IMG/VR virus record: IMGVR_UViG_3300045988_145627
Coordinates: 1-64,000 of that record
Length of the DNA stretch: 64,000 bases
From: a virus
Lineage: Duplodnaviria > Heunggongvirae > Uroviricota > Caudoviricetes
Direction: 5' to 3' (one strand)
Made by a program: the position numbers and the translations under genes
The notes under the pieces: model-generated
The model's input: the letters and a program-made list of their open reading frames with translations, nothing else
Told to the model about the DNA's origin: nothing
The model's database searches: none
Shown: positions 1-64,000 of the stretch, piece after piece
How positions within the stretch are numbered: position 1 is the first letter of the stretch
Layout of the letters: each line of letters begins with the position of its first letter

Positions 1-1
1 T

Positions 2-361
2 AAGCTACAGAAAGAGCTTGAGTCGCTTGTTCTGGACGATATCGAGGTTTTCGGCTTTGAAGAGCGTGAGTTGAATGTTCTCGTTGGCAGTATGACAGAA
101 GAAATGGACACCGATTCGCTAGTTATCGATCTTGGCGAAGAAACTAAACGACAGAAGGATGAACACACCGAGATCAGTCGTGAAGTTGCAGCGGAAGAAG
201 TACGTGTTGTCGACGTATTGGGCTTTAAAACGCTCCCTGCTGGCTCTGCCATTGTTGTTGGTGATTTGCTTGCCCACATGGAAGAAATGACGGGAGAAAG
301 CGGGGTAGACGCATTTGTGGCATATGCGGAGAAGATCTCTTCCGGGGAGATGGCTGCATGA
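2..361 (+). CDS. hypothetical acidic protein, 5' end probably outside window
   Basis: Reading frame is open from base 2 up to the ORF-track start at 71; stop overlaps next start (ATGA at 358-361); no recognisable motif. Confidence 0.4.
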   Translation, partial: KLQKELESLVLDDIEVFGFEERELNVLVGSMTEEMDTDSLVIDLGEETKRQKDEHTEISREVAAEEVRVVDVLGFKTLPAGSAIVVGDLLAHMEEMTGESGVDAFVAYAEKISSGEMAA

Positions 362-1023
362 GCAAATACATCATCAACGTATCGTTTCAGACACGCGTAA
401 ATAAAACCACGCGCACGTTGGAAATCGCTGAGTCGTTCGGGCTTGGCCTGGACGAAAAAGAGTGGACGCTTTACGACAATCTGGAGCTGGAAGTGAAGCA
501 GGGCGATGTGGTGTACATCACCGGCCAATCCGGTTCCGGCAAATCCGTTGTGCTGCGCGAGTTGCAACGCCAGATGAAGGATGAAGGGCTTTCTGTAGCC
601 TCCATCGATGATTTTACCTTCGATAATGAGGTTAACGTCATCGATCAGTTGGGCAAAACGACCAGTGATGCGCTTGGGTTGTTATCTATGGCTGGTCTGA
701 ACGATGCATATCTGTTTGTTCGCAAGCCTTCTGAAATGTCAGACGGCCAGAAATATCGTCTCAAGATTGCCAAACTGATTGAGTCAGGCGCTAAAGTATG
801 GGCTGCTGACGAGTTCGGCGCTGTTCTCGACCGTGTAACCGCTCAGGTTGTGGCGTCTAACCTCCAGCGTGCCGCTCGAAAGGTTGGTGCGACGGTAATG
901 GTGGCGACGACTCACGAAGACCTGAAGAACGCGCTGCGCCCGGATATGCAGATCACCAAGCACTACAAAGAACGCGTGAAGGTGGAATATCACAATGGTA
1001 GTCATGATGAGGTCCATTCATGA
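358..1023 (+). CDS. compact ABC-type ATPase (nucleotide-binding domain only)
   Basis: Walker A GQSGSGKS, signature-like MSDGQKYRL, Walker B VWAADEFG, H-loop-like ATTHED; start and stop overlap neighbours. Confidence 0.6.
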   Translation: MSKYIINVSFQTRVNKTTRTLEIAESFGLGLDEKEWTLYDNLELEVKQGDVVYITGQSGSGKSVVLRELQRQMKDEGLSVASIDDFTFDNEVNVIDQLGKTTSDALGLLSMAGLNDAYLFVRKPSEMSDGQKYRLKIAKLIESGAKVWAADEFGAVLDRVTAQVVASNLQRAARKVGATVMVATTHEDLKNALRPDMQITKHYKERVKVEYHNGSHDEVHS

Positions 1024-1910
1024 CGGACATCATCATTAAACGCTACCGCCCTGAAGAGTTTCCGCGTCATCTGGACTTTCTGGAGCGAATGACTGTTACA
1101 AAGGGAACTGTAGAGGACTGGCACGCTCTTAAGTCGCTTCACTACAAAACAGACGGCAAACCTTTCGCGCCAACTTACTATCGCTGCGAACTTGATGACC
1201 GTCTGGTGGGCGTCGTGGTTATGGCTTACCCGAAACTACTGTTGGCACCTCGCCACCGCATGTTTCCTAAGTTGAAACCAACCACTAATACCACCGTGGC
1301 TAACCAGTACTGGGGTCGGTACGTGAATAACAACTTTGCGGTGATCAGTCGCTCAGTTGTGGATACTCAGTATCGTGGCGTAGGCGTCTCTTATCGAATG
1401 ATTAACCTGGTTAGCAGGATGCATGACCGGCCAATCATTGAGATCCAGTCCTCGATGAGCAAATACAATCCCTTCGCCATGAAAGCAGGGTTTAAGTTCA
1501 TCCGCCCTGAGCGACCGAAGAGCTATGAAAGTGCACTGCGTGTGTTCCAGCGCCATTTCCGCTCCGACCCGGGTGATAACGAGGCGATCGTCAAAGAGTT
1601 GTTCGCTATGAGCGAGTCTCGTCGTCGCCGTGCGCTGCGCGATTTGGTGGCGGACTACCACAAGAACAGTTCTCTGGCAAAAGCTGGGCGGAATCGTGGC
1701 ACGACGATTCAGGACATTGCCGACAGTCTGGTGGACGAGGCCAGCATTGTGAAGCTGCTCAAGGACATTCACAACCTGAGCTTTACGTCTCCGTTGTATG
1801 GTGTGTACCGAAACCCTGACTTTGACCGTCGACTGCCTGACACGCTGCCACTGCTGGCATTCGACAAACAACCTTTGGATAAACCGTTAGAAATTGCTTT
1901 ACCGGCATAA
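1020..1910 (+). CDS. GNAT-fold acetyltransferase-like protein with C-terminal extension
   Basis: Motif-A-like QYRGVGVS after a hydrophobic strand and C-terminal NPFAMKAGFKFI resembling the GNAT N..A...Y.K.GF signature; start overlaps ATPase stop. Confidence 0.45.
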   Translation: MTDIIIKRYRPEEFPRHLDFLERMTVTKGTVEDWHALKSLHYKTDGKPFAPTYYRCELDDRLVGVVVMAYPKLLLAPRHRMFPKLKPTTNTTVANQYWGRYVNNNFAVISRSVVDTQYRGVGVSYRMINLVSRMHDRPIIEIQSSMSKYNPFAMKAGFKFIRPERPKSYESALRVFQRHFRSDPGDNEAIVKELFAMSESRRRRALRDLVADYHKNSSLAKAGRNRGTTIQDIADSLVDEASIVKLLKDIHNLSFTSPLYGVYRNPDFDRRLPDTLPLLAFDKQPLDKPLEIALPA

Positions 1911-1919
1911 GGATTTGCC

Positions 1920-2186
1920 ATGACGTTAACCGACAAACAAAAGGACATAATCAAAACGCTCAATCTCGGTTATGAGCGAGGTCATCTACTTGATCTGGAC
2001 GAATTGCTTGAAGTTTTGCCGTACAAGACAACCAAGCAAAGTATCCAGTTCTCAATTCGCGCTCTGATAAAAAAGGGGCTGGTGGAGAAAGGGCATACGC
2101 GCCAACGCAGTGACAATCGCTATCACCGCCGAACTCTTGGGTTAACCACTTTAGGTCGAGCCAAAGCGAAGTTACTGGTGATGTAA
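1920..2186 (+). CDS. small basic protein, possible winged-helix DNA binding
   Basis: 88 aa, basic C-terminus; begins 10 nt after previous stop; fold assignment is a guess. Confidence 0.35.
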   Translation: MTLTDKQKDIIKTLNLGYERGHLLDLDELLEVLPYKTTKQSIQFSIRALIKKGLVEKGHTRQRSDNRYHRRTLGLTTLGRAKAKLLVM

Positions 2187-2210
2187 TCGGTCTGGGAGCT
2201 TATTTAAAGA

Positions 2211-2265
2211 CCTGCATCTGTATATATAAATAATAAGTAACTTATTAAATATATACGGAAGCAGG
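2211..2265. promoter_or_regulatory. 55-bp imperfect palindromic element, copy A (CCTGC...TATATAAATAATAAGTAACTTATTAAATATATA...GCAGG)
   Basis: Near-identical copy at 34143-34197; outer CCTGC/GCAGG and inner AATAAGT/ACTTATT inverted arms. Confidence 0.6.
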
Positions 2266-2302
2266 CTTCGTAAGACATGCCAGATCTAATTAAACACACC
2301 AG

Positions 2303-2343
2303 AAAACAAGTTGGTTAGCAGATGCAGTAAACAAGTTGTTTTA
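2303..2343. promoter_or_regulatory. two AAACAAGTTGTTT-type palindromic operator-like sites upstream of terS
   Basis: aaaacaagttggtt and taaacaagttgtttta; same palindrome family at 31838, 35065 and 61081. Confidence 0.5.
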
Positions 2344-2381
2344 GAGCGCATGGACGCGCTCTGTGTGTTTTAGAGGGATCT

Positions 2382-3014
2382 ATGACGGTCGAAAAAGACG
2401 AGGTAAAAACTCGCCTGACACCAGCGGAGTGGGCCGAAGCTGAAGCCAAATGGACGTCAGGCGAATATACACTCTCAAAGCTGGAGGAAGAGTACGGCAT
2501 TCGTCGTGAAACACTCTCCAGACATTTCAAAAAGCGAGGATTAGAGAAAGGCGCGGACTCTGTTGGGAAGATGGTTCGTGAGTCTCTTAAATCTGACGCA
2601 GAGCTTCGCGCTAAAGCCCGTGCGGAAAAGATAGAAGAACGTCGTACACGTTATGACGGCTGGGCGTATGCGTTGGGGCAGATGGTGATGGTCGAAGTCA
2701 CTACGGCCAAACGTGAGGGTAAGCCTTTAGGGGCGATTGAGGATTCTCTCAAGAGCTTACAGAGAGCCAGTAATACCCTTGCAAAATGCTTTGAAGTTTC
2801 GTCCAAAGCATTGGGCATGGATCATGCGGAAAATGACGAGGAAGAAATTCCGAACCTGGTATTTGGTGAGCTTACGCCTTCCCAGGTGGCGAAATTACGT
2901 CAGGAAGACGACGAGCCTGAAATCATCGATGACGAATTGCTTGAGACGTTGGAAGAAGAAGCTCTAAGCGAATTTGATGCGACAGATGATGGAAGTGAAG
3001 GGGAGGACGAATAA
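2382..3014 (+). CDS. terS: terminase small subunit (putative)
   Basis: Immediately upstream of and abutting terL; N-terminal HTH-like segment TLSKLEEEYGIRRETLSRHFKKRG; acidic C-terminal tail. Confidence 0.5.
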   Translation: MTVEKDEVKTRLTPAEWAEAEAKWTSGEYTLSKLEEEYGIRRETLSRHFKKRGLEKGADSVGKMVRESLKSDAELRAKARAEKIEERRTRYDGWAYALGQMVMVEVTTAKREGKPLGAIEDSLKSLQRASNTLAKCFEVSSKALGMDHAENDEEEIPNLVFGELTPSQVAKLRQEDDEPEIIDDELLETLEEEALSEFDATDDGSEGEDE

Positions 3015-4270
3015 TGGCAATCCCGTCCTCACTCAGTCTTGTGCAACTGCATTCTGGACAGATGAAAGTCTTCCAGTCTCCGCATCGATTTAAAGTTGTT
3101 TGTGCTGGTCGACGCTGGGGAAAATCCCGGTTGTCGATCTCCACTATTATTCGTGCGGCGGCAAAGGAAAAAAAGCAAAGGGTCTGGTATGTCGCTCCTA
3201 CTTACCAGATGGCTCGCCAGATTTTGTGGGACGATCTACAGGAAGTTCTGCCTCGTAAGTGGGTTAGGAAAAAGAACGACACCACGATGACAATCGTGTT
3301 GAAGAACGGTTCGGAGATCGCCCTCAAAGGTGCTGATAAGCCTGACACTCTGCGCGGCGTAGCGTTGCATTTTGTAGTGCTTGATGAATTTCAGGATATG
3401 AAGGCTGACACCTGGTACAAGGTGTTACGACCTACTCTTTCATCGACACGCGGCGGTGCACTGATCATTGGTACGCCAAAAGGCTTCTCGGAATTTCACA
3501 AACTGTGGACGATAGGCCAGAACGTAGAGCTGCAAAGAAAGGGACAGTGGAAGAGCTGGCAGTTTGTAACTGCCGATTCTCCGTTTGTACCTACGGCGGA
3601 AATTGAAGCTGCTAAGAACGATATGGACCCCAAATCGTTCGCTCAGGAGTACCTGGCCAGCTTTGAGAACATGTCCGGGCGCGTTTACTACCCGTTCGAT
3701 CGTAACGTGCATGTAAAACCGCTTCAGTTCAACCCTCGGTTGCCTATATGGGTAGGGCAGGACTTCAACATTGACCCGATGTCTTCAGTAATTTTGCAAC
3801 CTCAGCCAAATGGTGAGCTATGGGCAATTGATGAATTGGTGCTCTTTTCCTCTAACACGGCAGAAGTTTGTGATGAGCTTGAGAGACGCTTCTGGCGCTG
3901 GAAATCACAGGTAACGGTATTTCCAGATCCGGCAGGTGCTTATCGCCAACATGCTCGTGGGGAGTCTGACGTAGACATATTCAAAGAGAAGGGATTCTTA
4001 CGTGTCGATTATTCGAAAAAGCACCCGCCAATTGCGGATCGTGTTAATGCTGTTAACCGAATGCTGATGTCCGCATCTGGAGATATCCGGCTGTATATCG
4101 ATCCGAAGTGCAAGCATTTGATTGATTCACTGGAAAAAGTCATCTACAAGCCTGGAACACGAGATATGGATAAGACAGGTGGCATTGAGCATAGTGCAGA
4201 CGCATTGGGCTATCCAGTACATCGTAGGTATCCAGTCAAAAACCGTGTTATTCTTGGTGGTTCTCGATAG
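3014..4270 (+). CDS. terL: terminase large subunit
   Basis: Walker A VVCAGRRWGKS, Walker B VVLDEFQDM; followed by portal gene. Confidence 0.8.
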   Translation: MAIPSSLSLVQLHSGQMKVFQSPHRFKVVCAGRRWGKSRLSISTIIRAAAKEKKQRVWYVAPTYQMARQILWDDLQEVLPRKWVRKKNDTTMTIVLKNGSEIALKGADKPDTLRGVALHFVVLDEFQDMKADTWYKVLRPTLSSTRGGALIIGTPKGFSEFHKLWTIGQNVELQRKGQWKSWQFVTADSPFVPTAEIEAAKNDMDPKSFAQEYLASFENMSGRVYYPFDRNVHVKPLQFNPRLPIWVGQDFNIDPMSSVILQPQPNGELWAIDELVLFSSNTAEVCDELERRFWRWKSQVTVFPDPAGAYRQHARGESDVDIFKEKGFLRVDYSKKHPPIADRVNAVNRMLMSASGDIRLYIDPKCKHLIDSLEKVIYKPGTRDMDKTGGIEHSADALGYPVHRRYPVKNRVILGGSR

Positions 4271-4296
4271 GTAAGTAATTATCTAAGGTTATTCAA

Positions 4297-5871
4297 ATGG
4301 AATTGAACGACAAACAAATTAAGGATCTGGTGGCGCGACGCCACCCGGAATACGAAAAGAAAAAAGAACATTGGGACTTCCTCGCCAGCACTTACGCTGG
4401 CGGGCGTGGTTGGTTTACAGACAATATCTTTCGTTACTTTAAAGAGGGAGATCAGGAGTTTAAGGAGCGAGTTGAACGTGCTTATCGCTTTAACCACACT
4501 CGTGAGGTGGTAAACCTCATCAACAAATATCTCTTTAAAGAAGACATTCATAGAAATATCGAAGAGGCACCAGAGCAGATCCGCAATTTCTGGAAACGTG
4601 CGACTCGCCAGAATGCCTCTATTGACTCATTTATGGCCGCTATTGATTTGCAGTCGTCTATTTACGGTCGCATATGGGTTGTTGTCGATAGCACGATGAG
4701 TGGTGATGTTGAGTCAGTAGCTGACGAGAAAAAGAAAGATGCTCGCGCCTACGCCTACTGGATTTCACCTCAGCAAATGCTGGATGTGGCATGGGACGAC
4801 GACGGGAATATGTTATGGGCGTTAATTGTGGAAGTCGCTCGCGATGACGCAGATCCTTTTACTTCTACAGGTCAGGAATACCAACGTTATCGTCTGTGGA
4901 CACAAAACGAGTGGTATCTGTTCCGTGAGGAAGTGAAGAAGGGCGCTGGTGGAGCAGGTCGCCGTCAGGCAAAAGTTATTTTAGAGGATAGCGGTGAGCA
5001 TAATCTCGGCGTAGTTCCTGTGTTTCCTGTTGATTGTATTGGAGAAAGTGAATCACCGTATTTCAGCCCATCGTTGATCGATGATATCGCTTATCTTGAT
5101 CGTGCGGTTGCAAACTATCTGTCAAACCTTGATGCCATTATTCAGGATCAGACATTTAGCCAGTTGGCTATACCAGTACAGTCGCTTTTACCTGGTGATG
5201 AAAACCACACTAAAGTGCTTGAAATGGGCACAAAGCGAGTCTTCACCTACGATTCTGAAGGTGGAAACCAGCCGTTTTATCTGTCACCAGACCCGAAACA
5301 AGCTCAGATGATCATCACTACGATTAAGACGGTGATTAACGAAATCTACCATTCAGTTGGTGTAGCTGGTGAGCGAACGAAGCAGGACAACGCACAGGGA
5401 ATCGATAACTCATCTGGTGCCGCAAAAATGTATGACTTCCAGCGTGTAAATAGCTTGCTTGTCACAAAAGCAGAGCGTCTGGAAAGGGCTGAACGCCAAA
5501 TCATGCTACTGGTTGCGAAATGGATGGGGGTAGATCTGGACGAAGACCACTCTTTAATTGCGTATCCAGAAAGTTTCGATATTCGTGGCCTTACTGATGA
5601 ATTTTCTGTTGCCGAGAAACTGTCATTACTTCAGGCACCGGACTCTGTACGTCGTCACCAGATGGAAATGCTTATTGAGAAGATTTTCCCGAACATTACT
5701 GAGGCGATGAAAAAGGAATTTGATAAAGATCTCTTGAATTTTCCTCCAAAAAATGATCTAAATACCCTTGAAAATAAGTCATCACTTACTTATGATCGTG
5801 GTGCAGCCCAAGAAAGCGGGCAAGATCAACCCCGAGGGAATGGGGACTCATCTACTCAAGAGAACGAGTGA
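4297..5871 (+). CDS. portal protein (putative)
   Basis: 524 aa ORF directly after terL with RBS aagg; size and position typical. Confidence 0.65.
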   Translation: MELNDKQIKDLVARRHPEYEKKKEHWDFLASTYAGGRGWFTDNIFRYFKEGDQEFKERVERAYRFNHTREVVNLINKYLFKEDIHRNIEEAPEQIRNFWKRATRQNASIDSFMAAIDLQSSIYGRIWVVVDSTMSGDVESVADEKKKDARAYAYWISPQQMLDVAWDDDGNMLWALIVEVARDDADPFTSTGQEYQRYRLWTQNEWYLFREEVKKGAGGAGRRQAKVILEDSGEHNLGVVPVFPVDCIGESESPYFSPSLIDDIAYLDRAVANYLSNLDAIIQDQTFSQLAIPVQSLLPGDENHTKVLEMGTKRVFTYDSEGGNQPFYLSPDPKQAQMIITTIKTVINEIYHSVGVAGERTKQDNAQGIDNSSGAAKMYDFQRVNSLLVTKAERLERAERQIMLLVAKWMGVDLDEDHSLIAYPESFDIRGLTDEFSVAEKLSLLQAPDSVRRHQMEMLIEKIFPNITEAMKKEFDKDLLNFPPKNDLNTLENKSSLTYDRGAAQESGQDQPRGNGDSSTQENE

Positions 5872-5892
5872 TAAGTAACAAAAGGAATTTTT

Positions 5893-6780
5893 ATGAATCT
5901 GTGGCAAATGCTTTTGGCCCGTCGTGGTCTGATGGATGTCGCTGAAGCGCATGAGCGTGGAGGCGCTGGCGGTGTAGCTGCTGATAATGAGCAGAGTACA
6001 CAAGATCCTGACAAACAGGGTGAACAAAAAGAGCAGCCGAAGGGCGATGACGAATACGCTGGCATGACTCAGGAAGAGTTACTGGCCGAACTTCGTAAAA
6101 CCAAGAAAGCTGGTGCTGAACTGCTGAAGGAGAACATGAAGCGCAAAGAGAAAGAGCGCACATTGGCCGATCAGCTTGCTCAGTACGGTGATATCGATCC
6201 GGCTCGTGCTCGCCAGCTTTTAGAAGCTGAACAGGCCGCAGAAAACGCACGTCGTGAGGCGGAGCAAGCTGAACTGGAGCGTCGTGGTGAGTTCGATGCT
6301 GTTAAAAAACAGATGATCGAAGCACACCAGGCAGAGCTGGCACAGCGTGACGAACGTTATGCAGCACTGGAAAGTGAAAACGCATCACTGAAATCTCAAT
6401 TAGTCGAGATGACCGTGGGCGCTTCCTTCAGTAACTCTCTCTTCCTACGTGACAAAGTTCTGATGACCCCGGCAAAAGCCCGCGTGATCTACGGTTCTCA
6501 TTTTGAAGTGGGTGAAGACGGTAGCGTAGTGGGTTATGACAAACCGGCAGGTCATAAAGAACGAGCTGTTCTGGTTGACGGTGAAGGTAAGCCGTTGCCG
6601 TTTGAATCCGCGATTGAACGCATTGTGCGGGCAGATCCGGAAGCTGACGCATTGATGCGTAGCGAAGCCAAGCAGGGTGTAGGCTCACATTCCAAATCGA
6701 CCTACACAATATCCCAACCGAAGAACAAGTCGACTATGGATAAGTTGGCCTCCGGTCTGGGGAAAATTGGACTTAAGTAA
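5893..6780 (+). CDS. scaffolding protein (putative)
   Basis: Charged, coiled-coil-like composition (AELLKENMKRKEKER..., EAEQAAENARREAEQAELERR) between portal and capsid genes. Confidence 0.5.
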   Translation: MNLWQMLLARRGLMDVAEAHERGGAGGVAADNEQSTQDPDKQGEQKEQPKGDDEYAGMTQEELLAELRKTKKAGAELLKENMKRKEKERTLADQLAQYGDIDPARARQLLEAEQAAENARREAEQAELERRGEFDAVKKQMIEAHQAELAQRDERYAALESENASLKSQLVEMTVGASFSNSLFLRDKVLMTPAKARVIYGSHFEVGEDGSVVGYDKPAGHKERAVLVDGEGKPLPFESAIERIVRADPEADALMRSEAKQGVGSHSKSTYTISQPKNKSTMDKLASGLGKIGLK

Positions 6781-6805
6781 CATCTAAATCAAAGGGAATT
6801 GATAG

Positions 6806-7681
6806 ATGCCATTACTGCGTGAAGAAGCTGAAAAGCTGTCTAACAACGAACTTGAACAGGGTGTGATCGAAACTATCATCGATCGCGATGACCTGTTTGC
6901 CATCCTGCCTTTTATGAAAATTAATTCAAAGGCATATCTGTACAACCGTGAAAAAACGCTGAGTGAAGCTACCTTCATCGACGTTAACGACACCATCCCT
7001 GAAGGTGCAGCAACCTTCGAAGAATGCGTTGCGAAACTGCGTATTCTGGCTGGTGACGTAGACGTTGATAAATTCCTGGCGACCACTATGGCCGACACCA
7101 ACAACCAGTTGGCTATTCAGGTTCGTCAGAAAGTTAAAGGTCTGGCTCGTGCGTTCCGTCGCAACCTGATTTTGGGTGACTCCAGCTCCAACAACAAGGC
7201 GTTTGACGGCATTCCACGCCTGATGCACGCAGATCAGAAGATCGATATCGCCGGTGCATCTATGACTTTCTCTATGTTCGACGAACTGGTCGATGCGGTG
7301 AAAGATCTTGGTGCTGACTGCATCATGATGCGTTCAGAGCACCTGCGTGCTTACCGTGCGCTGCTGCGTACAGTAAACGTAGGTCCGTCTGAAATCATGA
7401 TGGAGAACTTCGGTCGTCCGATGCTGTGTCATAACGGCGTTCCGTTCATCATCAACGACTTCATCCCGACCGATTCTGGCAAAGCAAGCATCTACTGCCT
7501 GCATCTGTCAGAAGAGAACGGCGTTACTGGTCTGTATGGCGGCGACAACGCAGGTATCGTTGTTGAAAACATTGGTACTGTACAGAACAAAGACGCAGTA
7601 CGTACCCGTGTGAAGTGGTACTGCTCTCTGGCGAATAAGCACGATAAGGCTATCGCTGCACTGACCAATGTAAAAATTTAA
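6806..7681 (+). CDS. major capsid protein (putative)
   Basis: 291 aa ORF after scaffold with RBS aggga; position in head module. Confidence 0.55.
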   Translation: MPLLREEAEKLSNNELEQGVIETIIDRDDLFAILPFMKINSKAYLYNREKTLSEATFIDVNDTIPEGAATFEECVAKLRILAGDVDVDKFLATTMADTNNQLAIQVRQKVKGLARAFRRNLILGDSSSNNKAFDGIPRLMHADQKIDIAGASMTFSMFDELVDAVKDLGADCIMMRSEHLRAYRALLRTVNVGPSEIMMENFGRPMLCHNGVPFIINDFIPTDSGKASIYCLHLSEENGVTGLYGGDNAGIVVENIGTVQNKDAVRTRVKWYCSLANKHDKAIAALTNVKI

Positions 7682-7715
7682 TCAGTGTAGTAGATAAGTA
7701 GTTATCTATGTTAAA

Positions 7716-7746
7716 GGGTGGGCTATACGCCCACCCTTTTTGTAGG
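7716..7746 (+). terminator. intrinsic terminator
   Basis: GGGTGGGC-tatac-GCCCACCC followed by TTTTT. Confidence 0.6.
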
Positions 7747-7754
7747 AGCAAGAA

Positions 7755-8675
7755 ATGCCAGAACAAAAGATGAAGATTACGGAAGAGGCATTTTCGGATT
7801 TTACGGGGCATATGTGCCGCGCCGGATTTACCAATTCTATCTCCGATGAACCTTTAACCGAGCGGCAACAAAGTCAGCTATCTGCTTGTTTGCAGGCGGT
7901 TCCCTTCTCCCAATCCGTAAACATAACTCCGGCTTCACCATCAGTTTTGGTTGGGAAAACTGTTCAACTTAGTGCAGGTATTAGTATGGGTAAGAGTGCC
8001 AGTTCATTCACCTGGAAGTCAGCCAATGACCAAATTGCAACCGTTAACGGCACTGGATTAGTAACTGGCGTAGCCCCAGGCAAAGTAAAAATTACTGCAA
8101 CTGATCAGGAAACCCAGCTTTCCGCTTCAGTGGAAGTCACCGTAAATCCGGTAGCCGTTCAATCCGTAACGGTAACGCCAGACTCAACCTCTGTTGAGAA
8201 AGGAAAATCAGTCAGTCTGAAAGCGAATGTTCAGCCGTCAAATGCGACGAATAAGGCTGTTACCTGGTCTTCCAAAAATGAAGATAAGGCAACGGTAGAC
8301 CAGAGCGGGAACGTAACTGGTGTAGAAGTTGGCACTGCGACGATTGAGATCGTTTCCCAAGATGGTAGCAAAAAGGCAACTGCAACGGTGGAAGTAACTG
8401 CGCCTGTTGTGGCTGTTACCGGCGTCGAAATCGACCCAAATAGCACAACCGTTGAGGCAAACAAAACTGTTCAGCTGACAGCAAATGTCGAGCCGGCAGG
8501 AGCCACAAATAAAACCGTTACTTGGGAATCTAAAAATACCGAGTTTGCAACGGTTGACAGCGAAACCGGTGTTGTAACTGGTGTTGCGGCTGGTACTGCC
8601 ACAATCGAGGTTACTACCCAAGATGGTAGCCACAAAGCGACAGCGACCGTAGAAGTCACTGCTGCACAGGAATAA
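7755..8675 (+). CDS. Ig-like (Big_2-type) repeat protein, probable head decoration protein
   Basis: Three tandem roughly 80-aa repeats VTVTPDSTSVEKGKSVSLKANVQPSNATNKAVTWSS...ATATVEVTA. Confidence 0.7.
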   Translation: MPEQKMKITEEAFSDFTGHMCRAGFTNSISDEPLTERQQSQLSACLQAVPFSQSVNITPASPSVLVGKTVQLSAGISMGKSASSFTWKSANDQIATVNGTGLVTGVAPGKVKITATDQETQLSASVEVTVNPVAVQSVTVTPDSTSVEKGKSVSLKANVQPSNATNKAVTWSSKNEDKATVDQSGNVTGVEVGTATIEIVSQDGSKKATATVEVTAPVVAVTGVEIDPNSTTVEANKTVQLTANVEPAGATNKTVTWESKNTEFATVDSETGVVTGVAAGTATIEVTTQDGSHKATATVEVTAAQE

Positions 8676-8719
8676 TCAATATTGGGCGGCGAAAGCCGCC
8701 CATGTAGAGAGAATGCGTT

Positions 8720-9154
8720 ATGAAACCAGCAAAAATTGTTTTATTAGAACCGCAATTTTCCGGTTATTCGGGAATGTTGTGCGGCGTTCAGTTCGAGAAC
8801 GGGGTGTCCGTAGCGGAGTTGCCTTTTATCGATCAGCAAAGGATTTGTGCCTCAATGCGAGCATCAACAGTCGAGGGCAAAAATGTTTCTCCGTCTGCCG
8901 CATACAGTGATCGTGGCGAGTTGACCGCAGACCTGATTACCGAGCCAGCAGCACCTGACATTGTGCCAATGAAACGTGGGACACCCGATGAACCGGCCAA
9001 ACAGATCCAGACTTTCACACGAGAAGAGTTGGAGTCAATTGCAGACAATGAAGGCATTGCCGGTCTACGTGTGATTGGTAATCAGGTTGGTGTCAAAGCG
9101 AAAGGAATTGTCGAGATGATTGAAGGCATCCTGAAAGCACAAGGCGGTGAGTAA
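8720..9154 (+). CDS. hypothetical head/neck protein
   Basis: ORF with RBS gagag in structural module. Confidence 0.4.
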   Translation: MKPAKIVLLEPQFSGYSGMLCGVQFENGVSVAELPFIDQQRICASMRASTVEGKNVSPSAAYSDRGELTADLITEPAAPDIVPMKRGTPDEPAKQIQTFTREELESIADNEGIAGLRVIGNQVGVKAKGIVEMIEGILKAQGGE

Positions 9155-9987
9155 TGGCGCAGATCGACTCGTATCGTAGCGGTGAAGCTGTTTCCCTTTC
9201 ATTTGCCTTCAACGTGCTGGATATCGAATCTGCTACCTACACAGTAAAGGACAGCACCGGGGCTATTCTCGTTGATGGCGAGCCGCTAGAAATTACCAGC
9301 GGTCAAATGTCGATTCCGGTTGTCGTGTCGGCTGAATATAACCAGCTCTCTGAGAAAGAACGCGATCTGCGGTACGTCATTGTGAAGGCGGTTGCATCGG
9401 GTCTGACGCATGAAGAGCGGCAAATGTATGTTCTGCTGAATAGTTTTGAACTGTCGATACCAGAACAGTCGTTTGCAACTGTCGCTGATGCTCAAATGCA
9501 GGCGATCGATATGCTGAATGGGGACACTTTGCTGTCGGATGGTGAAGGCTTAATGCGCAAGCGTCTCATTGAGGCTACCAGACGAATTAAAACTTTACCG
9601 TTCTCAATCCGCAAAATTCTACGTATCGACTTTGACCGATACGATCGCCCTCAAAATATGCTGAATGTGTATGACATTCCGTGGGGAGCAGATGGAGCGT
9701 ACCGGCATGATTTAGTCGATTGGGAAAAGATGACGCAGGAGAAGTTTGAAGAGTTCCCTGACTACTTCAAAGAAGCGTTGATGCTTGCCGTTGTCAACGA
9801 AGCGTGTGAGATCGCAAATGGCAATGATGTAGCCGCAGCACGAGAGGATGGCATTTTGTCAGAGTCCATCGGTGAAACAACCAACATGTACCGTACCGGT
9901 AAAGCTGCAAACGTGCATGTGGCTCGTAGTACCTGGCGCTTGCTGGTCAGTTACATCAACAACCGTATGATTGTTCGCCGTGCGTAA
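9154..9987 (+). CDS. hypothetical head-completion/neck protein
   Basis: Start overlaps previous stop (TAATG); position. Confidence 0.4.
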   Translation: MAQIDSYRSGEAVSLSFAFNVLDIESATYTVKDSTGAILVDGEPLEITSGQMSIPVVVSAEYNQLSEKERDLRYVIVKAVASGLTHEERQMYVLLNSFELSIPEQSFATVADAQMQAIDMLNGDTLLSDGEGLMRKRLIEATRRIKTLPFSIRKILRIDFDRYDRPQNMLNVYDIPWGADGAYRHDLVDWEKMTQEKFEEFPDYFKEALMLAVVNEACEIANGNDVAAAREDGILSESIGETTNMYRTGKAANVHVARSTWRLLVSYINNRMIVRRA

Positions 9988-10066
9988 CGCCAGTCGCATT
10001 ATTTACTTTTGGTCGAAAGGGTTTTTGGCCAGTAATGAGAGCGACCGACAACAACAGGGAGAGAGC

Positions 10067-10411
10067 ATGAATATTTCATGGCAAACAGAAATTGCGATCT
10101 ACCGCTTTGGCGCAAAGAACGTTTACGGCGAGGCGCAATTACAATTCGTCAGGAAGACGAATGTCGGCGTGGTTAAGTTCGAACAGAGTAATGAGAAATC
10201 GTCAGTTCGTGCTGATAGCTCTGGTAGTCGTGGTAAGGCGAGTCTGGAGCTGTTTGATGCTGTGTTAGTTGTCCCTTTAGAAGCGGCTGTACAACTTGAT
10301 GATGTGCTGATCCTTGAAGGTCAAAAATTAAAGGTGTCCAGTGTTCATCGCCGCTGGGGGCTACGAGGAAGACCTGGGCATCTTGAAGTGGGGGCGAATA
10401 TATGGGTCTGA
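10067..10411 (+). CDS. hypothetical head-tail joining protein
   Basis: Internal ATG with RBS gggagagag preferred over track start 9971, which overlaps the upstream gene. Confidence 0.35.
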   Translation: MNISWQTEIAIYRFGAKNVYGEAQLQFVRKTNVGVVKFEQSNEKSSVRADSSGSRGKASLELFDAVLVVPLEAAVQLDDVLILEGQKLKVSSVHRRWGLRGRPGHLEVGANIWV

Positions 10412-10875
10412 AATACGATGCGCATCAGTTCAAACGTGCGGGGAATAGACTCAATAACAGCCAGAAAGCATTTAAGCGATATCTTATTCGGGACATGGAA
10501 AAGCTGGCGCGTTTGGTTGAGCGTCTCAGCCGTGCAATGGCCCCGCTGGAAACCGGATCTCTGGAGATAGCCATCTTTGCCAGGGTGATTAAAGAAGGTT
10601 ATTCAGGGCTGCGCATTGAGCTTTCTGTGTCTGGAGCAAAACCACGTCAGGGGCATCCGGGCGTAGAAGTCGGTGACTATGCTAAGTACATGGAGCTGGG
10701 TAAATACCGACTCGGTTATCTTTCTCGAATGAAGAACGTGACAAACCCACCAATTGCCGGTGTTAAACCCCGTGTTGGGCCACACTTTCTGGAAAGAGCG
10801 GTGGAAATTAGCGAGAAGCAGTTCTCAGAAGCGATTCTTGAGGCTGCCAGAAAAGCCGGATTTACGAGAGGTTAA
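10402..10875 (+). CDS. hypothetical neck/tail-completion protein
   Basis: ORF with overlapping start; position. Confidence 0.4.
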   Translation: MGLKYDAHQFKRAGNRLNNSQKAFKRYLIRDMEKLARLVERLSRAMAPLETGSLEIAIFARVIKEGYSGLRIELSVSGAKPRQGHPGVEVGDYAKYMELGKYRLGYLSRMKNVTNPPIAGVKPRVGPHFLERAVEISEKQFSEAILEAARKAGFTRG

Positions 10876-10876
10876 T

Positions 10877-11260
10877 GTGTTTATCGAAGCGTTTGCAAGT
10901 TTGATGCAGAAGGCAAAGATTGGCACGGTCGGGACTGACATTTTCTGTCACTACTTGCCTGCCAATGTGAAATCTGGCGTCCTGCTTATTAACCCAAATA
11001 CCGGTATCAGCATCGATCATGAGCTACAGGGCTTTTATCACGAATCATTCACAATCATTGTGCGTGGTTCGTCAATTACTACGACGGTTGAGAAAGCCAA
11101 TAAAATCATTGAGATGTTTCCAGTAGAGGAAACGGAATCTGGTGGTGTTTATTTTCGACTTGTACGACCGATGGCGATGCCAATCATTTATCCCAAAAAT
11201 GATGGGGCATTAATAGAAGCAGGCATTCCTGTTGAATTTGCTGGCTATTTATTGAATTAA
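10877..11260 (+). CDS. hypothetical tail-completion protein
   Basis: GTG start with RBS gagagg just after previous stop preferred over track start 10754, which overlaps by about 120 nt. Confidence 0.35.
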   Translation: MFIEAFASLMQKAKIGTVGTDIFCHYLPANVKSGVLLINPNTGISIDHELQGFYHESFTIIVRGSSITTTVEKANKIIEMFPVEETESGGVYFRLVRPMAMPIIYPKNDGALIEAGIPVEFAGYLLN

Positions 11261-11334
11261 CTCAATTGGTAAGTATATACTTACTATTAGCGCAATGAAT
11301 GCGTAGAATTAACGGAAAAAGGAGTTTTCCATCA

Positions 11335-12081
11335 ATGTCTAATACCCATGTAAAAAACATCAAACTTGGTGCCTGTAAGGTGTCGTTTGGTGGTGTGGAT
11401 TTGGGTTACACCAAAGGTGGTGTTCAGGTTGAAGTAGCCACTGAAACGCTGAAAGTCACCGTCGATCAGTTGGGGCAGACCGTAATTTCCGAATTAGTTC
11501 AGGGGCGCAACATTACCATCACCGCGCCTCTGGCTGAGTCTGTACTCCAAAACATGGTTGACCTGATGCCTGGTTCTACTCTGAGCGAAGATGACAGCTC
11601 TGTCACGATCACATCTGCACAGGGCGTTAACCTGATTGATGTGGCGAAGGAGCTGGTTCTGACTCCGCAGGACACCACCGACTATGTGTTGACCATCCCG
11701 AAAGCGGCAACCGCGGGCAACTTCACTATGACCTACCAGTCTGATGATGTTCGTGTGTTCTCTGTTCAGTTCAGCGCATACCCGGATGATGAAGGCGTTC
11801 TGGGCAAAATGAGCGGTCCTAAACCGGTAAAAACCGTGTCGATCAAACAGGAATCTCCAACTGTAAAAGCAGGGGAGACTGTGCAACTGACAGTCGAAAT
11901 TACTCCAGCTGATGCCGCAGACAAAACCGGTGTTTGGGAATCCGAAGACCAGAAAAAGGCCACGGTAGATCAAACGGGTCTGGTACGTGGTGTGGCGCAG
12001 GGTTCTACAAATATCTCCTTCACCAGCAATAGCGGTGGTAAGAAGGCAACTAAGTCAGTAACAATTAACCCCGCAGATTAA
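11335..12081 (+). CDS. major tail protein with C-terminal Ig-like domain (lambda gpV-like architecture)
   Basis: ATG at 11335 with RBS aaggag; C-terminal Big_2-like segment TVKAGETVQLTVEITPADAADKTGVWESEDQKKATVDQTG. Confidence 0.65.
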   Translation: MSNTHVKNIKLGACKVSFGGVDLGYTKGGVQVEVATETLKVTVDQLGQTVISELVQGRNITITAPLAESVLQNMVDLMPGSTLSEDDSSVTITSAQGVNLIDVAKELVLTPQDTTDYVLTIPKAATAGNFTMTYQSDDVRVFSVQFSAYPDDEGVLGKMSGPKPVKTVSIKQESPTVKAGETVQLTVEITPADAADKTGVWESEDQKKATVDQTGLVRGVAQGSTNISFTSNSGGKKATKSVTINPAD

Positions 12082-12136
12082 TCAGTAATTAAGCAGAGGC
12101 TCAGGATGGGCCTCTCTTTTAAAAGGATTTTAACCA

Positions 12137-12454
12137 ATGACCAAATTACTCGATCTAGATTCCATTCTGCCTCCGAAGAAAAGCATCAAATTTGGCGGTC
12201 AGGAATATCCCATCGTTGAAATGACGGTAGGTCTGTTCGTTTCCATCAAGCAGATGGAAGGCAAAGATCTCATGAACATGTCTCCTGTTGAGCAAGTGAC
12301 AGCTTATGCAGATCTGGTTCGTAAGGTTATCCCTTCAGTACCTGACGAAGTTCTTGAAAAACTGACTGTTCCGCAACTCCAGCAGATCTTCACCTTCGCT
12401 ATGGAAGTGATTGATGAAGAAAACGAAAAAGCGGCTGGCGAAGGGGCAAAGTAA
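12137..12454 (+). CDS. tail assembly chaperone (G-like)
   Basis: Small acidic ORF between major tail and tape measure genes. Confidence 0.5.
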   Translation: MTKLLDLDSILPPKKSIKFGGQEYPIVEMTVGLFVSIKQMEGKDLMNMSPVEQVTAYADLVRKVIPSVPDEVLEKLTVPQLQQIFTFAMEVIDEENEKAAGEGAK

Positions 12455-12534
12455 TTTCCCGCGATGAATCCGGGACAAGGACCGTCTCAATAGATCTCGG
12501 ATTCTATTTCAGTCGTGTAGTTGCTCACTACGCC

Positions 12535-12804
12535 GTGTCGCCATTAGAGCTACTGAACGTTCCTCTCACGATGTTCTGGATGCTCAGTCGCAATATAGAC
12601 CGTCTGCGTGCGGAAGAGGATGTCCGCAACTTACAAGTCGCTCGTGCGTCCCAGGCGGATGGCGAGGCTGTGAAGGCGTTCATGGAGGGTTTGCAACTCA
12701 GGATTGGAAGACCAGTCGTAACAGATAAAGTCTACGATCCAAGCCAGGATAAGGCAGACCCTGACGCCAAAGAGCAACTGATGCAAATATTTGGCAGAGG
12801 ATGA
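12535..12804 (+). CDS. tail assembly chaperone frameshift extension (T-like), putative
   Basis: -1 frame relative to 12137 ORF stays open back through its 3' end; GAAAAAG run near 12425. Confidence 0.3.
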   Translation: MSPLELLNVPLTMFWMLSRNIDRLRAEEDVRNLQVARASQADGEAVKAFMEGLQLRIGRPVVTDKVYDPSQDKADPDAKEQLMQIFGRG

Positions 12805-12811
12805 CAAGGGA

Positions 12812-15800
12812 ATGTCACAAAACGTAGAGTTTATCCTGTCGCTGGAAGACAAACAGTTTACAGCGTCAATCGATCGTGCGGGGAAACTGCTTACTCGATT
12901 TGGTGAGCAGGTAACAAAGCCTGCTCAAAAAATCCAAACCTTTGAACGCTCTTTGGGTTCGGTCGCCCGTATCATTGGCGTTCTGGAAAGCAAGCTCGAT
13001 TCTACGGCAGATAAACTACAGGATGTAGCTGCCGGTTTTGAGCTTGCTTCAGATGCTACGCGTAAAATGCGTGGCAACATCACCAGCCTCAATTCTGGTC
13101 TTAAAGCCCTGATTGAGCGCGTCGATACGACAGCTTCTTCAGTAGATAAACTCACCGCGTCATTACGTAAAGTGCAATCAGAGCTAAATGATTTCTCTGA
13201 TTGGGCGACCTATGCAAGCAAAAGCGCAAGCCGCTTTGGTACGGAGGTCAAAGAAGCCTCTGCGTCCGTGAGTGGCATGAATACGCGCCTTAATACCACG
13301 ACGAAGCGACTCAGTAATTGGGGTGTCACAACGAGTCAGGCTGCCGAGGGACTGAAAAAGGTTCGTGAGCAGATGGACGAAGTTATCGGACGTCAGCAAC
13401 TGATTAGCAAGCCGGTACGCGTTCGTACATCTGGAAGTGGCGATGGTGGTAGCGAGCGGCGTAGCGGCGCTTCTGGCCATAGCGGTAAAAGTAACGAAGG
13501 AGGTATGTTCTCTGGCCTTCGTGGCAACATTTTCCTGCTTGGCGAGATCGGAGATGCAGCCAGAACGGTTACTGACATCATGTTTGGGTGGCAGAAGCCT
13601 ATTGTTGAAGCTGCGGCCGAAATGGAACGTATGCGGGTGATGCTTCGAGGGTTGAATAAGGAGAAGTCCAACCCTGGCCAGGCTGCCGCCGATGACATGA
13701 AGTACATCGTAGACATGGCTCAAAATGCGCCGTTCGCGATGCAGGCGTTAACAGACTCCTTCGTGAAGTTTCGTTCTGCTGGCTTAGATCCAACCGATGG
13801 TTCTCTGAAGGCGCTGGTGGACTCCGTTGCTCGTTTTGGTGGTGATAGTGAGCTGTTGAAACGTGCGGCTGTGGCCGTTCAGCAGATGTCCGGTAAGGGC
13901 GTTGTGTCAATGGAAGAGCTACGTCAGCAATTAGGTGAAGCCGTTCCTAACGCGATGCAGGCAATGGCAGACGCCGCAGGCATCACTATGGGGGAACTGA
14001 CTAAAGCCGTTGCCAGCGGTACGGTTGAGGCAAAACAGGCGTTGTCTCTGATGTTTGTTGGTCTGCGTGCGGAGAATGAGAACGCAGCGAAAGACATGAT
14101 GCAAACCTACACAGGTGCGCTGGCGCAACTTCAGACGTCATTCACGTTATTTGCTGATCGGGTTGGTCAGGCCGGATATCTGGATTCTCTATCGAAGGGG
14201 ATGAAAGAACTGGCTTCAATCATGAATAGCGCCGAAGGGATTTCGTTTGCCAATTCTTTAGGTTCGGGGTTAACAACGGCAATCGATGGGTTGCGTCAGC
14301 TTGCTCAATGGTTAGCAAAGAACCAAGAGCTGGTAATTAATCTCGGTAAGGTCGTGGCCGCGATGGTTGCGTTCAAACTGATGCGAGCAGGGATCATGGG
14401 GGTAGTTGGCGCTGGGAGCCAGATGGTTAGCACCTTTGCCACGATGGCGACCGCCATACAGACTCCATTTAACCTCGGCGCTACAGCAGTAACTCGATTC
14501 AATCGTGCGGCACGTATGGGGCTGGCTCCGATCCCCTCTCTTATTTTCGCCATCCGTGGGGCGATTACGGGGCTTAAAGGCGCTTTTGCTGGATTAACGG
14601 CGTTCATTGCAGCAAACCCTATAGGGGCAGCATTTACAGTTGCCACAGTAGCTGTTGCTGGCCTAATCACGTACATGACCATGCTCCGCAGCGAAACTTC
14701 AAAGGTCGTTGACGAGATTAGGAAAATACCAGAGGCGATGACGGCGGCCAAACGTGCACAGATGGCGGAGTATAAAGCGCGTCTTGAGCAACAAATCACG
14801 CAAAAGGAACAAGAGTTAAAATCTGGCGAAAAGGTGGTTTATGGGCCGGGTATGGCCGGAACTACAGTAAAGATTAATCAGGATGAACGTAAGCGTATAG
14901 AAAATGAGCTAAATGACCTTCGTAAGAAACGCGATAAAACTACTGGGGCAATTGAACGCGGAGACATTGCCGTAGCCAAACGTCTTGCAAAAGATGCGGC
15001 AGAATCACAGATAGAGAAAATACGGGAAGAGAATAGAGACTTTGCGGCAACATTCGCTAAAGCTCGTCAAGAGGCTCTGGAGAAGATCCAAAAAATCAAT
15101 GATGACGATTCACTTTCTGATGACGAAAAGAACAAACTATTGGCACCGTTACGTGAAACGGTAAACAAAAGCTATCTGAAACCAGCGCAAGAATTGGTTG
15201 ATTCACTTTCTTCTCGTAAGAATGCTGTCGAGAGGCAAATAGCGACCCTTAATGATCAGCTCGAAAAAGCCAAAAAGGATGGAAATACCGAGCAGATTCA
15301 GAAACTGCAAGGCAGTATTCGTGGTTATCAGGAGAATTTGGAAGTCGTTGCTCAGGAACTGACTCAGGCAGAGTTCGAGAGAGATAACGCGGTCAAAACT
15401 GGTAAGGGCGTAATGTCAAACCAGGGGACTGTTCTTGGGTTAGGTACAACTGATAAAGCTGCTCAGAAGGCGCTGGCGCAATATATGCGAAACCAGATGG
15501 ATTCTGCGACTTATCAGCGTACTTTGCCTGACGGCACTCCGATGATGGACTTCGAAGGTAAGCCGATTATTGGACCTAAACAACTCAAGACGCAGCTTAA
15601 TTTGCAGAAAGCATCCAGTGCCAGCTCTCTGGAGAAAATGAGCGATGAAGAGCGTGCCGCAGCCATTGCTGCACTGACTAAAGCTCGTGAACAGGATGCA
15701 GCAGCTGCCGAGAAAGCAGCCCAACGATCAGCTAACGCCTCGCAGCGTGCGGCCAAGAAGGAACAGGCAGCGCAACAGAAACTGGCAGCCGGATATCAGA

Positions 15801-17371
15801 AGGCTCTGGATAAAGCCGATCAGCTTATGGGGCAAATGGGTGAAAGCTCTAAGGCTACGGTATCGTTTGATCAGTCTCTTCGCGATACAACGAAATCGCT
15901 GACAGATTTGGCTAATGCGGTTCCTAACGAGTTCATCACTCAAGAGATGATCGACAAGGCGAAAAAACGTCTTGAAGACCTCAAAAATGCGACACCTGAA
16001 TATCGCGAGATGTTTAATCGCCGCAATGTTGAGCAGATGATCTCCACTTGGGCACCGGAGGCGGATTCCATTATTAGTGCTGGCTATACGCCGTCTCGCG
16101 AAGAGAAAGTTGCTGATTTCGAAGACACCTACAACCGCAATCTCAAAGCGTTGATAGAACTTCGTGATAAGGCGTCTGATCCTAAAGTTGTGGCGCTTTA
16201 TACAAAGAAAATCAATCAACTGATTGCTGCTGGCAATACCGCGCTTATTAAAGAGACAGGGACTGCGACGCAGAAGTTGGCACTGGAATACGAAAACCTG
16301 GCAGAGCAGATCGAAAGCACCTGGACTGATTTGTTTAGTGGCTTAACTGATGTCCTGACTGATTTCGTTATTAACGGGAAGATGAGCTTCTCCAGCCTAT
16401 CTCAGTCCATTTTGAAAGATATCACCAATATGGTCGTGAAGTCGCAGATCACGCTGCCTCTAATGAACATGTTGGGGATGGGAACCACCGCAGCTGGTAG
16501 TTCACAGAGTGGTAATTTGCTGACCGGGGTTGCTTCCGCCGTTGCCAATCAAGGGGTACGAATGGGCAACACTGTTAACGGCGACAAGTCGGTAGGAGAA
16601 GCCACGAAGGAGACGTCCAGTTCGGTAACTGGATTGGGGCAAACAACACAGCAGACCACCAGCGCAATTGGCACTGCAACAAATGCGATTGGTAGCTGGG
16701 TATCAGGGCTATTTGATAGCACTGAAGCCAAAGATGCCGAGACAAAAGCCGTGAAGGACTCCATCTTCTCGATGCAGAACCTCAGCTCTGTTACCGGCGC
16801 GCTGTCTGCCGCGTTTGCAATGCTTGGAGCTAATGCTTCCGGCTCTGGTAATAAGTGGTTGAGTTTTGGAGCAACGGTTGCATCTGGTCTTGTTTCAGCT
16901 TGGGCTGGCGGTGGTTTCGACAGCGTGACATCAAGCTCTGCTAAAACCGCAACCAGCAGTGTGGCTGACGGAACTAAAGGCATTCCTGCAATCCCGAAGT
17001 TTGCAAATGGAGGAATATTCGGAAAAGACGGCGTGATCCCGCTCCGGGCATACCAGAAAGGCGGTATTGCTAACTCGCCTCAATTAGCGTTGTTTGGGGA
17101 AGGTTCTATGAATGAGGCGTATGTTCCATTGCCTGATGGCCGAACAATCCCTGTAACGCTCAGTACCGATGGTATGAGTGGAGGCGGAAATGTTCTTTCT
17201 CCTGTATCAATTGAGATCAACGTCCATAGTGACGGTAGCACGACAGAATCCGGCGATACAGAAAGCATATGGAACAATGCCGCTCAACGGATGAAAGCAA
17301 TCGCGCTTGAGACTATCGCTCAAGAGAAACGCCCTGGCGGATCACTCAACCCAAACACTCAACGTAACTAA
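12812..17371 (+). CDS. tail tape measure protein
   Basis: About 1500 aa, helical, Gly/Ala-rich hydrophobic central segment; ATG at 12812 with RBS aaggga. Confidence 0.85.
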   Translation: MSQNVEFILSLEDKQFTASIDRAGKLLTRFGEQVTKPAQKIQTFERSLGSVARIIGVLESKLDSTADKLQDVAAGFELASDATRKMRGNITSLNSGLKALIERVDTTASSVDKLTASLRKVQSELNDFSDWATYASKSASRFGTEVKEASASVSGMNTRLNTTTKRLSNWGVTTSQAAEGLKKVREQMDEVIGRQQLISKPVRVRTSGSGDGGSERRSGASGHSGKSNEGGMFSGLRGNIFLLGEIGDAARTVTDIMFGWQKPIVEAAAEMERMRVMLRGLNKEKSNPGQAAADDMKYIVDMAQNAPFAMQALTDSFVKFRSAGLDPTDGSLKALVDSVARFGGDSELLKRAAVAVQQMSGKGVVSMEELRQQLGEAVPNAMQAMADAAGITMGELTKAVASGTVEAKQALSLMFVGLRAENENAAKDMMQTYTGALAQLQTSFTLFADRVGQAGYLDSLSKGMKELASIMNSAEGISFANSLGSGLTTAIDGLRQLAQWLAKNQELVINLGKVVAAMVAFKLMRAGIMGVVGAGSQMVSTFATMATAIQTPFNLGATAVTRFNRAARMGLAPIPSLIFAIRGAITGLKGAFAGLTAFIAANPIGAAFTVATVAVAGLITYMTMLRSETSKVVDEIRKIPEAMTAAKRAQMAEYKARLEQQITQKEQELKSGEKVVYGPGMAGTTVKINQDERKRIENELNDLRKKRDKTTGAIERGDIAVAKRLAKDAAESQIEKIREENRDFAATFAKARQEALEKIQKINDDDSLSDDEKNKLLAPLRETVNKSYLKPAQELVDSLSSRKNAVERQIATLNDQLEKAKKDGNTEQIQKLQGSIRGYQENLEVVAQELTQAEFERDNAVKTGKGVMSNQGTVLGLGTTDKAAQKALAQYMRNQMDSATYQRTLPDGTPMMDFEGKPIIGPKQLKTQLNLQKASSASSLEKMSDEERAAAIAALTKAREQDAAAAEKAAQRSANASQRAAKKEQAAQQKLAAGYQKALDKADQLMGQMGESSKATVSFDQSLRDTTKSLTDLANAVPNEFITQEMIDKAKKRLEDLKNATPEYREMFNRRNVEQMISTWAPEADSIISAGYTPSREEKVADFEDTYNRNLKALIELRDKASDPKVVALYTKKINQLIAAGNTALIKETGTATQKLALEYENLAEQIESTWTDLFSGLTDVLTDFVINGKMSFSSLSQSILKDITNMVVKSQITLPLMNMLGMGTTAAGSSQSGNLLTGVASAVANQGVRMGNTVNGDKSVGEATKETSSSVTGLGQTTQQTTSAIGTATNAIGSWVSGLFDSTEAKDAETKAVKDSIFSMQNLSSVTGALSAAFAMLGANASGSGNKWLSFGATVASGLVSAWAGGGFDSVTSSSAKTATSSVADGTKGIPAIPKFANGGIFGKDGVIPLRAYQKGGIANSPQLALFGEGSMNEAYVPLPDGRTIPVTLSTDGMSGGGNVLSPVSIEINVHSDGSTTESGDTESIWNNAAQRMKAIALETIAQEKRPGGSLNPNTQRN

Positions 17372-17413
17372 CTATCGACTGCCCCGGTCGGGGCAGTCTC
17401 ACAAGGATGTGAG

Positions 17414-17749
17414 ATGGAAAGACAAACGTTTAATTGGTATCCAGATTACGAATCTGAAAAAAGCGTAAAACCGAATGTAACGGTACTTAATTTTGGTGAT
17501 GACTACGAGCAGCGACAGGCTCAAGGTCTTAATCGTATTAAAGAAGAATGGTCGTTAACCTTTACCAGATCATACAACGAAATTAATGCAATCGATGACT
17601 TCCTGACTGAGCGAGCAGGCGTTGAGTCGTTCTATTGGGTTAATCCAAGAGGAAAACGGATTGTAGTTGTATGTGACAGTCATACGGTCAAGCGATATCA
17701 GGGGTACGCAGTATTAACCGCTCCATTCAGACAAGTATTTGAGGCTTAA
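17414..17749 (+). CDS. minor tail protein (lambda gpM-like)
   Basis: 111 aa directly after tape measure gene; order M-L-K-I-J follows. Confidence 0.6.
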   Translation: MERQTFNWYPDYESEKSVKPNVTVLNFGDDYEQRQAQGLNRIKEEWSLTFTRSYNEINAIDDFLTERAGVESFYWVNPRGKRIVVVCDSHTVKRYQGYAVLTAPFRQVFEA

Positions 17750-17831
17750 GTATCTGGATAAGTAAGTACTAATTTACTATCATTGTGGCGCTGACAGGAT
17801 GTTAGCGCCTACTTATTTCAAGGATGAAACA

Positions 17832-18530
17832 ATGGGAATTAAAGCTGATATTCAGAGCTTATCTCCCTCTGCACTCATTGAGTTGTTCGTACTGGATATG
17901 TCGAACACAACTTCAGGGGGGAAGCTATTCTTCCACGCCGGAACAAACGAACTGATGCAACCGGTCGTCTGGCAAGGAGTGACATACGAGCCGTGGCCAA
18001 TCAAAGCATCAGGCTTTGACAAAACGGGCCAGGGAACGTTGCCACGTCCAAAAATTCAGGTATCGAACTTTGCCGGAACCGTCTCTGCGGAAGTTCAGGC
18101 AAACGACGATCTTGTTGGCTGCCGCATTATTCGCAAGATGACGCTGGCTCGCTTCCTCGATGCCGTTAATTTTAAAGACGGTAATCCAACAGCAGATCCA
18201 AACCAACATTTCCCGGATGAAATGTGGTTTATCGAACAGAAAACGCTCGAAACTCATCAGGTTGTCGAGTTTGAGTTGTCCAGTGTGTTCGATTTGATGG
18301 GGGTGCAACTGCCGTATCGTCAGATCATTAAAAACACCTGCCCGTGGAAATACCGAGGGCCAGAATGCGGCTATACCGGTCCATATTTCGACAAAAATAA
18401 CCAGCAGACGTCTATGTCTGGTGCTGATTACTGCACAAAACGTTATGACGCCTGTAATGCGCGTCGGAATTATTTTGCCAACGGAGTGATCCATTTTGGC
18501 GGGTTTATTGGAGCTACGCGATATGGGTAA
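17832..18530 (+). CDS. minor tail protein (lambda gpL-like)
   Basis: C-terminal Cys cluster CPWKYRGPECGY...YCTKRYDACN; ATG at 17832. Confidence 0.65.
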   Translation: MGIKADIQSLSPSALIELFVLDMSNTTSGGKLFFHAGTNELMQPVVWQGVTYEPWPIKASGFDKTGQGTLPRPKIQVSNFAGTVSAEVQANDDLVGCRIIRKMTLARFLDAVNFKDGNPTADPNQHFPDEMWFIEQKTLETHQVVEFELSSVFDLMGVQLPYRQIIKNTCPWKYRGPECGYTGPYFDKNNQQTSMSGADYCTKRYDACNARRNYFANGVIHFGGFIGATRYG

Positions 18531-19320
18531 TAAAGCAATCCCTGAGCTTGGCTCTGATGTTATGCAGCAAATCTATCTCTGCGCCATAAATCGCTACCCT
18601 AATGAAGCGTGTGGCTTTCTGGTGAGAACTAATGGCGACAAATATCGCTTTATGGAAGCGCGAAATGTTTCGGAGAACCCGCAGAACACTTTTGTAATGC
18701 ACGTTGACGACATTATAGCGGCAGAGGATGCAGGTGACGTAATCGCAATCTGGCATTCACATACTGATGAATCAGCAGAAGCATCTGATGCCGATCGTGC
18801 AGGCTGTGAAGCGACGGAAGTTCCGTGGATGATTCTGGCTATTCGCAAGAATGTTGAGGGAGATGCCCCTTTCCATTTTAGCGAGATGAATGTGATCACA
18901 CCTGATGGTTTCGAAATGCCATACCTGGGTAGACCGTATGTATTTGGCGTATTCGATTGCTGGATGTTGTGTCGGGACTATTTGAAGCGTGAGTTTAACG
19001 TCGAGCTTAACCCGAACGCACACCTGCATATTCCATCGTGGTACACCGGCGATAACGACATTCTCGACCAGAACTACCGAAACGAAGGGTTGGTACGGCT
19101 TGCGCCTGGAACAGAGCCTCAACGTGGGGACGTCTTCTTTATTCAATACGGGAAAATGCCAGATCACTGCGCGGTTTATATCGGCGATGGAATGATTCTT
19201 CATCACCAGATCGACCGTCTTAGTTGTCGTGCTTATTACGGCGGAATGTATCAGAAACATACGACGCATCACTTGCGTCACAGAGACTTGCTCAAGGGAG
19301 ATGAGACGTGTCTGAGTTAG
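18523..19320 (+). CDS. tail tip protein (lambda gpK-like) with MPN/JAMM and NlpC/P60 motifs
   Basis: IWHSHTDESAEASDAD (HxH...D) and FDCWMLCRDY catalytic-Cys context. Confidence 0.7.
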   Translation: MGNKAIPELGSDVMQQIYLCAINRYPNEACGFLVRTNGDKYRFMEARNVSENPQNTFVMHVDDIIAAEDAGDVIAIWHSHTDESAEASDADRAGCEATEVPWMILAIRKNVEGDAPFHFSEMNVITPDGFEMPYLGRPYVFGVFDCWMLCRDYLKREFNVELNPNAHLHIPSWYTGDNDILDQNYRNEGLVRLAPGTEPQRGDVFFIQYGKMPDHCAVYIGDGMILHHQIDRLSCRAYYGGMYQKHTTHHLRHRDLLKGDETCLS

Positions 19321-19901
19321 TTCATGTGCAGCTTGGCGGACCTATGGCTAAACATTTTGGTCGCCACTGGCATCTAAAGGTGCGCAATACAAAACAGGCT
19401 CTGGATTTAATTGAAGCCAACAAGCCTGGGTTTAAAGCATGGATGAAGCGCAATATCAAAACCTATGACAGTTACCACATCCAGATCACCAATAAACAGG
19501 GCCACAAGTGGTCTGTTGACGAAAGTGAATATCAGATGATGGGGCAGTCTGACAACATTGCCAAAATCCGCATTACACCTGTTCCGCGAGGAAGCGGTGG
19601 ATCTGCTTTTGGGTGGTTTCAGACGGTAGTAGGGGCCGCTTTGTTGGTTGTATCGGCGGTAGTGATGCCTGCTTTAGCACCTCTCGGTTTGTCACTGATG
19701 ATGGGCGGCATATCACAAATCATATCGCCGCAAGCCACTAACGAAAGTGTGAGACAGGCAGATAACTCGAACTCTTATTATTTCGACGGCCCTCAAAATA
19801 CAGAAAACCAGGGCAACCCAGTACAACTTATCTATGGCGAGGAAATTCTGGTTGGCTCACAGGTTGTGAGTTCTTCAATCACGATTGACCAGCTAATGTA
19901 A
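19308..19901 (+). CDS. tail assembly protein (lambda gpI-like)
   Basis: GTG start overlapping K stop; hydrophobic C-terminal half; position before J. Confidence 0.55.
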   Translation: MSELVHVQLGGPMAKHFGRHWHLKVRNTKQALDLIEANKPGFKAWMKRNIKTYDSYHIQITNKQGHKWSVDESEYQMMGQSDNIAKIRITPVPRGSGGSAFGWFQTVVGAALLVVSAVVMPALAPLGLSLMMGGISQIISPQATNESVRQADNSNSYYFDGPQNTENQGNPVQLIYGEEILVGSQVVSSSITIDQLM

Positions 19902-19918
19902 ACAAGGATTTTTTGAAC

Positions 19919-22900
19919 ATGGAACAGTTCAAGAAGAAAAAGCTACCGCTGTTTATTGCCGGTGCGGGTGGTAAAAAAAGCAGCAAAAGCTCCAGCCGTA
20001 CACCGGTTGAAGCCGACGATACCGTAAATTCTCGTGCAATGGCCGCTATCCTCGATCTTCTTGGGGAAGGGGTAATTGGCGGCTTAGTAAATGGCGCAAG
20101 ATCTATTTTTATCGACGATCTGCCGATTGTAAATGAAGACGGTTCCTCCAACTTCAGCGGAATCACATGGGATTTTCGCGACGGTTCACAAGACCAGACT
20201 CCAATGTCTGGCTTTGATTTCGTTGAAACGCCTAAATCCGTCAATATCCAGTTAAAAAAAACACATTATGTAACGGTTTCAATCGATAACGATGAAGCTG
20301 ATCGGGTTCGTGTCATCATGAAGTTTCCTTCTTTGCGAAGCATAGATAAAAAAACTGGTGACACGAACGGTACGACTGTTGAGTACAAGTTCCAGATAGC
20401 AAATGGCGACTCAACATTTGTAGATGTGGTCGCGGAAGGTGAAAAAAGCGTTGGCATTAAGCTAACAGCAAAGAAGACCGGCGTTTATTACCGTAGCTAC
20501 GAGCTGAAGCTGCCTAAGCCTGGACGCGCATACAAGGTTCGTGTAGTCCGTATTACCGATGATAACAGTAGCCAGTATCTCTATAACGATACATGGGTGG
20601 ATTCAATCGGGGAAATTGTCGATACACCGATGAACTATCCAAACTCTGTTTTGGTTGGATTGAAGGTAAACTCTGAGCAATTCGGCAGCACCATGCCATC
20701 TCGCTCTTATCTGGTGCGTGGCCTAAAAATTCGAGTACCTTCAAACTATAACGAGTCAAGTAACACTTACGCTGGGGTATGGGATGGTACTTTTAAGCTG
20801 TTGTCTTCTTCGAACCCCGCGTGGATTCTCTTTGATTTGCTGACCAATGCTCGATATGGCCTTGGTCAGTATGTGTCGGAATCTATGATTGACCTTGGCC
20901 AGTTGTACCAGATTGGTCGATATTGTGACGAAGAGGTCGATGATGGCTTTGGTGGCAAAGAGAAACGCTTTGCAATCAATACGCAGATCACCAGTCGACA
21001 GGACGCATACCGGCTAATTCAGGATATTGCTGGAGCATTCCGCGGCATGGTGTTTTGGGCTGGTGGGATGGTTAACATCATGCAGGATAGCCCATCAGAT
21101 CCGGTAATGATGTTTACCAACTCTAACGTCAAAGATGGATTGTTTACCTATAAAGGTTCTGCGCGTAAAGATCGCCCATCCGTTGCGCTCGTAACCTACA
21201 ACAACAAGGAGGACGGTTATAAGCAAAACATCGAGTACGTTGAAGATCAGGACGCAATGCGCCGTTATGGTGAGCGTAAGACAGAAGTCGTAGCATTTGG
21301 CTGTACAAGCCGAGGGCAGGCTCACCGAGTTGGTTTATGGCTTTTATATACCGCCAGAATGGAGTCGGATGTAATTACATTTACTGCCGGCTTAGACGCG
21401 TCATTTCTGATGCCTGGTGAAACCGTTCTGATTCAGAACAAATATCGCGCAGGCAAACGTAACTCAGGTCGAATTGTGGCGTTTACCAAAAACAGCGTCA
21501 CACTCGATGCGCCTGTGTCGTTAGCCAAAGGCGGCTGCTTTATTCGAATACTGAATCAGGAAGGCAAAATCGTTGAACGCGATGTTCTTGAAACTGGCGA
21601 AAATATAACAAAAGTTACGTTTTCAAAAGCCCTGTCTTCGGCTGAAACGCCTGTTTTGAACGGCGTCTGGACTATTACAGAACCAGACCTCGAACCTATG
21701 CGCGTTCGCATCGTTAACATCGCGCAGGGGGAAACGCCGGGTAGCTTTGACATCACCGCTGTTGAGAACAATCCGTCTAAATATGAGGCGATCGACAATG
21801 GTGCAACGCTTATCCCGCAAAATACGACGGTATTGGACCCGACTTACTCCAAGCCGTCTAATTTGCAAATCACCGAAGGGACTTATCTCTCAAGCCCTGG
21901 CAACCTGTCAGTAAAACTGACTGCAACATGGGAAGGGAAATCTCCAGAGTATTGGATCAGTTGGCGACGTTCTGATGAAAACAATGTATCGAACTGGCAA
22001 TCGGCGCGTGTAACCGAAGAGCAATACGAAATCGTTAATGTTGCGGAGAATGGACGCTACGACTTCCAGCTGTATGCGGTTTCATTCAACGGTAAAAAAA
22101 CAGAGATTATCAGTACCGTTTATCAGGTGCTGGGCACAATGACACCGCCAGATGCCCCAACGTCATTAACGGCCGTTGGAGACTATCGTAATGTGATACT
22201 GAATTGGGTTAATCCAGATTCGGTAGACCTTGATCACATTAATGTTTACGCGTCCCAGACCAATAATCTGGATACGGCGAAACTGATCGCAGAGTCTGCA
22301 AGCACCACCTTTACACATGCTGGTCTTGGGGATAGCGAAACGTGGTATTACTGGGTTCGAGCATCGAACAAGCGAGGTATGTTAAGTCCTCCGAACTCAA
22401 ACTTGGGTACAGAGGCGACAACTCGCGATGTACTGTCGTTCCTGACTGGCAAAATTACATCTTCCGAGCTTGGTCAGGCTCTGCTTGAGGACATCAACAG
22501 CAAAGCCTCTCAAGAAGCCGTTGACGAGTTAAATGAGCATATCAACCAGAGCGTCGAATCTTTGGAGGGGGCGGTAAACGACGTTAAGGAAGATATAGCT
22601 GAATTAGATAAGCAGTTCAGCGATAACCTCGCGGATTTTGAAATAAAATTCAACGAGCGTAGCGATGCTTTGGAGAACGCACAAACCGAGCTTAAAGGTG
22701 AGGTTTCGGCAACGATCGACAAGGTCAATGAAGCGTTTGAAAAAATTGATGCTACTGATGCTGCAATTGTTGAAATCGAAAATACCGTATCTGAACACGA
22801 TAAAGCTCTCGCTAATACAGTCGAGGCAATAAAGGCTGCAAGAGATGAAGCGGCGGCTCTTATTGCTAAGGAAAGCGAGGCTCGTGTTGAAGGCGATGCT

Positions 22901-24646
22901 GCAAACGCTAAACAACTGGAAGTGTTGCAGTCAACGGTAGAGGAAAGCTCCGCTGCCGTTGAAGAAATGAAAAAGACGGTTGCAGAGGTCGATCGTGCAA
23001 GTGCAGAACTGACTACGAACATTGAGGCGTTAGCCAAAACAAATATTGACCTGGCTCTTCGTCAAGATGAAGACCAGCACAAGCAGATGGTCAATAACGC
23101 GAAGATCGCAACAACACAGAAAACCTTTGCTGATGATATGTCTGCAATGGCTACGAAGGTTGAAGAAATTCGCGTAGAAATTGGCGAAGACATTAAGGCC
23201 AGTATTCTGGAAGAGTCCACCGCTCGTGCCGATGGCGATGAAGCGTTGGCAAAGCGTGTCACTCAGCTGCAATCTAAGTTTGAAGGAGATATCAGCGCGG
23301 CGATTAGTACAGAACAGGAGGCTCGTACATCTGCCGATGAAGCTTTGACGAAACAAATAACTCAGCTTGAGTCGAAAGTAAGCAACGATATTGTCGCAGC
23401 CATTAAGGAAGAGCAAGAAGCCCGAGCAACGGAAGATTCGGCTCTGGCAAGCCAGATCACCCAACTTCAGGCAAAAGTTGATGATGATATTTCTGCTGCA
23501 ATACGCAGTGAGCAGGAGGCTCGTGCGAGCGGAGACTCTGCGTTAGCTAAACAAATAAACCAGCTTCAAGCAAAGGTTGACGGTGATATATCAGCCGCCA
23601 TCACTCAGGAGCAGGAGGCCAGAGCAAGTGCTGACGAGGCGCTCTCACGAGAAATTAACAGCCTGCGGGCGCAGACCGGAACTGACATTGCCGCAGCCGT
23701 TGCTGTAGAGACAAAGGCAAGGACTGACGCCGATAGTGCATTGTCCAGCCAGATTACATCTCTTACAGCAAAAGCTAATGATCTCGAGGCGTCTCTTGCC
23801 AAAGAAACAACGGCTCGTGCAGATGGTGATACCGCTTTAACAAAAGAGGTTTCAAGTTTAAAAGCACAGACTGCGAAAGATATTAGTGCGGCCGTTGCAG
23901 TGGAAACGCAGGCTCGAACTGATGCTGACTCGGCGTTATCATCTCAGATCACCAAGCTGACCTCTCAATACAAAGAGGATATTAAAGCGGCTGTGGCAAC
24001 CGAAACGAAAACGCGTACAGAGCAAGATGCGGCATTGGCGACCCAAATCACAAACTTAGAGTCTCAAACAGCAGCCAACATTTCTGCGGCGGTCACAACT
24101 GAAACGACAGCGAGAACGCAGGCAGATAATGCTCTAAGTGGGCGAATCGATACTCTGAAAGCAGAGGTGGATGGAAATACCGCGACAATTCAACAGCAGG
24201 CAACAGCTATTGCTGATACCAACAAAAAAGTGTCAACCGCGTGGACGTTGAAAATGGAGACTTCAACGAGCGGAGGGCAGAAGTATGTTGCCGGTATTGC
24301 GCTTGGTATTGACACCACTGGGCTATCTCAGTTTTTGGTTCAGGCGGACAGGTTTGGTTTGGTCAACTCTGTTAACGGGAAGATCACAACGCCATTTGTT
24401 ATCGAAAACAGTATCGCCTATATGAATGGAGCGTATATCAAGGATGGCACAATCACCAATGCAAAAGTAGGCGATCTGCAATCTACCAATTTTGTTAGCG
24501 GTAGATCTGGATGGCGGTTCGGCAAAAATGGAACGCTTGAGATCAACGGTAATAGCGGCGGCAATGGGCGATTGGTTATAAATGGTCAGCGGATTGACGT
24601 TTATGACGATAACAACGTCCTACGAGTAAGAATTGGCCGTCTGTGA
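19919..24646 (+). CDS. tail tip / host specificity protein (lambda gpJ-like)
   Basis: About 1575 aa ORF following M-L-K-I; C-terminal half holds 33-aa coiled-coil repeats. Confidence 0.85.
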   Translation: MEQFKKKKLPLFIAGAGGKKSSKSSSRTPVEADDTVNSRAMAAILDLLGEGVIGGLVNGARSIFIDDLPIVNEDGSSNFSGITWDFRDGSQDQTPMSGFDFVETPKSVNIQLKKTHYVTVSIDNDEADRVRVIMKFPSLRSIDKKTGDTNGTTVEYKFQIANGDSTFVDVVAEGEKSVGIKLTAKKTGVYYRSYELKLPKPGRAYKVRVVRITDDNSSQYLYNDTWVDSIGEIVDTPMNYPNSVLVGLKVNSEQFGSTMPSRSYLVRGLKIRVPSNYNESSNTYAGVWDGTFKLLSSSNPAWILFDLLTNARYGLGQYVSESMIDLGQLYQIGRYCDEEVDDGFGGKEKRFAINTQITSRQDAYRLIQDIAGAFRGMVFWAGGMVNIMQDSPSDPVMMFTNSNVKDGLFTYKGSARKDRPSVALVTYNNKEDGYKQNIEYVEDQDAMRRYGERKTEVVAFGCTSRGQAHRVGLWLLYTARMESDVITFTAGLDASFLMPGETVLIQNKYRAGKRNSGRIVAFTKNSVTLDAPVSLAKGGCFIRILNQEGKIVERDVLETGENITKVTFSKALSSAETPVLNGVWTITEPDLEPMRVRIVNIAQGETPGSFDITAVENNPSKYEAIDNGATLIPQNTTVLDPTYSKPSNLQITEGTYLSSPGNLSVKLTATWEGKSPEYWISWRRSDENNVSNWQSARVTEEQYEIVNVAENGRYDFQLYAVSFNGKKTEIISTVYQVLGTMTPPDAPTSLTAVGDYRNVILNWVNPDSVDLDHINVYASQTNNLDTAKLIAESASTTFTHAGLGDSETWYYWVRASNKRGMLSPPNSNLGTEATTRDVLSFLTGKITSSELGQALLEDINSKASQEAVDELNEHINQSVESLEGAVNDVKEDIAELDKQFSDNLADFEIKFNERSDALENAQTELKGEVSATIDKVNEAFEKIDATDAAIVEIENTVSEHDKALANTVEAIKAARDEAAALIAKESEARVEGDAANAKQLEVLQSTVEESSAAVEEMKKTVAEVDRASAELTTNIEALAKTNIDLALRQDEDQHKQMVNNAKIATTQKTFADDMSAMATKVEEIRVEIGEDIKASILEESTARADGDEALAKRVTQLQSKFEGDISAAISTEQEARTSADEALTKQITQLESKVSNDIVAAIKEEQEARATEDSALASQITQLQAKVDDDISAAIRSEQEARASGDSALAKQINQLQAKVDGDISAAITQEQEARASADEALSREINSLRAQTGTDIAAAVAVETKARTDADSALSSQITSLTAKANDLEASLAKETTARADGDTALTKEVSSLKAQTAKDISAAVAVETQARTDADSALSSQITKLTSQYKEDIKAAVATETKTRTEQDAALATQITNLESQTAANISAAVTTETTARTQADNALSGRIDTLKAEVDGNTATIQQQATAIADTNKKVSTAWTLKMETSTSGGQKYVAGIALGIDTTGLSQFLVQADRFGLVNSVNGKITTPFVIENSIAYMNGAYIKDGTITNAKVGDLQSTNFVSGRSGWRFGKNGTLEINGNSGGNGRLVINGQRIDVYDDNNVLRVRIGRL
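23189..24175 (+). repeat. about ten tandem 99-nt (33-aa) in-frame repeats within the J-like gene
   Basis: Units DISAAI..EQEAR.SADEAL.KQITQLQAKV.. recur with 99-nt period. Confidence 0.8.
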
Positions 24647-24739
24647 TGGTGGAAAAAAAATTTTATATCGGTAAAAATAGGTAAGTATTTACTTAATGGC
24701 GGGCAAGGATAACCCGCCAAATCAAGGAGCATATTCAAC

Positions 24740-27700
24740 ATGTGGTACAGGGAAGGTACTATCACATTTACACAGGGTAGCAATACTCTGGTTGGGGCAG
24801 GGACAGCCTGGAACGTAACAGCTAATGGTGTGTTGCCGGGGATGATCGTCATTGGCCCCGACAATAAGCTGTATGAGATCAAGCGCGTAATAAGCGATAC
24901 GAATATTGTTCTCTCAGAACCTTATACCGGCGAAACTCAGTCTGAGGTTCCGTGCCGAATCATTACGACCTATGAAGGCGACTTAACACAGTTTAGCGCG
25001 CGCTTTACAGCACTAATGTCGCGTATGTCGGCTGATTCCAAGTCTATGCGCAGTTGGTTGACTGCTCTGGATGAGGTGACAATCGAGCGTGAAGACGGTA
25101 CAGAAGTAACCGTTAAGCCGCTAATGCAGATCGTCAACGAGCACAACGAAAACGTTGAGTGGTATAAAAATAACACTGACGCGATTGATGCTGCTGGCGA
25201 CAAAGCTCGTGAGGCGGCGGCCAGTGCTGCCGCAGCAGCAGAAAGCGCCAATACCGCTGGAGAAAAAGCCTCTCAAGCGTCTCAAAGTGCATCCGCTGCG
25301 GCATCCTCACAAAGTGCCGCAAGTGCGAGTGCAACTGCTGCGAAAAAATCTGAAACGAATGCCGCAGCGTCACAACAATCAGCAGCCACTTCTGCATCCA
25401 CCGCGACCACGAAAGCGTCAGAAGCTGCCACCTCAGCCCGGGATGCGGCGGCCTCAAAAGAGGCAGCGAAATCATCAGAAACGAGCGCAGCCTCGAGCGC
25501 CAGTAATGCCGCTTCCTCGGCAACGGCGGCAGGAAATTCCGCGAAGGCGGCAAAAACGTCCGAGACGAACGCTAAGTCTTCTGAAACAGCAGCGGGACAG
25601 AGCGCCTCAACTGCGGCAGGTTCAAAAACAGCGGCTGCATTATCTGCCAGTGCCGCGTCAACAAGTGCCGGGCAGGCCTCAGCCAGTGCCACCGCCGCCG
25701 GAAAATCGGCAGAAAGTGCCGCATCGTCTGCTTCAACAGCCACAACGAAGGCTGGCGAAGCCACTGAACAGGCCAGCGCAGCAGCGAGGTCTGCTTCCGC
25801 AGCGAAGACATCCGAAACGAACGCGAAAGCGTCGGAAACCCGTGCAGAATCCTCAAAAACGGCAGCCGCATCGTCCGCCAGTTCGGCAGCGTCATCGGCA
25901 TCATCGGCGTCTGCTTCAAAAGATGAGGCGACCAGACAAGCGTCCGCAGCGAAGGGCAGCGCCACGACAGCATCCACGAAAGCAACAGAGGCGGCAGGCA
26001 GTGCGACGGCAGCATCTCAGAGCAAAACTGCTGCTGAATCCGCTGCGACCCGTGCGGAAGCTGCTGCTGATCGTGCTGAAGAGATTGCCGGTGCAGTTGC
26101 GATGGAAGACGCAAGCCTTACAACTAAAGGTGTTGTGAAACTTAGCAGTGCTGTCGATAGCACCAGTGAATCGCTGGCCGCAACGCCAAAAGCAGTTAAG
26201 GCCGCATATGATAATGCTGAAAAAAGACTACAGAAGGATCAGAATGGTGCTGATATCCCCGACAAGGGCCGCTTCCTGAATAACATTAATGTTTACAGCA
26301 AAGGTGAAGTGGATAAGAAAAAGGGGATGCGAAAATACACTTTCTCTGCTCCTGCAAATGCAGTAAGCGGTAAGTGGTATCCTGTAGTCTTTCGCCGAAC
26401 TGGTGGTGGCACAGATGAATTAGCCTCACGAGTGGTTATCACCACTTATTCCTCAGCTGGCGGATACGCTATGAATAATTGTGAGTTTAATGGTTTTGTT
26501 ATGCCGGGCGGTTGGTCTGATCGCGGTTCATATGCTGTTGGTTTTTTCTCAATATATTCAACCGTTGAACGATCTATACACTCGATTATCGCAAGCGTGA
26601 AAGATGATGATTTGTGTAGTGTATTTTACGTTGAGACAAGAGCATTCCCTATCCAGATTTTTGCTGAGGAAGGATTAAATGTGATTGTTCCAACGGCTGA
26701 TTATGCAGTTGGTCAAACCACTTATAAGTGGGGGGCAACTGATCCTTTATCAGAAAGTACGAATGCACAGATAATTTTGGACTTTAAAAATGGACGAGGT
26801 TATTACTGTTCACATCCATTTATTTCAAGTCTTTCAGGAAATGCTGCTACAGCAACGAAATTACAGACGGCAAGATCTATCGGTGGAGTTGGTTTCGACG
26901 GTTCTGCCAATATTAATCTTCCAGGTGTAAACACTACGGGTAATCAGAACACCACTGGTAATGCCGCAACTGCTACAAAACTACAGACGGCAAGAACTAT
27001 CGGCGGCGTGAGCTTTGATGGTACTGCAAATATTAATTTGCCAGGTGTTAATACGACTGGTAATCAGAATACAACAGGTAATGCGGCTACTGCTACGAAG
27101 TTGCAGACTGCGCGTACTATTAATGGGGTGTCGTTTGACGGTTCGGCAAATATTTCCTTGTCACCAGCAAATATAGGTTGCCCAGCATCTCCTACTGGTT
27201 GGTTAACTACAGGAAGTAATGGCGGAGCAATAACAACAGCCCAGTTAGTGACGTTATTGCAAAATAATGGAGCCTTTAACACAAAGGCATGGATTGCTCG
27301 ATGTGCGTGGGCCTATGCCAATAGCGCAACCATACCAAATAGTGAAACTGGTTGTGGCGTTATTCCATTGGCAGGAGCTGTTATAGAAGTATTTAATAAC
27401 GGTAGTAGTTCAAATAATTATACGATCCGCATAACAACGGCCACAACGACAAGTGTTTCCGGTGCTCTCACTAATGCGGAGTTTATCTATGTATTTAATG
27501 GCACAGATTATTCTCCAGGATGGCGAAGAGTATATAACACGAAAAACAAACCAACAGCCTCTGATGTCGGTGCATTACCTCTTACCGGTGGTACATTATC
27601 TGGAGGTTTGACATCTTCTGGCGAGATCATTTCAAAATATGCAAATGGTTTCCGCATTGCTTACGGTAGCTTTGGGTTCTTTATCCGTAATGATGGATCG

Positions 27701-28777
27701 AACACATATTTCATGCTAACAGCATCAGGAGACACATTAGGTTCATGGAACGGTTTGCGACCTATTACAATTAATAATACCAGCGGTGCTGTATCAATTG
27801 GTAATGGACTAAATGTGACTGGTGGCGTAAATGGTAGTTTGAACGGTAATGCTTCAACAGCTACGAAGTTGCAAACAGCGAGAAACATCAATGGTGTTAA
27901 GTTTGATGGTTCAGGCGATATCAATATTAATACATTGGTATCTCGTGGCCGAGTTACGGCGTTAAGCGGCTCTACTCAAGGCACTGCTGGCATTCAAATG
28001 TATGAGGCGTACAACAATAGCTACCCGACCATGTATGGCAACGTATTGCACATGAAAGGTGCGAGTGCTGCTGGTGAGGGAGAGTTGCTTATTGGCTGGA
28101 GTGGTACGAGCGGTGCACATGCGCCAGTTTTCATTCGCTCACGAAGAGATAACACAGGTGCGGCATGGTCAGCGTGGGCGCAGGTATATACCGCTAAGGA
28201 TTCAATCCCTGGTGTGAATACAACTGGTAATCAGAACACTACTGGTAATGCCGCAACCGCCACAAAATTGCAGACAGCAAGGAAAATTGCTGGTGTGGCG
28301 TTTGATGGCTCTGCCGATATAACTTTGACTGCGGCTAACCTTAATGCTTACACGAAAACAGAGGTAACAAACCTTCTAAGTTCCTATGTGAAGAGCAGTG
28401 CTCTTCCAAGCATGACTGTGCGAACTTCCTCTGTTTCAGGTGGGGATATGGGCATGAGCTTGTCCGCATTCATTAGCCACCTAAAATCAAATGGGGCGTT
28501 TAGCAAAAGTTATTGGATTGGCTTTGGCGATGCTATGGGATTCAATGCTGGCAGTATCAACAATATAACGGGATTTGGTGCTGTAGAATTAGCAGAATCT
28601 ATAATCGAAGTTTTTAATCTACCTAACGGTGATTATACAATTCGTTTAACAACGTCACATAAAGCTGACTACGGTGGAGTTACAAACGCAATCCTCGTTT
28701 ATCACTACCGTAGTAATAGAAGTCCGTCAGGTCAATGGCTGAAATTTGCAGGTACTGTTGGGGCAACAAGTAACTGA
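24740..28777 (+). CDS. side tail fibre protein
   Basis: 1345 aa; Ala/Ser-rich SETNA-type repeats and five copies of NAATATKLQTAR.I.GV.FDGSANI tail-fibre repeat. Confidence 0.85.
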   Translation: MWYREGTITFTQGSNTLVGAGTAWNVTANGVLPGMIVIGPDNKLYEIKRVISDTNIVLSEPYTGETQSEVPCRIITTYEGDLTQFSARFTALMSRMSADSKSMRSWLTALDEVTIEREDGTEVTVKPLMQIVNEHNENVEWYKNNTDAIDAAGDKAREAAASAAAAAESANTAGEKASQASQSASAAASSQSAASASATAAKKSETNAAASQQSAATSASTATTKASEAATSARDAAASKEAAKSSETSAASSASNAASSATAAGNSAKAAKTSETNAKSSETAAGQSASTAAGSKTAAALSASAASTSAGQASASATAAGKSAESAASSASTATTKAGEATEQASAAARSASAAKTSETNAKASETRAESSKTAAASSASSAASSASSASASKDEATRQASAAKGSATTASTKATEAAGSATAASQSKTAAESAATRAEAAADRAEEIAGAVAMEDASLTTKGVVKLSSAVDSTSESLAATPKAVKAAYDNAEKRLQKDQNGADIPDKGRFLNNINVYSKGEVDKKKGMRKYTFSAPANAVSGKWYPVVFRRTGGGTDELASRVVITTYSSAGGYAMNNCEFNGFVMPGGWSDRGSYAVGFFSIYSTVERSIHSIIASVKDDDLCSVFYVETRAFPIQIFAEEGLNVIVPTADYAVGQTTYKWGATDPLSESTNAQIILDFKNGRGYYCSHPFISSLSGNAATATKLQTARSIGGVGFDGSANINLPGVNTTGNQNTTGNAATATKLQTARTIGGVSFDGTANINLPGVNTTGNQNTTGNAATATKLQTARTINGVSFDGSANISLSPANIGCPASPTGWLTTGSNGGAITTAQLVTLLQNNGAFNTKAWIARCAWAYANSATIPNSETGCGVIPLAGAVIEVFNNGSSSNNYTIRITTATTTSVSGALTNAEFIYVFNGTDYSPGWRRVYNTKNKPTASDVGALPLTGGTLSGGLTSSGEIISKYANGFRIAYGSFGFFIRNDGSNTYFMLTASGDTLGSWNGLRPITINNTSGAVSIGNGLNVTGGVNGSLNGNASTATKLQTARNINGVKFDGSGDININTLVSRGRVTALSGSTQGTAGIQMYEAYNNSYPTMYGNVLHMKGASAAGEGELLIGWSGTSGAHAPVFIRSRRDNTGAAWSAWAQVYTAKDSIPGVNTTGNQNTTGNAATATKLQTARKIAGVAFDGSADITLTAANLNAYTKTEVTNLLSSYVKSSALPSMTVRTSSVSGGDMGMSLSAFISHLKSNGAFSKSYWIGFGDAMGFNAGSINNITGFGAVELAESIIEVFNLPNGDYTIRLTTSHKADYGGVTNAILVYHYRSNRSPSGQWLKFAGTVGATSN
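25200..26100 (+). repeat. low-complexity Ala/Ser/Thr-rich coding repeats inside tail fibre gene
   Basis: Repeated ...SETNAKSSETAAGQSAS... units; source of spurious alternate-frame ORFs. Confidence 0.65.
26843..27162 (+). repeat. tandem 120-nt (40-aa) tail-fibre repeats
   Basis: Three consecutive GNAATATKLQTAR(S/T)IGGV.FDGSANINLPGVNTTGNQNTT units; further copies near 27849 and 28205. Confidence 0.7.
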
Positions 28778-28979
28778 TTTAGACATTATTTATATGGCTG
28801 TGAGGTTTAAAATGCGATCTCACAGCCGCAATCATAGGGATATATTAGTGAGTTACTAGATACGAATTTGAACAGCCGTTAAACGGCATATGCATAGATA
28901 GGTAAGTATATACCTATAATTGAAAGGAGAAGTGTGATATAAATCCGCCATCCCGATTTGACTTTTCATGGAGGAAAAC

Positions 28980-29303
28980 ATGTCGAACGAGATGGCGGGC
29001 GTTACAACAGAGCAAGTTGAGCGTATTGCCGCGATCGTTGCTCGGGAGGTTGTTGGCAAATTAGGTAAAGAGCTACGTGAAGAAATTGGCCAGGAGGTCA
29101 ATGATCAGCTGAAAACCTACTTTGGTGATATGACCCCGGCGCAACATAGTATTCAACACTCCAATCTGGACAAACTCCTTAACCGGTTAGATTCCATCTC
29201 AAGTGGGTTCTTTGGCGGCATTGTTTCTAAAATAACGTCGTTCATTATTACCGCACTGCTTTTGGGGTTAGCCGCGTATGGCGTAAAAAGTGGACTGCAA
29301 TAA
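28980..29303 (+). CDS. small membrane-anchored protein, holin/antiholin candidate
   Basis: ATG at 28980 with RBS ggagg; single C-terminal TM ITSFIITALLLGLAAYGV; heads lysis-cassette position. Confidence 0.35.
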   Translation: MSNEMAGVTTEQVERIAAIVAREVVGKLGKELREEIGQEVNDQLKTYFGDMTPAQHSIQHSNLDKLLNRLDSISSGFFGGIVSKITSFIITALLLGLAAYGVKSGLQ

Positions 29304-29316
29304 CAGGAGATCAAGG

Positions 29317-30009
29317 ATGAAGACTCCGAGAGGCATTCGTAATAATAACCCCGGTAATCTTGATAAAGGATCACCGTGGCAAGGTCTGGTTGCGAATCCA
29401 GACGAACCGCGCTTTTGCACGTTTAAAGACCCTGTTTGGGGGATTCGTGCGCTGGCGGTGACTCTAATTACCTACCACGATAAACGTCGCGCAAAAGACG
29501 GCACAAGTATCGATACCATTCGTGAAGTTATTGAACGCTGGGCACCGCCGAATGAAAACAATACTGACGCCTACATTAATGAGGTGTCTAAAGCCGTTGG
29601 TGTAACCGCAGACATGATCATCGATCTGCATGATTACGACATCCTTCGACCTTTGGTTGAGGCAATCATTCGCCACGAGAATGGCCGAGGCCCGCTAAAA
29701 ACGCTGAACACCTGGTATGCGGCAGAAGTTATTGAGGAAGGTCTGCGTCGAGCTGGCGTTGTTAAGCCGGTGAAAACCGTGAAGGCTGTTCCTGTAACTA
29801 AAGAAACTGCAGGCGCAACTGTTACAGCAGGTATTGGTCTGGCGCAGCTGGCCGATGTTATGCCGCAGGTTTCCGCTGCTATGGATAAGGCACAAGGTCA
29901 TATCTCTAGCGGGGATACAGTACGCATCATCTTCGGCATTGCCACTATTGTTGTGGCTGGATTCATTGCCTGGTCGCAGGTAAGAAGACACCAGAAAGGG
30001 ATGGTCTAA
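29317..30009 (+). CDS. putative endolysin/peptidoglycan hydrolase with C-terminal membrane anchor
   Basis: ATG at 29317 with RBS aggag; N-terminal RNNNPGNL motif; sits between membrane protein and spanins; enzymatic class not established. Confidence 0.4.
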   Translation: MKTPRGIRNNNPGNLDKGSPWQGLVANPDEPRFCTFKDPVWGIRALAVTLITYHDKRRAKDGTSIDTIREVIERWAPPNENNTDAYINEVSKAVGVTADMIIDLHDYDILRPLVEAIIRHENGRGPLKTLNTWYAAEVIEEGLRRAGVVKPVKTVKAVPVTKETAGATVTAGIGLAQLADVMPQVSAAMDKAQGHISSGDTVRIIFGIATIVVAGFIAWSQVRRHQKGMV

Positions 30010-30010
30010 T

Positions 30011-30262
30011 ATGCTAGGCAGCCTGATGACAAAGCTAAAAGTTGCTTTGATTACGCTGGCTGCCGTTCTTTTCGTTCTGGTCGGCGCTTACACGATGGGC
30101 GGAAATGCGGCGCGACGAGCAATGGAAGAGAAGGCAAAACAGGAAGACAGGAAACGACTTCAAAGCACATTGGACGTCAAAAATGAAACACTTGATGAGT
30201 TACGGAGCAAGGATGCTTCTACTGTTCATCATGAGTTGCACAATAAATGGTTGCGTGATTAA
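30011..30262 (+). CDS. i-spanin (Rz-like)
   Basis: N-terminal TM LKVALITLAAVLFVLVGAY followed by charged helical periplasmic segment. Confidence 0.6.
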   Translation: MLGSLMTKLKVALITLAAVLFVLVGAYTMGGNAARRAMEEKAKQEDRKRLQSTLDVKNETLDELRSKDASTVHHELHNKWLRD

Positions 30263-30413
30263 GCCTCAACCCGCTGGTGTGCTTTTCTGCGATGCGGCTA
30301 CACCGCTATACATCAGCCGTGATGATCTCATGACCGAAGAGACTGAAAGAGAGGTGCTTTTTCACAATATGATAGGGGAGCGATTGTGTGGATGGGGCAG
30401 AAAAGTACCATAA
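30183..30413 (+). CDS. o-spanin (Rz1-like), overlapping the i-spanin in +1 frame
   Basis: Signal peptide with candidate lipobox Cys (MLLLFIMSC or TINGC), proline-rich mature part with Cys residues; start uncertain (30183/30195/30213). Confidence 0.5.
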   Translation: MKHLMSYGARMLLLFIMSCTINGCVIKPQPAGVLFCDAATPLYISRDDLMTEETEREVLFHNMIGERLCGWGRKVP

Positions 30414-30590
30414 CAGAAGAGGACTTTTCTAACATAAAATTTGCATATTATTAGAGCACAAGGTAGATTTGGCACATGGATGTCAAGTAAATCATCCCTT
30501 GCATTAATGCTGCGACGCATACTCGTAGCCTCTAAACCCTGACAAGGGTCGCCGCTATGACATTAAGTTAATACCGGCTAAGGTGGACAC

Positions 30591-30974
30591 ATGCTGAACG
30601 AAAAACGTTCTATACAAACAATTCGCGATTGCACGAGTGTTATCGCAACTCATGTGCTGAATAAGCGCAAACTTGAGGTGCGTAAACTTAACAACGATGC
30701 GACTGCGCCAAAAGACACTCGCTTCATCGTAACTTTCAAAGACGATGTTGAGAATGCTGGTGCCAGTGTAAAACCGTTGGCTGAAGCGATTTTCCTGAAC
30801 GATCGTGTTCGTTTCATTGTGAAGCCAGCAAAACAATACCCTGAATTAGCACGGTTTAGTGACCAATTCTCTGAAATTATTGAGAGTGCAATTCGCCGCT
30901 TTCTTAATACTCATGGTAGCATTGTCAGCAATACAACTGCTGATGGTACTGCTCTAAGATGGCACCTACACTAG
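30591..30974 (+). CDS. hypothetical protein
   Basis: ORF with RBS aaggtgg. Confidence 0.4.
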   Translation: MLNEKRSIQTIRDCTSVIATHVLNKRKLEVRKLNNDATAPKDTRFIVTFKDDVENAGASVKPLAEAIFLNDRVRFIVKPAKQYPELARFSDQFSEIIESAIRRFLNTHGSIVSNTTADGTALRWHLH

Positions 30975-31711
30975 AACGCACATACTCTAAAAATCTTTAT
31001 GAGTTTCCTCACCGTGGGGAAACTCGCGTTTCACGTTTTGGCTACCTCATCAACGAAGCATCGCTTTTCAAAATATCTGAAATAACCATTATCGAGCCTG
31101 ATGATGATATCTGTCTGTATATCCTGATGGAGAAAGTTGGAGCACGAGATCAGGGTGAACTGATGGACTTCATTCTGGACAGAGGCGAAGATGGAATGTC
31201 TGATTCGGACATTATTCAAGCAATTCTGCGTTCCGACATGCTCGATCAGAGCAGAAACACGATAGCAGGCAGAATTGCCTTGCGTGAATACACATTCATC
31301 GAGGATGGGGTAGAGATTGACTGCTATCAGATTGCAGGTGTTGAAACAGAAAGAGCAATAAGGCAAAGGGGACTGTGCAACCTCACGTATCGCTTCCTCC
31401 TTCATTGGTACGAACATCTTGTCTGTGATTACAATCAGACCATTCCTGGCGCAAAAATCTGGGCCGGTCCATTAATGCGAACAGGTGATGTAAGAATTTA
31501 CAACGCAAAAACTGAGACGTTCGAGGATGTGTTAGGCGAATATGGGATGGGAAAAGAAACCGGCTTTTTGCCGTGGAACAGAGGATTGTTACTTGATCCA
31601 GAATTAAGCTCTTGGTTTCCAAATAAGGTGCAAGTTAACGTTGAGAAATTTATCGTACTTATCATCTCCCGCAAAACAAGAACCCCAGTTGGTTTATATC
31701 TAAAAGATTAA
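30959..31711 (+). CDS. hypothetical protein
   Basis: 250 aa ORF overlapping previous stop; followed by terminator. Confidence 0.45.
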   Translation: MAPTLERTYSKNLYEFPHRGETRVSRFGYLINEASLFKISEITIIEPDDDICLYILMEKVGARDQGELMDFILDRGEDGMSDSDIIQAILRSDMLDQSRNTIAGRIALREYTFIEDGVEIDCYQIAGVETERAIRQRGLCNLTYRFLLHWYEHLVCDYNQTIPGAKIWAGPLMRTGDVRIYNAKTETFEDVLGEYGMGKETGFLPWNRGLLLDPELSSWFPNKVQVNVEKFIVLIISRKTRTPVGLYLKD

Positions 31712-31716
31712 CAATT

Positions 31717-31742
31717 AGGCGACTTCGGTCGCCTTTTTTGTT
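31717..31742 (+). terminator. intrinsic terminator
   Basis: AGGCGAC-ttcg-GTCGCCT followed by TTTTTT. Confidence 0.7.
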
Positions 31743-31887
31743 AACAGCCATTGATTCTCGCCTAAAAATTCTAAGGCAGCACCTACCATTTAACCTTTAC
31801 ACCGCAGCCGTAGGCATTTAGGCTATATCACATATAAGAAAACAAGTTGTTTCAGACAATAATAATAGACGCAAAGGGAACTCTCCA

Positions 31888-32556
31888 ATGACCAAGATCT
31901 TTGTGGTTGGCGGCACAAAGGGCGGGCCTGGCAAATCCACCGTTGCCCAGCAAATTGCCGTTTGCCTGAAAGTCAAAAAGAAGAAGAAGGTTTATATCAC
32001 TGATATAGATATTCAGCGCACGACAACAAGCTGGTGTGAAGACCGTCGACAGAACGAAGACCTTGAGCTGATTCCTTTTGCATACGTTCAGGATGACATC
32101 ATTAAGCACCTAAAATCGCTTCAGGGTAGAGCTGAGTTTGTAGTGGTAGATGCTGGTGGCTTTGACTCCGAAATTCAGCGACAAGCGATGCTGATGGCCG
32201 ACGTTATCATTATCCCGCTTCGTCCTAAGCGTCGTGATTTGAAATCTCTGCGTGACATCGATCCTATTATCGACAATGTTCGTAATGTAAACGATAAAGT
32301 GAAGGTCCGCGCGGTCATGAACCAGTGCCCGGCTTTGCCATCACAAGTGTCTCGCATTCTGGCGGCTAAAGAGATTGTCGAGACGTTTGGCATCGAGTCT
32401 GCGCCAGTCAATCTATATAACCGCAACGTCTACGATGATGCGGAAGAGTCTGGTCGTTCTATCTTTGAAATGACCGGTAGCGAGCGCGACAAAAAGGCGG
32501 AAGCCGAGTTTGAAGAATTTGTAGATTATCTGTTGAGTCTGGAGGAAGAAGAATAA
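31888..32556 (+). CDS. parA: ParA/Soj-family partition ATPase
   Basis: Deviant Walker A GGTKGGPGKST, Walker B-like FVVVDAGG; RBS aaggga. Confidence 0.85.
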   Translation: MTKIFVVGGTKGGPGKSTVAQQIAVCLKVKKKKKVYITDIDIQRTTTSWCEDRRQNEDLELIPFAYVQDDIIKHLKSLQGRAEFVVVDAGGFDSEIQRQAMLMADVIIIPLRPKRRDLKSLRDIDPIIDNVRNVNDKVKVRAVMNQCPALPSQVSRILAAKEIVETFGIESAPVNLYNRNVYDDAEESGRSIFEMTGSERDKKAEAEFEEFVDYLLSLEEEE

Positions 32557-32915
32557 TGTCCATGAAAATGGGTGACCTAGCAAAGCGCAAAGAGCCTGAT
32601 GCACCGGCCAAGAACACAACTCCTTTGCGCCAACCAGTCAGACCACAGGGACGCCCGACTCGTGGCAAAGAGAAAATTAAAAGCCGCACAATGTCACTGG
32701 AAGACGAATACTTCGAACTGCTGGAGATGATGAAGTTCATCCCTCGCTTCGAGAAATTCACCCGCTCTGATGTGATTCGTGCTGCTATTTTCCATCTTGC
32801 GGAGAAGACACCGCAGGAAATCGAGGACATCGTAAAGCTGAACGAGGCGATCACAGCTGCCGATGTCACGATGCGTACCGATGAAATTAAACGCGAGTTG
32901 ATGAAGAAAGGTTAA
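32556..32915 (+). CDS. small partition/centromere-binding protein (ParG/RHH-like), putative
   Basis: Start overlaps parA stop (TAATG); basic disordered N-terminus and short helical C-terminus. Confidence 0.45.
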   Translation: MSMKMGDLAKRKEPDAPAKNTTPLRQPVRPQGRPTRGKEKIKSRTMSLEDEYFELLEMMKFIPRFEKFTRSDVIRAAIFHLAEKTPQEIEDIVKLNEAITAADVTMRTDEIKRELMKKG

Positions 32916-32966
32916 TAATGTGGGCTGTCTAGCCCACATTATTTTAATTAAAGTGGAGTGATAATT

Positions 32967-33719
32967 ATGCATTCGTTAGTATTTGCATTTAAAAACATAC
33001 TCAAGAATGTTATAAACATACTAGGGATGTTAAATATTTTTTTGTCTGTGAGGGTGAGGAGAAAAGATATAAAAGATAAAATAAAGGAACTTAACAAAGA
33101 AAAAGAACAATTAAAAAGCGAAGAAATTATTATTGATTTATACAAGAAAAAACTCGCATCTAGCAAGGGGAAAGCTAATGATAAAATCAAAGGAAAAATT
33201 ATTCACTATATTATTGCTAGAGAGTTGGGGAATGATCCTGATAATGAAGATTTTCGACATAATCTTTTTACAAAGATAAAAGAATCAGAAGAACAGGTTG
33301 AAGTTCTGGTTCATCAAAGAGAAGTAAGTGAGCAGGCGAACAAAAAAGAAACGGTTGTCAATTTGTTTTTATTGTATGAAAAAAATAAATTGTTTAAAGC
33401 TAAGGGGTTGGCTGTGTTTCTTATAGTTATAAACTTAATTATAGTTGCGACTCTCGATCTTCCAGCTTGGTCATTGATTATAAGTTTTTTTATTCTCTCT
33501 TTGATTATGTTGAAAGATCAGATACTTACTATTCGTGTCTCTAAAGGATATTTTGGCACAAGTGCGTATGAAGCGGTTCAATTGCTTAAATTCATCAGAG
33601 AAAATTCAGACAAATTTGACTCAGATGATAATGACGGTAGCCCACGACGGATATTGAATCCGAAGGGAACAACAAAAAAATCAGACAACCTATTCGATAA
33701 AGGGTGGCAAAATGTTTGA
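32967..33719 (+). CDS. A+T-rich membrane protein of unknown function
   Basis: ATG at 32967 with RBS aagtggag; N-terminal hydrophobic segment, Lys/Glu-rich helix, two adjacent TM helices (LAVFLIVINLIIVATL, SLIISFFILSLIML). Confidence 0.5.
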   Translation: MHSLVFAFKNILKNVINILGMLNIFLSVRVRRKDIKDKIKELNKEKEQLKSEEIIIDLYKKKLASSKGKANDKIKGKIIHYIIARELGNDPDNEDFRHNLFTKIKESEEQVEVLVHQREVSEQANKKETVVNLFLLYEKNKLFKAKGLAVFLIVINLIIVATLDLPAWSLIISFFILSLIMLKDQILTIRVSKGYFGTSAYEAVQLLKFIRENSDKFDSDDNDGSPRRILNPKGTTKKSDNLFDKGWQNV

Positions 33720-34134
33720 CCTTGACGCCATCACTAAGTTCTTAAATCAGTGTTTTGATCTACTTTTGCTCAAGCAGCCTTTAAGAACTGTTTTCGGAAT
33801 ACTGATTGGTTTCATTATTTTTGTTTTTGTTTACACGTTTAGGTTTGCGATAGCTCAAGATTTTTATGAAATAGATGGCGTGCATTACGCTGCATGTTTC
33901 GTCATCGGTGTTTTAGTTGTTCACACAAGAACATTTTTTGACGTTATCAAGGGCACCGCAGTTGATGAAGAAATAGATAGTATGATCAGAGTTATTACGA
34001 AGCAGCCACACCTATCTAACCATCAAAAAAACATAATGATTGCTGAAATACTTCAAAAAGAAATTGCAGCCATAAGTCAAAAGAGATTGGATAAAGTTGC
34101 ACAAGAAATGACGGAGAAAAAGACAACTGATTAA
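33712..34134 (+). CDS. A+T-rich membrane protein of unknown function
   Basis: Start overlaps previous gene by 8 nt; two TM helices (VFGILIGFIIFVFVYTF, AACFVIGVLVVHT). Confidence 0.5.
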   Translation: MFDLDAITKFLNQCFDLLLLKQPLRTVFGILIGFIIFVFVYTFRFAIAQDFYEIDGVHYAACFVIGVLVVHTRTFFDVIKGTAVDEEIDSMIRVITKQPHLSNHQKNIMIAEILQKEIAAISQKRLDKVAQEMTEKKTTD

Positions 34135-34142
34135 TTTAATTA

Positions 34143-34197
34143 CCTGTTTCTGTATATAAATAATAAGTAACTTATTAAATATATATACGGAAGCAGG
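34143..34197. promoter_or_regulatory. 55-bp imperfect palindromic element, copy B
   Basis: Near-identical to 2211-2265. Confidence 0.6.
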
Positions 34198-34314
34198 TCT
34201 TTTAAAAGACACCCACCAGAACAACTCCCTTCCGTTTCCACTTCCAAAAACTGCCACCAGTCGCTATCATCCGCTCATTGTGATAAGTAAGTAACTACCT
34301 ACTAGGTGAGCCAC

Positions 34315-35055
34315 ATGAGCCAAATCTTTTTCGATACCATCGACAACAACCAGTACGACTTCATGACAGAGTGGAATACCGCTGTTATGGACAAGTGGGT
34401 TGCTGAAAACATTGGTTTGTCGCGCTGCAAAGACGAGGCTGAACTCTTCGAGACGAAGTGGTTTGATTACCGCGACATGCATCCTCTCATGGCCACCTGC
34501 CTTTTTACGGAGGCATACAAACGTCAGTACTCAAATATCATGCTGACGCACGGTCGCGAACACTTTGAAACAGCTCCGTTCACCACCGGGTTAAAACGCC
34601 TGCCTTATCAGGAGTTGTCGACTGCCAATAAAACGTCTCTATGGAAAGCACGCCAGTTTGCTGACCGCTATTGCTGCTCATACGACTACTTTATCTCCAC
34701 CGTTCTTTCCGCAGCTGCACGACGGCTGTGGGACAAGCTGCCGCGCCCACAGCATTTATGGCAGCCAGAACTGATTGAGATATTTGAAGAGAAATTAGCC
34801 AGACGCGCAACAACCCGTCTGGATGACTCTCTGGTTAGCTTTAAGTATATGGGAGACATGCAGTTCAACCCGATTCAGGAAAGCTATTTTGAGTGGATTC
34901 TGGAGCGTTTGCGCACCATCCCTCGCAGTAAGCGCATACGCGCAATTTTCTCCGCTATCTGGCTAATGGAAATCGTTCCAGAGCGCCTTATTTCCGCCCA
35001 CTTTCCAGAAGAACTGGAAGAAGCACGGCGGTTTATTGATCCCCTATCTAATTAA
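34315..35055 (+). CDS. hypothetical protein upstream of helicase
   Basis: ATG at 34315 (track GTG 34306); no motif recognised. Confidence 0.45.
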   Translation: MSQIFFDTIDNNQYDFMTEWNTAVMDKWVAENIGLSRCKDEAELFETKWFDYRDMHPLMATCLFTEAYKRQYSNIMLTHGREHFETAPFTTGLKRLPYQELSTANKTSLWKARQFADRYCCSYDYFISTVLSAAARRLWDKLPRPQHLWQPELIEIFEEKLARRATTRLDDSLVSFKYMGDMQFNPIQESYFEWILERLRTIPRSKRIRAIFSAIWLMEIVPERLISAHFPEELEEARRFIDPLSN

Positions 35056-35098
35056 CTAATACTAGAAAACAATTTGTTTAAAAAACAAAGGAAAGCAC

Positions 35099-36439
35099 AT
35101 GACCGAACTTTGCCATACAGGACGCGGGCTGTCCGAAGAGTTTGATGAAGATTTCCAGAACAGACTGACGGCATATTTTTGTCGTGATCACGAGTTTCTT
35201 ACTCGTGCGGGAGATCTGGTTGTGCCTAGCCAATTTGCCAATGCGGCCAATGCCATATTGGTTAATATGGTTTCGGGCTATTACCGTATGTACAAGAGCG
35301 CGCCCTCTTCATCTGCAATTCTGGATATGCTTAAGCGTGCGAAACGCGATAAGACTATCCGTGAGGAACTATTCGCCGATGTTGTTGCTGCGTTTAAGCG
35401 CATCCTTGCAGAAAAATTGTCCGATACCTCGTACATGGTTGACCAGGTATCAACCTTCGCAAAAAGCGTAGCGTTTGATGATGCTCTGATTAAGGCTGCT
35501 GAACTGAAAGAGAAGGGCGACTTTCAGGGGGCGATGGCAATCATGGCCAAGGTTCAGCAGATAGGCTCGAACGAAGCAACCGGAATCTATGACTACTACA
35601 TCTCAGCAAGTGAGCGACTGAAAGCGCGTGAATATGAGGCCTCAGAGGAGTATGTGCCAAACAGCATTACAACTGGACTCCCTCTGCTCGATAGGTTGCT
35701 GTACCAAAAAGGCTGGGCGAAGCGTGAAATGGTGCTCTTCATGGGGTTCGCTAAATCCGGTAAATCGACCGCAATGGGTGAGTTTTCCATAAACGCAACG
35801 CTTGCTGGCTACAATGTTCTGTATCTCTCGCTGGAGGTTCACACCACCATTTTATCCGACCGTTTTGATGCAAGATTGTCGGAGACAGAAATGTCCAAGC
35901 TGGTGGAACGGCGCGATGAGGTTCATCGTAAGTTGGCAGAGTTGGGAGCCACGAAGGGGATTGGTAGTTTGTGGGTGGTTGAGCGTCCGTCAGGAAGTAT
36001 GTCACCGGCAGATCTGGACCGTATGCTTAACAGCATGAAAGCCAACGGCATGGTGCCTGACATGGTTGTTGTCGACTACGCAGATTTGATGCGTGCCAGT
36101 TATGACCTTCGTGATGATCGCGCCAACATTCGTAGTATCTACACCGATTTACGTGCTCTTTATGACAAACATAACGTTGCTGGAATCACGGCATCGCAGA
36201 CAAACCGTGAAGGTGGCGCGTCAGAAGTTGCCACAATGATGCACGCCGCCGACAACATCGAAAAAGTACGTATTGCTGACCTGGTAATAACGATCAACAA
36301 AACCGAAGAAGAAGAAGCGAAAGGAGAGGCTCGTCTCTACTTTGCTGGTTCACGTAACCAGCAGGGAGGGATCAGCATTCGTGTTAAACAAAACCTCGAA
36401 CAAATGCGCTTCATTGAGCGAATCTTAGACGTTACCTAA
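35099..36439 (+). CDS. replicative DNA helicase (DnaB/T7 gp4 helicase-like)
   Basis: Walker A GFAKSGKST, Walker B VVVDYADLM, ITASQTNR motif; RBS aaagga. Confidence 0.8.
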   Translation: MTELCHTGRGLSEEFDEDFQNRLTAYFCRDHEFLTRAGDLVVPSQFANAANAILVNMVSGYYRMYKSAPSSSAILDMLKRAKRDKTIREELFADVVAAFKRILAEKLSDTSYMVDQVSTFAKSVAFDDALIKAAELKEKGDFQGAMAIMAKVQQIGSNEATGIYDYYISASERLKAREYEASEEYVPNSITTGLPLLDRLLYQKGWAKREMVLFMGFAKSGKSTAMGEFSINATLAGYNVLYLSLEVHTTILSDRFDARLSETEMSKLVERRDEVHRKLAELGATKGIGSLWVVERPSGSMSPADLDRMLNSMKANGMVPDMVVVDYADLMRASYDLRDDRANIRSIYTDLRALYDKHNVAGITASQTNREGGASEVATMMHAADNIEKVRIADLVITINKTEEEEAKGEARLYFAGSRNQQGGISIRVKQNLEQMRFIERILDVT

Positions 36440-36448
36440 AAAATAAGC

Positions 36449-37702
36449 GTGGAGAACACCTCCACGCTTGATTCATTGGTGAAACAACTTTTCTTTTGCC
36501 AAACCACAAAAGAAAAACACATGAGCCTTTATGTTATATCAACATTTAGGTTGGTCACAATATTGCCTGTTAAAAGTGGAATTATCGTGAGCGAGCTGAA
36601 AGAGATAATTACCGAATTAGATTTTGAACAATGGTTGGACACTGAAGGTATCGTTTATCGACGTGGAGGCGTGAGTTCTCGCGGTCGTGAAGTGAATATC
36701 AAAGAGTGTCCGGTATGCGGCAGCTCCAACTGGAAGGTATATTTCAATCTGACCAGTGGCGTCGGCAAATGCTTTGCTGGTGATCATCCCGAAGAGATTC
36801 AGTTCAATAAGCTGGTCTTCCTCAAGCACTACAGCGGTAAATCACGACGACAGTTCGAGGAATATGTGCAGAACGCTCTTCTTTCCCAGGGGTGGGCACC
36901 AAAGAAAGAAGAGATAGTGCTTACAAGCACAGTCGAGTTAGAGGGACCACTTGCACTCCCTCGTCATTACGAACTTCCTATAGATGGCCGTCTTCCAGAC
37001 TATCTGGTTGAACGAAACATATCGCCTGAAATGGCAAAGTATTTTGACCTACGATACTGCGTCGAAGGCAAGCACGCTTATGTAGATCCGTATACAGATC
37101 AGGTAAAAGGACAGATATTCGATATGCGAGTACTGATACCGGTTTACGATCTGGATGGGGTAATGAAGACATTTCAGGGACGAGACATTACCGGTACAGC
37201 AGACCGCCGCTACCTCTTTCCTATGCAGCTTCCAGCTTCAGGTAAGTTTCTCTACAACGGCCATAATGCAGTTGGCAAACAGACTGTAGTTGTCTGTGAG
37301 GGGGCGTTCGATGTTATGGGAGTTAAACGAGCTATTTTTGATGAAGAAACATTACGTGATTACGTGGAACCGATAGGAACGTTCGGGATGCATCTATCTG
37401 GTAACACCACTCAGGATGCAGAAGATCAGTTAGGCGCGTTCCTGACGCTCAAGGCGCGTGGGTTACGTAATGTGATCATGATGTGGGATAGTGAAAAGCA
37501 AGCTATACGCAACACGATGGCCGCAGCCAGGCGATTGACCAGTATTGGTCTTAATGTCAAAGTTGCGTGTTTGGGCGAGGAAGGACTCGACCCCGGCGAT
37601 GCGACACCGGGGCAGATTATCAAAGCCTACTATTGCGCAAAACCTTACTCACGACAGCTTGAACTTTTAAGCAAGGTAAAAGGTATAGCAGCATTAGTTT
37701 GA
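36449..37702 (+). CDS. DNA primase (zinc-ribbon plus TOPRIM)
   Basis: CPVCGSSNWKV...GKCFAGDH zinc ribbon; TOPRIM VVVCEGAFDVMG and MMWDSE; true start uncertain. Confidence 0.7.
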   Translation: MENTSTLDSLVKQLFFCQTTKEKHMSLYVISTFRLVTILPVKSGIIVSELKEIITELDFEQWLDTEGIVYRRGGVSSRGREVNIKECPVCGSSNWKVYFNLTSGVGKCFAGDHPEEIQFNKLVFLKHYSGKSRRQFEEYVQNALLSQGWAPKKEEIVLTSTVELEGPLALPRHYELPIDGRLPDYLVERNISPEMAKYFDLRYCVEGKHAYVDPYTDQVKGQIFDMRVLIPVYDLDGVMKTFQGRDITGTADRRYLFPMQLPASGKFLYNGHNAVGKQTVVVCEGAFDVMGVKRAIFDEETLRDYVEPIGTFGMHLSGNTTQDAEDQLGAFLTLKARGLRNVIMMWDSEKQAIRNTMAAARRLTSIGLNVKVACLGEEGLDPGDATPGQIIKAYYCAKPYSRQLELLSKVKGIAALV

Positions 37703-38731
37703 ACCAGTATTAGTCACGTAAACATTGACCGAAAATGATTTAACTTCTGTGTTGAAGTTGTCAGTCATTACCGCGAGGTAGGCATTCTTGGTATCTCTGA
37801 ATTGCTTCAGGATGATTTGAACGTTATCGGTGCAAACAAACGAGGTAGCCAGATTGCCTCCTTTCTCTGAAAAATCCTTTAGGAAAGTGCAGTCAATTTT
37901 GCCATCATTAGCGGTGAAGGTGGCATCATCACCCTGCCAGGTAAATGTTGCGTTAACGCCTTTATCAATGGATTTAGCAATAAGTCGTTGAGTGGAGGAT
38001 TTTGCTTTAGATCTTGCAGCTGATGGTTGGTATTTACCGCTTTCTTTTAGTTCTGCAATGTAATCACAGCCATTTTTATCTTCTTTATCGCAAGCTGCCT
38101 GATAAAGCTCAGCTGCTTTTTTATAATCTTTTTTAACCCCTTCACCATACTCATACATAATGCCAAGATTCGCCAATGCAGATGCACTGCCTAGTTCGAT
38201 TCCTTTTTTATAATACTCTATTGCCTTTTTGTAGCTTTTTGGCACGCCTGCGCCAACATAATATAACTGTCCTAAATATGACGCAGATTCAGGGTCGCCA
38301 GCCTCTACTGCAAGTTTGTGATATTTCAGGGAAAGTTTTTGGTCTTTCTTACCCGCAAGTCCTTTATGATAAATAACACCCAGATTGTGATAAGAGTTGC
38401 CTCCAGCTGCATCACCAGCTTTCTTAAAGAGTTCCTCTGCCTTTTTGAAATTTTTATCAACCCCATACCCAAGGGCATACATTATACCTAGAGCATTAAA
38501 CGCTTCTTTGTTCCCCTTAGAAGTCGCCAGTTCAAGCCATTTTCTGGCTTCATCGTAGTTTTTTTCGACACCATGAATACCTTTCATATAGTCGATACCT
38601 AAAGCACTCTGTGACTCAACGTCGCCTGCTTTTGCCGCATCGATCAGCTTTTGTATTTCATAGGCATGTGCACTCCCCGAAACAAGTAATAGCGACAACA
38701 TAAAGAAAGATATTGGTTTGAAATGTTTCAT
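37694..38731 (-). CDS. secreted Sel1-repeat (TPR-like) protein
   Basis: Signal peptide MKHFKPISFFMLSLLLVSGSAHA; repeated Sel1-like units ending ...YYKKA/ELYQ.. Confidence 0.75.
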   Translation of the reverse strand: MKHFKPISFFMLSLLLVSGSAHAYEIQKLIDAAKAGDVESQSALGIDYMKGIHGVEKNYDEARKWLELATSKGNKEAFNALGIMYALGYGVDKNFKKAEELFKKAGDAAGGNSYHNLGVIYHKGLAGKKDQKLSLKYHKLAVEAGDPESASYLGQLYYVGAGVPKSYKKAIEYYKKGIELGSASALANLGIMYEYGEGVKKDYKKAAELYQAACDKEDKNGCDYIAELKESGKYQPSAARSKAKSSTQRLIAKSIDKGVNATFTWQGDDATFTANDGKIDCTFLKDFSEKGGNLATSFVCTDNVQIILKQFRDTKNAYLAVMTDNFNTEVKSFSVNVYVTNTGSN

Positions 38732-38912
38732 TTTTGGATTTTCACAAGATGGTTAGGTGGTTGTGGCTACTCGGTGTAAGGCTTTGTAATCACCGATTGG
38801 TAAGGTTACTTCAATTTAGCTTAACTGTCAGCATACCCAATCGCCGAAAAGATAAGTAGATGATTACTTATTAGTGTGTAAGAATACTGCCATCTGTTAG
38901 CTAGGAGTTGGT

Positions 38913-39695
38913 ATGAAAGACGAAATTCAGAAATTAGCCTGCGACATCATTGATAAAACTGGTTTAGAAATCAGCGAGAGCAATCGGCTAGACATCATTG
39001 AAAAAGCCGTCAATACGGCAATGGATCATATCGCCACTCGTTTAGTCGAGATCCCGCTACCGGGGCTACCTTATCTGAAGGTTAAGTTGCGCGTATGGGG
39101 CGAACCTGCACATGCACGACGTTCTGCATTAGTTGTTTTTGTACGCAAAGAAAACTTACGAACTCTAAAAGTGCAGGTTGGGGCGTGGTTTGATGGCAGA
39201 GTCATCTATACAGATACCATTATCTGTCCTCCAGGTGACGAACATATTGAAGCCGTCATTCGAGAATCAATTCGAGCTATGCGCAGTTTAGCTTTGCTGG
39301 AAGACAAGCAAAACTTTGAAGATTACTTGCTGTCGGTAAAAGCTGAACCAACATTGTCTCTGAAAGCCGATTTCGTCACCCCGACAAATCTGTTGGAGGT
39401 TTTGATTAATAAAGGGGCTAATGATGCTGTAAACCTAATCAGGGAGAGCGAATATTCGACTCTTTGCGACATGTGCAAAAGCCAGTTGGATCTTGTGCAT
39501 ATCATTGTTGATGCGGGGAAGGCGTGTGATGGCGTAATGGCGGAATTTGCTGGGAAGATGGTCAGGATTGCTAACGAATTACCGATGATAGAGCAAGAGG
39601 CCAAATCATACGCCACCAATCATGTCACAGAGCTTCTTGCCCCCTATCGCTTAGAAAGCGATCAGCGCAAGATGATTAGCTGGGGAAGTTGGTAA
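38913..39695 (+). CDS. hypothetical protein
   Basis: 260 aa ORF with RBS aggag. Confidence 0.45.
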   Translation: MKDEIQKLACDIIDKTGLEISESNRLDIIEKAVNTAMDHIATRLVEIPLPGLPYLKVKLRVWGEPAHARRSALVVFVRKENLRTLKVQVGAWFDGRVIYTDTIICPPGDEHIEAVIRESIRAMRSLALLEDKQNFEDYLLSVKAEPTLSLKADFVTPTNLLEVLINKGANDAVNLIRESEYSTLCDMCKSQLDLVHIIVDAGKACDGVMAEFAGKMVRIANELPMIEQEAKSYATNHVTELLAPYRLESDQRKMISWGSW

Positions 39696-39762
39696 GCTCT
39701 CTGTGTGTCGTTTTTTACGCAAATAATGATAGGTAAGCACAAGATTATTTCTGGCGGTAATT

Positions 39763-40233
39763 GTGAAAGCTGATTTGTCAAAAATCCCTTCTATTTCAGG
39801 AAATAACGGTTATTCACTTCGTTGTGAGGAAGTAAAGATAAACGGTGAGTCGGCATATTGCAGCTATTCCGTTTGCCAGCACACCATTCTTGCCTTCAAA
39901 GAAAACCGTCTTCCTCGAACTTCTTTCCAGTCGTGCGCAACCGCTATTAAAGCAGGCAAATGTAAGGCGTTAAAAATGATGGTTGAAGAGATTCGTAAAG
40001 GAGAATCTCTGTATTTCGCAGATATGACCGCACTCATTAAGGAGGTTGAAGAACGGAATAAACAAGCCAGATCTATAAAACGAAAACGTGACAGTGTAAC
40101 GATTAATAGCATGGTTAAGAAGAGCGCCACATCACAAACAGCGATCACTGACGTGTATGCGGCGTTGCTTGAAGAAACAACAAAAGAAACACATGAGCAA
40201 ATCGATCAACATATGGAGGCAAAACAACAATGA
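39763..40233 (+). CDS. hypothetical Cys-containing protein
   Basis: GTG start; N-terminal Cys cluster C..C..C....C; stop overlaps ligase start. Confidence 0.4.
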   Translation: MKADLSKIPSISGNNGYSLRCEEVKINGESAYCSYSVCQHTILAFKENRLPRTSFQSCATAIKAGKCKALKMMVEEIRKGESLYFADMTALIKEVEERNKQARSIKRKRDSVTINSMVKKSATSQTAITDVYAALLEETTKETHEQIDQHMEAKQQ

Positions 40234-41552
40234 AAAAGTTGATCGCACTTAAGCATAAGCTGGACGAAATGAAAGCTATGGGAACCAATGCAAAAAAAGA
40301 GGCATTGGCCAACATGGATGACTTTGAACAAAGCATGGTTTCATTGATGCTCAACCCTTTCATCCGTTTTGGGGTAAAGAAATACAAAGTGGCAGAGCCG
40401 CTTAGTGAGTCCGTCCCAAGTGACGAAAAAGCCATTGATGTACTGAATAAGCTGGCCTCTCGCGAGCTGACGGGGAACGCAGCAATAGCTGCTGTTGAGT
40501 CTATCGTGGCGTCAATGTGCGCCGATGGGCAGGACGTGTTCCGTCGTTTCCTCTTAAAAGACCCGAAAGCGGGTGTTGGGATTAGCCTATGCAACAAGGT
40601 TTTTGAAAATCCCATTCCGAAATTCGAGGTGCAGCTGGCGTCACCGTATAAAGAAAAAGGCGACAAATACCCCTTCAAGCCAAACCCTAAAGCAAAATGG
40701 CCGATGATTGGCAGCCTTAAGCTCGATGGTTTGCGAGTAATTTGCGAGGTTATTGTTGACGAAGAAGAGGTTAACTTCCTTTCTCGTACTGGTAATCCAA
40801 TCACGTCTCTCGATCACCTAAAGCCAGCCATGCTCGAATTAGGCAAACTTTCAGGCCACAAACACATCTTCTTCGATGGTGAAGGCACAGCCGGTTCATT
40901 TAACCAGTCCGTATCTGCATTGCGCAAAAAGAACGTGCAGGCAATTGGCGCTATTTATCATGTTTTCGACTTCTTCCTACCGGAATGGCGAGCACAGGCT
41001 AAATCCAAAGAGTATGCAAAGACATGTATGAAGCTGAAAGAGCGCCTGGCTATGCTCGTGGCGTTGTTCAAAAACGATCGCAGTGAAGGCTACGCACAAG
41101 ACATTCACCTGCATCCGTTCTACATCATCCATAGCCACGAAGACTTCATCGAACGCTTCATGAAACGCCTGGACGATAACGAAGAAGGGGAGATGGGCAA
41201 AGATCCGAACTCTGTTTACGAGTTTAAACGTACCCGCAGCTGGTGGAAGTTAAAAGACGAAGATTCAGAAGATGGTGAAATTATCGATTTTGAGCCGGGC
41301 GACCCGGACTCTGGTTTTGCCAACACGCTTGGAAAAATTGTTATTCGTCTTGAAAACGGCGTCATCGTTCGTGCGAGCGGCATTAAGCATAAATATCTGG
41401 ACGAGATCTGGAACAACAAAGAGAAGTACCGTGGTCGCATTGTCGAGGTTCATTGTCACGAGAAAACACCTGATGGCAGCTTACGCCACCCACGACTGAA
41501 ATGGCCGCGTTGCTTACGCGATACCGAAGATCGAATCGGAGATAAAGAATGA
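40230..41552 (+). CDS. ATP-dependent DNA ligase (phage type)
   Basis: Adenylation motif KLDGLR, FFDGE, WWKLK, C-terminal LRHPRLKW. Confidence 0.8.
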   Translation: MKKLIALKHKLDEMKAMGTNAKKEALANMDDFEQSMVSLMLNPFIRFGVKKYKVAEPLSESVPSDEKAIDVLNKLASRELTGNAAIAAVESIVASMCADGQDVFRRFLLKDPKAGVGISLCNKVFENPIPKFEVQLASPYKEKGDKYPFKPNPKAKWPMIGSLKLDGLRVICEVIVDEEEVNFLSRTGNPITSLDHLKPAMLELGKLSGHKHIFFDGEGTAGSFNQSVSALRKKNVQAIGAIYHVFDFFLPEWRAQAKSKEYAKTCMKLKERLAMLVALFKNDRSEGYAQDIHLHPFYIIHSHEDFIERFMKRLDDNEEGEMGKDPNSVYEFKRTRSWWKLKDEDSEDGEIIDFEPGDPDSGFANTLGKIVIRLENGVIVRASGIKHKYLDEIWNNKEKYRGRIVEVHCHEKTPDGSLRHPRLKWPRCLRDTEDRIGDKE

Positions 41553-41764
41553 TCGTATTAAGTAAACGGGAGAAAGAAACGCTTCATGAAATTAGTAAGT
41601 GGCCGGAGTTCCCTGAGTACTGGAAGCCTAAAACGCGAGCTAAGTTAGAGCGTTTAGGGTTGGTTGCAAACGTTTCTGAAACGTGGTGCTCGGCCAACTA
41701 CCAGTTAACTGATAAAGGGAAATTATTGCTACAGCAATTAGTAGAATCAAGAGCCTTTAAATGA
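41549..41764 (+). CDS. hypothetical small protein
   Basis: 71 aa, start overlaps ligase stop. Confidence 0.35.
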   Translation: MIVLSKREKETLHEISKWPEFPEYWKPKTRAKLERLGLVANVSETWCSANYQLTDKGKLLLQQLVESRAFK

Positions 41765-41910
41765 TTCCATACATCTCATTGGCTTTTATGGCTGGCTTCC
41801 TTATCGGCTTCGGCATCTGTCGTGATTTGATTAAGCAGGAACTTAAAACCAAAACACTGTGCATCGGGAAGCGTGTGTATCGGGTAGTTCATGAAACAAA
41901 GGTGAGAACA
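41761..41910 (+). CDS. small hydrophobic protein (49 aa), putative
   Basis: ATGA overlap at both ends; below track size cutoff; hydrophobic MIPYISLAFMAGFLIGFGIC. Confidence 0.3.
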
Positions 41911-42200
41911 TGAGCAATTTAACTTCTTGGGACTGGTGGTTGGTACACTATTTCTTAGCGGCCGGAGTCGCATTCGCCTTTTACGTAGGTCAGTTAGTCG
42001 TAAAACTGTTGCTGATTAAATTTGCTAGTCATAAACGTATCGATGATGGTCTGTGGCGTCTTGGCACCCTGGTGGAAACTCGCTACGGGCAACTTAAGGA
42101 GAACGAAACCATTACTATCCAAGCGAAACGATTCACTGCCACCATCACAAGAACACCTAGTCGTAGAGTGGCCTTGATCAAAAAAGTCACAACCGAATAA
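41910..42200 (+). CDS. small membrane protein
   Basis: N-terminal TM WWLVHYFLAAGVAFAFYV. Confidence 0.35.
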   Translation: MSNLTSWDWWLVHYFLAAGVAFAFYVGQLVVKLLLIKFASHKRIDDGLWRLGTLVETRYGQLKENETITIQAKRFTATITRTPSRRVALIKKVTTE

Positions 42201-42978
42201 AAACACAAAGATAAGTATTTACTTACTTATCTTTTATGTATAAGATGACTTTGTTTTCGTTGAGACGCGACTGTTTGAACTTAAATACAAGTGCAAACGA
42301 AGAAGTCTATCTGGCAGTAGCCTAATAAGCCAAACACCAGCGAGGTCAGTTTCCAGCCTCGTTACCGAAATGGGACACACTGAGCGAGTGTGATTGCAGA
42401 ACGCAGGAGGGAACATTCATGTTCCCTCCGATGAAGTAACAGAATGGGCGGTTGGTATATTTTCAACTCCATATGACTCCCGGATTCTTAGCCACTGACC
42501 GCCCATCCTGTTACGTCATTTTGTTCAATTATGTCGTTTATACTGGGTTAAAAAGCGGCGACGTAGCCCGGCTGGTATGGTTAGCCAGCACACAACGTTG
42601 AGGCCATTACATTTTTATTAATTCTAAGGTTCTATTCACAGAGATACCGGCGAGCGTTGATATGTAACATGTTGGGCAAACATTCAATCGGAGTAGTGGC
42701 CTCAACGTTGTGAAGACAGGATTGTTGTGTAGGTTTAACCACTGTTGCCATTGGTGCCTGTTTTCACAACAAATGATTCCATACATCACATTGTATAAAT
42801 TACAAAGTAGGTGCTGTCCTCAGAAACATCATCTACTTAAAGATTTTGCCTTCTACTATTGAGCGAAGTCGAAAGCGTCTGGCACTAACGAAAAGTGCAA
42901 GTAGCGGTGCGTTTCCTGGCAGAAACTAAACCGTCGCGATTGGCACTGTTGAGTAATAAATACTGGCAGTGCCGAATT

Positions 42979-43053
42979 GATGGTGTAGCTCAGCGGTAGA
43001 GCAGTTGGCTGTTAACCAACTGGTCGGTGGTTCGAATCCGTTAACCGGCACCA
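42979..43053 (+). tRNA. tRNA-Asn(GTT)-like, non-canonical T/acceptor stems (possible pseudogene or fragment)
   Basis: Canonical D arm GCTC-AGCGGTA-GAGC, anticodon arm GTTGG-CTGTTAA-CCAAC, T loop TTCGAAT, 3' CCA; T and acceptor stems need wobble pairs and mismatches. Confidence 0.45.
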
Positions 43054-43266
43054 ACACAACAGGAAAGAGCATTGAGAACCGCCGAGACTGCACTGTTTGA
43101 AGCGTAAGTCCGTGCAAACGTCATACAGTGCTCTTTTCGTTGTGGTGAATGCGGCTAAGCGCACGCGGGGAAATGGTTATATTGATCCTTTGTGATGTCT
43201 ATTGGCTCCGTCCACGGTGGATAACCAGCCAAAGGACACCGGGAAGCACCCGGCACCATAACAATT

Positions 43267-43353
43267 GGAGAGTAGGGAGCATGGTGCTCAAGCGGTCTTG
43301 AAAACCGTCCCATTGCGCAAGCGATGATGGTTCGATTCCATTACTCTCCGCCA
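43267..43353 (+). tRNA. tRNA-Ser (anticodon TGA), type II with long variable arm
   Basis: Acceptor GGAGAGT/ACTCTCC, anticodon loop CTTGAAA, T arm GATGG-TTCGATT-CCATT, 3' GCCA. Confidence 0.8.
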
Positions 43354-43508
43354 GACACAGCGTTGAGCGGTTTGGCCTTTTAATCAACTCGATTAAGACT
43401 CCGCTAACATAAACCAGACCGCTCAACGCTGTGATAGACAATTACGGCAGACGTTCTTAACCATAGCTTGCTAACATCCTAGCAACACTTTTTTTCAGCG
43501 CAAAATTC

Positions 43509-43532
43509 AAAGGGGCTTCGGCCCCTTTTTTG
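43509..43532. terminator. bidirectional intrinsic terminator
   Basis: AGGGGC-ttcg-GCCCCT flanked by A-run upstream and T-run downstream; between convergent tRNA locus and minus-strand gene. Confidence 0.7.
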
Positions 43533-43548
43533 AAAGCAATGGGCAAGT

Positions 43549-44883
43549 TCATGCCAAATTATCCAGATTTCTTTTCTTTTGTTCAATTATATTTCTCGCG
43601 CCAGAAAAAATTTTACTCAAAATAATTGATTTGCTTGCTCTATTATTAAGATGTAACAACGCGCTATAAAATACATAGTTATCTATTTTACTATTTAAAG
43701 TATTCCCAAGCTTCCCGTCATATATGCTATTAATAGTATTAAAATATACATGTTCAGGACCTATATTACAAATACCCCTATCAACTCGCTTTAAATAATG
43801 TTTAACTAAAGAAATAGCATCTTCCTTATCATTAATAACATAAAGTCCTGAGCGTTTACCCAGTTTGCTGTTCGAGAGCAATTTACAACCTACAAGCTCA
43901 CTTAACGTATCTTCAAAATTTTTCAACTCTTTGTCGGCGTTTTCCAGATAATGCTCAATCTCTTTCTCCATATTACTTATTAGAGAATTAAATTCTGCTC
44001 GTAACAAATCACCACCAGGTGATTTATAACTCCATAAAATTGAATTGGTAATACGTACTACGTCAGATACTTCTGGTTTCTCTGAATAGTTTTTGTATCT
44101 AGTGCAAATAATGCTGTGCTTTATATATTCTCTAACTAATGATCGATAATCCCTTTCGAAAAGGGTTTTGACATCTAGTCTTCCATTGCTTGTTGTTATT
44201 AGTGTGGTATTTAAAACTGGGTCGCCTTCAAAAAAATTATATTTATTTAGTAATCGTTTTAGCTTGTGTGAATTATGTGATGTTTCGCCATAATAATTTA
44301 GCCCAAAAATAGCAATTATTAGCATAACATCAGGAGTGATGAAATGTCGTAATTGCTCGGCATAAACTTTTTTCTCTTCGATTTTCGAAGATGGAGAGTA
44401 AAAACCTTTGTCTATATATTCTAATATTGAAACAATATTACTAACATAACGTATAAAAACTTGATTCATTACAACGGAACCATAAACCTGATGCAAATAA
44501 TCTACTCTCAAGTTGTTTTTTATTTTTTCCCCTGTGCTAGATGATAACTCTTCTTTTACCTGCCCAAGTAGCTTTTCGTGGTGCTCCAGCAATGTTTTAA
44601 ACCATTGTTCAAATGATGATTTTCTTGCCTCAGTTAATGAATCTGATGTTATCTGGACAGCTTTCATAGCTGCTTTCGCACTTTTCTTTGCTTCATAAGC
44701 GTTCCATGCTGTAGCACAAAAAGCTGCCGCCGTGATGCAACTGGTAAAAATAGAAATCCTATCTGCAACATTCAAGCTCCAGAACCAATCAGACGATGAA
44801 ATCAAAACCACAGATATTACGGGAACAATGAAAATCAAAACAGGCATGTATGTACTCGCTCTAATAGTTATTAGTCGAGGCAA
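43549..44883 (-). CDS. A+T-rich membrane-anchored protein of unknown function (candidate exclusion/abortive-infection factor)
   Basis: 444 aa; N-terminal TM helices (MPVLIFIVPVISVVLISS, ISIFTSCITAAAFCATAW), large soluble C-terminal domain; composition differs visibly from flanks. Confidence 0.55.
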   Translation of the reverse strand: MPRLITIRASTYMPVLIFIVPVISVVLISSSDWFWSLNVADRISIFTSCITAAAFCATAWNAYEAKKSAKAAMKAVQITSDSLTEARKSSFEQWFKTLLEHHEKLLGQVKEELSSSTGEKIKNNLRVDYLHQVYGSVVMNQVFIRYVSNIVSILEYIDKGFYSPSSKIEEKKVYAEQLRHFITPDVMLIIAIFGLNYYGETSHNSHKLKRLLNKYNFFEGDPVLNTTLITTSNGRLDVKTLFERDYRSLVREYIKHSIICTRYKNYSEKPEVSDVVRITNSILWSYKSPGGDLLRAEFNSLISNMEKEIEHYLENADKELKNFEDTLSELVGCKLLSNSKLGKRSGLYVINDKEDAISLVKHYLKRVDRGICNIGPEHVYFNTINSIYDGKLGNTLNSKIDNYVFYSALLHLNNRASKSIILSKIFSGARNIIEQKKRNLDNLA

Positions 44884-45025
44884 ATATTATATAAATCTCG
44901 TTATGATTTACAGACATGTATACGTATTGCTAATTATCACCAACAAATGATAGGTGTGTACATATTTATCATTTGTTGTAAAATTAATGTATACGCTATG
45001 AATACACTAATAATATGAGGTAATC

Positions 45026-45271
45026 ATGACTATCGTTATCTACGGACGAGATAACTGTTCATACTGCAAACGTGCGGTCGAGCTGGCGAAGCAACTAAAG
45101 GGACATGGCTACGGTGATTATGAGTACATCGACATCACCACTGCTGGTATCGACAAGGAAAAACTTAGTGAAATTGTTGGTAAACCGGTAGAGACTATCC
45201 CCCAGGTACTGATCGATGGCCAACCGATTGGCGGATACACAGAACTGGCTGCATACGTCAGCACCCTCTGA
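45026..45271 (+). CDS. glutaredoxin-like protein (NrdH/Grx)
   Basis: CSYC active-site motif near N-terminus, about 80 aa; RBS gaggt. Confidence 0.8.
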   Translation: MTIVIYGRDNCSYCKRAVELAKQLKGHGYGDYEYIDITTAGIDKEKLSEIVGKPVETIPQVLIDGQPIGGYTELAAYVSTL

Positions 45272-45276
45272 TTTTA

Positions 45277-45300
45277 ACGGCTCACAGGAGCCGTTTTTTA
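45277..45300 (+). terminator. intrinsic terminator
   Basis: CGGCTC-acag-GAGCCG followed by TTTTTT. Confidence 0.7.
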
Positions 45301-45482
45301 TTCCCACCAAACTCACACCTGTTTCCCTTAAAATTCAAAAAACAACATCTAAATGATTCCATACCTACTATGTATGGAATCATTACTGAAAATGAGTTAC
45401 TTTTACTCTTGATCCTATAAGAATCTATGCCTAATATACTGTTTACTTATACAGTGCATCGGCGTAACTCGGTGATTGTCAT

Positions 45483-46586
45483 ATGAAAAATAGCTTTGAC
45501 AGAGCACGCGCTGCGGAGAACACCTCAAAAGAGGCGATTGAGTATCTCGAAAGAGCATCTCAAATGCAGGCCGTTATGATCTCCCAGGTCAGCAATGACA
45601 TGAGATTCTCGGACGCATTCATGTTATTCACTCGCTTATCTCTGCTGATAACAAGACGTCGGCCAGAGATCGCTGTTCATTGTATTTTGATACATGTTTT
45701 GCCGCACATTGCCGATGTAAAAGTAAGTGATATTAATAGGTTCATGGTGAACCAACTGGTCAACCCACTAATACTGGATGGCAAAATTGTTATGGGTCGC
45801 CGCGTTTTCTCTCTGATGAAGCAGTTCCTCAGCTGGTGCGCCTTCCAGGGGATGATCGACGTGTCACCGTTAAACGATATGTCACTTAACAAAGTTGCCG
45901 GTGGCGCAAAGCCCACACCTCGCGAGCGGAAGCTAACCGACGCAGAGGTATGGGTGTTCTGGAATATATGGGACTACTTCAATGTGTGTGCTGGTACAAA
46001 ATGGGCGGCCAGGCTATGTCTTGTATCCGCAAGACGACCTGACGAAGTACTGCGGGCTAAAAAAAGTGAGTTCAACCTCCAGCGTGGGGTTTGGAATCAA
46101 GGCAAGAGAAACAAATCAGCCCGTGAGCATTCTCTGCCTTTAAGCACATTAATGCGCACATGCATTGAAGAGTTATTCGAATATGGTAAAGGCAGCCAGT
46201 GGCTTGTGCCTTCGAATAAAAAAATCGGGAAAGATCTTCCGATGTCTAAAGTGGCAATAGCCCAGGCATTACGCCGTATCCTGGAACGACCAGAACTGAT
46301 GGAGCTTGAGCCATTTACACCACGAGATTTGCGTCGTACTGCGCGTAGTTACTTCCCAGCATTAGGCATAAGCCAGGAGGTATCACGTAAAATCATGAAC
46401 CACAGTCTTGAGGGGATAGATCGGGTCTACGACCGGCACGATTATATGGACGAGATGCGAGACGCCTTAGAAAGTTTCTCGACGTACATCGCATCAATCG
46501 TAGAGCAACCGGATTTAGACGAAATTGACCACAAATTCAAGGGAGATCGTCTATCGACAGAGCTTATTCGTGTAAATTTTTCATAG
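45483..46586 (+). CDS. tyrosine recombinase (integrase/resolvase family)
   Basis: C-terminal catalytic region with RRPDE..., FTPRDLRRTARS, NHSLEG..RVYDRHDY (Tyr nucleophile context). Confidence 0.7.
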   Translation: MKNSFDRARAAENTSKEAIEYLERASQMQAVMISQVSNDMRFSDAFMLFTRLSLLITRRRPEIAVHCILIHVLPHIADVKVSDINRFMVNQLVNPLILDGKIVMGRRVFSLMKQFLSWCAFQGMIDVSPLNDMSLNKVAGGAKPTPRERKLTDAEVWVFWNIWDYFNVCAGTKWAARLCLVSARRPDEVLRAKKSEFNLQRGVWNQGKRNKSAREHSLPLSTLMRTCIEELFEYGKGSQWLVPSNKKIGKDLPMSKVAIAQALRRILERPELMELEPFTPRDLRRTARSYFPALGISQEVSRKIMNHSLEGIDRVYDRHDYMDEMRDALESFSTYIASIVEQPDLDEIDHKFKGDRLSTELIRVNFS

Positions 46587-46967
46587 AGACTTTATGGCCT
46601 CAACAACCTTTTGTGATGCGCCTTTCTCTTTACCGAATCGCTCGTTATATGCAGCAAGAACCTGTTTTTCGTCCTCGTTAAGAGGAGCAGTGCCTTCTTT
46701 GTATAAAAATGCTGCGAGTTCGGGTTGGCGTTCTTCCAGCACCATCATCATAAGACGACTTGGCTCAATACCCAGTGCCAGCGCCAGCGGACGAACCTTA
46801 TCGATAGGCAAAGGAATTTTGCCGCTTTTAATTAAAGAAAGGTTGTTGGCGTTTTTATACCCAATTGTTTTGGCTATCTGGGCCTGGCTCATAGGTGAGG
46901 ATTCAATCAACCCTGCGATAAAAGCAGCGTAGCGACTTTCTATAAATTCAATCTTGTTGTCAGACAT
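46581..46967 (-). CDS. XRE-family HTH transcriptional regulator (repressor-like)
   Basis: HTH MSQAQIAKTIGYKNANNLSLIKSGK; divergent from downstream plus-strand operon. Confidence 0.7.
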   Translation of the reverse strand: MSDNKIEFIESRYAAFIAGLIESSPMSQAQIAKTIGYKNANNLSLIKSGKIPLPIDKVRPLALALGIEPSRLMMMVLEERQPELAAFLYKEGTAPLNEDEKQVLAAYNERFGKEKGASQKVVEAIKSL

Positions 46968-47218
46968 TGTTACAACCTTTGCGCGTTCAATTCTCTCTGG
47001 TAAGTGCTTACCGATATTACATCAAAGGTTAGGGTTGTAAAGCTATTATCATTTTTTTCGGCAGGCACTTTAAAGACCGGACAAAGACCAATGCATGGTG
47101 AAAAACTAGCCCCAAATAGGTAAGAAAATTAACTTGCATCTAATATGGATGTATTCAGTATTGATATAAATTTTAGTAGTATTCCTTACAATAGTATAAG
47201 TAAGAATGGATTGATTGA

Positions 47219-47431
47219 ATGAACACCACTATTTCCAGCCTAATAGCTCTTGAGATCGGACACGTACAAAAATTAGCTGATGAGTGTGTAGCTGACATCC
47301 TCACCGAGCTACCGAATGAGCAGATTGAGGTTGGTGTGAATGACACAACTGGCTTTATATTCGAACTTAACAACAAACGCTTCACGCTTATCAATACCGG
47401 CTCCGGGTCTTTAGCCGTCAGAACCTGTTAA
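47219..47431 (+). CDS. hypothetical small protein
   Basis: 70 aa ORF in divergent promoter region. Confidence 0.3.
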   Translation: MNTTISSLIALEIGHVQKLADECVADILTELPNEQIEVGVNDTTGFIFELNNKRFTLINTGSGSLAVRTC

Positions 47432-47529
47432 TCCCTCTTCTACCTGCGCGAATGGCTTAGTTCCCTGTTCGCGCAGTGCTACATTAAACACACTAGTAAA
47501 TAATTTGTTTTCATAACAAAGGATTAGCC

Positions 47530-49638
47530 ATGTCCAAAAAACGTTCCATCAAAGAGGTTCAGGACTTCCGTGACAGTGTAAAACGAGTAGTCGCTCTCCT
47601 TTCAGGTAAAAACATCCCTGTTGCAGAACGAGGGGACGACGCTTATGTACGCTATAACGATGATGGAGAGCCAATTCTCGTAAACATCCCATCAATCCCA
47701 GATAACGCAACACCGGCATTGATGAATGCAGTACGCGGATTTCTAGATCATGAAGTTGCTCACATTTTGTTTACCGATATTCATGTGTCCAACAAAATGA
47801 GAGAAAAAGGACACGTCCCTTCCTGGTCACTATGGAATGCCTTAGAAGACGTGTTCATCGAGCGAAAAATGGGGCAGGTCTTTAACGGAACAAGACGTAA
47901 TCTGATGGCAACTCAGCGCCTGATAATCGAAAAAGTCTTTAAACCAAAGGCTTCAGAGGCTATTACTTATTGTGGCAAAGATCAGCGCGCGCTTTTTCTA
48001 AACTTCTTTCTCTGTCCGGTTGTAAGAGCCTGGGATGGCCAAGCACCGTTCGTAGATTTCATGGATGAATACTGGCCTGTCATTGAGAAACCAATTTCAT
48101 TATTAAAAGAACATGGTATCGATGTGGCCGTGCGTAACATGTCTTGCACGGAGGATTGTTTAAAGGTGGCTGCGACCATAGCTAAGATCCTCAAAGACAC
48201 AGAAAGTGAAAGCAAAGGTAAGGAGTCAGCTCCGGGAAAAACTCCCGATCCTTCAGACGCTGACCAAGCGGATTCCTCTGGAGAAAGTAATGAAGACAAT
48301 GAAGATCACAAGACACATGAGATGCTAGATAATCACATATCTATAGATGATGAGTCACACGGTAAGTACATACATGATGATAACGATAGTGATGATTCAG
48401 ATAATTCTGAATCATCAGAAACAATATTCGATGATACAAAAAATGATAAAGAGGTATTAGATTCTGATACTTCCAATAGCGCGACGACAGAAGCAACTAC
48501 CTCGGATCACGAAAAAAGAAAAACGGCAGAAGACGGCTCTTCAGACATTCCCACTCCGTCCAAAATGAGTCTGGAAGAGGCTTTAGAGGAGCTTGATAGC
48601 ATGGAAGATGAAGTCGGAGGCATGACAGAAGATGCACTATCCGAAACGATTAAAAGCGAGTTAACAGAAAGCTCGAAAAGCGAATACAGGCCATACAATC
48701 GCTCATACGACTTCATCGGTTCGATTGATCAGGCAGAAGCCCATATCAAACGGCTTATTAAAACATTCTCCGATATTGATTTAGGTGGATATCCAATCAG
48801 CCGTTATCGCATCGTTCCTGAAGGCAACCAACTCTTCGACAAATATATTGAAAAGCATCTTTCGTCAGGTGTTTCGTCGACGCTGGCAAAAGACCTGGAG
48901 CGTGCAATTGCAAGCAGAAACAGAGTTCAGTTTATACCGGGCCAGCGTCGGGGGCGCATTCATGGTTCTAGTATCTACAGATTAGCAATGAATGATGATC
49001 GCGTGTTTCGTAAAAAAGAAGAATCTAAGGCCGTTAACGCCTGTGTTCAACAAGTGATTGATTTATCAGGTTCAATGAGCGGCGAAACGATTAAACTGGC
49101 TCTTGCAAGTGCATATACCATCGCCGATGCGCTTGATCGAATAAATGTTCCCAACATTATCACCGGCTTCACAACATTTGGTAGTCATATGGCAGCAGGA
49201 GAGCTTAAGGCAATCAAGTATGAGTTCTCTCGCTTTGAATCTTTAATGCTACCTATCATCAAAAATTGGAATGAAAAGGCAAATTCTCGCGAAGTTCGCT
49301 CACGTATGGGGTGCGTAGGCTACACATTCCCACTTCTTAATAACGTGGATGGTGAAAGCATAGCCAGCCTTGCATCGTTATTTTCTGGTCGCATGGAGGA
49401 CAAGAAGATCATGCTTGTTCTAAGCGATGGCGCGCCGTGGGCTGTTGGGAGAGGTTTTGACGCTCATTTGCGTTCGGTTGCGAAGCAAATTGAAACGCAG
49501 ACTGACATTGATTTGATGGCAATTGGCATCATGACTGACGCACCGGAGAGATTTTACGCAAACCATGCCCTAGTAACGAGCGTTGATAGTCTTGGTTCAT
49601 CTGTAGTTACTGAACTATCTCGTATCATTTTGAAGTGA
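47530..49638 (+). CDS. von Willebrand factor A domain protein (CobT-like) with acidic low-complexity insert
   Basis: MIDAS motif IDLSGSMSGE; Asp/Ser/Glu-rich stretch DDNDSDDSDNSESSE. Confidence 0.75.
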   Translation: MSKKRSIKEVQDFRDSVKRVVALLSGKNIPVAERGDDAYVRYNDDGEPILVNIPSIPDNATPALMNAVRGFLDHEVAHILFTDIHVSNKMREKGHVPSWSLWNALEDVFIERKMGQVFNGTRRNLMATQRLIIEKVFKPKASEAITYCGKDQRALFLNFFLCPVVRAWDGQAPFVDFMDEYWPVIEKPISLLKEHGIDVAVRNMSCTEDCLKVAATIAKILKDTESESKGKESAPGKTPDPSDADQADSSGESNEDNEDHKTHEMLDNHISIDDESHGKYIHDDNDSDDSDNSESSETIFDDTKNDKEVLDSDTSNSATTEATTSDHEKRKTAEDGSSDIPTPSKMSLEEALEELDSMEDEVGGMTEDALSETIKSELTESSKSEYRPYNRSYDFIGSIDQAEAHIKRLIKTFSDIDLGGYPISRYRIVPEGNQLFDKYIEKHLSSGVSSTLAKDLERAIASRNRVQFIPGQRRGRIHGSSIYRLAMNDDRVFRKKEESKAVNACVQQVIDLSGSMSGETIKLALASAYTIADALDRINVPNIITGFTTFGSHMAAGELKAIKYEFSRFESLMLPIIKNWNEKANSREVRSRMGCVGYTFPLLNNVDGESIASLASLFSGRMEDKKIMLVLSDGAPWAVGRGFDAHLRSVAKQIETQTDIDLMAIGIMTDAPERFYANHALVTSVDSLGSSVVTELSRIILK

Positions 49639-49733
49639 TTAGAATAGCCTTAATGATAAGTAATCACTTACGATATTTGATGGTATATTTATATAAGAAG
49701 TTGAAAGCTCATTAGAAAACAAAGGAAAAACGC

Positions 49734-50969
49734 ATGACTACTACTGCACTGCAAAATGAAAAAAATCCTTCTGATTACCTTGTTTGCAAGTGGTGCGGAA
49801 AATCATTTCACTATTTTAAGTCCCATGTAGCCAATGGTAATTGCGAGGGCATTCCTGAGTCAGTAAAAGATGCCGATCCTGACACCGTACTGAAAATGTA
49901 CACAACGCAGTTTCCAGATGAGCCAACGCTATCGAAAAAGGCACTTGATGCAATTCAAGCTAAACGTGCCGAGCAAAAAAGCGAAATGGCCAAATCATCT
50001 GGCGTGACCAATAGCCCAGGCTATACAGGCACAGTTGAGTACAAGACAGATCTGGTCGCAGCTCACGAACTGCTAAATGTAACGGTGAAAGAACTCGGAA
50101 CAAAACGTGGGACGCCGCTCATGGTTAGCGTCAACGTCAATACGCCGTTTCCAGAGTTCGTTCCAGAAGTGAAGAAGGGATACGTATATGGCGACTTCGA
50201 ACTGATCAAAGACATTTTCATGATGCTTGAACTTGGCATACCAGGCTATTTGTGGGGTCATGCAGGAACAGGCAAATCTTCATTGCCTACACAACTATGT
50301 GCTTTGCTCAATCGTCCGTTAATCCGTGCCCAACATACAGCATCAATGGAAGAGGCTCATGTTACGGGACAAATTCTGGCGCGTGATGGCTCTACGTATT
50401 TCGAGCCTGGCTTGCTTGCGCTCGCAATGAAGCATGGCTGGGTTTACCTCGCGGATGAATACGACTTTGCGTTTCCACAGATTCTTGGCGTGTATCAGCC
50501 AGTGCTGGAAGGTGAAGCGTTGGTCATCAAAGAGGCGACTCCAGAATGGCGTCGCATTACTCCGCATGAACGGTTTGCTTTCATTGGCACTGGCAACACG
50601 AACGGATCTGGTGATGAAACCGGCTTGTACCAGGGTACAAACATCCAGAACGCCGCTAACTTTTCGCGTTTTGGCATCGTTTCGAATGTGAAATACATGA
50701 GCAAAGAGGCAGAGATCAGCATGTTGATAAATGCTGGCATCGTGGATGAATACGCTGAAAAGATGGTTAAGTTTGCCGGTATCGTTCGCGATGGATACGA
50801 AGAACACCTGATCAGTCAGCCGATTGGCCCTCGTGAACTTTTGTTGTCGGCCAAGATTGGAATGATGCGAGGCGACTTTGTGACAGGTATTGAGCGTTCT
50901 TTCATTAACAAACTCCCTTCAGCTTCTGCGCAAGCGGCACGTGAAGTTGTTCAAAAAATATTTGGTTAA
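49734..50969 (+). CDS. AAA+ ATPase (MoxR/CobS-like) with N-terminal Cys cluster
   Basis: Walker A GHAGTGKSSL, Walker B YLADEYDF; CKWCGKSFHYFKSH...C. Confidence 0.75.
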   Translation: MTTTALQNEKNPSDYLVCKWCGKSFHYFKSHVANGNCEGIPESVKDADPDTVLKMYTTQFPDEPTLSKKALDAIQAKRAEQKSEMAKSSGVTNSPGYTGTVEYKTDLVAAHELLNVTVKELGTKRGTPLMVSVNVNTPFPEFVPEVKKGYVYGDFELIKDIFMMLELGIPGYLWGHAGTGKSSLPTQLCALLNRPLIRAQHTASMEEAHVTGQILARDGSTYFEPGLLALAMKHGWVYLADEYDFAFPQILGVYQPVLEGEALVIKEATPEWRRITPHERFAFIGTGNTNGSGDETGLYQGTNIQNAANFSRFGIVSNVKYMSKEAEISMLINAGIVDEYAEKMVKFAGIVRDGYEEHLISQPIGPRELLLSAKIGMMRGDFVTGIERSFINKLPSASAQAAREVVQKIFG

Positions 50970-50971
50970 TC

Positions 50972-51175
50972 GTGCGTAAAGGATGTTTCGGCTCTCTTAT
51001 CGCTGCTTCTGAAACTGGCAAGGCTTGCCTGGTGTGTCCAGACAAGCCCGATTGTCACCAATCAGCAAAAGAAGTTGCGATTTCGATGTATGGGAAGTTC
51101 GTAGGCTTCCCCAATGACAAAATCAAAAAAACCAGAAAGGTAAAAACACATGAAGGCTCTGATGGTTCGAACTGA
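50972..51175 (+). CDS. small Cys-rich protein, putative
   Basis: 67 aa ORF with CxxC pairs; overlaps start of polymerase gene. Confidence 0.3.
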   Translation: MRKGCFGSLIAASETGKACLVCPDKPDCHQSAKEVAISMYGKFVGFPNDKIKKTRKVKTHEGSDGSN

Positions 51176-54100
51176 CTTCTCTCTTGGGGAGTCGGCTCTA
51201 AAAGCAGAAAACGCGGTGAAGATTGCCAGAGAAGCTGGCTACACCGCTGTAATTTCGGCAGATAGCATGAATATTGCGAGTGTTATTCCACTACAACGTG
51301 CCGCTGGTGACGACATGGCGGTTATTTGTGGTGTGAAACTAAACATTGTTGATGATCCCACATACGAGCACCGGGCTAAACTTGCTAAAGAGTCTATGGG
51401 ATGTATGGAATCATTAGAGCGTGGGCGGAACTACTCCTTTACCGCTCTAATTAAAAATGAGCAGGGATATCGAGACATCTGCGAACTAATGACGGCGGCC
51501 AACACACGAGAACAGTTCTACTTTGTACCGCGTCTCTCGCTCGAACAGTTGGTTTCTACATATGCCAAAGGCAACATCATCCTGCTCACTGCCGACATCG
51601 GTAGCGTGTTCCAACGCAACGATTTTGCAAAAATCATAAGCTCACTGATTACAGCGGGTGGAAAAGACAACTTCTATAGTGTGGTTTATCCGCACCCTAC
51701 CCCATTCTACGACCAGATTAACGTCCGGGCGATGAAAGTCGCCAGCGCACTGAAAATAGAGCCAGTAGCGTTCTATCCCGCTTATTACGAATCGATCGAC
51801 GATGCAGACATTAAAGACATTGCGCACATGGTTACGAACAACATCAAAATCGACCAGCCGCATCGTCTGCGTATCCCCCACCAGCGAGATAACGCCGTCA
51901 ATGGTCGCCGCCATCTCCTTGAGGCGCTGAAAGCCTTCTCCGTTCGCATGGATGTGCCGGTAACAGCTGCAATGGCCTCAACAACGCAGGATACCATTAT
52001 CGATGCCTGCACATGGCGCTGGCATGAATTGCCACCAGCACTGCCAAAGATGGCAGACGACGAGCCTGCAACGCTGATGAAACTGGCCGTTGCTGGGCTG
52101 CGTAAACGTCTTACCACAAAAGAGTTTGGCTACACACCACCGGCTTCTGAGAACAGGGTTTATGTTGAGCGACTTAAGTACGAAATGGACACGCTTACTC
52201 GCCTGGGATTTTGTGGTTACTTCCTGATGGTACGCGATCTGATGAATCACAGCCGTGAAACTGGCATTCCTGTCGGGCCTGGTCGTGGTTCCTCCGCTGG
52301 CTCTTTGGTGGCATGGTGCATAGGCATAACCAACGTCGACCCTATCCGTCACGGTCTTCTGTTTGAACGTTTCATCAACCCTGAGCGTCTCGACTTGCCA
52401 GATGCGGACTTGGACTTCAGCCAGGCACGTCGCCATGAGGTGATCGAGTATCTGAATGAACGCTACGGCGAAGATTACGTTGCAGGCATTCCGAACTTCA
52501 CCTACCTGGGCGCGGCCTCTGCACTACGTGACACCGCTCGTATTTATGGTGTGGAGTCCGCAGATATGGCGGTATCAAAAGAACTGAAGAACGTCGAGGA
52601 TGATAGCCTTCCATTGGAAGAGCTGCGCGAACAACTGGCAAGCCTCGACAAATACGCGACAAAATATCCTGATGCATTCAATGCAGCCTGCAAGTTACAA
52701 AGCCTTATGCGTGGCTATGGTAGACATGCGGCAGGGATGATCGTAGCAGGTGTTCCTCTGACAGAACGAACACCGGTTGAACGACGTGGTGACGCGCGTT
52801 GTATCGCATTTGACAAGCGTTACTGCGAGGCTATGGGCCTAATTAAGCTGGACGTACTTGGCCTGGCGACTCTCGATTTGCTCGATAGTGCAAAACGCTA
52901 CATTAAAGAGAACACAGGTGAGGATATCAATCTTGATGCCATTTCTCTTGAAGATCGCAAGGTGCTGGATGGTTTTGCTGCTGGGTACACTCAAGGTGTT
53001 TTCCAGCTTGAATCAGGCCCAATGCGCAAGCTGCTTAAAGATTTAGGTGGTGGAATTGAGCCAATGAGCTTTAAAACGGTCGTTGCTACGACTGCGCTCT
53101 TCCGGCCGGGGCCAATTCAGTCAGGCATGTTGGATGATTATGTTTCTGTCGCCAAAGGCTTTATGACGCCGGAATCATTACACCCCGTTCTTGATGAACT
53201 TACCGCAGAAACAAATGGCGTGATTCTTTATCAGGAACAGACGATGAACGCGACTCGATTGCTTGCGGGCTTCACAATGGCTGAAGCTGACGGCGTTCGT
53301 AAAGCGATCGGCAAAAAAGACATGGAGAAAATGAAGAGCATGGGTGAGAAGTTCATCGTTCAGGCTCAAGCTGGCTGGATAGACGTTGAGCTGGAAGATT
53401 GCACTACACAGCGCATTCACCGTGCGGAACATTTTAAATGCGAAGACGGAACACTGAAAACTGTCGAAGAGGCGCTTGAACACGGCGCAAAACTACCTAT
53501 AAACGCAGTACGCGTGACAGCGTCACACCCAGGGCTATCAGAGATGAAAGCGAAGGAGATCTGGACCGCATTCGAAAAAAATGGTGCCTACCAGTTCAAC
53601 AAATCACACTCTGTTGCTTACTCCTTGATCAGTTATCAATCTATGTGGTTGAAAACTCATTATCCCGCAGAGTTTTTCGCTGCTGCTCTCACTATTCTTG
53701 GCGAAGATAAACACCAGGGGCTGGTTAAAGATGCGCTGACCTATGGTATTCGCGTATTGCCACCAGACGTTAACGTGTCATCCAACCGAATCGAGATCCG
53801 CACGCTTGAAGATGGCAGCCAGGTGCTGTATGCGCCCTTCTCTGCTGTGAAGGGGTGTTCTGAGAATGGCTGCCAAGCCATCATGAGAGCGCGAGAAAAA
53901 GTTGGCGGCAAATTCGAGTCACTGGCGCAATTCGAAGAAGCTGTCGAGAAACGTGCCTGTAATAGTCGAGTGCGCGAATCGCTGCAAAAAGTAGGGGCGT
54001 TTGCATCCATCGAGCCAGGTAGTCTGCCAGCAACTGATCCAGAGCGCCTACGCGACCAGGCTGAATTGATGGGAAACCTTGTCATAGACGCAGTTAAAGC

Positions 54101-54668
54101 CTCACGTCCGTTTGAGATGAACCCCAAACGTTCGGCTGAGATTAACGTGCTCATGACACGGATGGCGGCTGAAATGGGCTTAGGTGATGAACTAATCCGC
54201 CCCAGCATTGGTATTAAGCCGAAAATCATGATCATTCTGGACAATGCGAACGGCAATGATGCTCGAACCGGTTACTTTATGGAGAACGGATACGACGATT
54301 TTAAGGCCAAGCTATTGACGGCTGGAGATTTACGCATGGGCGATCTCTATGTCACAGGCGTTTGCAAGAAGGTTAAAGACAAAGAAAAAGACTACACCAA
54401 AGACGAGATCGGCCAGTTCACCGACTTTATGCGTGAAGAGATCAATCTGGTGCGTCCAACCTATGTGCTGACGTGTGGCAGCCGGGCGACATCGCTCTTC
54501 AACAACAAGAGCAAACCATCCGACCTGGTTGGACGCAAAGAGTATCTGCCGGAGCTGGATGTGACTGTTTTCTACGGATTTAACCCGAATATTTTGTACT
54601 TTCACCCAGAGGAAGGCGAAAAGCTGGAAGCAATTCTTGCAGAGGTAGCGGAGACTATTAGCAAATGA
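51150..54668 (+). CDS. dnaE: DNA polymerase III alpha subunit-like replicative polymerase (DnaE family)
   Basis: 1172 aa; palm-region motif GPGRGSSAGSLVAWCIGITNVDP. Confidence 0.85.
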   Translation: MKALMVRTDFSLGESALKAENAVKIAREAGYTAVISADSMNIASVIPLQRAAGDDMAVICGVKLNIVDDPTYEHRAKLAKESMGCMESLERGRNYSFTALIKNEQGYRDICELMTAANTREQFYFVPRLSLEQLVSTYAKGNIILLTADIGSVFQRNDFAKIISSLITAGGKDNFYSVVYPHPTPFYDQINVRAMKVASALKIEPVAFYPAYYESIDDADIKDIAHMVTNNIKIDQPHRLRIPHQRDNAVNGRRHLLEALKAFSVRMDVPVTAAMASTTQDTIIDACTWRWHELPPALPKMADDEPATLMKLAVAGLRKRLTTKEFGYTPPASENRVYVERLKYEMDTLTRLGFCGYFLMVRDLMNHSRETGIPVGPGRGSSAGSLVAWCIGITNVDPIRHGLLFERFINPERLDLPDADLDFSQARRHEVIEYLNERYGEDYVAGIPNFTYLGAASALRDTARIYGVESADMAVSKELKNVEDDSLPLEELREQLASLDKYATKYPDAFNAACKLQSLMRGYGRHAAGMIVAGVPLTERTPVERRGDARCIAFDKRYCEAMGLIKLDVLGLATLDLLDSAKRYIKENTGEDINLDAISLEDRKVLDGFAAGYTQGVFQLESGPMRKLLKDLGGGIEPMSFKTVVATTALFRPGPIQSGMLDDYVSVAKGFMTPESLHPVLDELTAETNGVILYQEQTMNATRLLAGFTMAEADGVRKAIGKKDMEKMKSMGEKFIVQAQAGWIDVELEDCTTQRIHRAEHFKCEDGTLKTVEEALEHGAKLPINAVRVTASHPGLSEMKAKEIWTAFEKNGAYQFNKSHSVAYSLISYQSMWLKTHYPAEFFAAALTILGEDKHQGLVKDALTYGIRVLPPDVNVSSNRIEIRTLEDGSQVLYAPFSAVKGCSENGCQAIMRAREKVGGKFESLAQFEEAVEKRACNSRVRESLQKVGAFASIEPGSLPATDPERLRDQAELMGNLVIDAVKASRPFEMNPKRSAEINVLMTRMAAEMGLGDELIRPSIGIKPKIMIILDNANGNDARTGYFMENGYDDFKAKLLTAGDLRMGDLYVTGVCKKVKDKEKDYTKDEIGQFTDFMREEINLVRPTYVLTCGSRATSLFNNKSKPSDLVGRKEYLPELDVTVFYGFNPNILYFHPEEGEKLEAILAEVAETISK

Positions 54669-54807
54669 ACAAAGCGAACACCATGAAGGTGGCCAAAGAG
54701 CAAAGAGTTTATGGAAGTAAACAAGATTGGCGATGTGAGACAGTACAGGCTGAAGCGCCAGACCAGAGTCACGCTATCCAATATTTTTGGTAAGAAAGTC
54801 GCCTAAT

Positions 54808-54836
54808 GAAAAGCTCGTCAATTGACGAGCTTTTCA
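54808..54836. terminator. bidirectional intrinsic terminator between convergent genes
   Basis: GAAAAGCTCGTC-aatt-GACGAGCTTTTC. Confidence 0.7.
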
Positions 54837-54841
54837 TTTGA

Positions 54842-55840
54842 CTATCTTGAATTAGGGGCTTTCTCTATAATTATTCGATTCAGAATATGATTACGATCAC
54901 TGTATGGTTCGAAATGTTCTGCAATCGAGTATGAACCGACACTACGTGCGACCACATCTTCAAAATATTCAAGGATTTTAGGTAGATACTTTTCATAATT
55001 TTGTGAACAAATCGACACTACAGGATCGAATTCTACTAATCGACGCTTTACACGTATATGGTTATTTATTTTTTCATATTCATTCATCATAGAGTTCAAG
55101 TCTGGTACTACCCGCTCAGGGCTACACAGGTAGGTGCTGCGGTCATACTCGTCTCCGAATTTATCAAGAGGAACACCTATCTCTAGCAACGTCTTGTTTA
55201 CTCGCTTTGCAAGCTCAATTATCTCTTTATCTTCTTCTGTAAGCCACATGTCGACCCACTTTTGTTTGTCTGCCCATTCAGACAGATAATCATCCTTATT
55301 GAAAGTTACAGGAGCACATCCAGAGTCACTTCTTAATGCTTTATCCTTTATTTTAGAAATTGTTTTTTTATCTAAATGCTTCCAATAAATAGCAGGTTCG
55401 TCTAATTCATTATCATCGTGTAGGCATATCAAAACAATTACCACAGGAAAATCACAACTTCCCCAATAGGTTATATTTTTATAAGGTATTTGTACGCTTA
55501 ACCTTCTCTTCATTTTGCGTGAGGTGGTTTTTATCTGAACGCCGATAAAAAAACCTGTCGAAAGATTATTTTCATATATTTCAACCTGAGCATCCAATCC
55601 CATATCAATATCTAGCAATCGACAAGGCCATCTGAAATAACGAGAAATCCAATAGGCAAACAAGTACTCTCCAGCGTGTCCATCCGCACTGGTTTTCGGA
55701 TATGTCATACCTTCAGTTTTATTCTTTTCTGCCGCTGGCTTTACAGACTTAGCTTTTGGGGGGAGGGCTGTTTTTTTAGTCGGCACTGACTTTGTTGCTT
55801 TGACTTGTTTGTTAGCCTTATCCATTGGTTTTATTCTCAA
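54842..55840 (-). CDS. A+T-rich protein with Lys-rich N-terminus and PD-(D/E)xK-like nuclease-fold motifs (DUF4365-like, from memory)
   Basis: GHAGEYLFAYWISRYF...LDIDMGLDAQVEIYENN...GFFIGVQIKT pattern; opposite strand to flanking replication genes. Confidence 0.45.
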   Translation of the reverse strand: MRIKPMDKANKQVKATKSVPTKKTALPPKAKSVKPAAEKNKTEGMTYPKTSADGHAGEYLFAYWISRYFRWPCRLLDIDMGLDAQVEIYENNLSTGFFIGVQIKTTSRKMKRRLSVQIPYKNITYWGSCDFPVVIVLICLHDDNELDEPAIYWKHLDKKTISKIKDKALRSDSGCAPVTFNKDDYLSEWADKQKWVDMWLTEEDKEIIELAKRVNKTLLEIGVPLDKFGDEYDRSTYLCSPERVVPDLNSMMNEYEKINNHIRVKRRLVEFDPVVSICSQNYEKYLPKILEYFEDVVARSVGSYSIAEHFEPYSDRNHILNRIIIEKAPNSR

Positions 55841-55968
55841 TTTGCTTTGCTCGGTGTGCCTCCTGATTCTGCACCTTAGCGCCGATACTGTCTACCGCCA
55901 ATCATGACAGTAAAGCTCTATTTGTTTGATATAATCAGATACACGAAAGTAAGTTTGAGCATATCAAT

Positions 55969-56400
55969 ATGAACACCGATATTTACGAGAAAATAATGTC
56001 TGATCTCGAGTTTGACAGAGACAATCTGGAAGACGTCTGGCGTAAACAACCTCGCCTGTTGATGGAGTATGGTTCAAAGCTCGCCCATGCAGAAAGAAGT
56101 GTCGCAGAGGCAAAACTTAACCTTGAAGCTGTTGAAGCAAAGCTATACGACACAGAGCGTAAAAACTTGAGTATGAACGGCATTAAGTTTAACGAATCTG
56201 TACTAGACGCTAAGGTTAAAACAAACCCACAGTATCTGTCTAAACGGCAAAAGTTGGATGAAGCACGGCACATCGCAGACATATACAAACATGCTGTCGC
56301 CGCCTTTTCGCATCGCCGAGACATGATCGTTCAGGCGTCGAAGATGGCTATCGTTGAATTAGAGCGATTAGGCTCTGAACGCTTTATTACTCCCCGTTGA
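55969..56400 (+). CDS. hypothetical coiled-coil protein
   Basis: 143 aa ORF. Confidence 0.4.
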   Translation: MNTDIYEKIMSDLEFDRDNLEDVWRKQPRLLMEYGSKLAHAERSVAEAKLNLEAVEAKLYDTERKNLSMNGIKFNESVLDAKVKTNPQYLSKRQKLDEARHIADIYKHAVAAFSHRRDMIVQASKMAIVELERLGSERFITPR

Positions 56401-56517
56401 TTTTTGATAGATAATAAGTAAGTACTGATCTATCATTTAACAGCTCGAAAGAGCCACGAATGAACGAAAGCCCAACGCGCATAGCGCCATCGGCCAAATC
56501 ACAACAAGGAGAAACAC

Positions 56518-57546
56518 ATGTCTAAGACATTACTTGATTTGCTTAACAAAACTCGTGAAGACATTGCCGCCAAACGTGGCAACAACGTTGATCTGACTCG
56601 TTTAAAAGACGGCGTCAACTATATCCGCATCTTCCCGAATAAAGACGACCCAAACGGTAAGTTCTTCCAGACTTTCGGTATGCACTACGTTAAGTATCAG
56701 AACGAGGAAGGTAAAGAAGCAACCAACGCTTATATTTGTGAGCAACATACTCACGGTCGCGCTTGTCAGCTATGCGAAATGGTGATGGAAGGTCGCGCTC
56801 GTCACAAGGGTAACAAAGCAATGGAAGAACGCATCGGTCAAATGCGTGCCACTCCTCGCTACCTGGTCAACGGCATTCTTTCTGCTCGTGAGGATTTCGC
56901 AGATGCTGAGAAATGCCAGTTAATCGAGCTGCCGTCTACTGTATTCGATGATATCTGCAAAGCAATCACCGAAGACATCGCTGATGATATCGGCAATCCA
57001 CTGAGCAAAGAGGAAGGCTACGCATTCCTGATTAAACGTACTGGCTCTGGTCGCGATACCAAATATGACGTCTCGCCTAAGCGTAAAGTCTACAAAGGCG
57101 ATATCGAAGATAAATTCTGGAACACCCAGCATGATCTGATCGCATACGCAAATCAGGCTGATGAAACTCGTCTTCTGTCGACAGTTCGCACTATGGGTCG
57201 TCTGATTGGCATCGCTGCACCAACTGCCGCAGCATCTGCACCAGCAATTTCCTCAACCGCGAAAACATCGGCTGCGGCACTACCTGGATTTGGCTCTGTC
57301 ACTGGTCATACAGAAGGAGCGACGGCTGTAGCAACCGCGCACACACCGGCTTCTGAACCAACCAGTCTGGTTGATGAAGAAATCCTCCGTGCCGTTGAAA
57401 CTGAATTTAAACCAGAGGCAAGTTCCGCTGCCGTTGCCGTATCAGTCAAAGAGTCTGAAGCAGTCGCAGCGACATCTGTAGCAACCGCATCTGCGACGGA
57501 AGATGAAGGTCTGGATGACCTACTGAGAGAGCTGGACTCTCTGTAA
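56518..57546 (+). CDS. ssDNA-binding protein (T4 gp32-like)
   Basis: IRIFPNKDDPNGKFFQTFGMHYVK and H...C..C zinc motif (CEQHTHGRACQLC); acidic C-terminal tail DEGLDDLLRELDSL. Confidence 0.7.
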   Translation: MSKTLLDLLNKTREDIAAKRGNNVDLTRLKDGVNYIRIFPNKDDPNGKFFQTFGMHYVKYQNEEGKEATNAYICEQHTHGRACQLCEMVMEGRARHKGNKAMEERIGQMRATPRYLVNGILSAREDFADAEKCQLIELPSTVFDDICKAITEDIADDIGNPLSKEEGYAFLIKRTGSGRDTKYDVSPKRKVYKGDIEDKFWNTQHDLIAYANQADETRLLSTVRTMGRLIGIAAPTAAASAPAISSTAKTSAAALPGFGSVTGHTEGATAVATAHTPASEPTSLVDEEILRAVETEFKPEASSAAVAVSVKESEAVAATSVATASATEDEGLDDLLRELDSL

Positions 57547-57562
57547 TCCCATTACGTGACCA

Positions 57563-57591
57563 GTAAGGCGTCTACGGACGCCTTACTTTTT
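57563..57591 (+). terminator. intrinsic terminator (GGCGTC/GACGCC family)
   Basis: GTAAGGCGTC-tacg-GACGCCTTAC followed by TTTTT. Confidence 0.65.
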
Positions 57592-57606
57592 GGAAGGAAT
57601 GTACCG

Positions 57607-58551
57607 GTGAATTATCTCTTCGTAGATGGCAATAGCCTGGGTTATTACCACCAACAATCTGACAAATTGCACAACGGCGAAATGGAAGTACAGGCTGCTT
57701 TCGGCTTTGTTAAGAACGTCCGTCGTTATGCCTCCATCCTCCATGCCCGACCTATGATTCTTTGGGATGGATTTAGTGACAAGCGTCGCGACTTTTACCC
57801 GGACTACAAAGCAAATCGCGACGACGATCCTGATATGAAAAAGATGAAGGAAGGCTTTGCTATCCAGAAGCCATACATCCTCAAAATGATGACCGCGCTT
57901 GGTATTAACCAAATCATTGCAAAAGATGCAGAAGCGGATGATCTGGCCGGGCTGCTGGTATCCCGCATGGCACCGCAGCCAACCGTTGAACACATCTATC
58001 TGTTAACAGGCGATAGCGACTGGCTTCAGTTAGTTCGCGAAAACGTAAGCTGGGTAAGCCTGCGTGAAGACGCCAAAAACAAGCAGGTTAATTTTGAGCA
58101 ATTTGCGGAGCTGACAGGATTCGCCACGCCTCGCGCATTTTTGGAAGCAAAAGCATTACAAGGCGATAACTCGGACAACATTAGCGGTGTTGGTGGCATT
58201 GGTGCTGGCGGTGCGAAAGAGCTGCTGCATGAATGGGGAAGTGTCGCAACGATGGTACGCGGCATCAACGACGGCTCAATCGTGGTTAATAAAGGGCGTC
58301 ATAAGACCGCCTTCAACAAACTAGCGAAGAATGCCTTCAACGAGAAAACAGGCTGTCGAATGCTCGAAGCGTTCAAGAGAAACATCACGCTAATGAACCT
58401 GATTGAGACGAAGTTTCCGCCTACCGAAATCGAAACAATCAAAGGCAATCGTGACGTGAAAGCATTCGAGCAACTGTGCTACGAGCTGAATTTCCGTTCG
58501 TTCCTTGAAGACCTTGAAGTGTTTGTTCTTCCATTCGAAAGGTATTGCTAA
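57607..58551 (+). CDS. 5'-3' exonuclease / flap endonuclease (RNase H-like)
   Basis: LFVDGNSLGY, YLLTGDSDWLQLV, GIGAGGAKELL (H3TH); GTG start at 57607 after RBS ggaagg preferred because track start 57556 lies inside the terminator hairpin. Confidence 0.7.
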   Translation: MNYLFVDGNSLGYYHQQSDKLHNGEMEVQAAFGFVKNVRRYASILHARPMILWDGFSDKRRDFYPDYKANRDDDPDMKKMKEGFAIQKPYILKMMTALGINQIIAKDAEADDLAGLLVSRMAPQPTVEHIYLLTGDSDWLQLVRENVSWVSLREDAKNKQVNFEQFAELTGFATPRAFLEAKALQGDNSDNISGVGGIGAGGAKELLHEWGSVATMVRGINDGSIVVNKGRHKTAFNKLAKNAFNEKTGCRMLEAFKRNITLMNLIETKFPPTEIETIKGNRDVKAFEQLCYELNFRSFLEDLEVFVLPFERYC

Positions 58552-58817
58552 TGCTTAAATCGATTATCAATGGCGCTACAACCACCCCTGCCCAACTGGC
58601 AAAAGAGATTGTCTTTTATCACGGTGAGTACGCTGTCATCGCACTGCCGTCAATTCTAGGCGCTGCCGGAATGAAAGCGACAGATCGCGAGTTTGGATTA
58701 GTCAGCGAGCAGGTCGTAAAAATCCTCGCTCGTGTATCCAGACTCCTTAACCACGATGCGATTGTATTCGATGAATCCGCCGCTTTAAAACGAATCAACG
58801 AAACAAAAGGAGCCTGA
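58545..58817 (+). CDS. hypothetical protein
   Basis: 90 aa, start overlaps exonuclease stop. Confidence 0.35.
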   Translation: MLMLKSIINGATTTPAQLAKEIVFYHGEYAVIALPSILGAAGMKATDREFGLVSEQVVKILARVSRLLNHDAIVFDESAALKRINETKGA

Positions 58818-58819
58818 TC

Positions 58820-59893
58820 ATGGCAAAAGGAAAATCCGCACTGGCACTTGCTCTGAAAAAGAAAATCGGTAGCAACGACGAAATTCAGAAAGTAACTCAT
58901 TGGATTGATACAGGCTTTCCACCGTTAAACAAAGCTATTTCTGGTCGTTACGATGGCGGCTTCCCATGTGGTCGTATCGTCGAAGTATTCGGTCCTCCAA
59001 GTGCAGGGAAAACGTTCCTTGCAACAGCAGCGATGATCTCCGCTCAAAAACAAGATGGTCTGGCGGTATTCCTCGATCATGAAAACAGTTTTGACGTTGG
59101 CCTGGCTGTAGCCAATGGCCTGAACGCAGATGAGGATGACGGTCAGTGGGTATACAAGCAGCCTGACACCTTCGAAGACTCTGTAGAGTTGATCGGCACA
59201 ATACTTAAATTGGTACGTGATGAAGAGCTTATCCCTGAATCAGCACCTATCTGTATCGTGGCTGACTCACTTGCGTCTATGGTTCCGAACTCCAAAGCCG
59301 AGAAGTTCGAAAAGATGGCTGAAGGCACTGCCAAAGACAAAGATCAGCTAAACATGAACGACAATACGGCACTGGCTCGTGCGACAAGTGCGAACTTCCC
59401 TACTCTGGCTTTGTGGGCACGCAAATACAACGCCTGCATCATCTTCTTGAATCAGGTTCGCACAAAAATCGGTGTAATGTTTGGCGACCCTACTACGTCG
59501 CCAGGTGGAGATTCACCGAAGTTCTACGCTTCTGTACGTATCCGTCTTGGTGCATCGGTGATGAAGGATGGTAAAGAGAAGATCGGCCAGGACGTAGGCG
59601 CAGAATGCATCAAAAACAAAGTTGCACCACCGTATGGCAAATGCACCTGGAAATTCTACTTCGATCCTACTCGTGGCCTCGACGTTATCGAATCGCTCGT
59701 CGAGTACATGCTGGAAGAAGGATACCTGCCAAAGAACGCCAGCGGGCGAGTTGAAATTGGTGACAAGAAATACACCAAATCGCAGATCGTCGAGATGTAT
59801 CGGGAGAAGCCACTGGCTGAAATCATTGCGGCTTTGCAGGCAATCGACGACCGAAGAGCAAAAGACAACCCCACCGAGTCAGTAGAAGAGTAA
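58820..59893 (+). CDS. RecA-family recombinase
   Basis: Walker A region RIVEVFGPPSAGKTFLA; RBS aaaggag. Confidence 0.75.
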   Translation: MAKGKSALALALKKKIGSNDEIQKVTHWIDTGFPPLNKAISGRYDGGFPCGRIVEVFGPPSAGKTFLATAAMISAQKQDGLAVFLDHENSFDVGLAVANGLNADEDDGQWVYKQPDTFEDSVELIGTILKLVRDEELIPESAPICIVADSLASMVPNSKAEKFEKMAEGTAKDKDQLNMNDNTALARATSANFPTLALWARKYNACIIFLNQVRTKIGVMFGDPTTSPGGDSPKFYASVRIRLGASVMKDGKEKIGQDVGAECIKNKVAPPYGKCTWKFYFDPTRGLDVIESLVEYMLEEGYLPKNASGRVEIGDKKYTKSQIVEMYREKPLAEIIAALQAIDDRRAKDNPTESVEE

Positions 59894-59898
59894 ACACA

Positions 59899-59923
59899 AG
59901 GCGTCCACAGGACGCCTTTTTTA
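59899..59923 (+). terminator. intrinsic terminator (GGCGTC/GACGCC family)
   Basis: AGGCGTCC-acag-GACGCCT followed by TTTTTT. Confidence 0.75.
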
Positions 59924-59985
59924 TCTCTTGAAAATATATAAGCACTTACTTATTATTTTCGCATAACAACCACATAGGAAAACAC

Positions 59986-60186
59986 ATGATCAAAATCTAT
60001 CTATTGGCAGTAGCCACAGGCCTTTCAGTGGCTCTCATCTACGGTTTACTGGTTCCGTCGCTGATTTCTACCAAGAGTGATTTAGCCGTCATGTTTGGAG
60101 TTATCGTTGGTTTTGGTGCTCCTGTAATCGGTCTTATTGCTGGTCGTAAGTTTATCAACTCATTAATCAAAGCAAAGGGGAAATAA
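59986..60186 (+). CDS. small two-TM membrane protein with basic C-terminus
   Basis: IYLLAVATGLSVALIYGLLV and VMFGVIVGFGAPVIGLIAG helices, C-terminal RKFINSLIKAKGK. Confidence 0.45.
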   Translation: MIKIYLLAVATGLSVALIYGLLVPSLISTKSDLAVMFGVIVGFGAPVIGLIAGRKFINSLIKAKGK

Positions 60187-60189
60187 GTA

Positions 60190-61020
60190 ATGAAGAAAGG
60201 TTTACTTGCAGTTGCTCTGGCGGCTATTTGCACAATGGGTCTTACTGGCTGTGATCGCGTGGAGCCTGGATACGTTGGCATCAAAGTAAACAAATTAGGT
60301 GAAGACAAAGGGATTGGTGAAGTGGTTGGCGTTGGTCGCCAATGGACAGGTCTTAACACCGAACTTTACGTATTCCCGACCTTCAAACAAATGAAGACCT
60401 ACGACGAGCCGTTCACATTCCAGATGAGTGACGGTACTGCTATTGGTCACAAAATTGGCGTTGCGTATCTGGTTAATCGTGACAAGGTAACGACGGTGTT
60501 CCAGACCTATCGCAAAGGCGTAGACGATATCACCGAATCAGATCTGCGTCAGAAAATTGCCGACTCTCTAAACCGTTTGGCCAGCCGTATGACCACTGAC
60601 TCATTTATCGACGGTGGTAAGGCACAATTGCTGGACAACGCACTGAAAGATATTCAGAAAGAGATGTCTCCGGTTGGTATTGAGGTACTGAGCCTGTCAT
60701 GGGTTGGAAAGCCTGATTACCCAAAAACTGTCATTGAATCTATTAACGCCAAAGTAACGGCTAACCAGCGTACTCTGCAACGTCAGCAGGAAGTTGAACA
60801 ACGTAAAGCTGAGGCGAATATGCTACGTGAACAGGCTAATGGTGAAGCTGATGCTATCCGTGCTCGTGCGCAAGCAGAAGCAGACGCCATTCGTCTGCGC
60901 GGTGAAGCTCTGCGTCAAAACCCGAACGTTATGGAACTGGAAGCCATCAATAAATGGAATGGCCAGTTACCGCAGTACATGACTCAAGGGGCTAACACTC
61001 CTTTCATTACAGTGAAATAA
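60190..61020 (+). CDS. SPFH/Band-7 domain lipoprotein
   Basis: Lipoprotein signal ...MGLTGC; SPFH-like VEPGYVGIKV start; C-terminal coiled coil QRKAEANMLREQANGEADAIRARAQAEADAIR. Confidence 0.65.
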   Translation: MKKGLLAVALAAICTMGLTGCDRVEPGYVGIKVNKLGEDKGIGEVVGVGRQWTGLNTELYVFPTFKQMKTYDEPFTFQMSDGTAIGHKIGVAYLVNRDKVTTVFQTYRKGVDDITESDLRQKIADSLNRLASRMTTDSFIDGGKAQLLDNALKDIQKEMSPVGIEVLSLSWVGKPDYPKTVIESINAKVTANQRTLQRQQEVEQRKAEANMLREQANGEADAIRARAQAEADAIRLRGEALRQNPNVMELEAINKWNGQLPQYMTQGANTPFITVK

Positions 61021-61036
61021 CTCCCCTAAAAAGTTC

Positions 61037-61062
61037 AGGCGTCCAGTTGGACGCCTTTTTTA
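61037..61062 (+). terminator. intrinsic terminator (GGCGTC/GACGCC family)
   Basis: AGGCGTCCA-gt-TGGACGCCT followed by TTTTTT. Confidence 0.75.
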
Positions 61063-61111
61063 TCGCAATTATCTTATTAAGAAAACAATTTGTTTAAAAG
61101 AATAAGAAAAC

Positions 61112-61537
61112 ATGACAGCTATTAAGAAACTCTACGATGCCGCAAACGTGGCTCTGGATGTTATTGATGATGAAGCAGCAAAAGGCTTTCCTGAACCTGA
61201 TTGGGCGCATCAGCTACGAAACGCTATCGCCGAAATGAATCCACCAGATCCGAGCACCGACGAGACAGACTGGCAGCGATTTATCCGTATGTACGCTCAG
61301 GAAATAGGTCCAACGCCAACGGCAGAGCAAGCAATGCTGCTGAAATACTTCAAAGAGGCGGGAGAGGATTTACCAATTGATGACTCAGCATATTGGTTCC
61401 ACTGCGCATGGCGTAAGTATGACGTGATATTCACACAAGGCATGGGGAGCAAAGATATGGTTGTGTGGCATCTACTCCATATAGACACAGCCGTTGACAG
61501 AGTTATTGAACAGTTTTTCCCTAAACAAGAAGATTGA
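61112..61537 (+). CDS. hypothetical protein
   Basis: 141 aa ORF preceded by AAACAATTTGTTT palindrome. Confidence 0.4.
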   Translation: MTAIKKLYDAANVALDVIDDEAAKGFPEPDWAHQLRNAIAEMNPPDPSTDETDWQRFIRMYAQEIGPTPTAEQAMLLKYFKEAGEDLPIDDSAYWFHCAWRKYDVIFTQGMGSKDMVVWHLLHIDTAVDRVIEQFFPKQED

Positions 61538-61592
61538 TCGCCTATTCATAACTAACAAAATAAGTAAACACTAACCACAAAAGGAAAAACAC

Positions 61593-61868
61593 ATGAGAGT
61601 TTTAGTTCGAATCGTTACCAGCACTGTCTATGACGTGTTTCCGCTTTTTATGGTCAAAGCCGATGGCCTTAACGACGAAGAAACTGACGCGCTGATCCAG
61701 CGTATTCTCGTTGAATATACAGGTCATGACGCTGATTCAGTGATGGTTGATGATGATGGTGTTTGTTGGCATAACGGCAACTGTTGGTACGTAGAAGAGA
61801 CTCAACAAATCAGTGATGAAGATGCCGCACATCTTGAGCGTATTTTAAGCATCAGCACTTTTGAGTGA
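61593..61868 (+). CDS. hypothetical acidic protein
   Basis: 91 aa ORF with RBS aaagga. Confidence 0.4.
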   Translation: MRVLVRIVTSTVYDVFPLFMVKADGLNDEETDALIQRILVEYTGHDADSVMVDDDGVCWHNGNCWYVEETQQISDEDAAHLERILSISTFE

Positions 61869-61910
61869 GTTTACAGTAAATTTATATAAATAAGTTAGTA
61901 TCTACCTATC

Positions 61911-62090
61911 ATGAAGATTTTTATTGAATACTTGTTACTCATCGTTTCAATAGCTTTTGTCATCGACTGCATTTTCACCGGTGTCATTCGTAAAGTCTTT
62001 TCCCCGGTGAACGACGTAGTCATAAACGCTTTGGCTATCGTGCTCGTATTTAATTCAGCATTTGATGTAATCAAAGAGGTGGCAGCATGA
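61911..62090 (+). CDS. small hydrophobic protein (59 aa), putative
   Basis: Below track cutoff; hydrophobic IEYLLLIVSIAFVIDCIF; stop overlaps next start (ATGA). Confidence 0.3.
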   Translation: MKIFIEYLLLIVSIAFVIDCIFTGVIRKVFSPVNDVVINALAIVLVFNSAFDVIKEVAA

Positions 62091-62422
62091 AGGCCATCCC
62101 ATTCGCGCTGTTGTTCCTTTCTTCGATCGTTGTGGCCGACACCACTGTTTATCAGTGTGAAATGTCTGTAGCCGACGTTAAGAATGGCGCTCTTACCGAC
62201 GTCATAAAAGCACCATATGGAGCGATGGTCGTAGACAGCGGCGACCAGTTCTATGTTGTGCGTGACGATCGAGTGTTGTCATCCCCATATCTCACAAATC
62301 GTAATGGCAAATTAACCGGCGTCGGAGAAGACCACTTCGTATACAACAAATACAAGGGCTTCTATGGTGTTCACGCTTCTCAGCAAAGCTACCTTTTCGA
62401 TGACTGCAAGGAGGTTGGATAA
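62087..62422 (+). CDS. small secreted protein
   Basis: Signal peptide MKAIPFALLFLSSIVVADT, two Cys. Confidence 0.4.
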   Translation: MKAIPFALLFLSSIVVADTTVYQCEMSVADVKNGALTDVIKAPYGAMVVDSGDQFYVVRDDRVLSSPYLTNRNGKLTGVGEDHFVYNKYKGFYGVHASQQSYLFDDCKEVG

Positions 62423-62634
62423 TGGCATTAACACTGGCAGGTCTGGAAATCGAGAAAACAAGCGGCTACTGGCGTGCTAAGGGTTTCAAGCAGCCTGGCA
62501 TTCTTGAGCGTCTGGAACGTGAAGATGGGTATATCGTCCACCAGCGGCGTGAATGGCGTATGTACGATCCAGAAACAGGAAAACTGACTACAAAAGCCGG
62601 AACACTTTGGGGTCTGTTAAAGAAAATACACTAA
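62422..62634 (+). CDS. hypothetical small protein
   Basis: 70 aa, start overlaps previous stop. Confidence 0.35.
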   Translation: MALTLAGLEIEKTSGYWRAKGFKQPGILERLEREDGYIVHQRREWRMYDPETGKLTTKAGTLWGLLKKIH

Positions 62635-62682
62635 ATGCAAACTGACTGCGGCACGTTCCGCAGTCATATTTCATAGTCGTCA

Positions 62683-63214
62683 CCGCTGACAGCATACACA
62701 ATCAACTACCGCTGATAGCATATCGAGAGTCTATCTCACCGCTCACAGCATACTTTACTCGATTTTTTACCGCTGACAGCATACTTAAGACATTGCATGA
62801 ATAATGTGTACCGGTATGGGTATAACCAGAACAAAATTACCGCTGGCAGCATACGAAGGTCTGACATATACCATTAATTACCGCTGATAGCATATCCAAA
62901 CAAAAATTCCTCAATAAAACACCGCTGACAGCATACGTTCTATCAGGGAGCAGCAGGCAATAAATGCCTTTCACTACAAGCAATCAGCGCAATAGCAATA
63001 GAATGTTAGTGAGCGCAAACCTATATGGAATGCACTCTTCGAGGTTAGTAACCACTGGGGAGGTATGACAGAGCATTGAGTGGTGATAGATGATTTACCG
63101 CCCACAGCATACGTTCATCTCACTATACCGCTGGTAGCATATCTTTAACCGTTCACAGCATACTTTTCAGAAAAATAGCCGCTGATAGCATACATTTCAC
63201 CGCTGACAGCATAT
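62683..63214. repeat. iteron array: 12 direct copies of 15-bp CCGCTGA(C/T)AGCATA(C/T), putative plasmid replication origin
   Basis: Copies at 62683, 62709, 62739, 62770, 62840, 62881, 62922, 63098, 63128, 63149, 63179, 63200 in two clusters; adjacent to rep-like gene. Confidence 0.85.
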
Positions 63215-64000
63215 CAAAGCAGTTTGAGACTATTGGAAAGGATCTCAATCATCTTGATATTTTCAGGCGTCAAATTCTGCGAAAGTTCGGTTATCTTGTT
63301 GATAATGTTCTGTTTGGCATCAATTTCCCCAGCTTTCTCATCTAGTTTTTTGGGTTCGATGTCTTCAGGTTTTGGCGGTGCGACTTTGAGTTTTGGATTG
63401 CGGCTGTGAATCTGGATATAGATCGACCGCCCTCGTTTAATCTCGCTGTATTCGAGATAACCCAAATCTTGGAGAGCTTTTAAGCCGTTGCGTATAGTCT
63501 GATTCTGCGAGCTGACATTCCTGCTACTCAAATTGAGTCGCGCACGCAATCGAGCAAGCGACACCGGCGCAGGCTTGGTTGGAAGACTTTCGATGAAGGT
63601 GTACAGAGCCTGTGCTGTTTCTTTGCGTGGTAGCTTATTGATAACCTTTAACTGCAAAAGAACCTTATGGTCAAAGCGATATAGTTCGGCCAGCTTCGGT
63701 TCTGCATAGAACACCACCGTATCTTTCTGCTCGTTGTAGTCCACGCTATTGATGAGGTGCACCATCAGAAGCGAGATCTTGTTAGAGCCGTCGACGTTCT
63801 TTTCTTCATACGTTCTCTGGAAAGACAGAGTTGTACGCATGATCTTCAAAAGACTGTTTGTAAGCCGGTCGCGGAGTGTTTTGCGGATCTGTGACGATGG
63901 ATAGCCACAAAACTTCGCAAATTTCGTGATGCTTAACTCGACACGACCGTTAGGTTCGCCGTATTCTGCCAGCGAACGCACAACGCCCACCCACGTTTTG
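63214..64000 (-). CDS. replication initiator (iteron-binding Rep-like, winged helix), 5' end may lie beyond window
   Basis: ORF open to window edge; basic Lys-rich N-terminus and helix-rich LPRKETAQALYTFIESL segment; abuts iteron array. Confidence 0.6.
   Translation of the reverse strand, partial: KTWVGVVRSLAEYGEPNGRVELSITKFAKFCGYPSSQIRKTLRDRLTNSLLKIMRTTLSFQRTYEEKNVDGSNKISLLMVHLINSVDYNEQKDTVVFYAEPKLAELYRFDHKVLLQLKVINKLPRKETAQALYTFIESLPTKPAPVSLARLRARLNLSSRNVSSQNQTIRNGLKALQDLGYLEYSEIKRGRSIYIQIHSRNPKLKVAPPKPEDIEPKKLDEKAGEIDAKQNIINKITELSQNLTPENIKMIEILSNSLKLL

Follow-up and report, generated by a model that had tools for sequence, protein, structure and literature searches.

An SPFH-lipoprotein gene and its small two-TM partner form a terminator-bounded accessory cassette on an SSU5-like phage-plasmid

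Why does a phage carry, between two near-identical transcription terminators, a gene for an SPFH/Band-7 protein preceded by a gene for a tiny membrane protein, and what might this pair do for it? The question is raised by a locus in a 64,000-nucleotide stretch of a Caudoviricetes genome (IMG/VR record IMGVR_UViG_3300045988_145627, positions 1 to 64,000; hereafter the window), where two ORFs lie on the + strand at 59986-60186 (66 aa) and 60190-61020 (276 aa), both in one frame and separated by TAA GTA only. The locus is best explained as an accessory transcription unit complete in itself, made up of a terminator, a putative promoter, two genes and a second terminator, on an SSU5-like phage-plasmid with E. 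coli as carrier. Its neighbours are recombination and replication genes, the flanking backbone genes being recA and DUF7238. The GC content of the cassette (45-48%) is like that of the adjoining genes, i.e. a compositional signal of recent transfer is absent, and an Rfam scan of positions 57300-61400 returned nothing relevant.

The upstream terminator (59898-59923, + strand), which is also the recA terminator, reads AAGGCGTCC-ACA-GGACGCCTT, then T6; the downstream terminator (61037-61062, + strand) reads AGGCGTCC-AGTT-GGACGCCT, then T6. The two have in common 9 nt in the left arm and, in the right arm plus tail, 16 nt (GGACGCCTTTTTTATC). They fold at -15.0 and -15.1 kcal/mol, respectively (z = -4.9 and -3.7 versus shuffles), and their stems of 8-9 bp, with six GC pairs and a T6 tail, have the GC-rich hairpin and T-run that characterize intrinsic terminators. 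A third relative, GGCGTCTACGGACGCC plus a T-run (57563-57591, + strand; -19.8 kcal/mol, z = -4.6), is located between a gp32-like SSB gene and a 5'-3' exonuclease gene. The pattern GGCGTC-N4-9-GACGCC occurs at exactly three sites in the 64-kb window and in none of 100 shuffles. Pattern search and folding thus bear out what the initial annotation had described, namely two genes between terminators with a common stem, and a third member of the family 5' of them. The third terminator is identical in SSU5 and in the cassette-less Klebsiella pJN2-26, the downstream one is kept in SSU5 and in the Kluyvera, Buttiauxella and Y. pestis relatives, and the stem of the upstream one is kept in the Y. pestis relative by a compensatory change (GGCGCCC/GGGCGCC). 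Note that the terminators do not move along with the cassette, as the P88, phiP27, RCS47, Pantoea and Lelliottia copies of the genes precede unrelated hairpins.

The two terminators are at the same time the direct-repeat ends of an indel of 1,139 bp. This unit (59926-61064, + strand), which comprises the promoter-like site, the two genes and one terminator copy, is precisely absent from E. coli D4 plasmid A (NZ_CP010144.1): an artificial empty-site query matched this plasmid in one piece with 98.8% identity, and the junction was read and aligned. A second, independent empty site was found in Enterobacter hormaechei p1 (NZ_CP034755.1). Both sites are clean and hold a single terminator copy, their crossover points differ, each agrees with the flanks of its own lineage, and the 9 and 16 nt direct repeats, the upstream terminator providing the left one and the downstream terminator the right one, bound the unit exactly. 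The presence of the cassette hence varies among otherwise collinear relatives, as is typical of morons. The cassette is not a virion component: recombination and replication genes surround it, and a related plasmid may do without it.

We propose that the terminator repeats are the sequences across which the unit is precisely lost. Their likeness could instead be the mere scar of a recent insertion, i.e. a target duplication with no continuing role, and repeats that flank the unit exactly together with single-copy empty sites are what such an event would leave. This seems unlikely to us. Both terminator copies, with their distinct loops, are kept in the window and SSU5 lineages, whose cassette regions are only ~79% identical, so the duplication is old; the stems have been maintained, once via a compensatory double change; the differing crossovers and lineage-matched flanks fit recurrent deletion better than ancestral absence; and the third member of the terminator family lies outside the cassette.

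Just downstream of the first terminator, a sigma-70-type promoter-like site (59928-59956, + strand; TTGAAA-17 nt-TATTAT) agrees with the consensus at 10/12 positions and scores best within 55000-64000. In six relatives, whose cassette regions are down to ~79% identical, the -35 hexamer does not vary and TAT(T/C)AT stands at -10; over this 9-kb region as a whole, promoter-like sites are no commoner than in shuffles. We infer that the site is probably active as a promoter, and the two near-identical terminators would insulate the cassette transcriptionally.

The 276-aa product had been described initially as a lipoprotein with SPFH features and a C-terminal coiled coil, and Pfam, AF2 and Foldseek all support this description, including the coiled-coil-type C-terminal helix. 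The protein matches Pfam Band_7 (PF01145) with 106.2 bits (cut-off 23.6; E = 2.6e-30) over residues 23-209 and profile positions 2-176 of 176, and phrog_200 with E = 3e-108. In the AF2 model (pLDDT 74.9), strands (20-95) are followed by helices (97-162) and by a 65-residue helix (179-243), residues 20-176 forming an alpha/beta domain. In Foldseek, the full-length model aligned to HflK/C, prohibitin, erlin, stomatin and flotillin over 240-300 columns (probability 1.0; E down to 3.5e-13), with 7vhq, 9cz2 and 7wi3 as top matches and QmcA at rank 42. As judged from the predicted model, the protein is closest in structure to the cage formers HflK/C, prohibitin and erlin. At the sequence level, phmmer matched it to the HflK chain of 7vhq with E = 0.007, and an NCBIfam scan yielded only sub-threshold matches to HflC (TIGR01932; 30.2 bits versus a cut-off of 134.4, E = 2e-7) and HflK (TIGR01933; 18.7 bits versus 159.4), neither of which reaches the equivalog threshold. 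Many phage records (phiP27 L05, Stx phages) label the protein a 'serine protease', which we treated as a legacy mis-annotation because Pfam shows no protease domain.

The lipoprotein signal, MKKGLLAVALAAICTMGLTG|C (MKK...LTG|C21, with Asp at +2), can be read straight from the sequence and conforms to the lipobox [LVI][ASTVI][GAS]C; the SPFH domain begins 2 residues past the Cys. A lipobox of the L(V/T)GC type is present in 102 of 120 close homologues, 96 of these 102 having Asp-Arg at +2/+3, and a Cys occupies the lipobox position in most distant family representatives as well. According to the well-established +2 rule, Asp at this position keeps enterobacterial lipoproteins in the inner membrane. 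This residue and the natural fusions described below suggest that the SPFH protein resides in the inner membrane. The rule does not place every family member there, since Glu or Tyr stands at +2 in some homologues from enteric phages. In one frequent sublineage Cys21 is replaced by Tyr, which means that its members either can do without lipidation or are inactive.

The 66-aa product matches phrog_1130 (E = 2.1e-25) and has no match in Pfam or NCBIfam. Its C-terminal sequence is RK...KAKGK, and AF2 predicts helices at 2-28 and 32-65, so that the two-TM protein of the initial annotation now appears as a helical hairpin; an NfeD-like partner, which had also been envisaged, was not recovered by the profile search, the protein having two helices only. 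Small proteins of this kind have a conserved turn motif, P-x-L-I-S-x-x-S. A small two-TM gene lies upstream of the SPFH gene in all of the 80 IMG/VR viral loci: in 76 the small ORF is directly upstream with a gap of -20 to +3 nt, and the remaining four also have one that is below the detection threshold, cut by the contig end or split by an insertion. It is likewise found in P88, phiP27, RCS47 and SSU5, and in the virulent Erwinia phage S6 and Klebsiella K54_rec3. Moreover, about 18 of the best 150 family representatives, plus P0021, are single-chain fusions of a two-TM module, a third hydrophobic segment and an SPFH domain, and hhalign relates the free small proteins to the N-terminal modules of the fused proteins with a probability of 98.4% (E = 4e-15). 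The 66-aa protein is, on sequence grounds, the obligate, conserved partner of the SPFH protein. The natural fusions would also fix the topology of the pair, with a hairpin whose ends are cytoplasmic and an SPFH domain that is periplasmic.

The small protein had been called holin-like, and this holds for its size and topology: like holins it is small, with TM segments and a charged C-terminus. The likeness ends there, given the SPFH partnership and the location of the lysis genes. Indeed, the holin-endolysin-spanin cassette of the window (holin/endolysin/Rz/Rz1; 94.6% identical to that of Cyrano) is at 28980-30380, 30 kb away, and on this context we rejected the 66-aa protein as the lysis holin. 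Homology to P1 TciB was rejected too (hhalign probability 0.4%).

The pair is widely distributed. Homologues occur in 377 phage records, including Schitoviridae, rV5-like, FelixO1-like, phiCbK, crAss-like and Lak phages, and the gene pair occurs in 737 of 5,426 complete E. coli genomes, about 1 in 7. Carriers comprise temperate phages of the SSU5, P1, P2 and Stx types, virulent N4-like and rV5-like phages, P1- and SSU5-type phage-plasmids, among them Yersinia pestis plasmids (95-101 kb, pMT1-type), and phages of Caulobacter, Erwinia, Xanthomonas and Patescibacteria. In every locus inspected the pair is surrounded by early or DNA-metabolism genes, and in none of nine phage backbones inspected is it a neighbour of an endolysin/spanin gene; in lambdoid Stx phages the SPFH gene lies near int/xis. 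In P88, phiP27 and S6 the pair is embedded in early operons without the terminators described here. The slot itself may hold other genes: in the P1 family, tciABC or terB occupy the place otherwise held by the SPFH pair, and Klebsiella relatives have other cargo at the cassette site, which in pJN2-26 encodes a 258-aa protein (weak HTH match) and a 40-aa protein. Since this cargo gave no match to defence models, an argument from a 'defence hotspot' is unsupported; with the PADLOC-DB 2.0 defence models, neither protein of the pair had a match at E <= 0.1.

What, then, could the pair do? In the model that we propose, the 66-aa hairpin would sit in the inner membrane with both ends in the cytoplasm and the P-x-L-I-S-x-x-S turn at the periplasmic face, and the SPFH protein would be held by its N-terminal lipid anchor on the periplasmic side of this membrane. 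From its architecture, the SPFH protein most likely oligomerises through the 65-residue helix and the conserved C-terminus into a ring or dome, like HflK/C, prohibitin and erlin, and the dome would set the part of the inner membrane that holds the small partner apart from the rest. Temperate and virulent phages alike have the pair among their early genes, which argues that it most likely does its job during infection, in the cell that the phage occupies. That job would most likely be to protect or insulate the inner membrane, so that the DNA of superinfecting phages is excluded, the membrane is kept intact and energised, or both. We hold this reading, in which a two-part, periplasm-facing SPFH assembly of the inner membrane protects the membrane of the phage-carrying cell, tentatively, at a little under an even chance. 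More speculative, and in our opinion rather doubtful, is the wider claim that hairpin and lipid-anchored SPFH protein constitute an unrecognised, near-universal early phage module, present in temperate and virulent phages and spanning Enterobacterales, Caulobacter, crAss-like phages and Patescibacteria, whose cage on the outer face of the inner membrane controls the host membrane, by blocking superinfecting DNA or by caging a host protein, e.g. FtsH. If true, this would give an SPFH assembly, for the first time, a defined role in the conflict between virus and host.

Three other functions have to be weighed against membrane protection. FtsH, the protease that degrades lambda CII, is modulated by HflK/C. 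The periplasmic SPFH assembly might thus mimic HflK/C, caging FtsH or displacing HflK/C from around it, and in this way alter the turnover of its substrates (CII/CIII-type regulators, membrane proteins, LpxC) and with it the lysis-lysogeny decision or host physiology. HflK and HflC are indeed the closest relatives by sequence and structure (phmmer, NCBIfam and Foldseek), their SPFH domains are likewise on the periplasmic side, and the position of the gene near int/xis in lambdoid Stx phages would suit such a role. However, the family cut-offs are missed by a wide margin (hflC, 30 bits versus 134; hflK, 19 bits versus 159), a lipid anchor stands where HflK/C has its N-terminal TM and a cytoplasmic segment, and the dedicated partner is a two-TM mini-protein rather than FtsH. 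A role specific to lambda CII is further disfavoured by the distribution of this early-gene pair, whose conservation extends equally to P1-, P2- and SSU5-type phages and to virulent phages of the N4-like, rV5-like and crAss-like groups, in which there is no CII-type decision to make. We regard this mimicry as improbable.

The pair could also set the time of lysis, the small protein acting as a holin or antiholin whose permeabilisation of the membrane is gated by the SPFH assembly. Its size and N-in/C-in two-TM topology are those of class II holins and pinholins, and SPFH cages do sequester membrane proteins, as seen in the HflK/C-FtsH and QmcA-YbbJ structures. Yet the window has its complete lysis cassette elsewhere (28980-30380), the pair stood beside endolysin/spanin genes in 0/9 backbones, and related plasmids have shed it cleanly with their backbone retained, which makes control of lysis very unlikely. 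Finally, with the animal host as target, the pair might serve lysogenic conversion or virulence, through a triacylated lipoprotein that is released in vesicles as a TLR1/2 agonist or that alters surface properties. The precedent is the prophage-encoded HflK/C-like protein PM0222 (25-35 kDa) of Pasteurella multocida, likened to the present one by description only, which is present in OMVs, acts through TLR1/2 signalling and has a part in causing virulence in mice (PMC9872710). A promoter-like site of its own and the frequency of the cassette in E. coli, Stx phages and Y. pestis pMT1-type plasmids would fit. Such a function would nevertheless be senseless in the virulent phages and the environmental and plant-bacteria phages (Caulobacter, Erwinia, Xanthomonas, Patescibacteria) that also carry the pair, and it leaves the obligate two-TM partner unexplained; we give it hardly any weight. 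As a separate observation, the OMV location of the P. multocida protein, similar by description, counts against an inner-membrane model (PMC9872710).

Comparison with known systems shows what is shared and what is peculiar to the phage pair. With the E. coli HflK/HflC cage around FtsH (7vhq, 7wi3, 9cz2), which provided the best sequence and fold matches, the phage protein has in common the SPFH1/2 domain, the long helix, the C-terminal segment and the predicted placement on the periplasmic side of the inner membrane; the identity is ~16-18%, well under family cut-offs. By contrast, HflK/HflC is a K/C heteropair with an N-terminal TM and a cytoplasmic tail, whereas the phage version is phage-borne, has one SPFH gene and a lipid anchor, and comes with a dedicated 66-aa hairpin. 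SPFH-NfeD operons (QmcA-YbbJ, 8z5g; archaeal stomatin PH1511-PH1510) similarly consist of two genes, for an SPFH scaffold and a small multi-TM protein, and their membrane partner sits inside the assembly. The phage partner differs in having two TM helices only, with neither the OB-fold of NfeD nor a protease domain, and the SPFH domain of QmcA is cytoplasmic, unlike the predicted periplasmic, lipid-anchored one of the phage protein.

The cassette resembles morons in its own promoter-like site and terminator, its place between conserved backbone genes and its presence or absence among close relatives; it departs from them in that the flanking terminators are themselves the recombining repeats. 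In RCS47-type P1 phages the pair occupies the same slot, between upl and ban, as P1 tciA-tciB-tciC or P7 terB. The tci cassette likewise encodes tiny membrane proteins together with one that is soluble or peripheral, but it has no homology to the SPFH pair, TciA being TerB-like and not SPFH. Known superinfection-exclusion membrane proteins include T4 Imm and Sp, the lipoprotein Ltp of S. thermophilus phage TP-J34, and P22 SieA. They are expressed early or from the prophage, are small inner-membrane proteins and/or are anchored on the outer side of the cytoplasmic membrane, and are encoded by accessory genes in variable slots. The SPFH pair is like them by description, in putative early expression, predicted location and variable slot, and exclusion by the pair is hypothetical; to our knowledge, none of the four is an SPFH protein.

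Roughly every seventh complete E. coli genome has the pair, which is also found in Stx-converting phages, in phage-plasmids and in groups from which therapy phages are drawn (N4-like, rV5-like, FelixO1-like). If it excludes phages or stabilises the membrane of the infected cell, it would bear on host-range prediction and on the design of phage cocktails. The structures of SPFH cages (HflK/C, prohibitin, flotillin, erlin, stomatin) are now understood, but their functions are obscure. A phage version reduced to two genes, dispensable and with a client protein of its own, would be unusually tractable for asking what such a cage does. The terminator-repeat boundary, for its part, is a concrete example of how phage-plasmids shed accessory cassettes. 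In the literature on phage SPFH proteins we found mentions in genome annotations and no functional study or experiment on the SPFH-pair family; for a Vi01-like phage, trace counts of a phage SPFH protein are on record from mass spectrometry of virions.

The module formed by the 66-aa two-TM protein (59986-60186) and the 276-aa SPFH lipoprotein (60190-61020) is well conserved in phages and functionally uncharacterised, and what sets it apart from known SPFH systems is how it is anchored, what it is paired with and what carries it. The downstream product had been described as a lipoprotein with SPFH/Band-7 features and a C-terminal coiled coil, and signal, Pfam, AF2 and Foldseek bear this out. 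The N-terminus (MKK, hydrophobic core, LTG|C21) is a classical lipoprotein signal, with the SPFH domain starting two residues past the lipobox Cys; Pfam Band_7 matches over its entire profile (E = 2.6e-30) and phrog_200, 'lipoprotein', at E = 3e-108. The AF2 model (pLDDT 74.9) comprises an SPFH alpha/beta domain followed by a continuous helix (residues 179-243), a second, short helix and a tail that is conserved; Foldseek aligns almost all of it to HflK/C, prohibitin, erlin, stomatin, flotillin, major vault protein and QmcA at probability 1.0. The label 'serine protease', carried by the SPFH protein in many phage records, finds no support in Pfam.

The lipobox is present in 102 of the 120 closest database homologues, 96 of these 102 having Asp-Arg at +2/+3. 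Under the established +2 rule, enterobacterial lipoproteins with Asp at +2 stay in the inner membrane. Some enteric-phage homologues have Glu or Tyr at +2, and Cys21 is replaced by Tyr in a common E. coli sublineage (eleven 90%-identity clusters, one of which, P0005, is found on 175 contigs). Lipidation of the SPFH protein is therefore not strictly conserved, and tethering to the membrane could persist via the uncleaved signal. Cys21 has been lost repeatedly, to Tyr, Trp or Phe (clusters P0002-P0012 from E. coli SSU5-like plasmids; P0075/76/81/82 from Klebsiella). The Cys21-less homologues, otherwise intact and 95% identical, are either signal-anchored variants or inactivated copies.

The 66-aa protein matches phrog_1130 (E = 2e-25) and is modelled by AF2 as two helices with a three-residue turn between them; because its C-terminus is strongly basic, both termini should be cytoplasmic. 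The initial annotation called it holin-like in size and topology. The two predicted helices agree with this, but the protein is not the lysis holin, a role ruled out by the window's own holin-endolysin-Rz-Rz1 cassette (28980-30380; 94.6% identity to Cyrano CYRAN_22-25), which is separate and ~30 kb distant from the pair. It belongs with the SPFH gene instead: a small two-TM ORF of the same kind lies 5' of that gene in SSU5, P2-like P88, Stx phage phiP27 and P1-like RCS47 (lacking annotation in the last two), and these small proteins have Y5, Y19, L22, P24, I27, S28, G38 and P46 in common. Among the IMG/VR loci, the small ORF was found at a gap of -20 to +3 nt in 76 of 80; the other four also have it, two falling under the hydropathy threshold, one being cut by the contig end and one split by an insertion.

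Exhaustive phmmer searching recovered 195 SPFH-family representatives (E < 1e-30), and about 18 of the best 150 are single chains of 320-390 aa in which a two-TM module is followed by a third hydrophobic segment and the SPFH domain. One such fusion is enterobacterial (P0021, 347 aa); many distant lineages have them too, Patescibacteria among them. Profile-profile comparison relates the free small proteins to the fused modules (probability 98.4%, E = 4e-15), a P-x-L-I-S-x-x-S turn being common to both. In the Rosetta-stone sense, the fusions are evidence for joint action of the two products, and they fix the inner membrane's periplasmic side as the location of the SPFH domain. In the window, both ORFs are present as first described and share one reading frame with only TAA GTA between them (60184-60192). 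Some prophage copies are interrupted: an insertion of ~0.8 kb parts the small gene from the SPFH gene in Shigella flexneri and E. coli chromosomes (L011/L012, about 5020-6000), and one of ~1.9 kb breaks the small gene in another locus (L099, about 2000-3940), which suggests occasional decay of the pair.

The proposal that the cassette is bracketed by near-identical terminators, with a third relative at 57563-57591, held up in motif search, terminator scan and folding alike. The upstream terminator (scan 59898-59918) has a 9-bp stem, the loop ACA and T6, and the downstream one (61037-61056) an 8-bp stem, the loop AGTT and T6, and both fold at -15 kcal/mol, a stability well beyond that of shuffled sequence. 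Three copies of the motif GGCGTC-N4-9-GACGCC are present in the 64 kb, in the two flanking terminators and 3' of the SSB gene, as against none in 100 shuffles. Directly 3' of the first terminator lies the region's top-scoring sigma-70-like site (TTGAAA-17-TATTAT, 59928-59956). A comparison of six relatives, taken from Escherichia, Salmonella (SSU5), Kluyvera, Buttiauxella and Yersinia pestis, shows no change in the -35 hexamer and a -10 of TAT(T/C)AT; in Y. pestis, the upstream hairpin carries a double change (GGCGCCC/GGGCGCC) that keeps the pairing. With its flanking terminators, promoter-like site and two genes, the locus thus has the anatomy of an autonomous unit, the promoter being putative. 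The third terminator lies inside the SSB-exonuclease operon and is identical in SSU5 and Klebsiella pJN2-26. Called mechanically, the exonuclease ORF begins at the GTG at 57556 and extends across it; comparison with the Cyrano annotation indicates that the true start is probably the GTG at 57607.

To look for relatives without the cassette, we searched the plasmid collection with an artificial empty site joining the left flank, through the first terminator, to the right flank. E. coli D4 plasmid A aligned to it unbroken, at 98.8% identity: this plasmid equals the window minus 59926-61064 (1,139 bp), and reads recA stop, a single terminator with the upstream loop (ACA) and then the right flank, ...TTTTTTATCGCAATT.... 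Enterobacter hormaechei p1 is the corresponding empty site of the SSU5 lineage, and its single terminator combines the left flank with the downstream loop, which places the crossover in the other arm. The flanks are adjacent in about 63 plasmid records, and the full arrangement is found in 365. The two terminators are therefore direct repeats bounding a presence/absence polymorphism; that the crossover points differ, and that each empty site has the flanks of its own lineage, fits repeated exact deletion between these repeats. Both terminator copies, each with its own loop, are kept in the window and SSU5 lineages, whose cassette regions are ~79% identical, and are old within the SSU5 group. 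The terminators do not move together with the cassette: the SPFH gene precedes unrelated hairpins in other backbones. In Y. pestis plasmids of 95-101 kb the flanks match as two separate places, consistent with an occupied site; the 108-kb contig of Y. pestis NCTC5923 (L010) has the cassette, with a 94% identical SPFH protein and the small gene too. The position 3' of recA is a cargo hotspot, since in Klebsiella SSU5-like elements the recA terminator differs and the cargo there is unrelated and lies on the opposite strand. In Klebsiella phage pJN2-26 (L004, 6110-7010), this cargo consists of a gene for 258 aa, whose product matches HTH_Crp_2 weakly, and a 40-aa ORF.

Of 5,426 complete E. coli genomes, 737 have an SPFH homologue, roughly half of them on chromosomes (in prophages) and half on plasmids; homologues are also encoded on at least 472 IMG/VR contigs and in 377 GenBank phage records. 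Among the carriers are SSU5-like plasmids (from Escherichia, Salmonella, Kluyvera, Buttiauxella and Yersinia pestis), P1-like, P2-like and Stx phages, and also Schitoviridae (for example Erwinia S6), rV5/PVP-SE1-like, FelixO1-like, phiCbK and crAss-like phages and Lak megaphages, the latter groups, from Schitoviridae on, being usually classed as virulent. Clear small-partner homologues include S6 gp044 and Klebsiella K54_rec3 gene 180. Wherever a backbone was inspected, the neighbours of the pair are early or DNA-metabolism genes on the same strand, and never those of a lysis or structural module, which speaks against a conserved virion component, one of the outcomes named beforehand as fatal to the reading of the cassette. 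At one Sutterella genome locus, the pair immediately precedes a phage-type primase. Members of the P1 family have, between upl and ban, a slot occupied by tciA-tciB-tciC (P1; L038, 1162-1858), terB (P7) or the SPFH pair (RCS47; L006, 2738-3782, and several other 'P1' records).

The module thus joins a lipobox SPFH protein of cage-former architecture to an obligate, at times fused, two-TM partner, is placed early in many phage types, and is here autonomous and sheddable. We infer that the SPFH protein would form an oligomer around the small partner, at the inner membrane's periplasmic face, and would alter that patch of membrane. The most likely purpose, proposed tentatively, is envelope protection, by keeping superinfecting DNA out at the inner membrane, by maintaining membrane integrity in infection, or by both; PADLOC models gave no match to the cassette proteins, and our literature search found no paper assigning a function to this phage SPFH family. 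HflK/C-like action on FtsH would suit the fold, but the protein is remote from HflK and HflC by sequence (PDB phmmer E = 0.007; NCBIfam scores far under cut-offs) and is therefore an SPFH scaffold and not an HflK/C orthologue; we consider such action unlikely.

The breadth of carriers points to a function used in infection at large, and argues against a role specific to a lambda-type lysis-lysogeny decision. A role in lysis timing, which the holin-like partner might bring to mind, is improbable. Less probable still is a host-directed lipoprotein role. The only experimental lead is an HflK/C-like protein of a Pasteurella multocida prophage, which occurs in OMVs and acts via TLR1/2 (PMC9872710) and is a possible relative of the phage SPFH family; carrier breadth argues against a function specific to animal hosts. 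Envelope protection remains our preferred reading.

The cassette surroundings share 99% identity with 'Escherichia phage CMS-2020a' and 94-96% with PhiR41_1 and Cyrano, and the slightly longer stretch from recA through DUF7238 matches many ~110-kb non-mobilizable E. coli plasmids at 99% identity; close relatives of the region are SSU5-like phage-plasmids. The pair is preceded by genes for UvsY-like, gp32-like SSB and 5'-3' exonuclease proteins, a small ORF and RecA, in this order, and followed by DUF7238, several small ORFs and RepA. The recA gene of the window (58820-59893, 357 aa) is intein-free; that of Cyrano, PhiR41_1 and many related plasmids (2,340 nt) contains a LAGLIDADG homing-endonuclease intein, a second presence/absence polymorphism immediately beside the cassette. 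Immediately upstream of the UvsY-like gene (55969-56400) lies, on the minus strand, a low-GC (35-39%) gene for a DUF4365 restriction-endonuclease-like protein (54842-55840), matched by the PADLOC model 'Aga_REase' (E = 1.7e-10). Cyrano has HicA/HicB toxin-antitoxin genes immediately upstream of uvsY, and the position looks like a candidate variable slot for defence or TA genes.

Follow-up and report, generated by a model that had tools for sequence, protein, structure and literature searches.

In the mini-F replicon (ori2/incB - repE - incC) and in RepFIB of P307, origin iterons lie upstream and copy-control iterons downstream of the initiator gene. Both are conjugative-plasmid replicons and not phage replicons, and they are likened to the locus described here by logic, not by sequence. 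The downstream iteron arrays of P1 and F are dispensable for initiation; through titration of RepA and handcuffing they keep the copy number low, and they bring about incompatibility. In some other iteron families, IncA/C for example, downstream origins have been reported. P1 itself is a temperate phage maintained as a plasmid, as is the element described here, and was compared using its GenBank annotation and a review. The oriR annotated in the P1 record comprises two DnaA boxes and five Dam sites, as well as five iterons that contain PrepA and are spaced 21, 21, 21 and 22. incA begins at the repA stop codon and holds nine iteron copies, three direct and six inverted, and a type Ia parAB operon follows directly. 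According to the review, copy number is modulated, through titration and handcuffing, by additional iterons located downstream of rep.

Described systems also include the Salmonella phage SSU5, pHCM2, Yersinia pestis pMT1 and phage Cyrano (pLF82), which carry a RepA of the same family as the protein examined here (about 48% identity) and iterons on both sides of its gene. Their iterons are of the ACCACTGTAGAGAGT type, the downstream copies are in mixed orientation, and a second ori-like module is present further upstream of repA. Cyrano has been reported to be maintained at about 5.5 plasmid copies per cell and to produce virions upon ciprofloxacin induction.

Relationship of the window to known phage-plasmids

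The window, the whole 64-kb stretch of DNA analysed here, was compared with plasmid and phage records. A circular E. coli plasmid of 108,954 bp matched its last 1.4 kb at 100% identity. The window end was 99% identical to pECOH89 (99.1% over 1,401 bp of its replicon), p09EL50 and the phage records CMS-2020a and PhiR41_1. pECOH89, p09EL50 and PhiR41_1 displayed 98.7-99.2% identity across rep and the iterons, and in all three the genes for virion, replisome and partition are of the same kind as in the window. The PhiR41_1 entry is that of a complete phage genome and gives E. coli MG1655 as the host. The first 25 kb of the window was only 98.9% identical to the best plasmid record, and therefore the molecule from which the window derives is not CP057798.1 itself, the record used below as a reference. 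The rest of the window was 98-99% identical to the best plasmid records. Cyrano displayed 96% identity over 74% of window positions 25-50 kb, and SSU5 81%. The phage backbone is of the SSU5-type siphovirus and not of the P1-type phage, and the differences in iterons and ori-like modules from the SSU5 group point to a different replicon allele on a related phage. Judging from these identities, the window belongs to the SSU5-like phage-plasmids with an IncFIB(H89-PhagePlasmid) replicon. This PlasmidFinder type name was taken from a 2026 paper on plasmid pEc_K1G_A and is assigned here by replicon near-identity.

We then considered where such replicons reside. A replicon match was present in 132 of 5,426 complete E. 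coli genomes, at 124 places on plasmids and 10 on chromosomes. The five chromosomal matches among those listed were all 33-nt matches to CRISPR spacers. An integrated prophage was rejected, as there was no chromosomal copy among the matches listed. PLSDB contained 140 replicon records, and the four that were inspected (pRHB14-C22_3, pECOH89, p4_0.2 and pMB3825A_2) were all circular, so that extrachromosomal circular maintenance is found in relatives. The sequence-only reading had concluded that the element is a phage maintained as a plasmid, and had proposed topology and chromosomal integration as the points to check. With near-identical circular plasmids and phage records, and with the replicon on plasmid records, this conclusion is correct but not new, the SSU5-like phage-plasmid family having already been described. 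It is one of the commonest phage-plasmid groups in E. coli. Some of its members carry resistance genes such as blaCTX-M-15, and in pECOH89 an ISEcp1-blaCTX-M-15 insertion adjoins the replicon module. A preprint on a heteroresistance phage-plasmid was also considered as possibly concerning this replicon, and was set aside because it deals with an unrelated, CopA/CopT-controlled family.

The rep gene and the iterons downstream of it

The window ends inside rep (Table 1). It contains 261 codons of the 364-aa RepA, and the other 103 (about 28%) lie beyond the edge, with the start codon at window-equivalent position 64308. The fragment within the window matched Pfam Rep3_N with an E value of 3e-9, above the gathering score. 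With the full-length protein, a sequence search against PDB chains gave no match at E up to 1, and no family was found in NCBIfam. Homology was therefore assessed by tblastn against phage records, which revealed 43.5% identity to P1 RepA over residues 32-309 (E=2e-64). The protein is longer than P1 RepA by about 30 residues at the N-terminus and 55 at the C-terminus. Identity to SSU5 RepA was 47.9%, and that to the Reps of Klebsiella phage-plasmids was 85-88%. The rep product is an initiator of the Rep3/winged-helix type and a homologue of P1 RepA. It appears as 'RepB family' or 'RepFIB replication protein A' in annotations by PGAP and others, and many public records lengthen the gene by 40 codons across the putative origin iterons.

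Table 1. Coordinates of replicon and partition features in the window
Feature	Position	Strand	Remark
ParA-type partition ATPase, 222 aa	31888..32556	+	PHROG ParA-like 4e-51
ParA partner ORF, 119 aa	32556..32915	+	translationally coupled to parA
Terminator-like hairpin, 9-bp stem, 6 G-C pairs, readable on both strands	62643..62666	.	consensus scan only
Distal iteron cluster, 7 copies of 15-bp core	62682..62935	-	rep-sense core TATGCTGTCAGCGGT
Spacer between iteron clusters, 161 bp	62936..63096	.	gap in iteron matches
Proximal iteron cluster, 5 copies, spacing 30, 21, 30, 21	63097..63213	-	
rep, 3' 72%: codons 104-364 + stop codon	63214..64000, continues past window	-	Rep3-type ORF

A search of the whole 64 kb for ACCGCTGACAGCATA, allowing up to three mismatches, gave 14 matches. 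In 100 shuffled windows the mean was 1.63 and the largest number 6, and 14 was reached in none of them. On the + strand, 12 of the 14 matches are packed into 532 bp (62682-63213) and split 7 + 5. The twelve direct 15-bp iterons in two clusters that had been noted from the sequence are thus real, and their count is far above the shuffled expectation of about 1.6. The array had been placed one base late, at 62683. It is hardly conceivable that the repeats are non-functional duplications or a chance pattern, taking into account both this count and the conservation of the core in E. coli and Klebsiella lineages, where it always occupies the same position relative to the stop codon and the flanking DNA is only about 77% identical.

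The distal cluster has start-to-start spacings of 26, 30, 31, 70, 41 and 41, with one orientation throughout. We propose that it is the variable outer part of a putative incA-type copy-control array. The spacer between the clusters was without an Rfam match, DnaA box or GATC site, and its length is lineage-specific, the distance between the flanking iterons being 176 bp here and 75-87 bp in Klebsiella relatives. Between the end of a + strand operon (stop codon at 62634) and the distal iteron end there is a hairpin, of presumed function, that marks the outer boundary of the replicon module. An Rfam scan of the whole window found one tRNA and no match in the replicon region, and thus no antisense-RNA control element is evident there. 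A promoter scan of 62400-64000 gave background-level matches only. Some annotations mark the downstream repeats as an origin or as att sites.

The last proximal iteron ends at 63213 and the rep stop codon occupies 63214-63216. The iterons do abut the Rep-like gene at the window edge, as the sequence-only reading had stated, with the qualification that they do so at its 3' end, and therefore are not situated at the rep promoter. Neither a DnaA box (up to one mismatch) nor a GATC site was found among the twelve iterons. The label 'iteron origin' given to them is probably wrong, because all twelve are downstream of the rep stop codon, at the position of incA in P1.

The module upstream of rep and the proposed function of the downstream array

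The region upstream of rep is outside the window and was read from records 99-100% identical to the window end. CP057798.1, which is 100% identical to window positions 62600-64000, was used as the reference. An origin-like module was found 308-551 bp past the window edge. Going upstream from rep in CP057798.1, it consists of five iterons spaced 21, 21, 21 and 23, a GC-rich spacer, and beyond the spacer six GATC sites within 59 bp and two overlapping DnaA boxes. The DnaA/GATC/five-iteron module is present upstream of rep in CP057798.1, PhiR41_1 and p4_0.2. In pECOH89 the five upstream iterons are present and the locus is cut at the record start; this plasmid has the same 5 + 12 iteron layout as the window lineage. 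A consensus scan of the 500 bp upstream of rep detected no sigma-70 promoter, with weak matches only, by eye.

P1 displays the same order of parts: DnaA boxes, Dam/GATC repeats, a GC-rich spacer, five iterons spaced by about 21 bp, repA, and an array. From the DnaA boxes as far as the spacer, identity to P1 oriR was 69% (84 of 122 columns), whereas it was only 38% in the upstream iteron stretch. The conserved part would be the one that meets host factors, and the diverged part the one that sets Rep specificity. The iteron itself differs, being GATGTGTGCTGGAGGGAAA in P1 and TATGCTGTCAGCGGT here, and therefore the specificity of the Rep-iteron interaction presumably differs as well. Whereas P1 incA has copies in both orientations, the twelve copies here are all direct and are divided by the spacer; this is a difference of detail and not of logic. 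As in P1, the downstream array begins at +1 after the stop codon. With an oriR-repA-incA layout as in P1, the repeats in the window therefore correspond to incA. We consider it very probable that the twelve downstream iterons are an incA-type copy-control array and that the origin proper is situated upstream of repA, outside the window.

The element would then contain a P1-type iteron replicon in the order origin - repA - control array, with the window ending inside it. DNA would probably be opened at the six-GATC (Dam) stretch of the upstream module, and the five upstream iterons probably also cover the repA promoter, which would allow autoregulation. The downstream iterons would be additional RepA-binding sites that directly follow the stop codon of repA. 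The array may keep the copy number low in two ways, by sequestering RepA (titration) and by being paired through RepA with origin iterons, either on the same plasmid or on a sister plasmid (handcuffing). It would thereby cause incompatibility. We infer by homology that Rep binds the iterons, that firing occurs upstream, that copy control is exerted downstream, and where the promoter is located. The sequences themselves establish the repeat statistics, the homology of Rep and of oriR, the fixed versus variable geometry and the occurrence of the replicon on plasmids only.

The geometry was examined in IMG/VR loci. The first downstream iteron was found at +1 after the rep stop codon in 75 of 75 loci, and the upstream iteron set spanned 86 bp in all of 70. 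The downstream array, on the other hand, varied from 8 to 12 copies with 21 spacing patterns. In 69 loci, the upstream module contained 5-7 GATC sites and 1-3 DnaA boxes, whereas the downstream array was free of GATC in 51 and of DnaA boxes in 62. Among the sampled records, downstream copies numbered 9 in PhiR41_1, 13 in p4_0.2 and 8-9 in Klebsiella; the distal cluster lacks three copies in PhiR41_1 and has one extra in p4_0.2.

These results bear on the possibility that the downstream clusters are themselves the oriV, at which bound Rep opens the DNA. Iterons are a hallmark of Rep3-type plasmid origins, twelve copies would be a strong putative Rep-binding platform, and A+T reaches 68% in parts of the array. 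Moreover, the 2026 paper on the near-identical pEc_K1G_A designated the downstream repeats an iteron-type oriV, from sequence inspection only. The rep annotation in that paper is 404 aa long and its first 40 codons are translated upstream iterons; the upstream set was therefore left unconsidered. The upstream geometry is constant, whereas copy number and spacing downstream vary between close relatives. Origins do not usually show such drift. DnaA boxes and a GATC cluster are present upstream and neither is present downstream, and the upstream core is the part that resembles the experimentally defined P1 oriR. An oriV in the downstream clusters is thus unlikely.

Both sides might also be active, with the downstream array or one of its clusters acting as a second Rep-dependent origin. 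There are two clusters with distinct spacing regimes (21/30 bp and 26-70 bp) around the 161-bp spacer, and SSU5, pHCM2 and pMT1 bear two tandem ori-like modules upstream of repA, so that duplicated origin modules do occur in the group. In SSU5, however, a DnaA box and a GATC cluster accompany each of the two modules, and both are missing from the downstream clusters here. In addition, PhiR41_1, which was submitted as a complete phage genome, lacks part of the distal cluster. We regard a second origin as very unlikely.

Returning to the incA-type copy-control array, its variability raises a further idea, which we put forward tentatively and consider doubtful: that the array is an evolvable copy-number dial rather than a fixed copy of P1 incA. 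Variants with 8 to 13 sites would arise when iterons recombine unequally, and these variants would set different copy numbers. If so, iteron number would affect how many copies of cargo genes, blaCTX-M-15 among them, a cell carries, and might also shift the balance between plasmid maintenance and lytic growth. The analysis as a whole yields no new biology. Its practical value is the correction of annotation to a P1-type oriR-repA-incA module, from which experimenters would know the 250 bp to be cloned as the origin and the array to be altered if the copy number is to change.

Partition and phage genes

Virion, lysis and replication genes share one molecule with the plasmid replication and partition genes. 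The sequence-only reading had listed a complete virion, lysis and replisome gene set. We identified DnaE, RecA, a DnaB-like helicase, primase, ligase and FEN in the window, together with a gp32-family SSB (PF08804, 1.7e-66), terminase, portal, endolysin and an Ig-domain structural protein. For the tape-measure, tail-tip and tail-fibre genes the sole source is the RefSeq annotation of pMB3825A_2, a 99.7%-identical relative, and the listing is borne out to this extent. The co-occurrence of DnaE with a gp32-type SSB had been called unusual. Both genes are indeed present, but the pair is also annotated in the 99.7%-identical relative and is therefore not peculiar to this window.

The partition genes are found about 30 kb from the replicon, in contrast to the parAB operon of P1. 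The ParA-like gene that had been reported at 31888 does encode a small ParA-type ATPase. The protein matched NCBIfam ParA_partition at 1.9e-33, below the cut-off, and Pfam MipZ/AAA_31/CbiA. Its size and Walker type agree with those of the ParF/ParG class (type Ib), which has a ParA of about 200-220 aa.

The adjoining 119-aa protein had been labelled ParG-like. Membership in ParG found no support in Pfam, where no family matched even at E up to 10, nor in PDB sequences, where matches were at E of about 1 and unrelated. Its PHROG match is a family of unknown function. AlphaFold models had low confidence (pLDDT 64 without an alignment and 65 with a 13-sequence alignment), and Foldseek gave no match to the low-confidence model in PDB. 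The 25 homologues are all apparently inside this plasmid family. The protein has a conserved N-terminal MGDLAKR motif, a disordered N-terminus, a basic linker and a possible ribbon-helix-helix segment (SRTMSLEDEYFELLEMM...TRSDVIRAAIFHLAE), and is an unproven candidate for the centromere-binding protein. A repeat search of 31600-33100 for a centromere revealed no convincing repeat family. A perfect 13-bp inverted repeat is present directly after the parA operon, at 32914-32943.

Iterons at the 3′ end of rep

The sequence-only reading had described twelve iterons in two clusters beside a Rep-like gene, and this was borne out by a repeat search against shuffled sequences and by a Pfam match. Twelve plus-strand copies of a 15-bp core, ACCGCTGACAGCATA (TATGCTGTCAGCGGT in the sense of rep), lie at 62682-63213 with 0-2 mismatches per copy. 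At up to three mismatches, 14 sites were present in the 64-kb window against a shuffle expectation of 1.63 (maximum 6), and 12 of the 14 fell inside 532 bp. The clusters are 161 bp apart, and most spacings are close to multiples of the helical turn. The rep gene is on the minus strand and continues past the window end; its 261 codons inside the window match Pfam Rep3_N (E=3e-9, above the gathering score) and, weakly, Rep3_C. Its stop codon lies right beside the last iteron, and the array adjoins the 3′ end of rep, a geometry that the sequence-only reading had not drawn out. On its other side the array adjoins a small gene, whose counterpart in SSU5 and pJN2-26 is annotated as "putative Cre-associated protein".

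Features of the replicon, the partition region and neighbouring genes (asterisk, window-equivalent coordinates read from pRHB14-C22_3)
Feature	Position	Strand	Detail
parA	31888-32556		222 aa, ParA-type ATPase
parA partner	32556-32915		119 aa
Inverted repeat	32914-32943		perfect, 13 bp, AATAATGTGGGCT / AGCCCACATTATT, 4-nt gap
tRNA gene	42979-43050		Rfam
Tyrosine recombinase ("integrase")	45483-46586		
CobT-like VWA protein	47530-49638		702 aa
AAA_5 ATPase	49734-50969		411 aa
Small gene	62422-62634		adjoins iteron array
Distal iteron cluster	62682-62935	+	n=7; spacing 26, 30, 31, 70, 41, 41
Proximal iteron cluster	63097-63213	+	n=5; spacing 30, 21, 30, 21
rep stop codon	63214-63216	-	
CRISPR protospacer in rep	63746-63777		32 nt
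rep start codon	64308*	-	364-aa protein
Five upstream iterons	64329-64429*		spacing 23, 21, 21, 21
GC-rich spacer	64440-64470*		
Six GATC sites	64471-64529*		surrounding DNA 70-72% A+T
Two overlapping DnaA boxes	64535-64551*		TTATTCACA and ATATCCACA

An origin-like module upstream of rep and its counterpart in P1

The DNA beyond the window edge was read from the circular 108,954-bp E. coli plasmid pRHB14-C22_3 (CP057798.1), which is 100% identical to the last 1.4 kb of the window and whose record starts at the rep ATG. An AAGGTG Shine-Dalgarno-like motif precedes the start codon. Going upstream, the order is iterons, GC-rich spacer, GATC sites and DnaA boxes. Among the twelve downstream iterons, we found no DnaA box (up to one mismatch) and no GATC site.

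Full-length Rep shares 43.5% identity with RepA of phage P1 (residues 32-309, E=2e-64), 47.9% with SSU5 RepA and 85-88% with the Reps of Klebsiella phage-plasmids. In the P1 GenBank record, oriR holds two DnaA boxes, five Dam sites and five 19-bp iterons (spacing 21, 21, 21, 22) containing PrepA; repA follows, and then the incA incompatibility region with nine iterons, the first starting at the repA stop codon. The order of the parts, their counts and the abutment of the array on the stop codon match the element. From the DnaA boxes to the GC-rich spacer, identity to P1 oriR is 69% (84/122 columns; 76% for a Klebsiella relative), against 38% over the upstream iteron stretch, which indicates that the module predicted to contact host factors is conserved whereas the putative Rep-specific sites have diverged. 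Because order, counts, abutment and sequence match P1, the twelve iterons in the window very probably correspond to incA, and the origin to the module just past the window. The label "iteron origin", which the sequence-only reading had given to the window repeats, is thus probably wrong.

The element also differs from P1. Its 17 iterons all share one orientation, whereas in incA three copies are direct and six inverted, and the arrays of SSU5-type elements are of mixed orientation. Its array is split by a spacer of lineage-specific length, Rep is extended at both termini compared with P1 RepA, and the partition genes lie away from the replicon. SSU5 (L007 1265-1530 and 1640-1945), pHCM2 (L012) and Yersinia pestis pMT1 (L013) have two tandem origin-like modules upstream of repA, 375 bp apart, each with a DnaA box, a GATC cluster and an iteron set; the window element has one module only.

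An origin set is predicted to be geometrically constrained, and a set acting as a regulatory sink to be free to vary. In the sampled E. coli, K. pneumoniae and K. oxytoca records, the five upstream iterons occupy the same positions, -121 to -35 from the ATG, and so, wherever the sampled locus reaches, do the DnaA boxes at -243/-235 (-243 alone in K. oxytoca) and the GATC cluster at -221 to -166. Downstream copies number 12 in the window element and pECOH89, 13 in p4_0.2, 9 in PhiR41_1, 8-9 in K. pneumoniae, 9-10 in K. oxytoca and 9 in P1. PhiR41_1 (L001 4083-4513) is missing the three outermost, distal copies and p4_0.2 (L009) has one extra 26-bp unit at the distal end; such whole-iteron differences among close relatives are consistent with repeat-repeat recombination.

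The same picture, fixed upstream and variable downstream, was obtained with 75 independent IMG/VR loci encoding Rep at 78-100% identity. The upstream set spanned exactly 86 bp in 70 of 70 loci with enough flank; all five copies were detected in 58 of these, and in the others one or two copies had diverged by more than three mismatches. Downstream, we counted 8 (7 loci), 9 (21), 10 (8), 11 (11) or 12 (28) copies in 21 spacing patterns, with the array starting at +1 after the rep stop codon in 75/75. Among 69 loci, the upstream module contained 5-7 GATC sites and 1-3 DnaA boxes; the downstream array lacked GATC in 51 and a DnaA box in 62.

From the homology with P1 and the general iteron-plasmid model set out in a review, we infer the following scheme. 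Rep monomers would bind the five origin iterons and, with DnaA, open the adjacent GATC-rich stretch; re-initiation would probably be gated by Dam methylation and hemimethylation, and rep is probably autorepressed by Rep on the origin iterons. The twelve sites downstream would titrate Rep and pair with the origin iterons (handcuffing), which would keep the prophage-plasmid at low copy number, and would confer incompatibility with plasmids bearing the same iterons.

The 2026 description of pEc_K1G_A called the downstream repeats oriV and stated that the plasmid is unrelated to P1. Because of the P1 homology we would assign these repeats a different function, the sole departure from published annotation. 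The rep model in that paper has 404 aa, with the translated upstream iterons as its first 40 codons, and many records (pECOH89, L004 3615-4829; p4_0.2, L009; a further locus, L010; pJN2-26, L008) likewise annotate a Rep of 404-405 aa, in which 40 additional codons at the N-terminus (MLSAVIDSLSAVHRMLPTVFGILSAANQVCCQRLNDKGVH) come from translating the five iterons. The 364-aa start, with AAGGTG upstream, is the one chosen in other RefSeq records. The attR and attL annotated in Klebsiella phage pJN2-26 (L008 1833-1852 and 3103-3122, 20 bp each) are in fact one upstream and one downstream iteron of the replicon rather than attachment sites.

Relatives and episomal state

The sequence-only reading of the element as a phage-plasmid is right, as judged by near-identity to known phage-plasmids, gene content and the occurrence of the replicon on plasmid records, and was already established. 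Over the last 1.4 kb, identity is 99.1-99.2% to the O104:H4 plasmid p09EL50 and to pECOH89, which a 2014 paper presented as a phage-like plasmid akin to Salmonella phage SSU5; three entries submitted as phages (two CMS-2020a; PhiR41_1, host MG1655) reach 98.7-99.2%. This stretch matches 140 PLSDB records, 134 of them typed non-mobilizable. Near-identical pEc_K1G_A was typed IncFIB(H89-PhagePlasmid) (2026), and, according to Pfeifer et al. (2021), no set of related phage-plasmids is larger than the SSU5 supercommunity, most of whose members type as IncFIB.

Since no PLSDB record exceeds 98.9% identity over the first 25 kb, compared with 100% for the replicon end and pRHB14-C22_3, the element is a mosaic relative distinct from that plasmid. 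The backbone of phage Cyrano/pLF82 has 96% identity over 74% of window 25-50 kb, with a different RepA allele (48% identity). Both comparisons indicate that backbone and replicon are swapped independently in these phage-plasmids. For Cyrano/pLF82, a copy number of ~5.5 per cell and a 39-fold induction of virions by ciprofloxacin have been measured.

The replicon was matched in 132 of 5,426 complete E. coli genomes; plasmid records account for 124 of the matching places and chromosomes for 10. An integrated copy is rejected for the five chromosomal matches listed, all of them 33-nt, 100% matches within annotated CRISPR arrays. In E. coli HS (L014 601-633), a 32-nt type I-E spacer is identical to the protospacer inside rep, where an adjoining CTT on the plus strand gives the canonical AAG PAM; a spacer 100% identical to rep occurs in chromosomal type I-E arrays of HS and of at least four further strains. 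Being CRISPR spacers with a canonical PAM, the listed matches are a record of immunity against the element. As E. coli spacers match both rep and PhiR41_1 (seven, according to a 2025 paper), the SSU5-like/PhiR41_1 family is a natural CRISPR target.

Partition genes and gene content

A ParA/ParG-like pair had been proposed; profiles confirmed the ParA-type ATPase, and the ParG assignment found no support. The coupled 119-aa ORF matched neither a PDB relative nor any Pfam family, including ParG; its AlphaFold models were of low confidence (pLDDT 64-65) and gave no Foldseek match. Its 25 homologues apparently all lie inside this plasmid family. Their alignment contains an invariant N-terminal MGDLAKR, which could be a peptide stimulating the ParA ATPase, then a hypervariable basic linker and the invariant basic stretch RPQGRPTRGK; one segment also has a pattern compatible with a ribbon-helix-helix domain. 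As a guess at architecture, "ParG-like" is thus reasonable, but membership of the ParG family is not supported. The inverted repeat directly after this operon may serve as a terminator or as a binding site.

The virion, lysis and replisome list of the sequence-only reading agrees with the genes found: terminase large subunit, portal, Ig-domain structural protein and endolysin; DnaE, DnaB-like helicase, primase, ATP-dependent ligase, FEN, RecA and a gp32-family SSB (PF08804, 1.7e-66). Tape-measure, tail-tip and tail-fibre genes were taken from the RefSeq annotation of the 99.7% relative pMB3825A_2. DnaE and the gp32-family SSB do co-occur, but the pairing is not peculiar to the window, since both are annotated in that relative.

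The CobT-like VWA protein and AAA_5 ATPase genes are neighbours beside dnaE, with no obvious phage role. Accessory genes at 37694-38731 (-), 43549-44883 (-), 60190-61020 (+) and 358-1910 (+) encode a Sel1-repeat protein, a weakly AbiC-like abortive-infection-domain protein, an SPFH/Band 7 lipoprotein and two ABC-type ATPases. A tyrosine recombinase is present, though no integrated copy was seen among the matches listed; by analogy with Cre in P1, it may resolve plasmid dimers. Rfam detected a single tRNA gene in the window and four (Ser, Thr, Tyr, Asn) are annotated in the corresponding region of pMB3825A_2, so tRNA content varies in the family.
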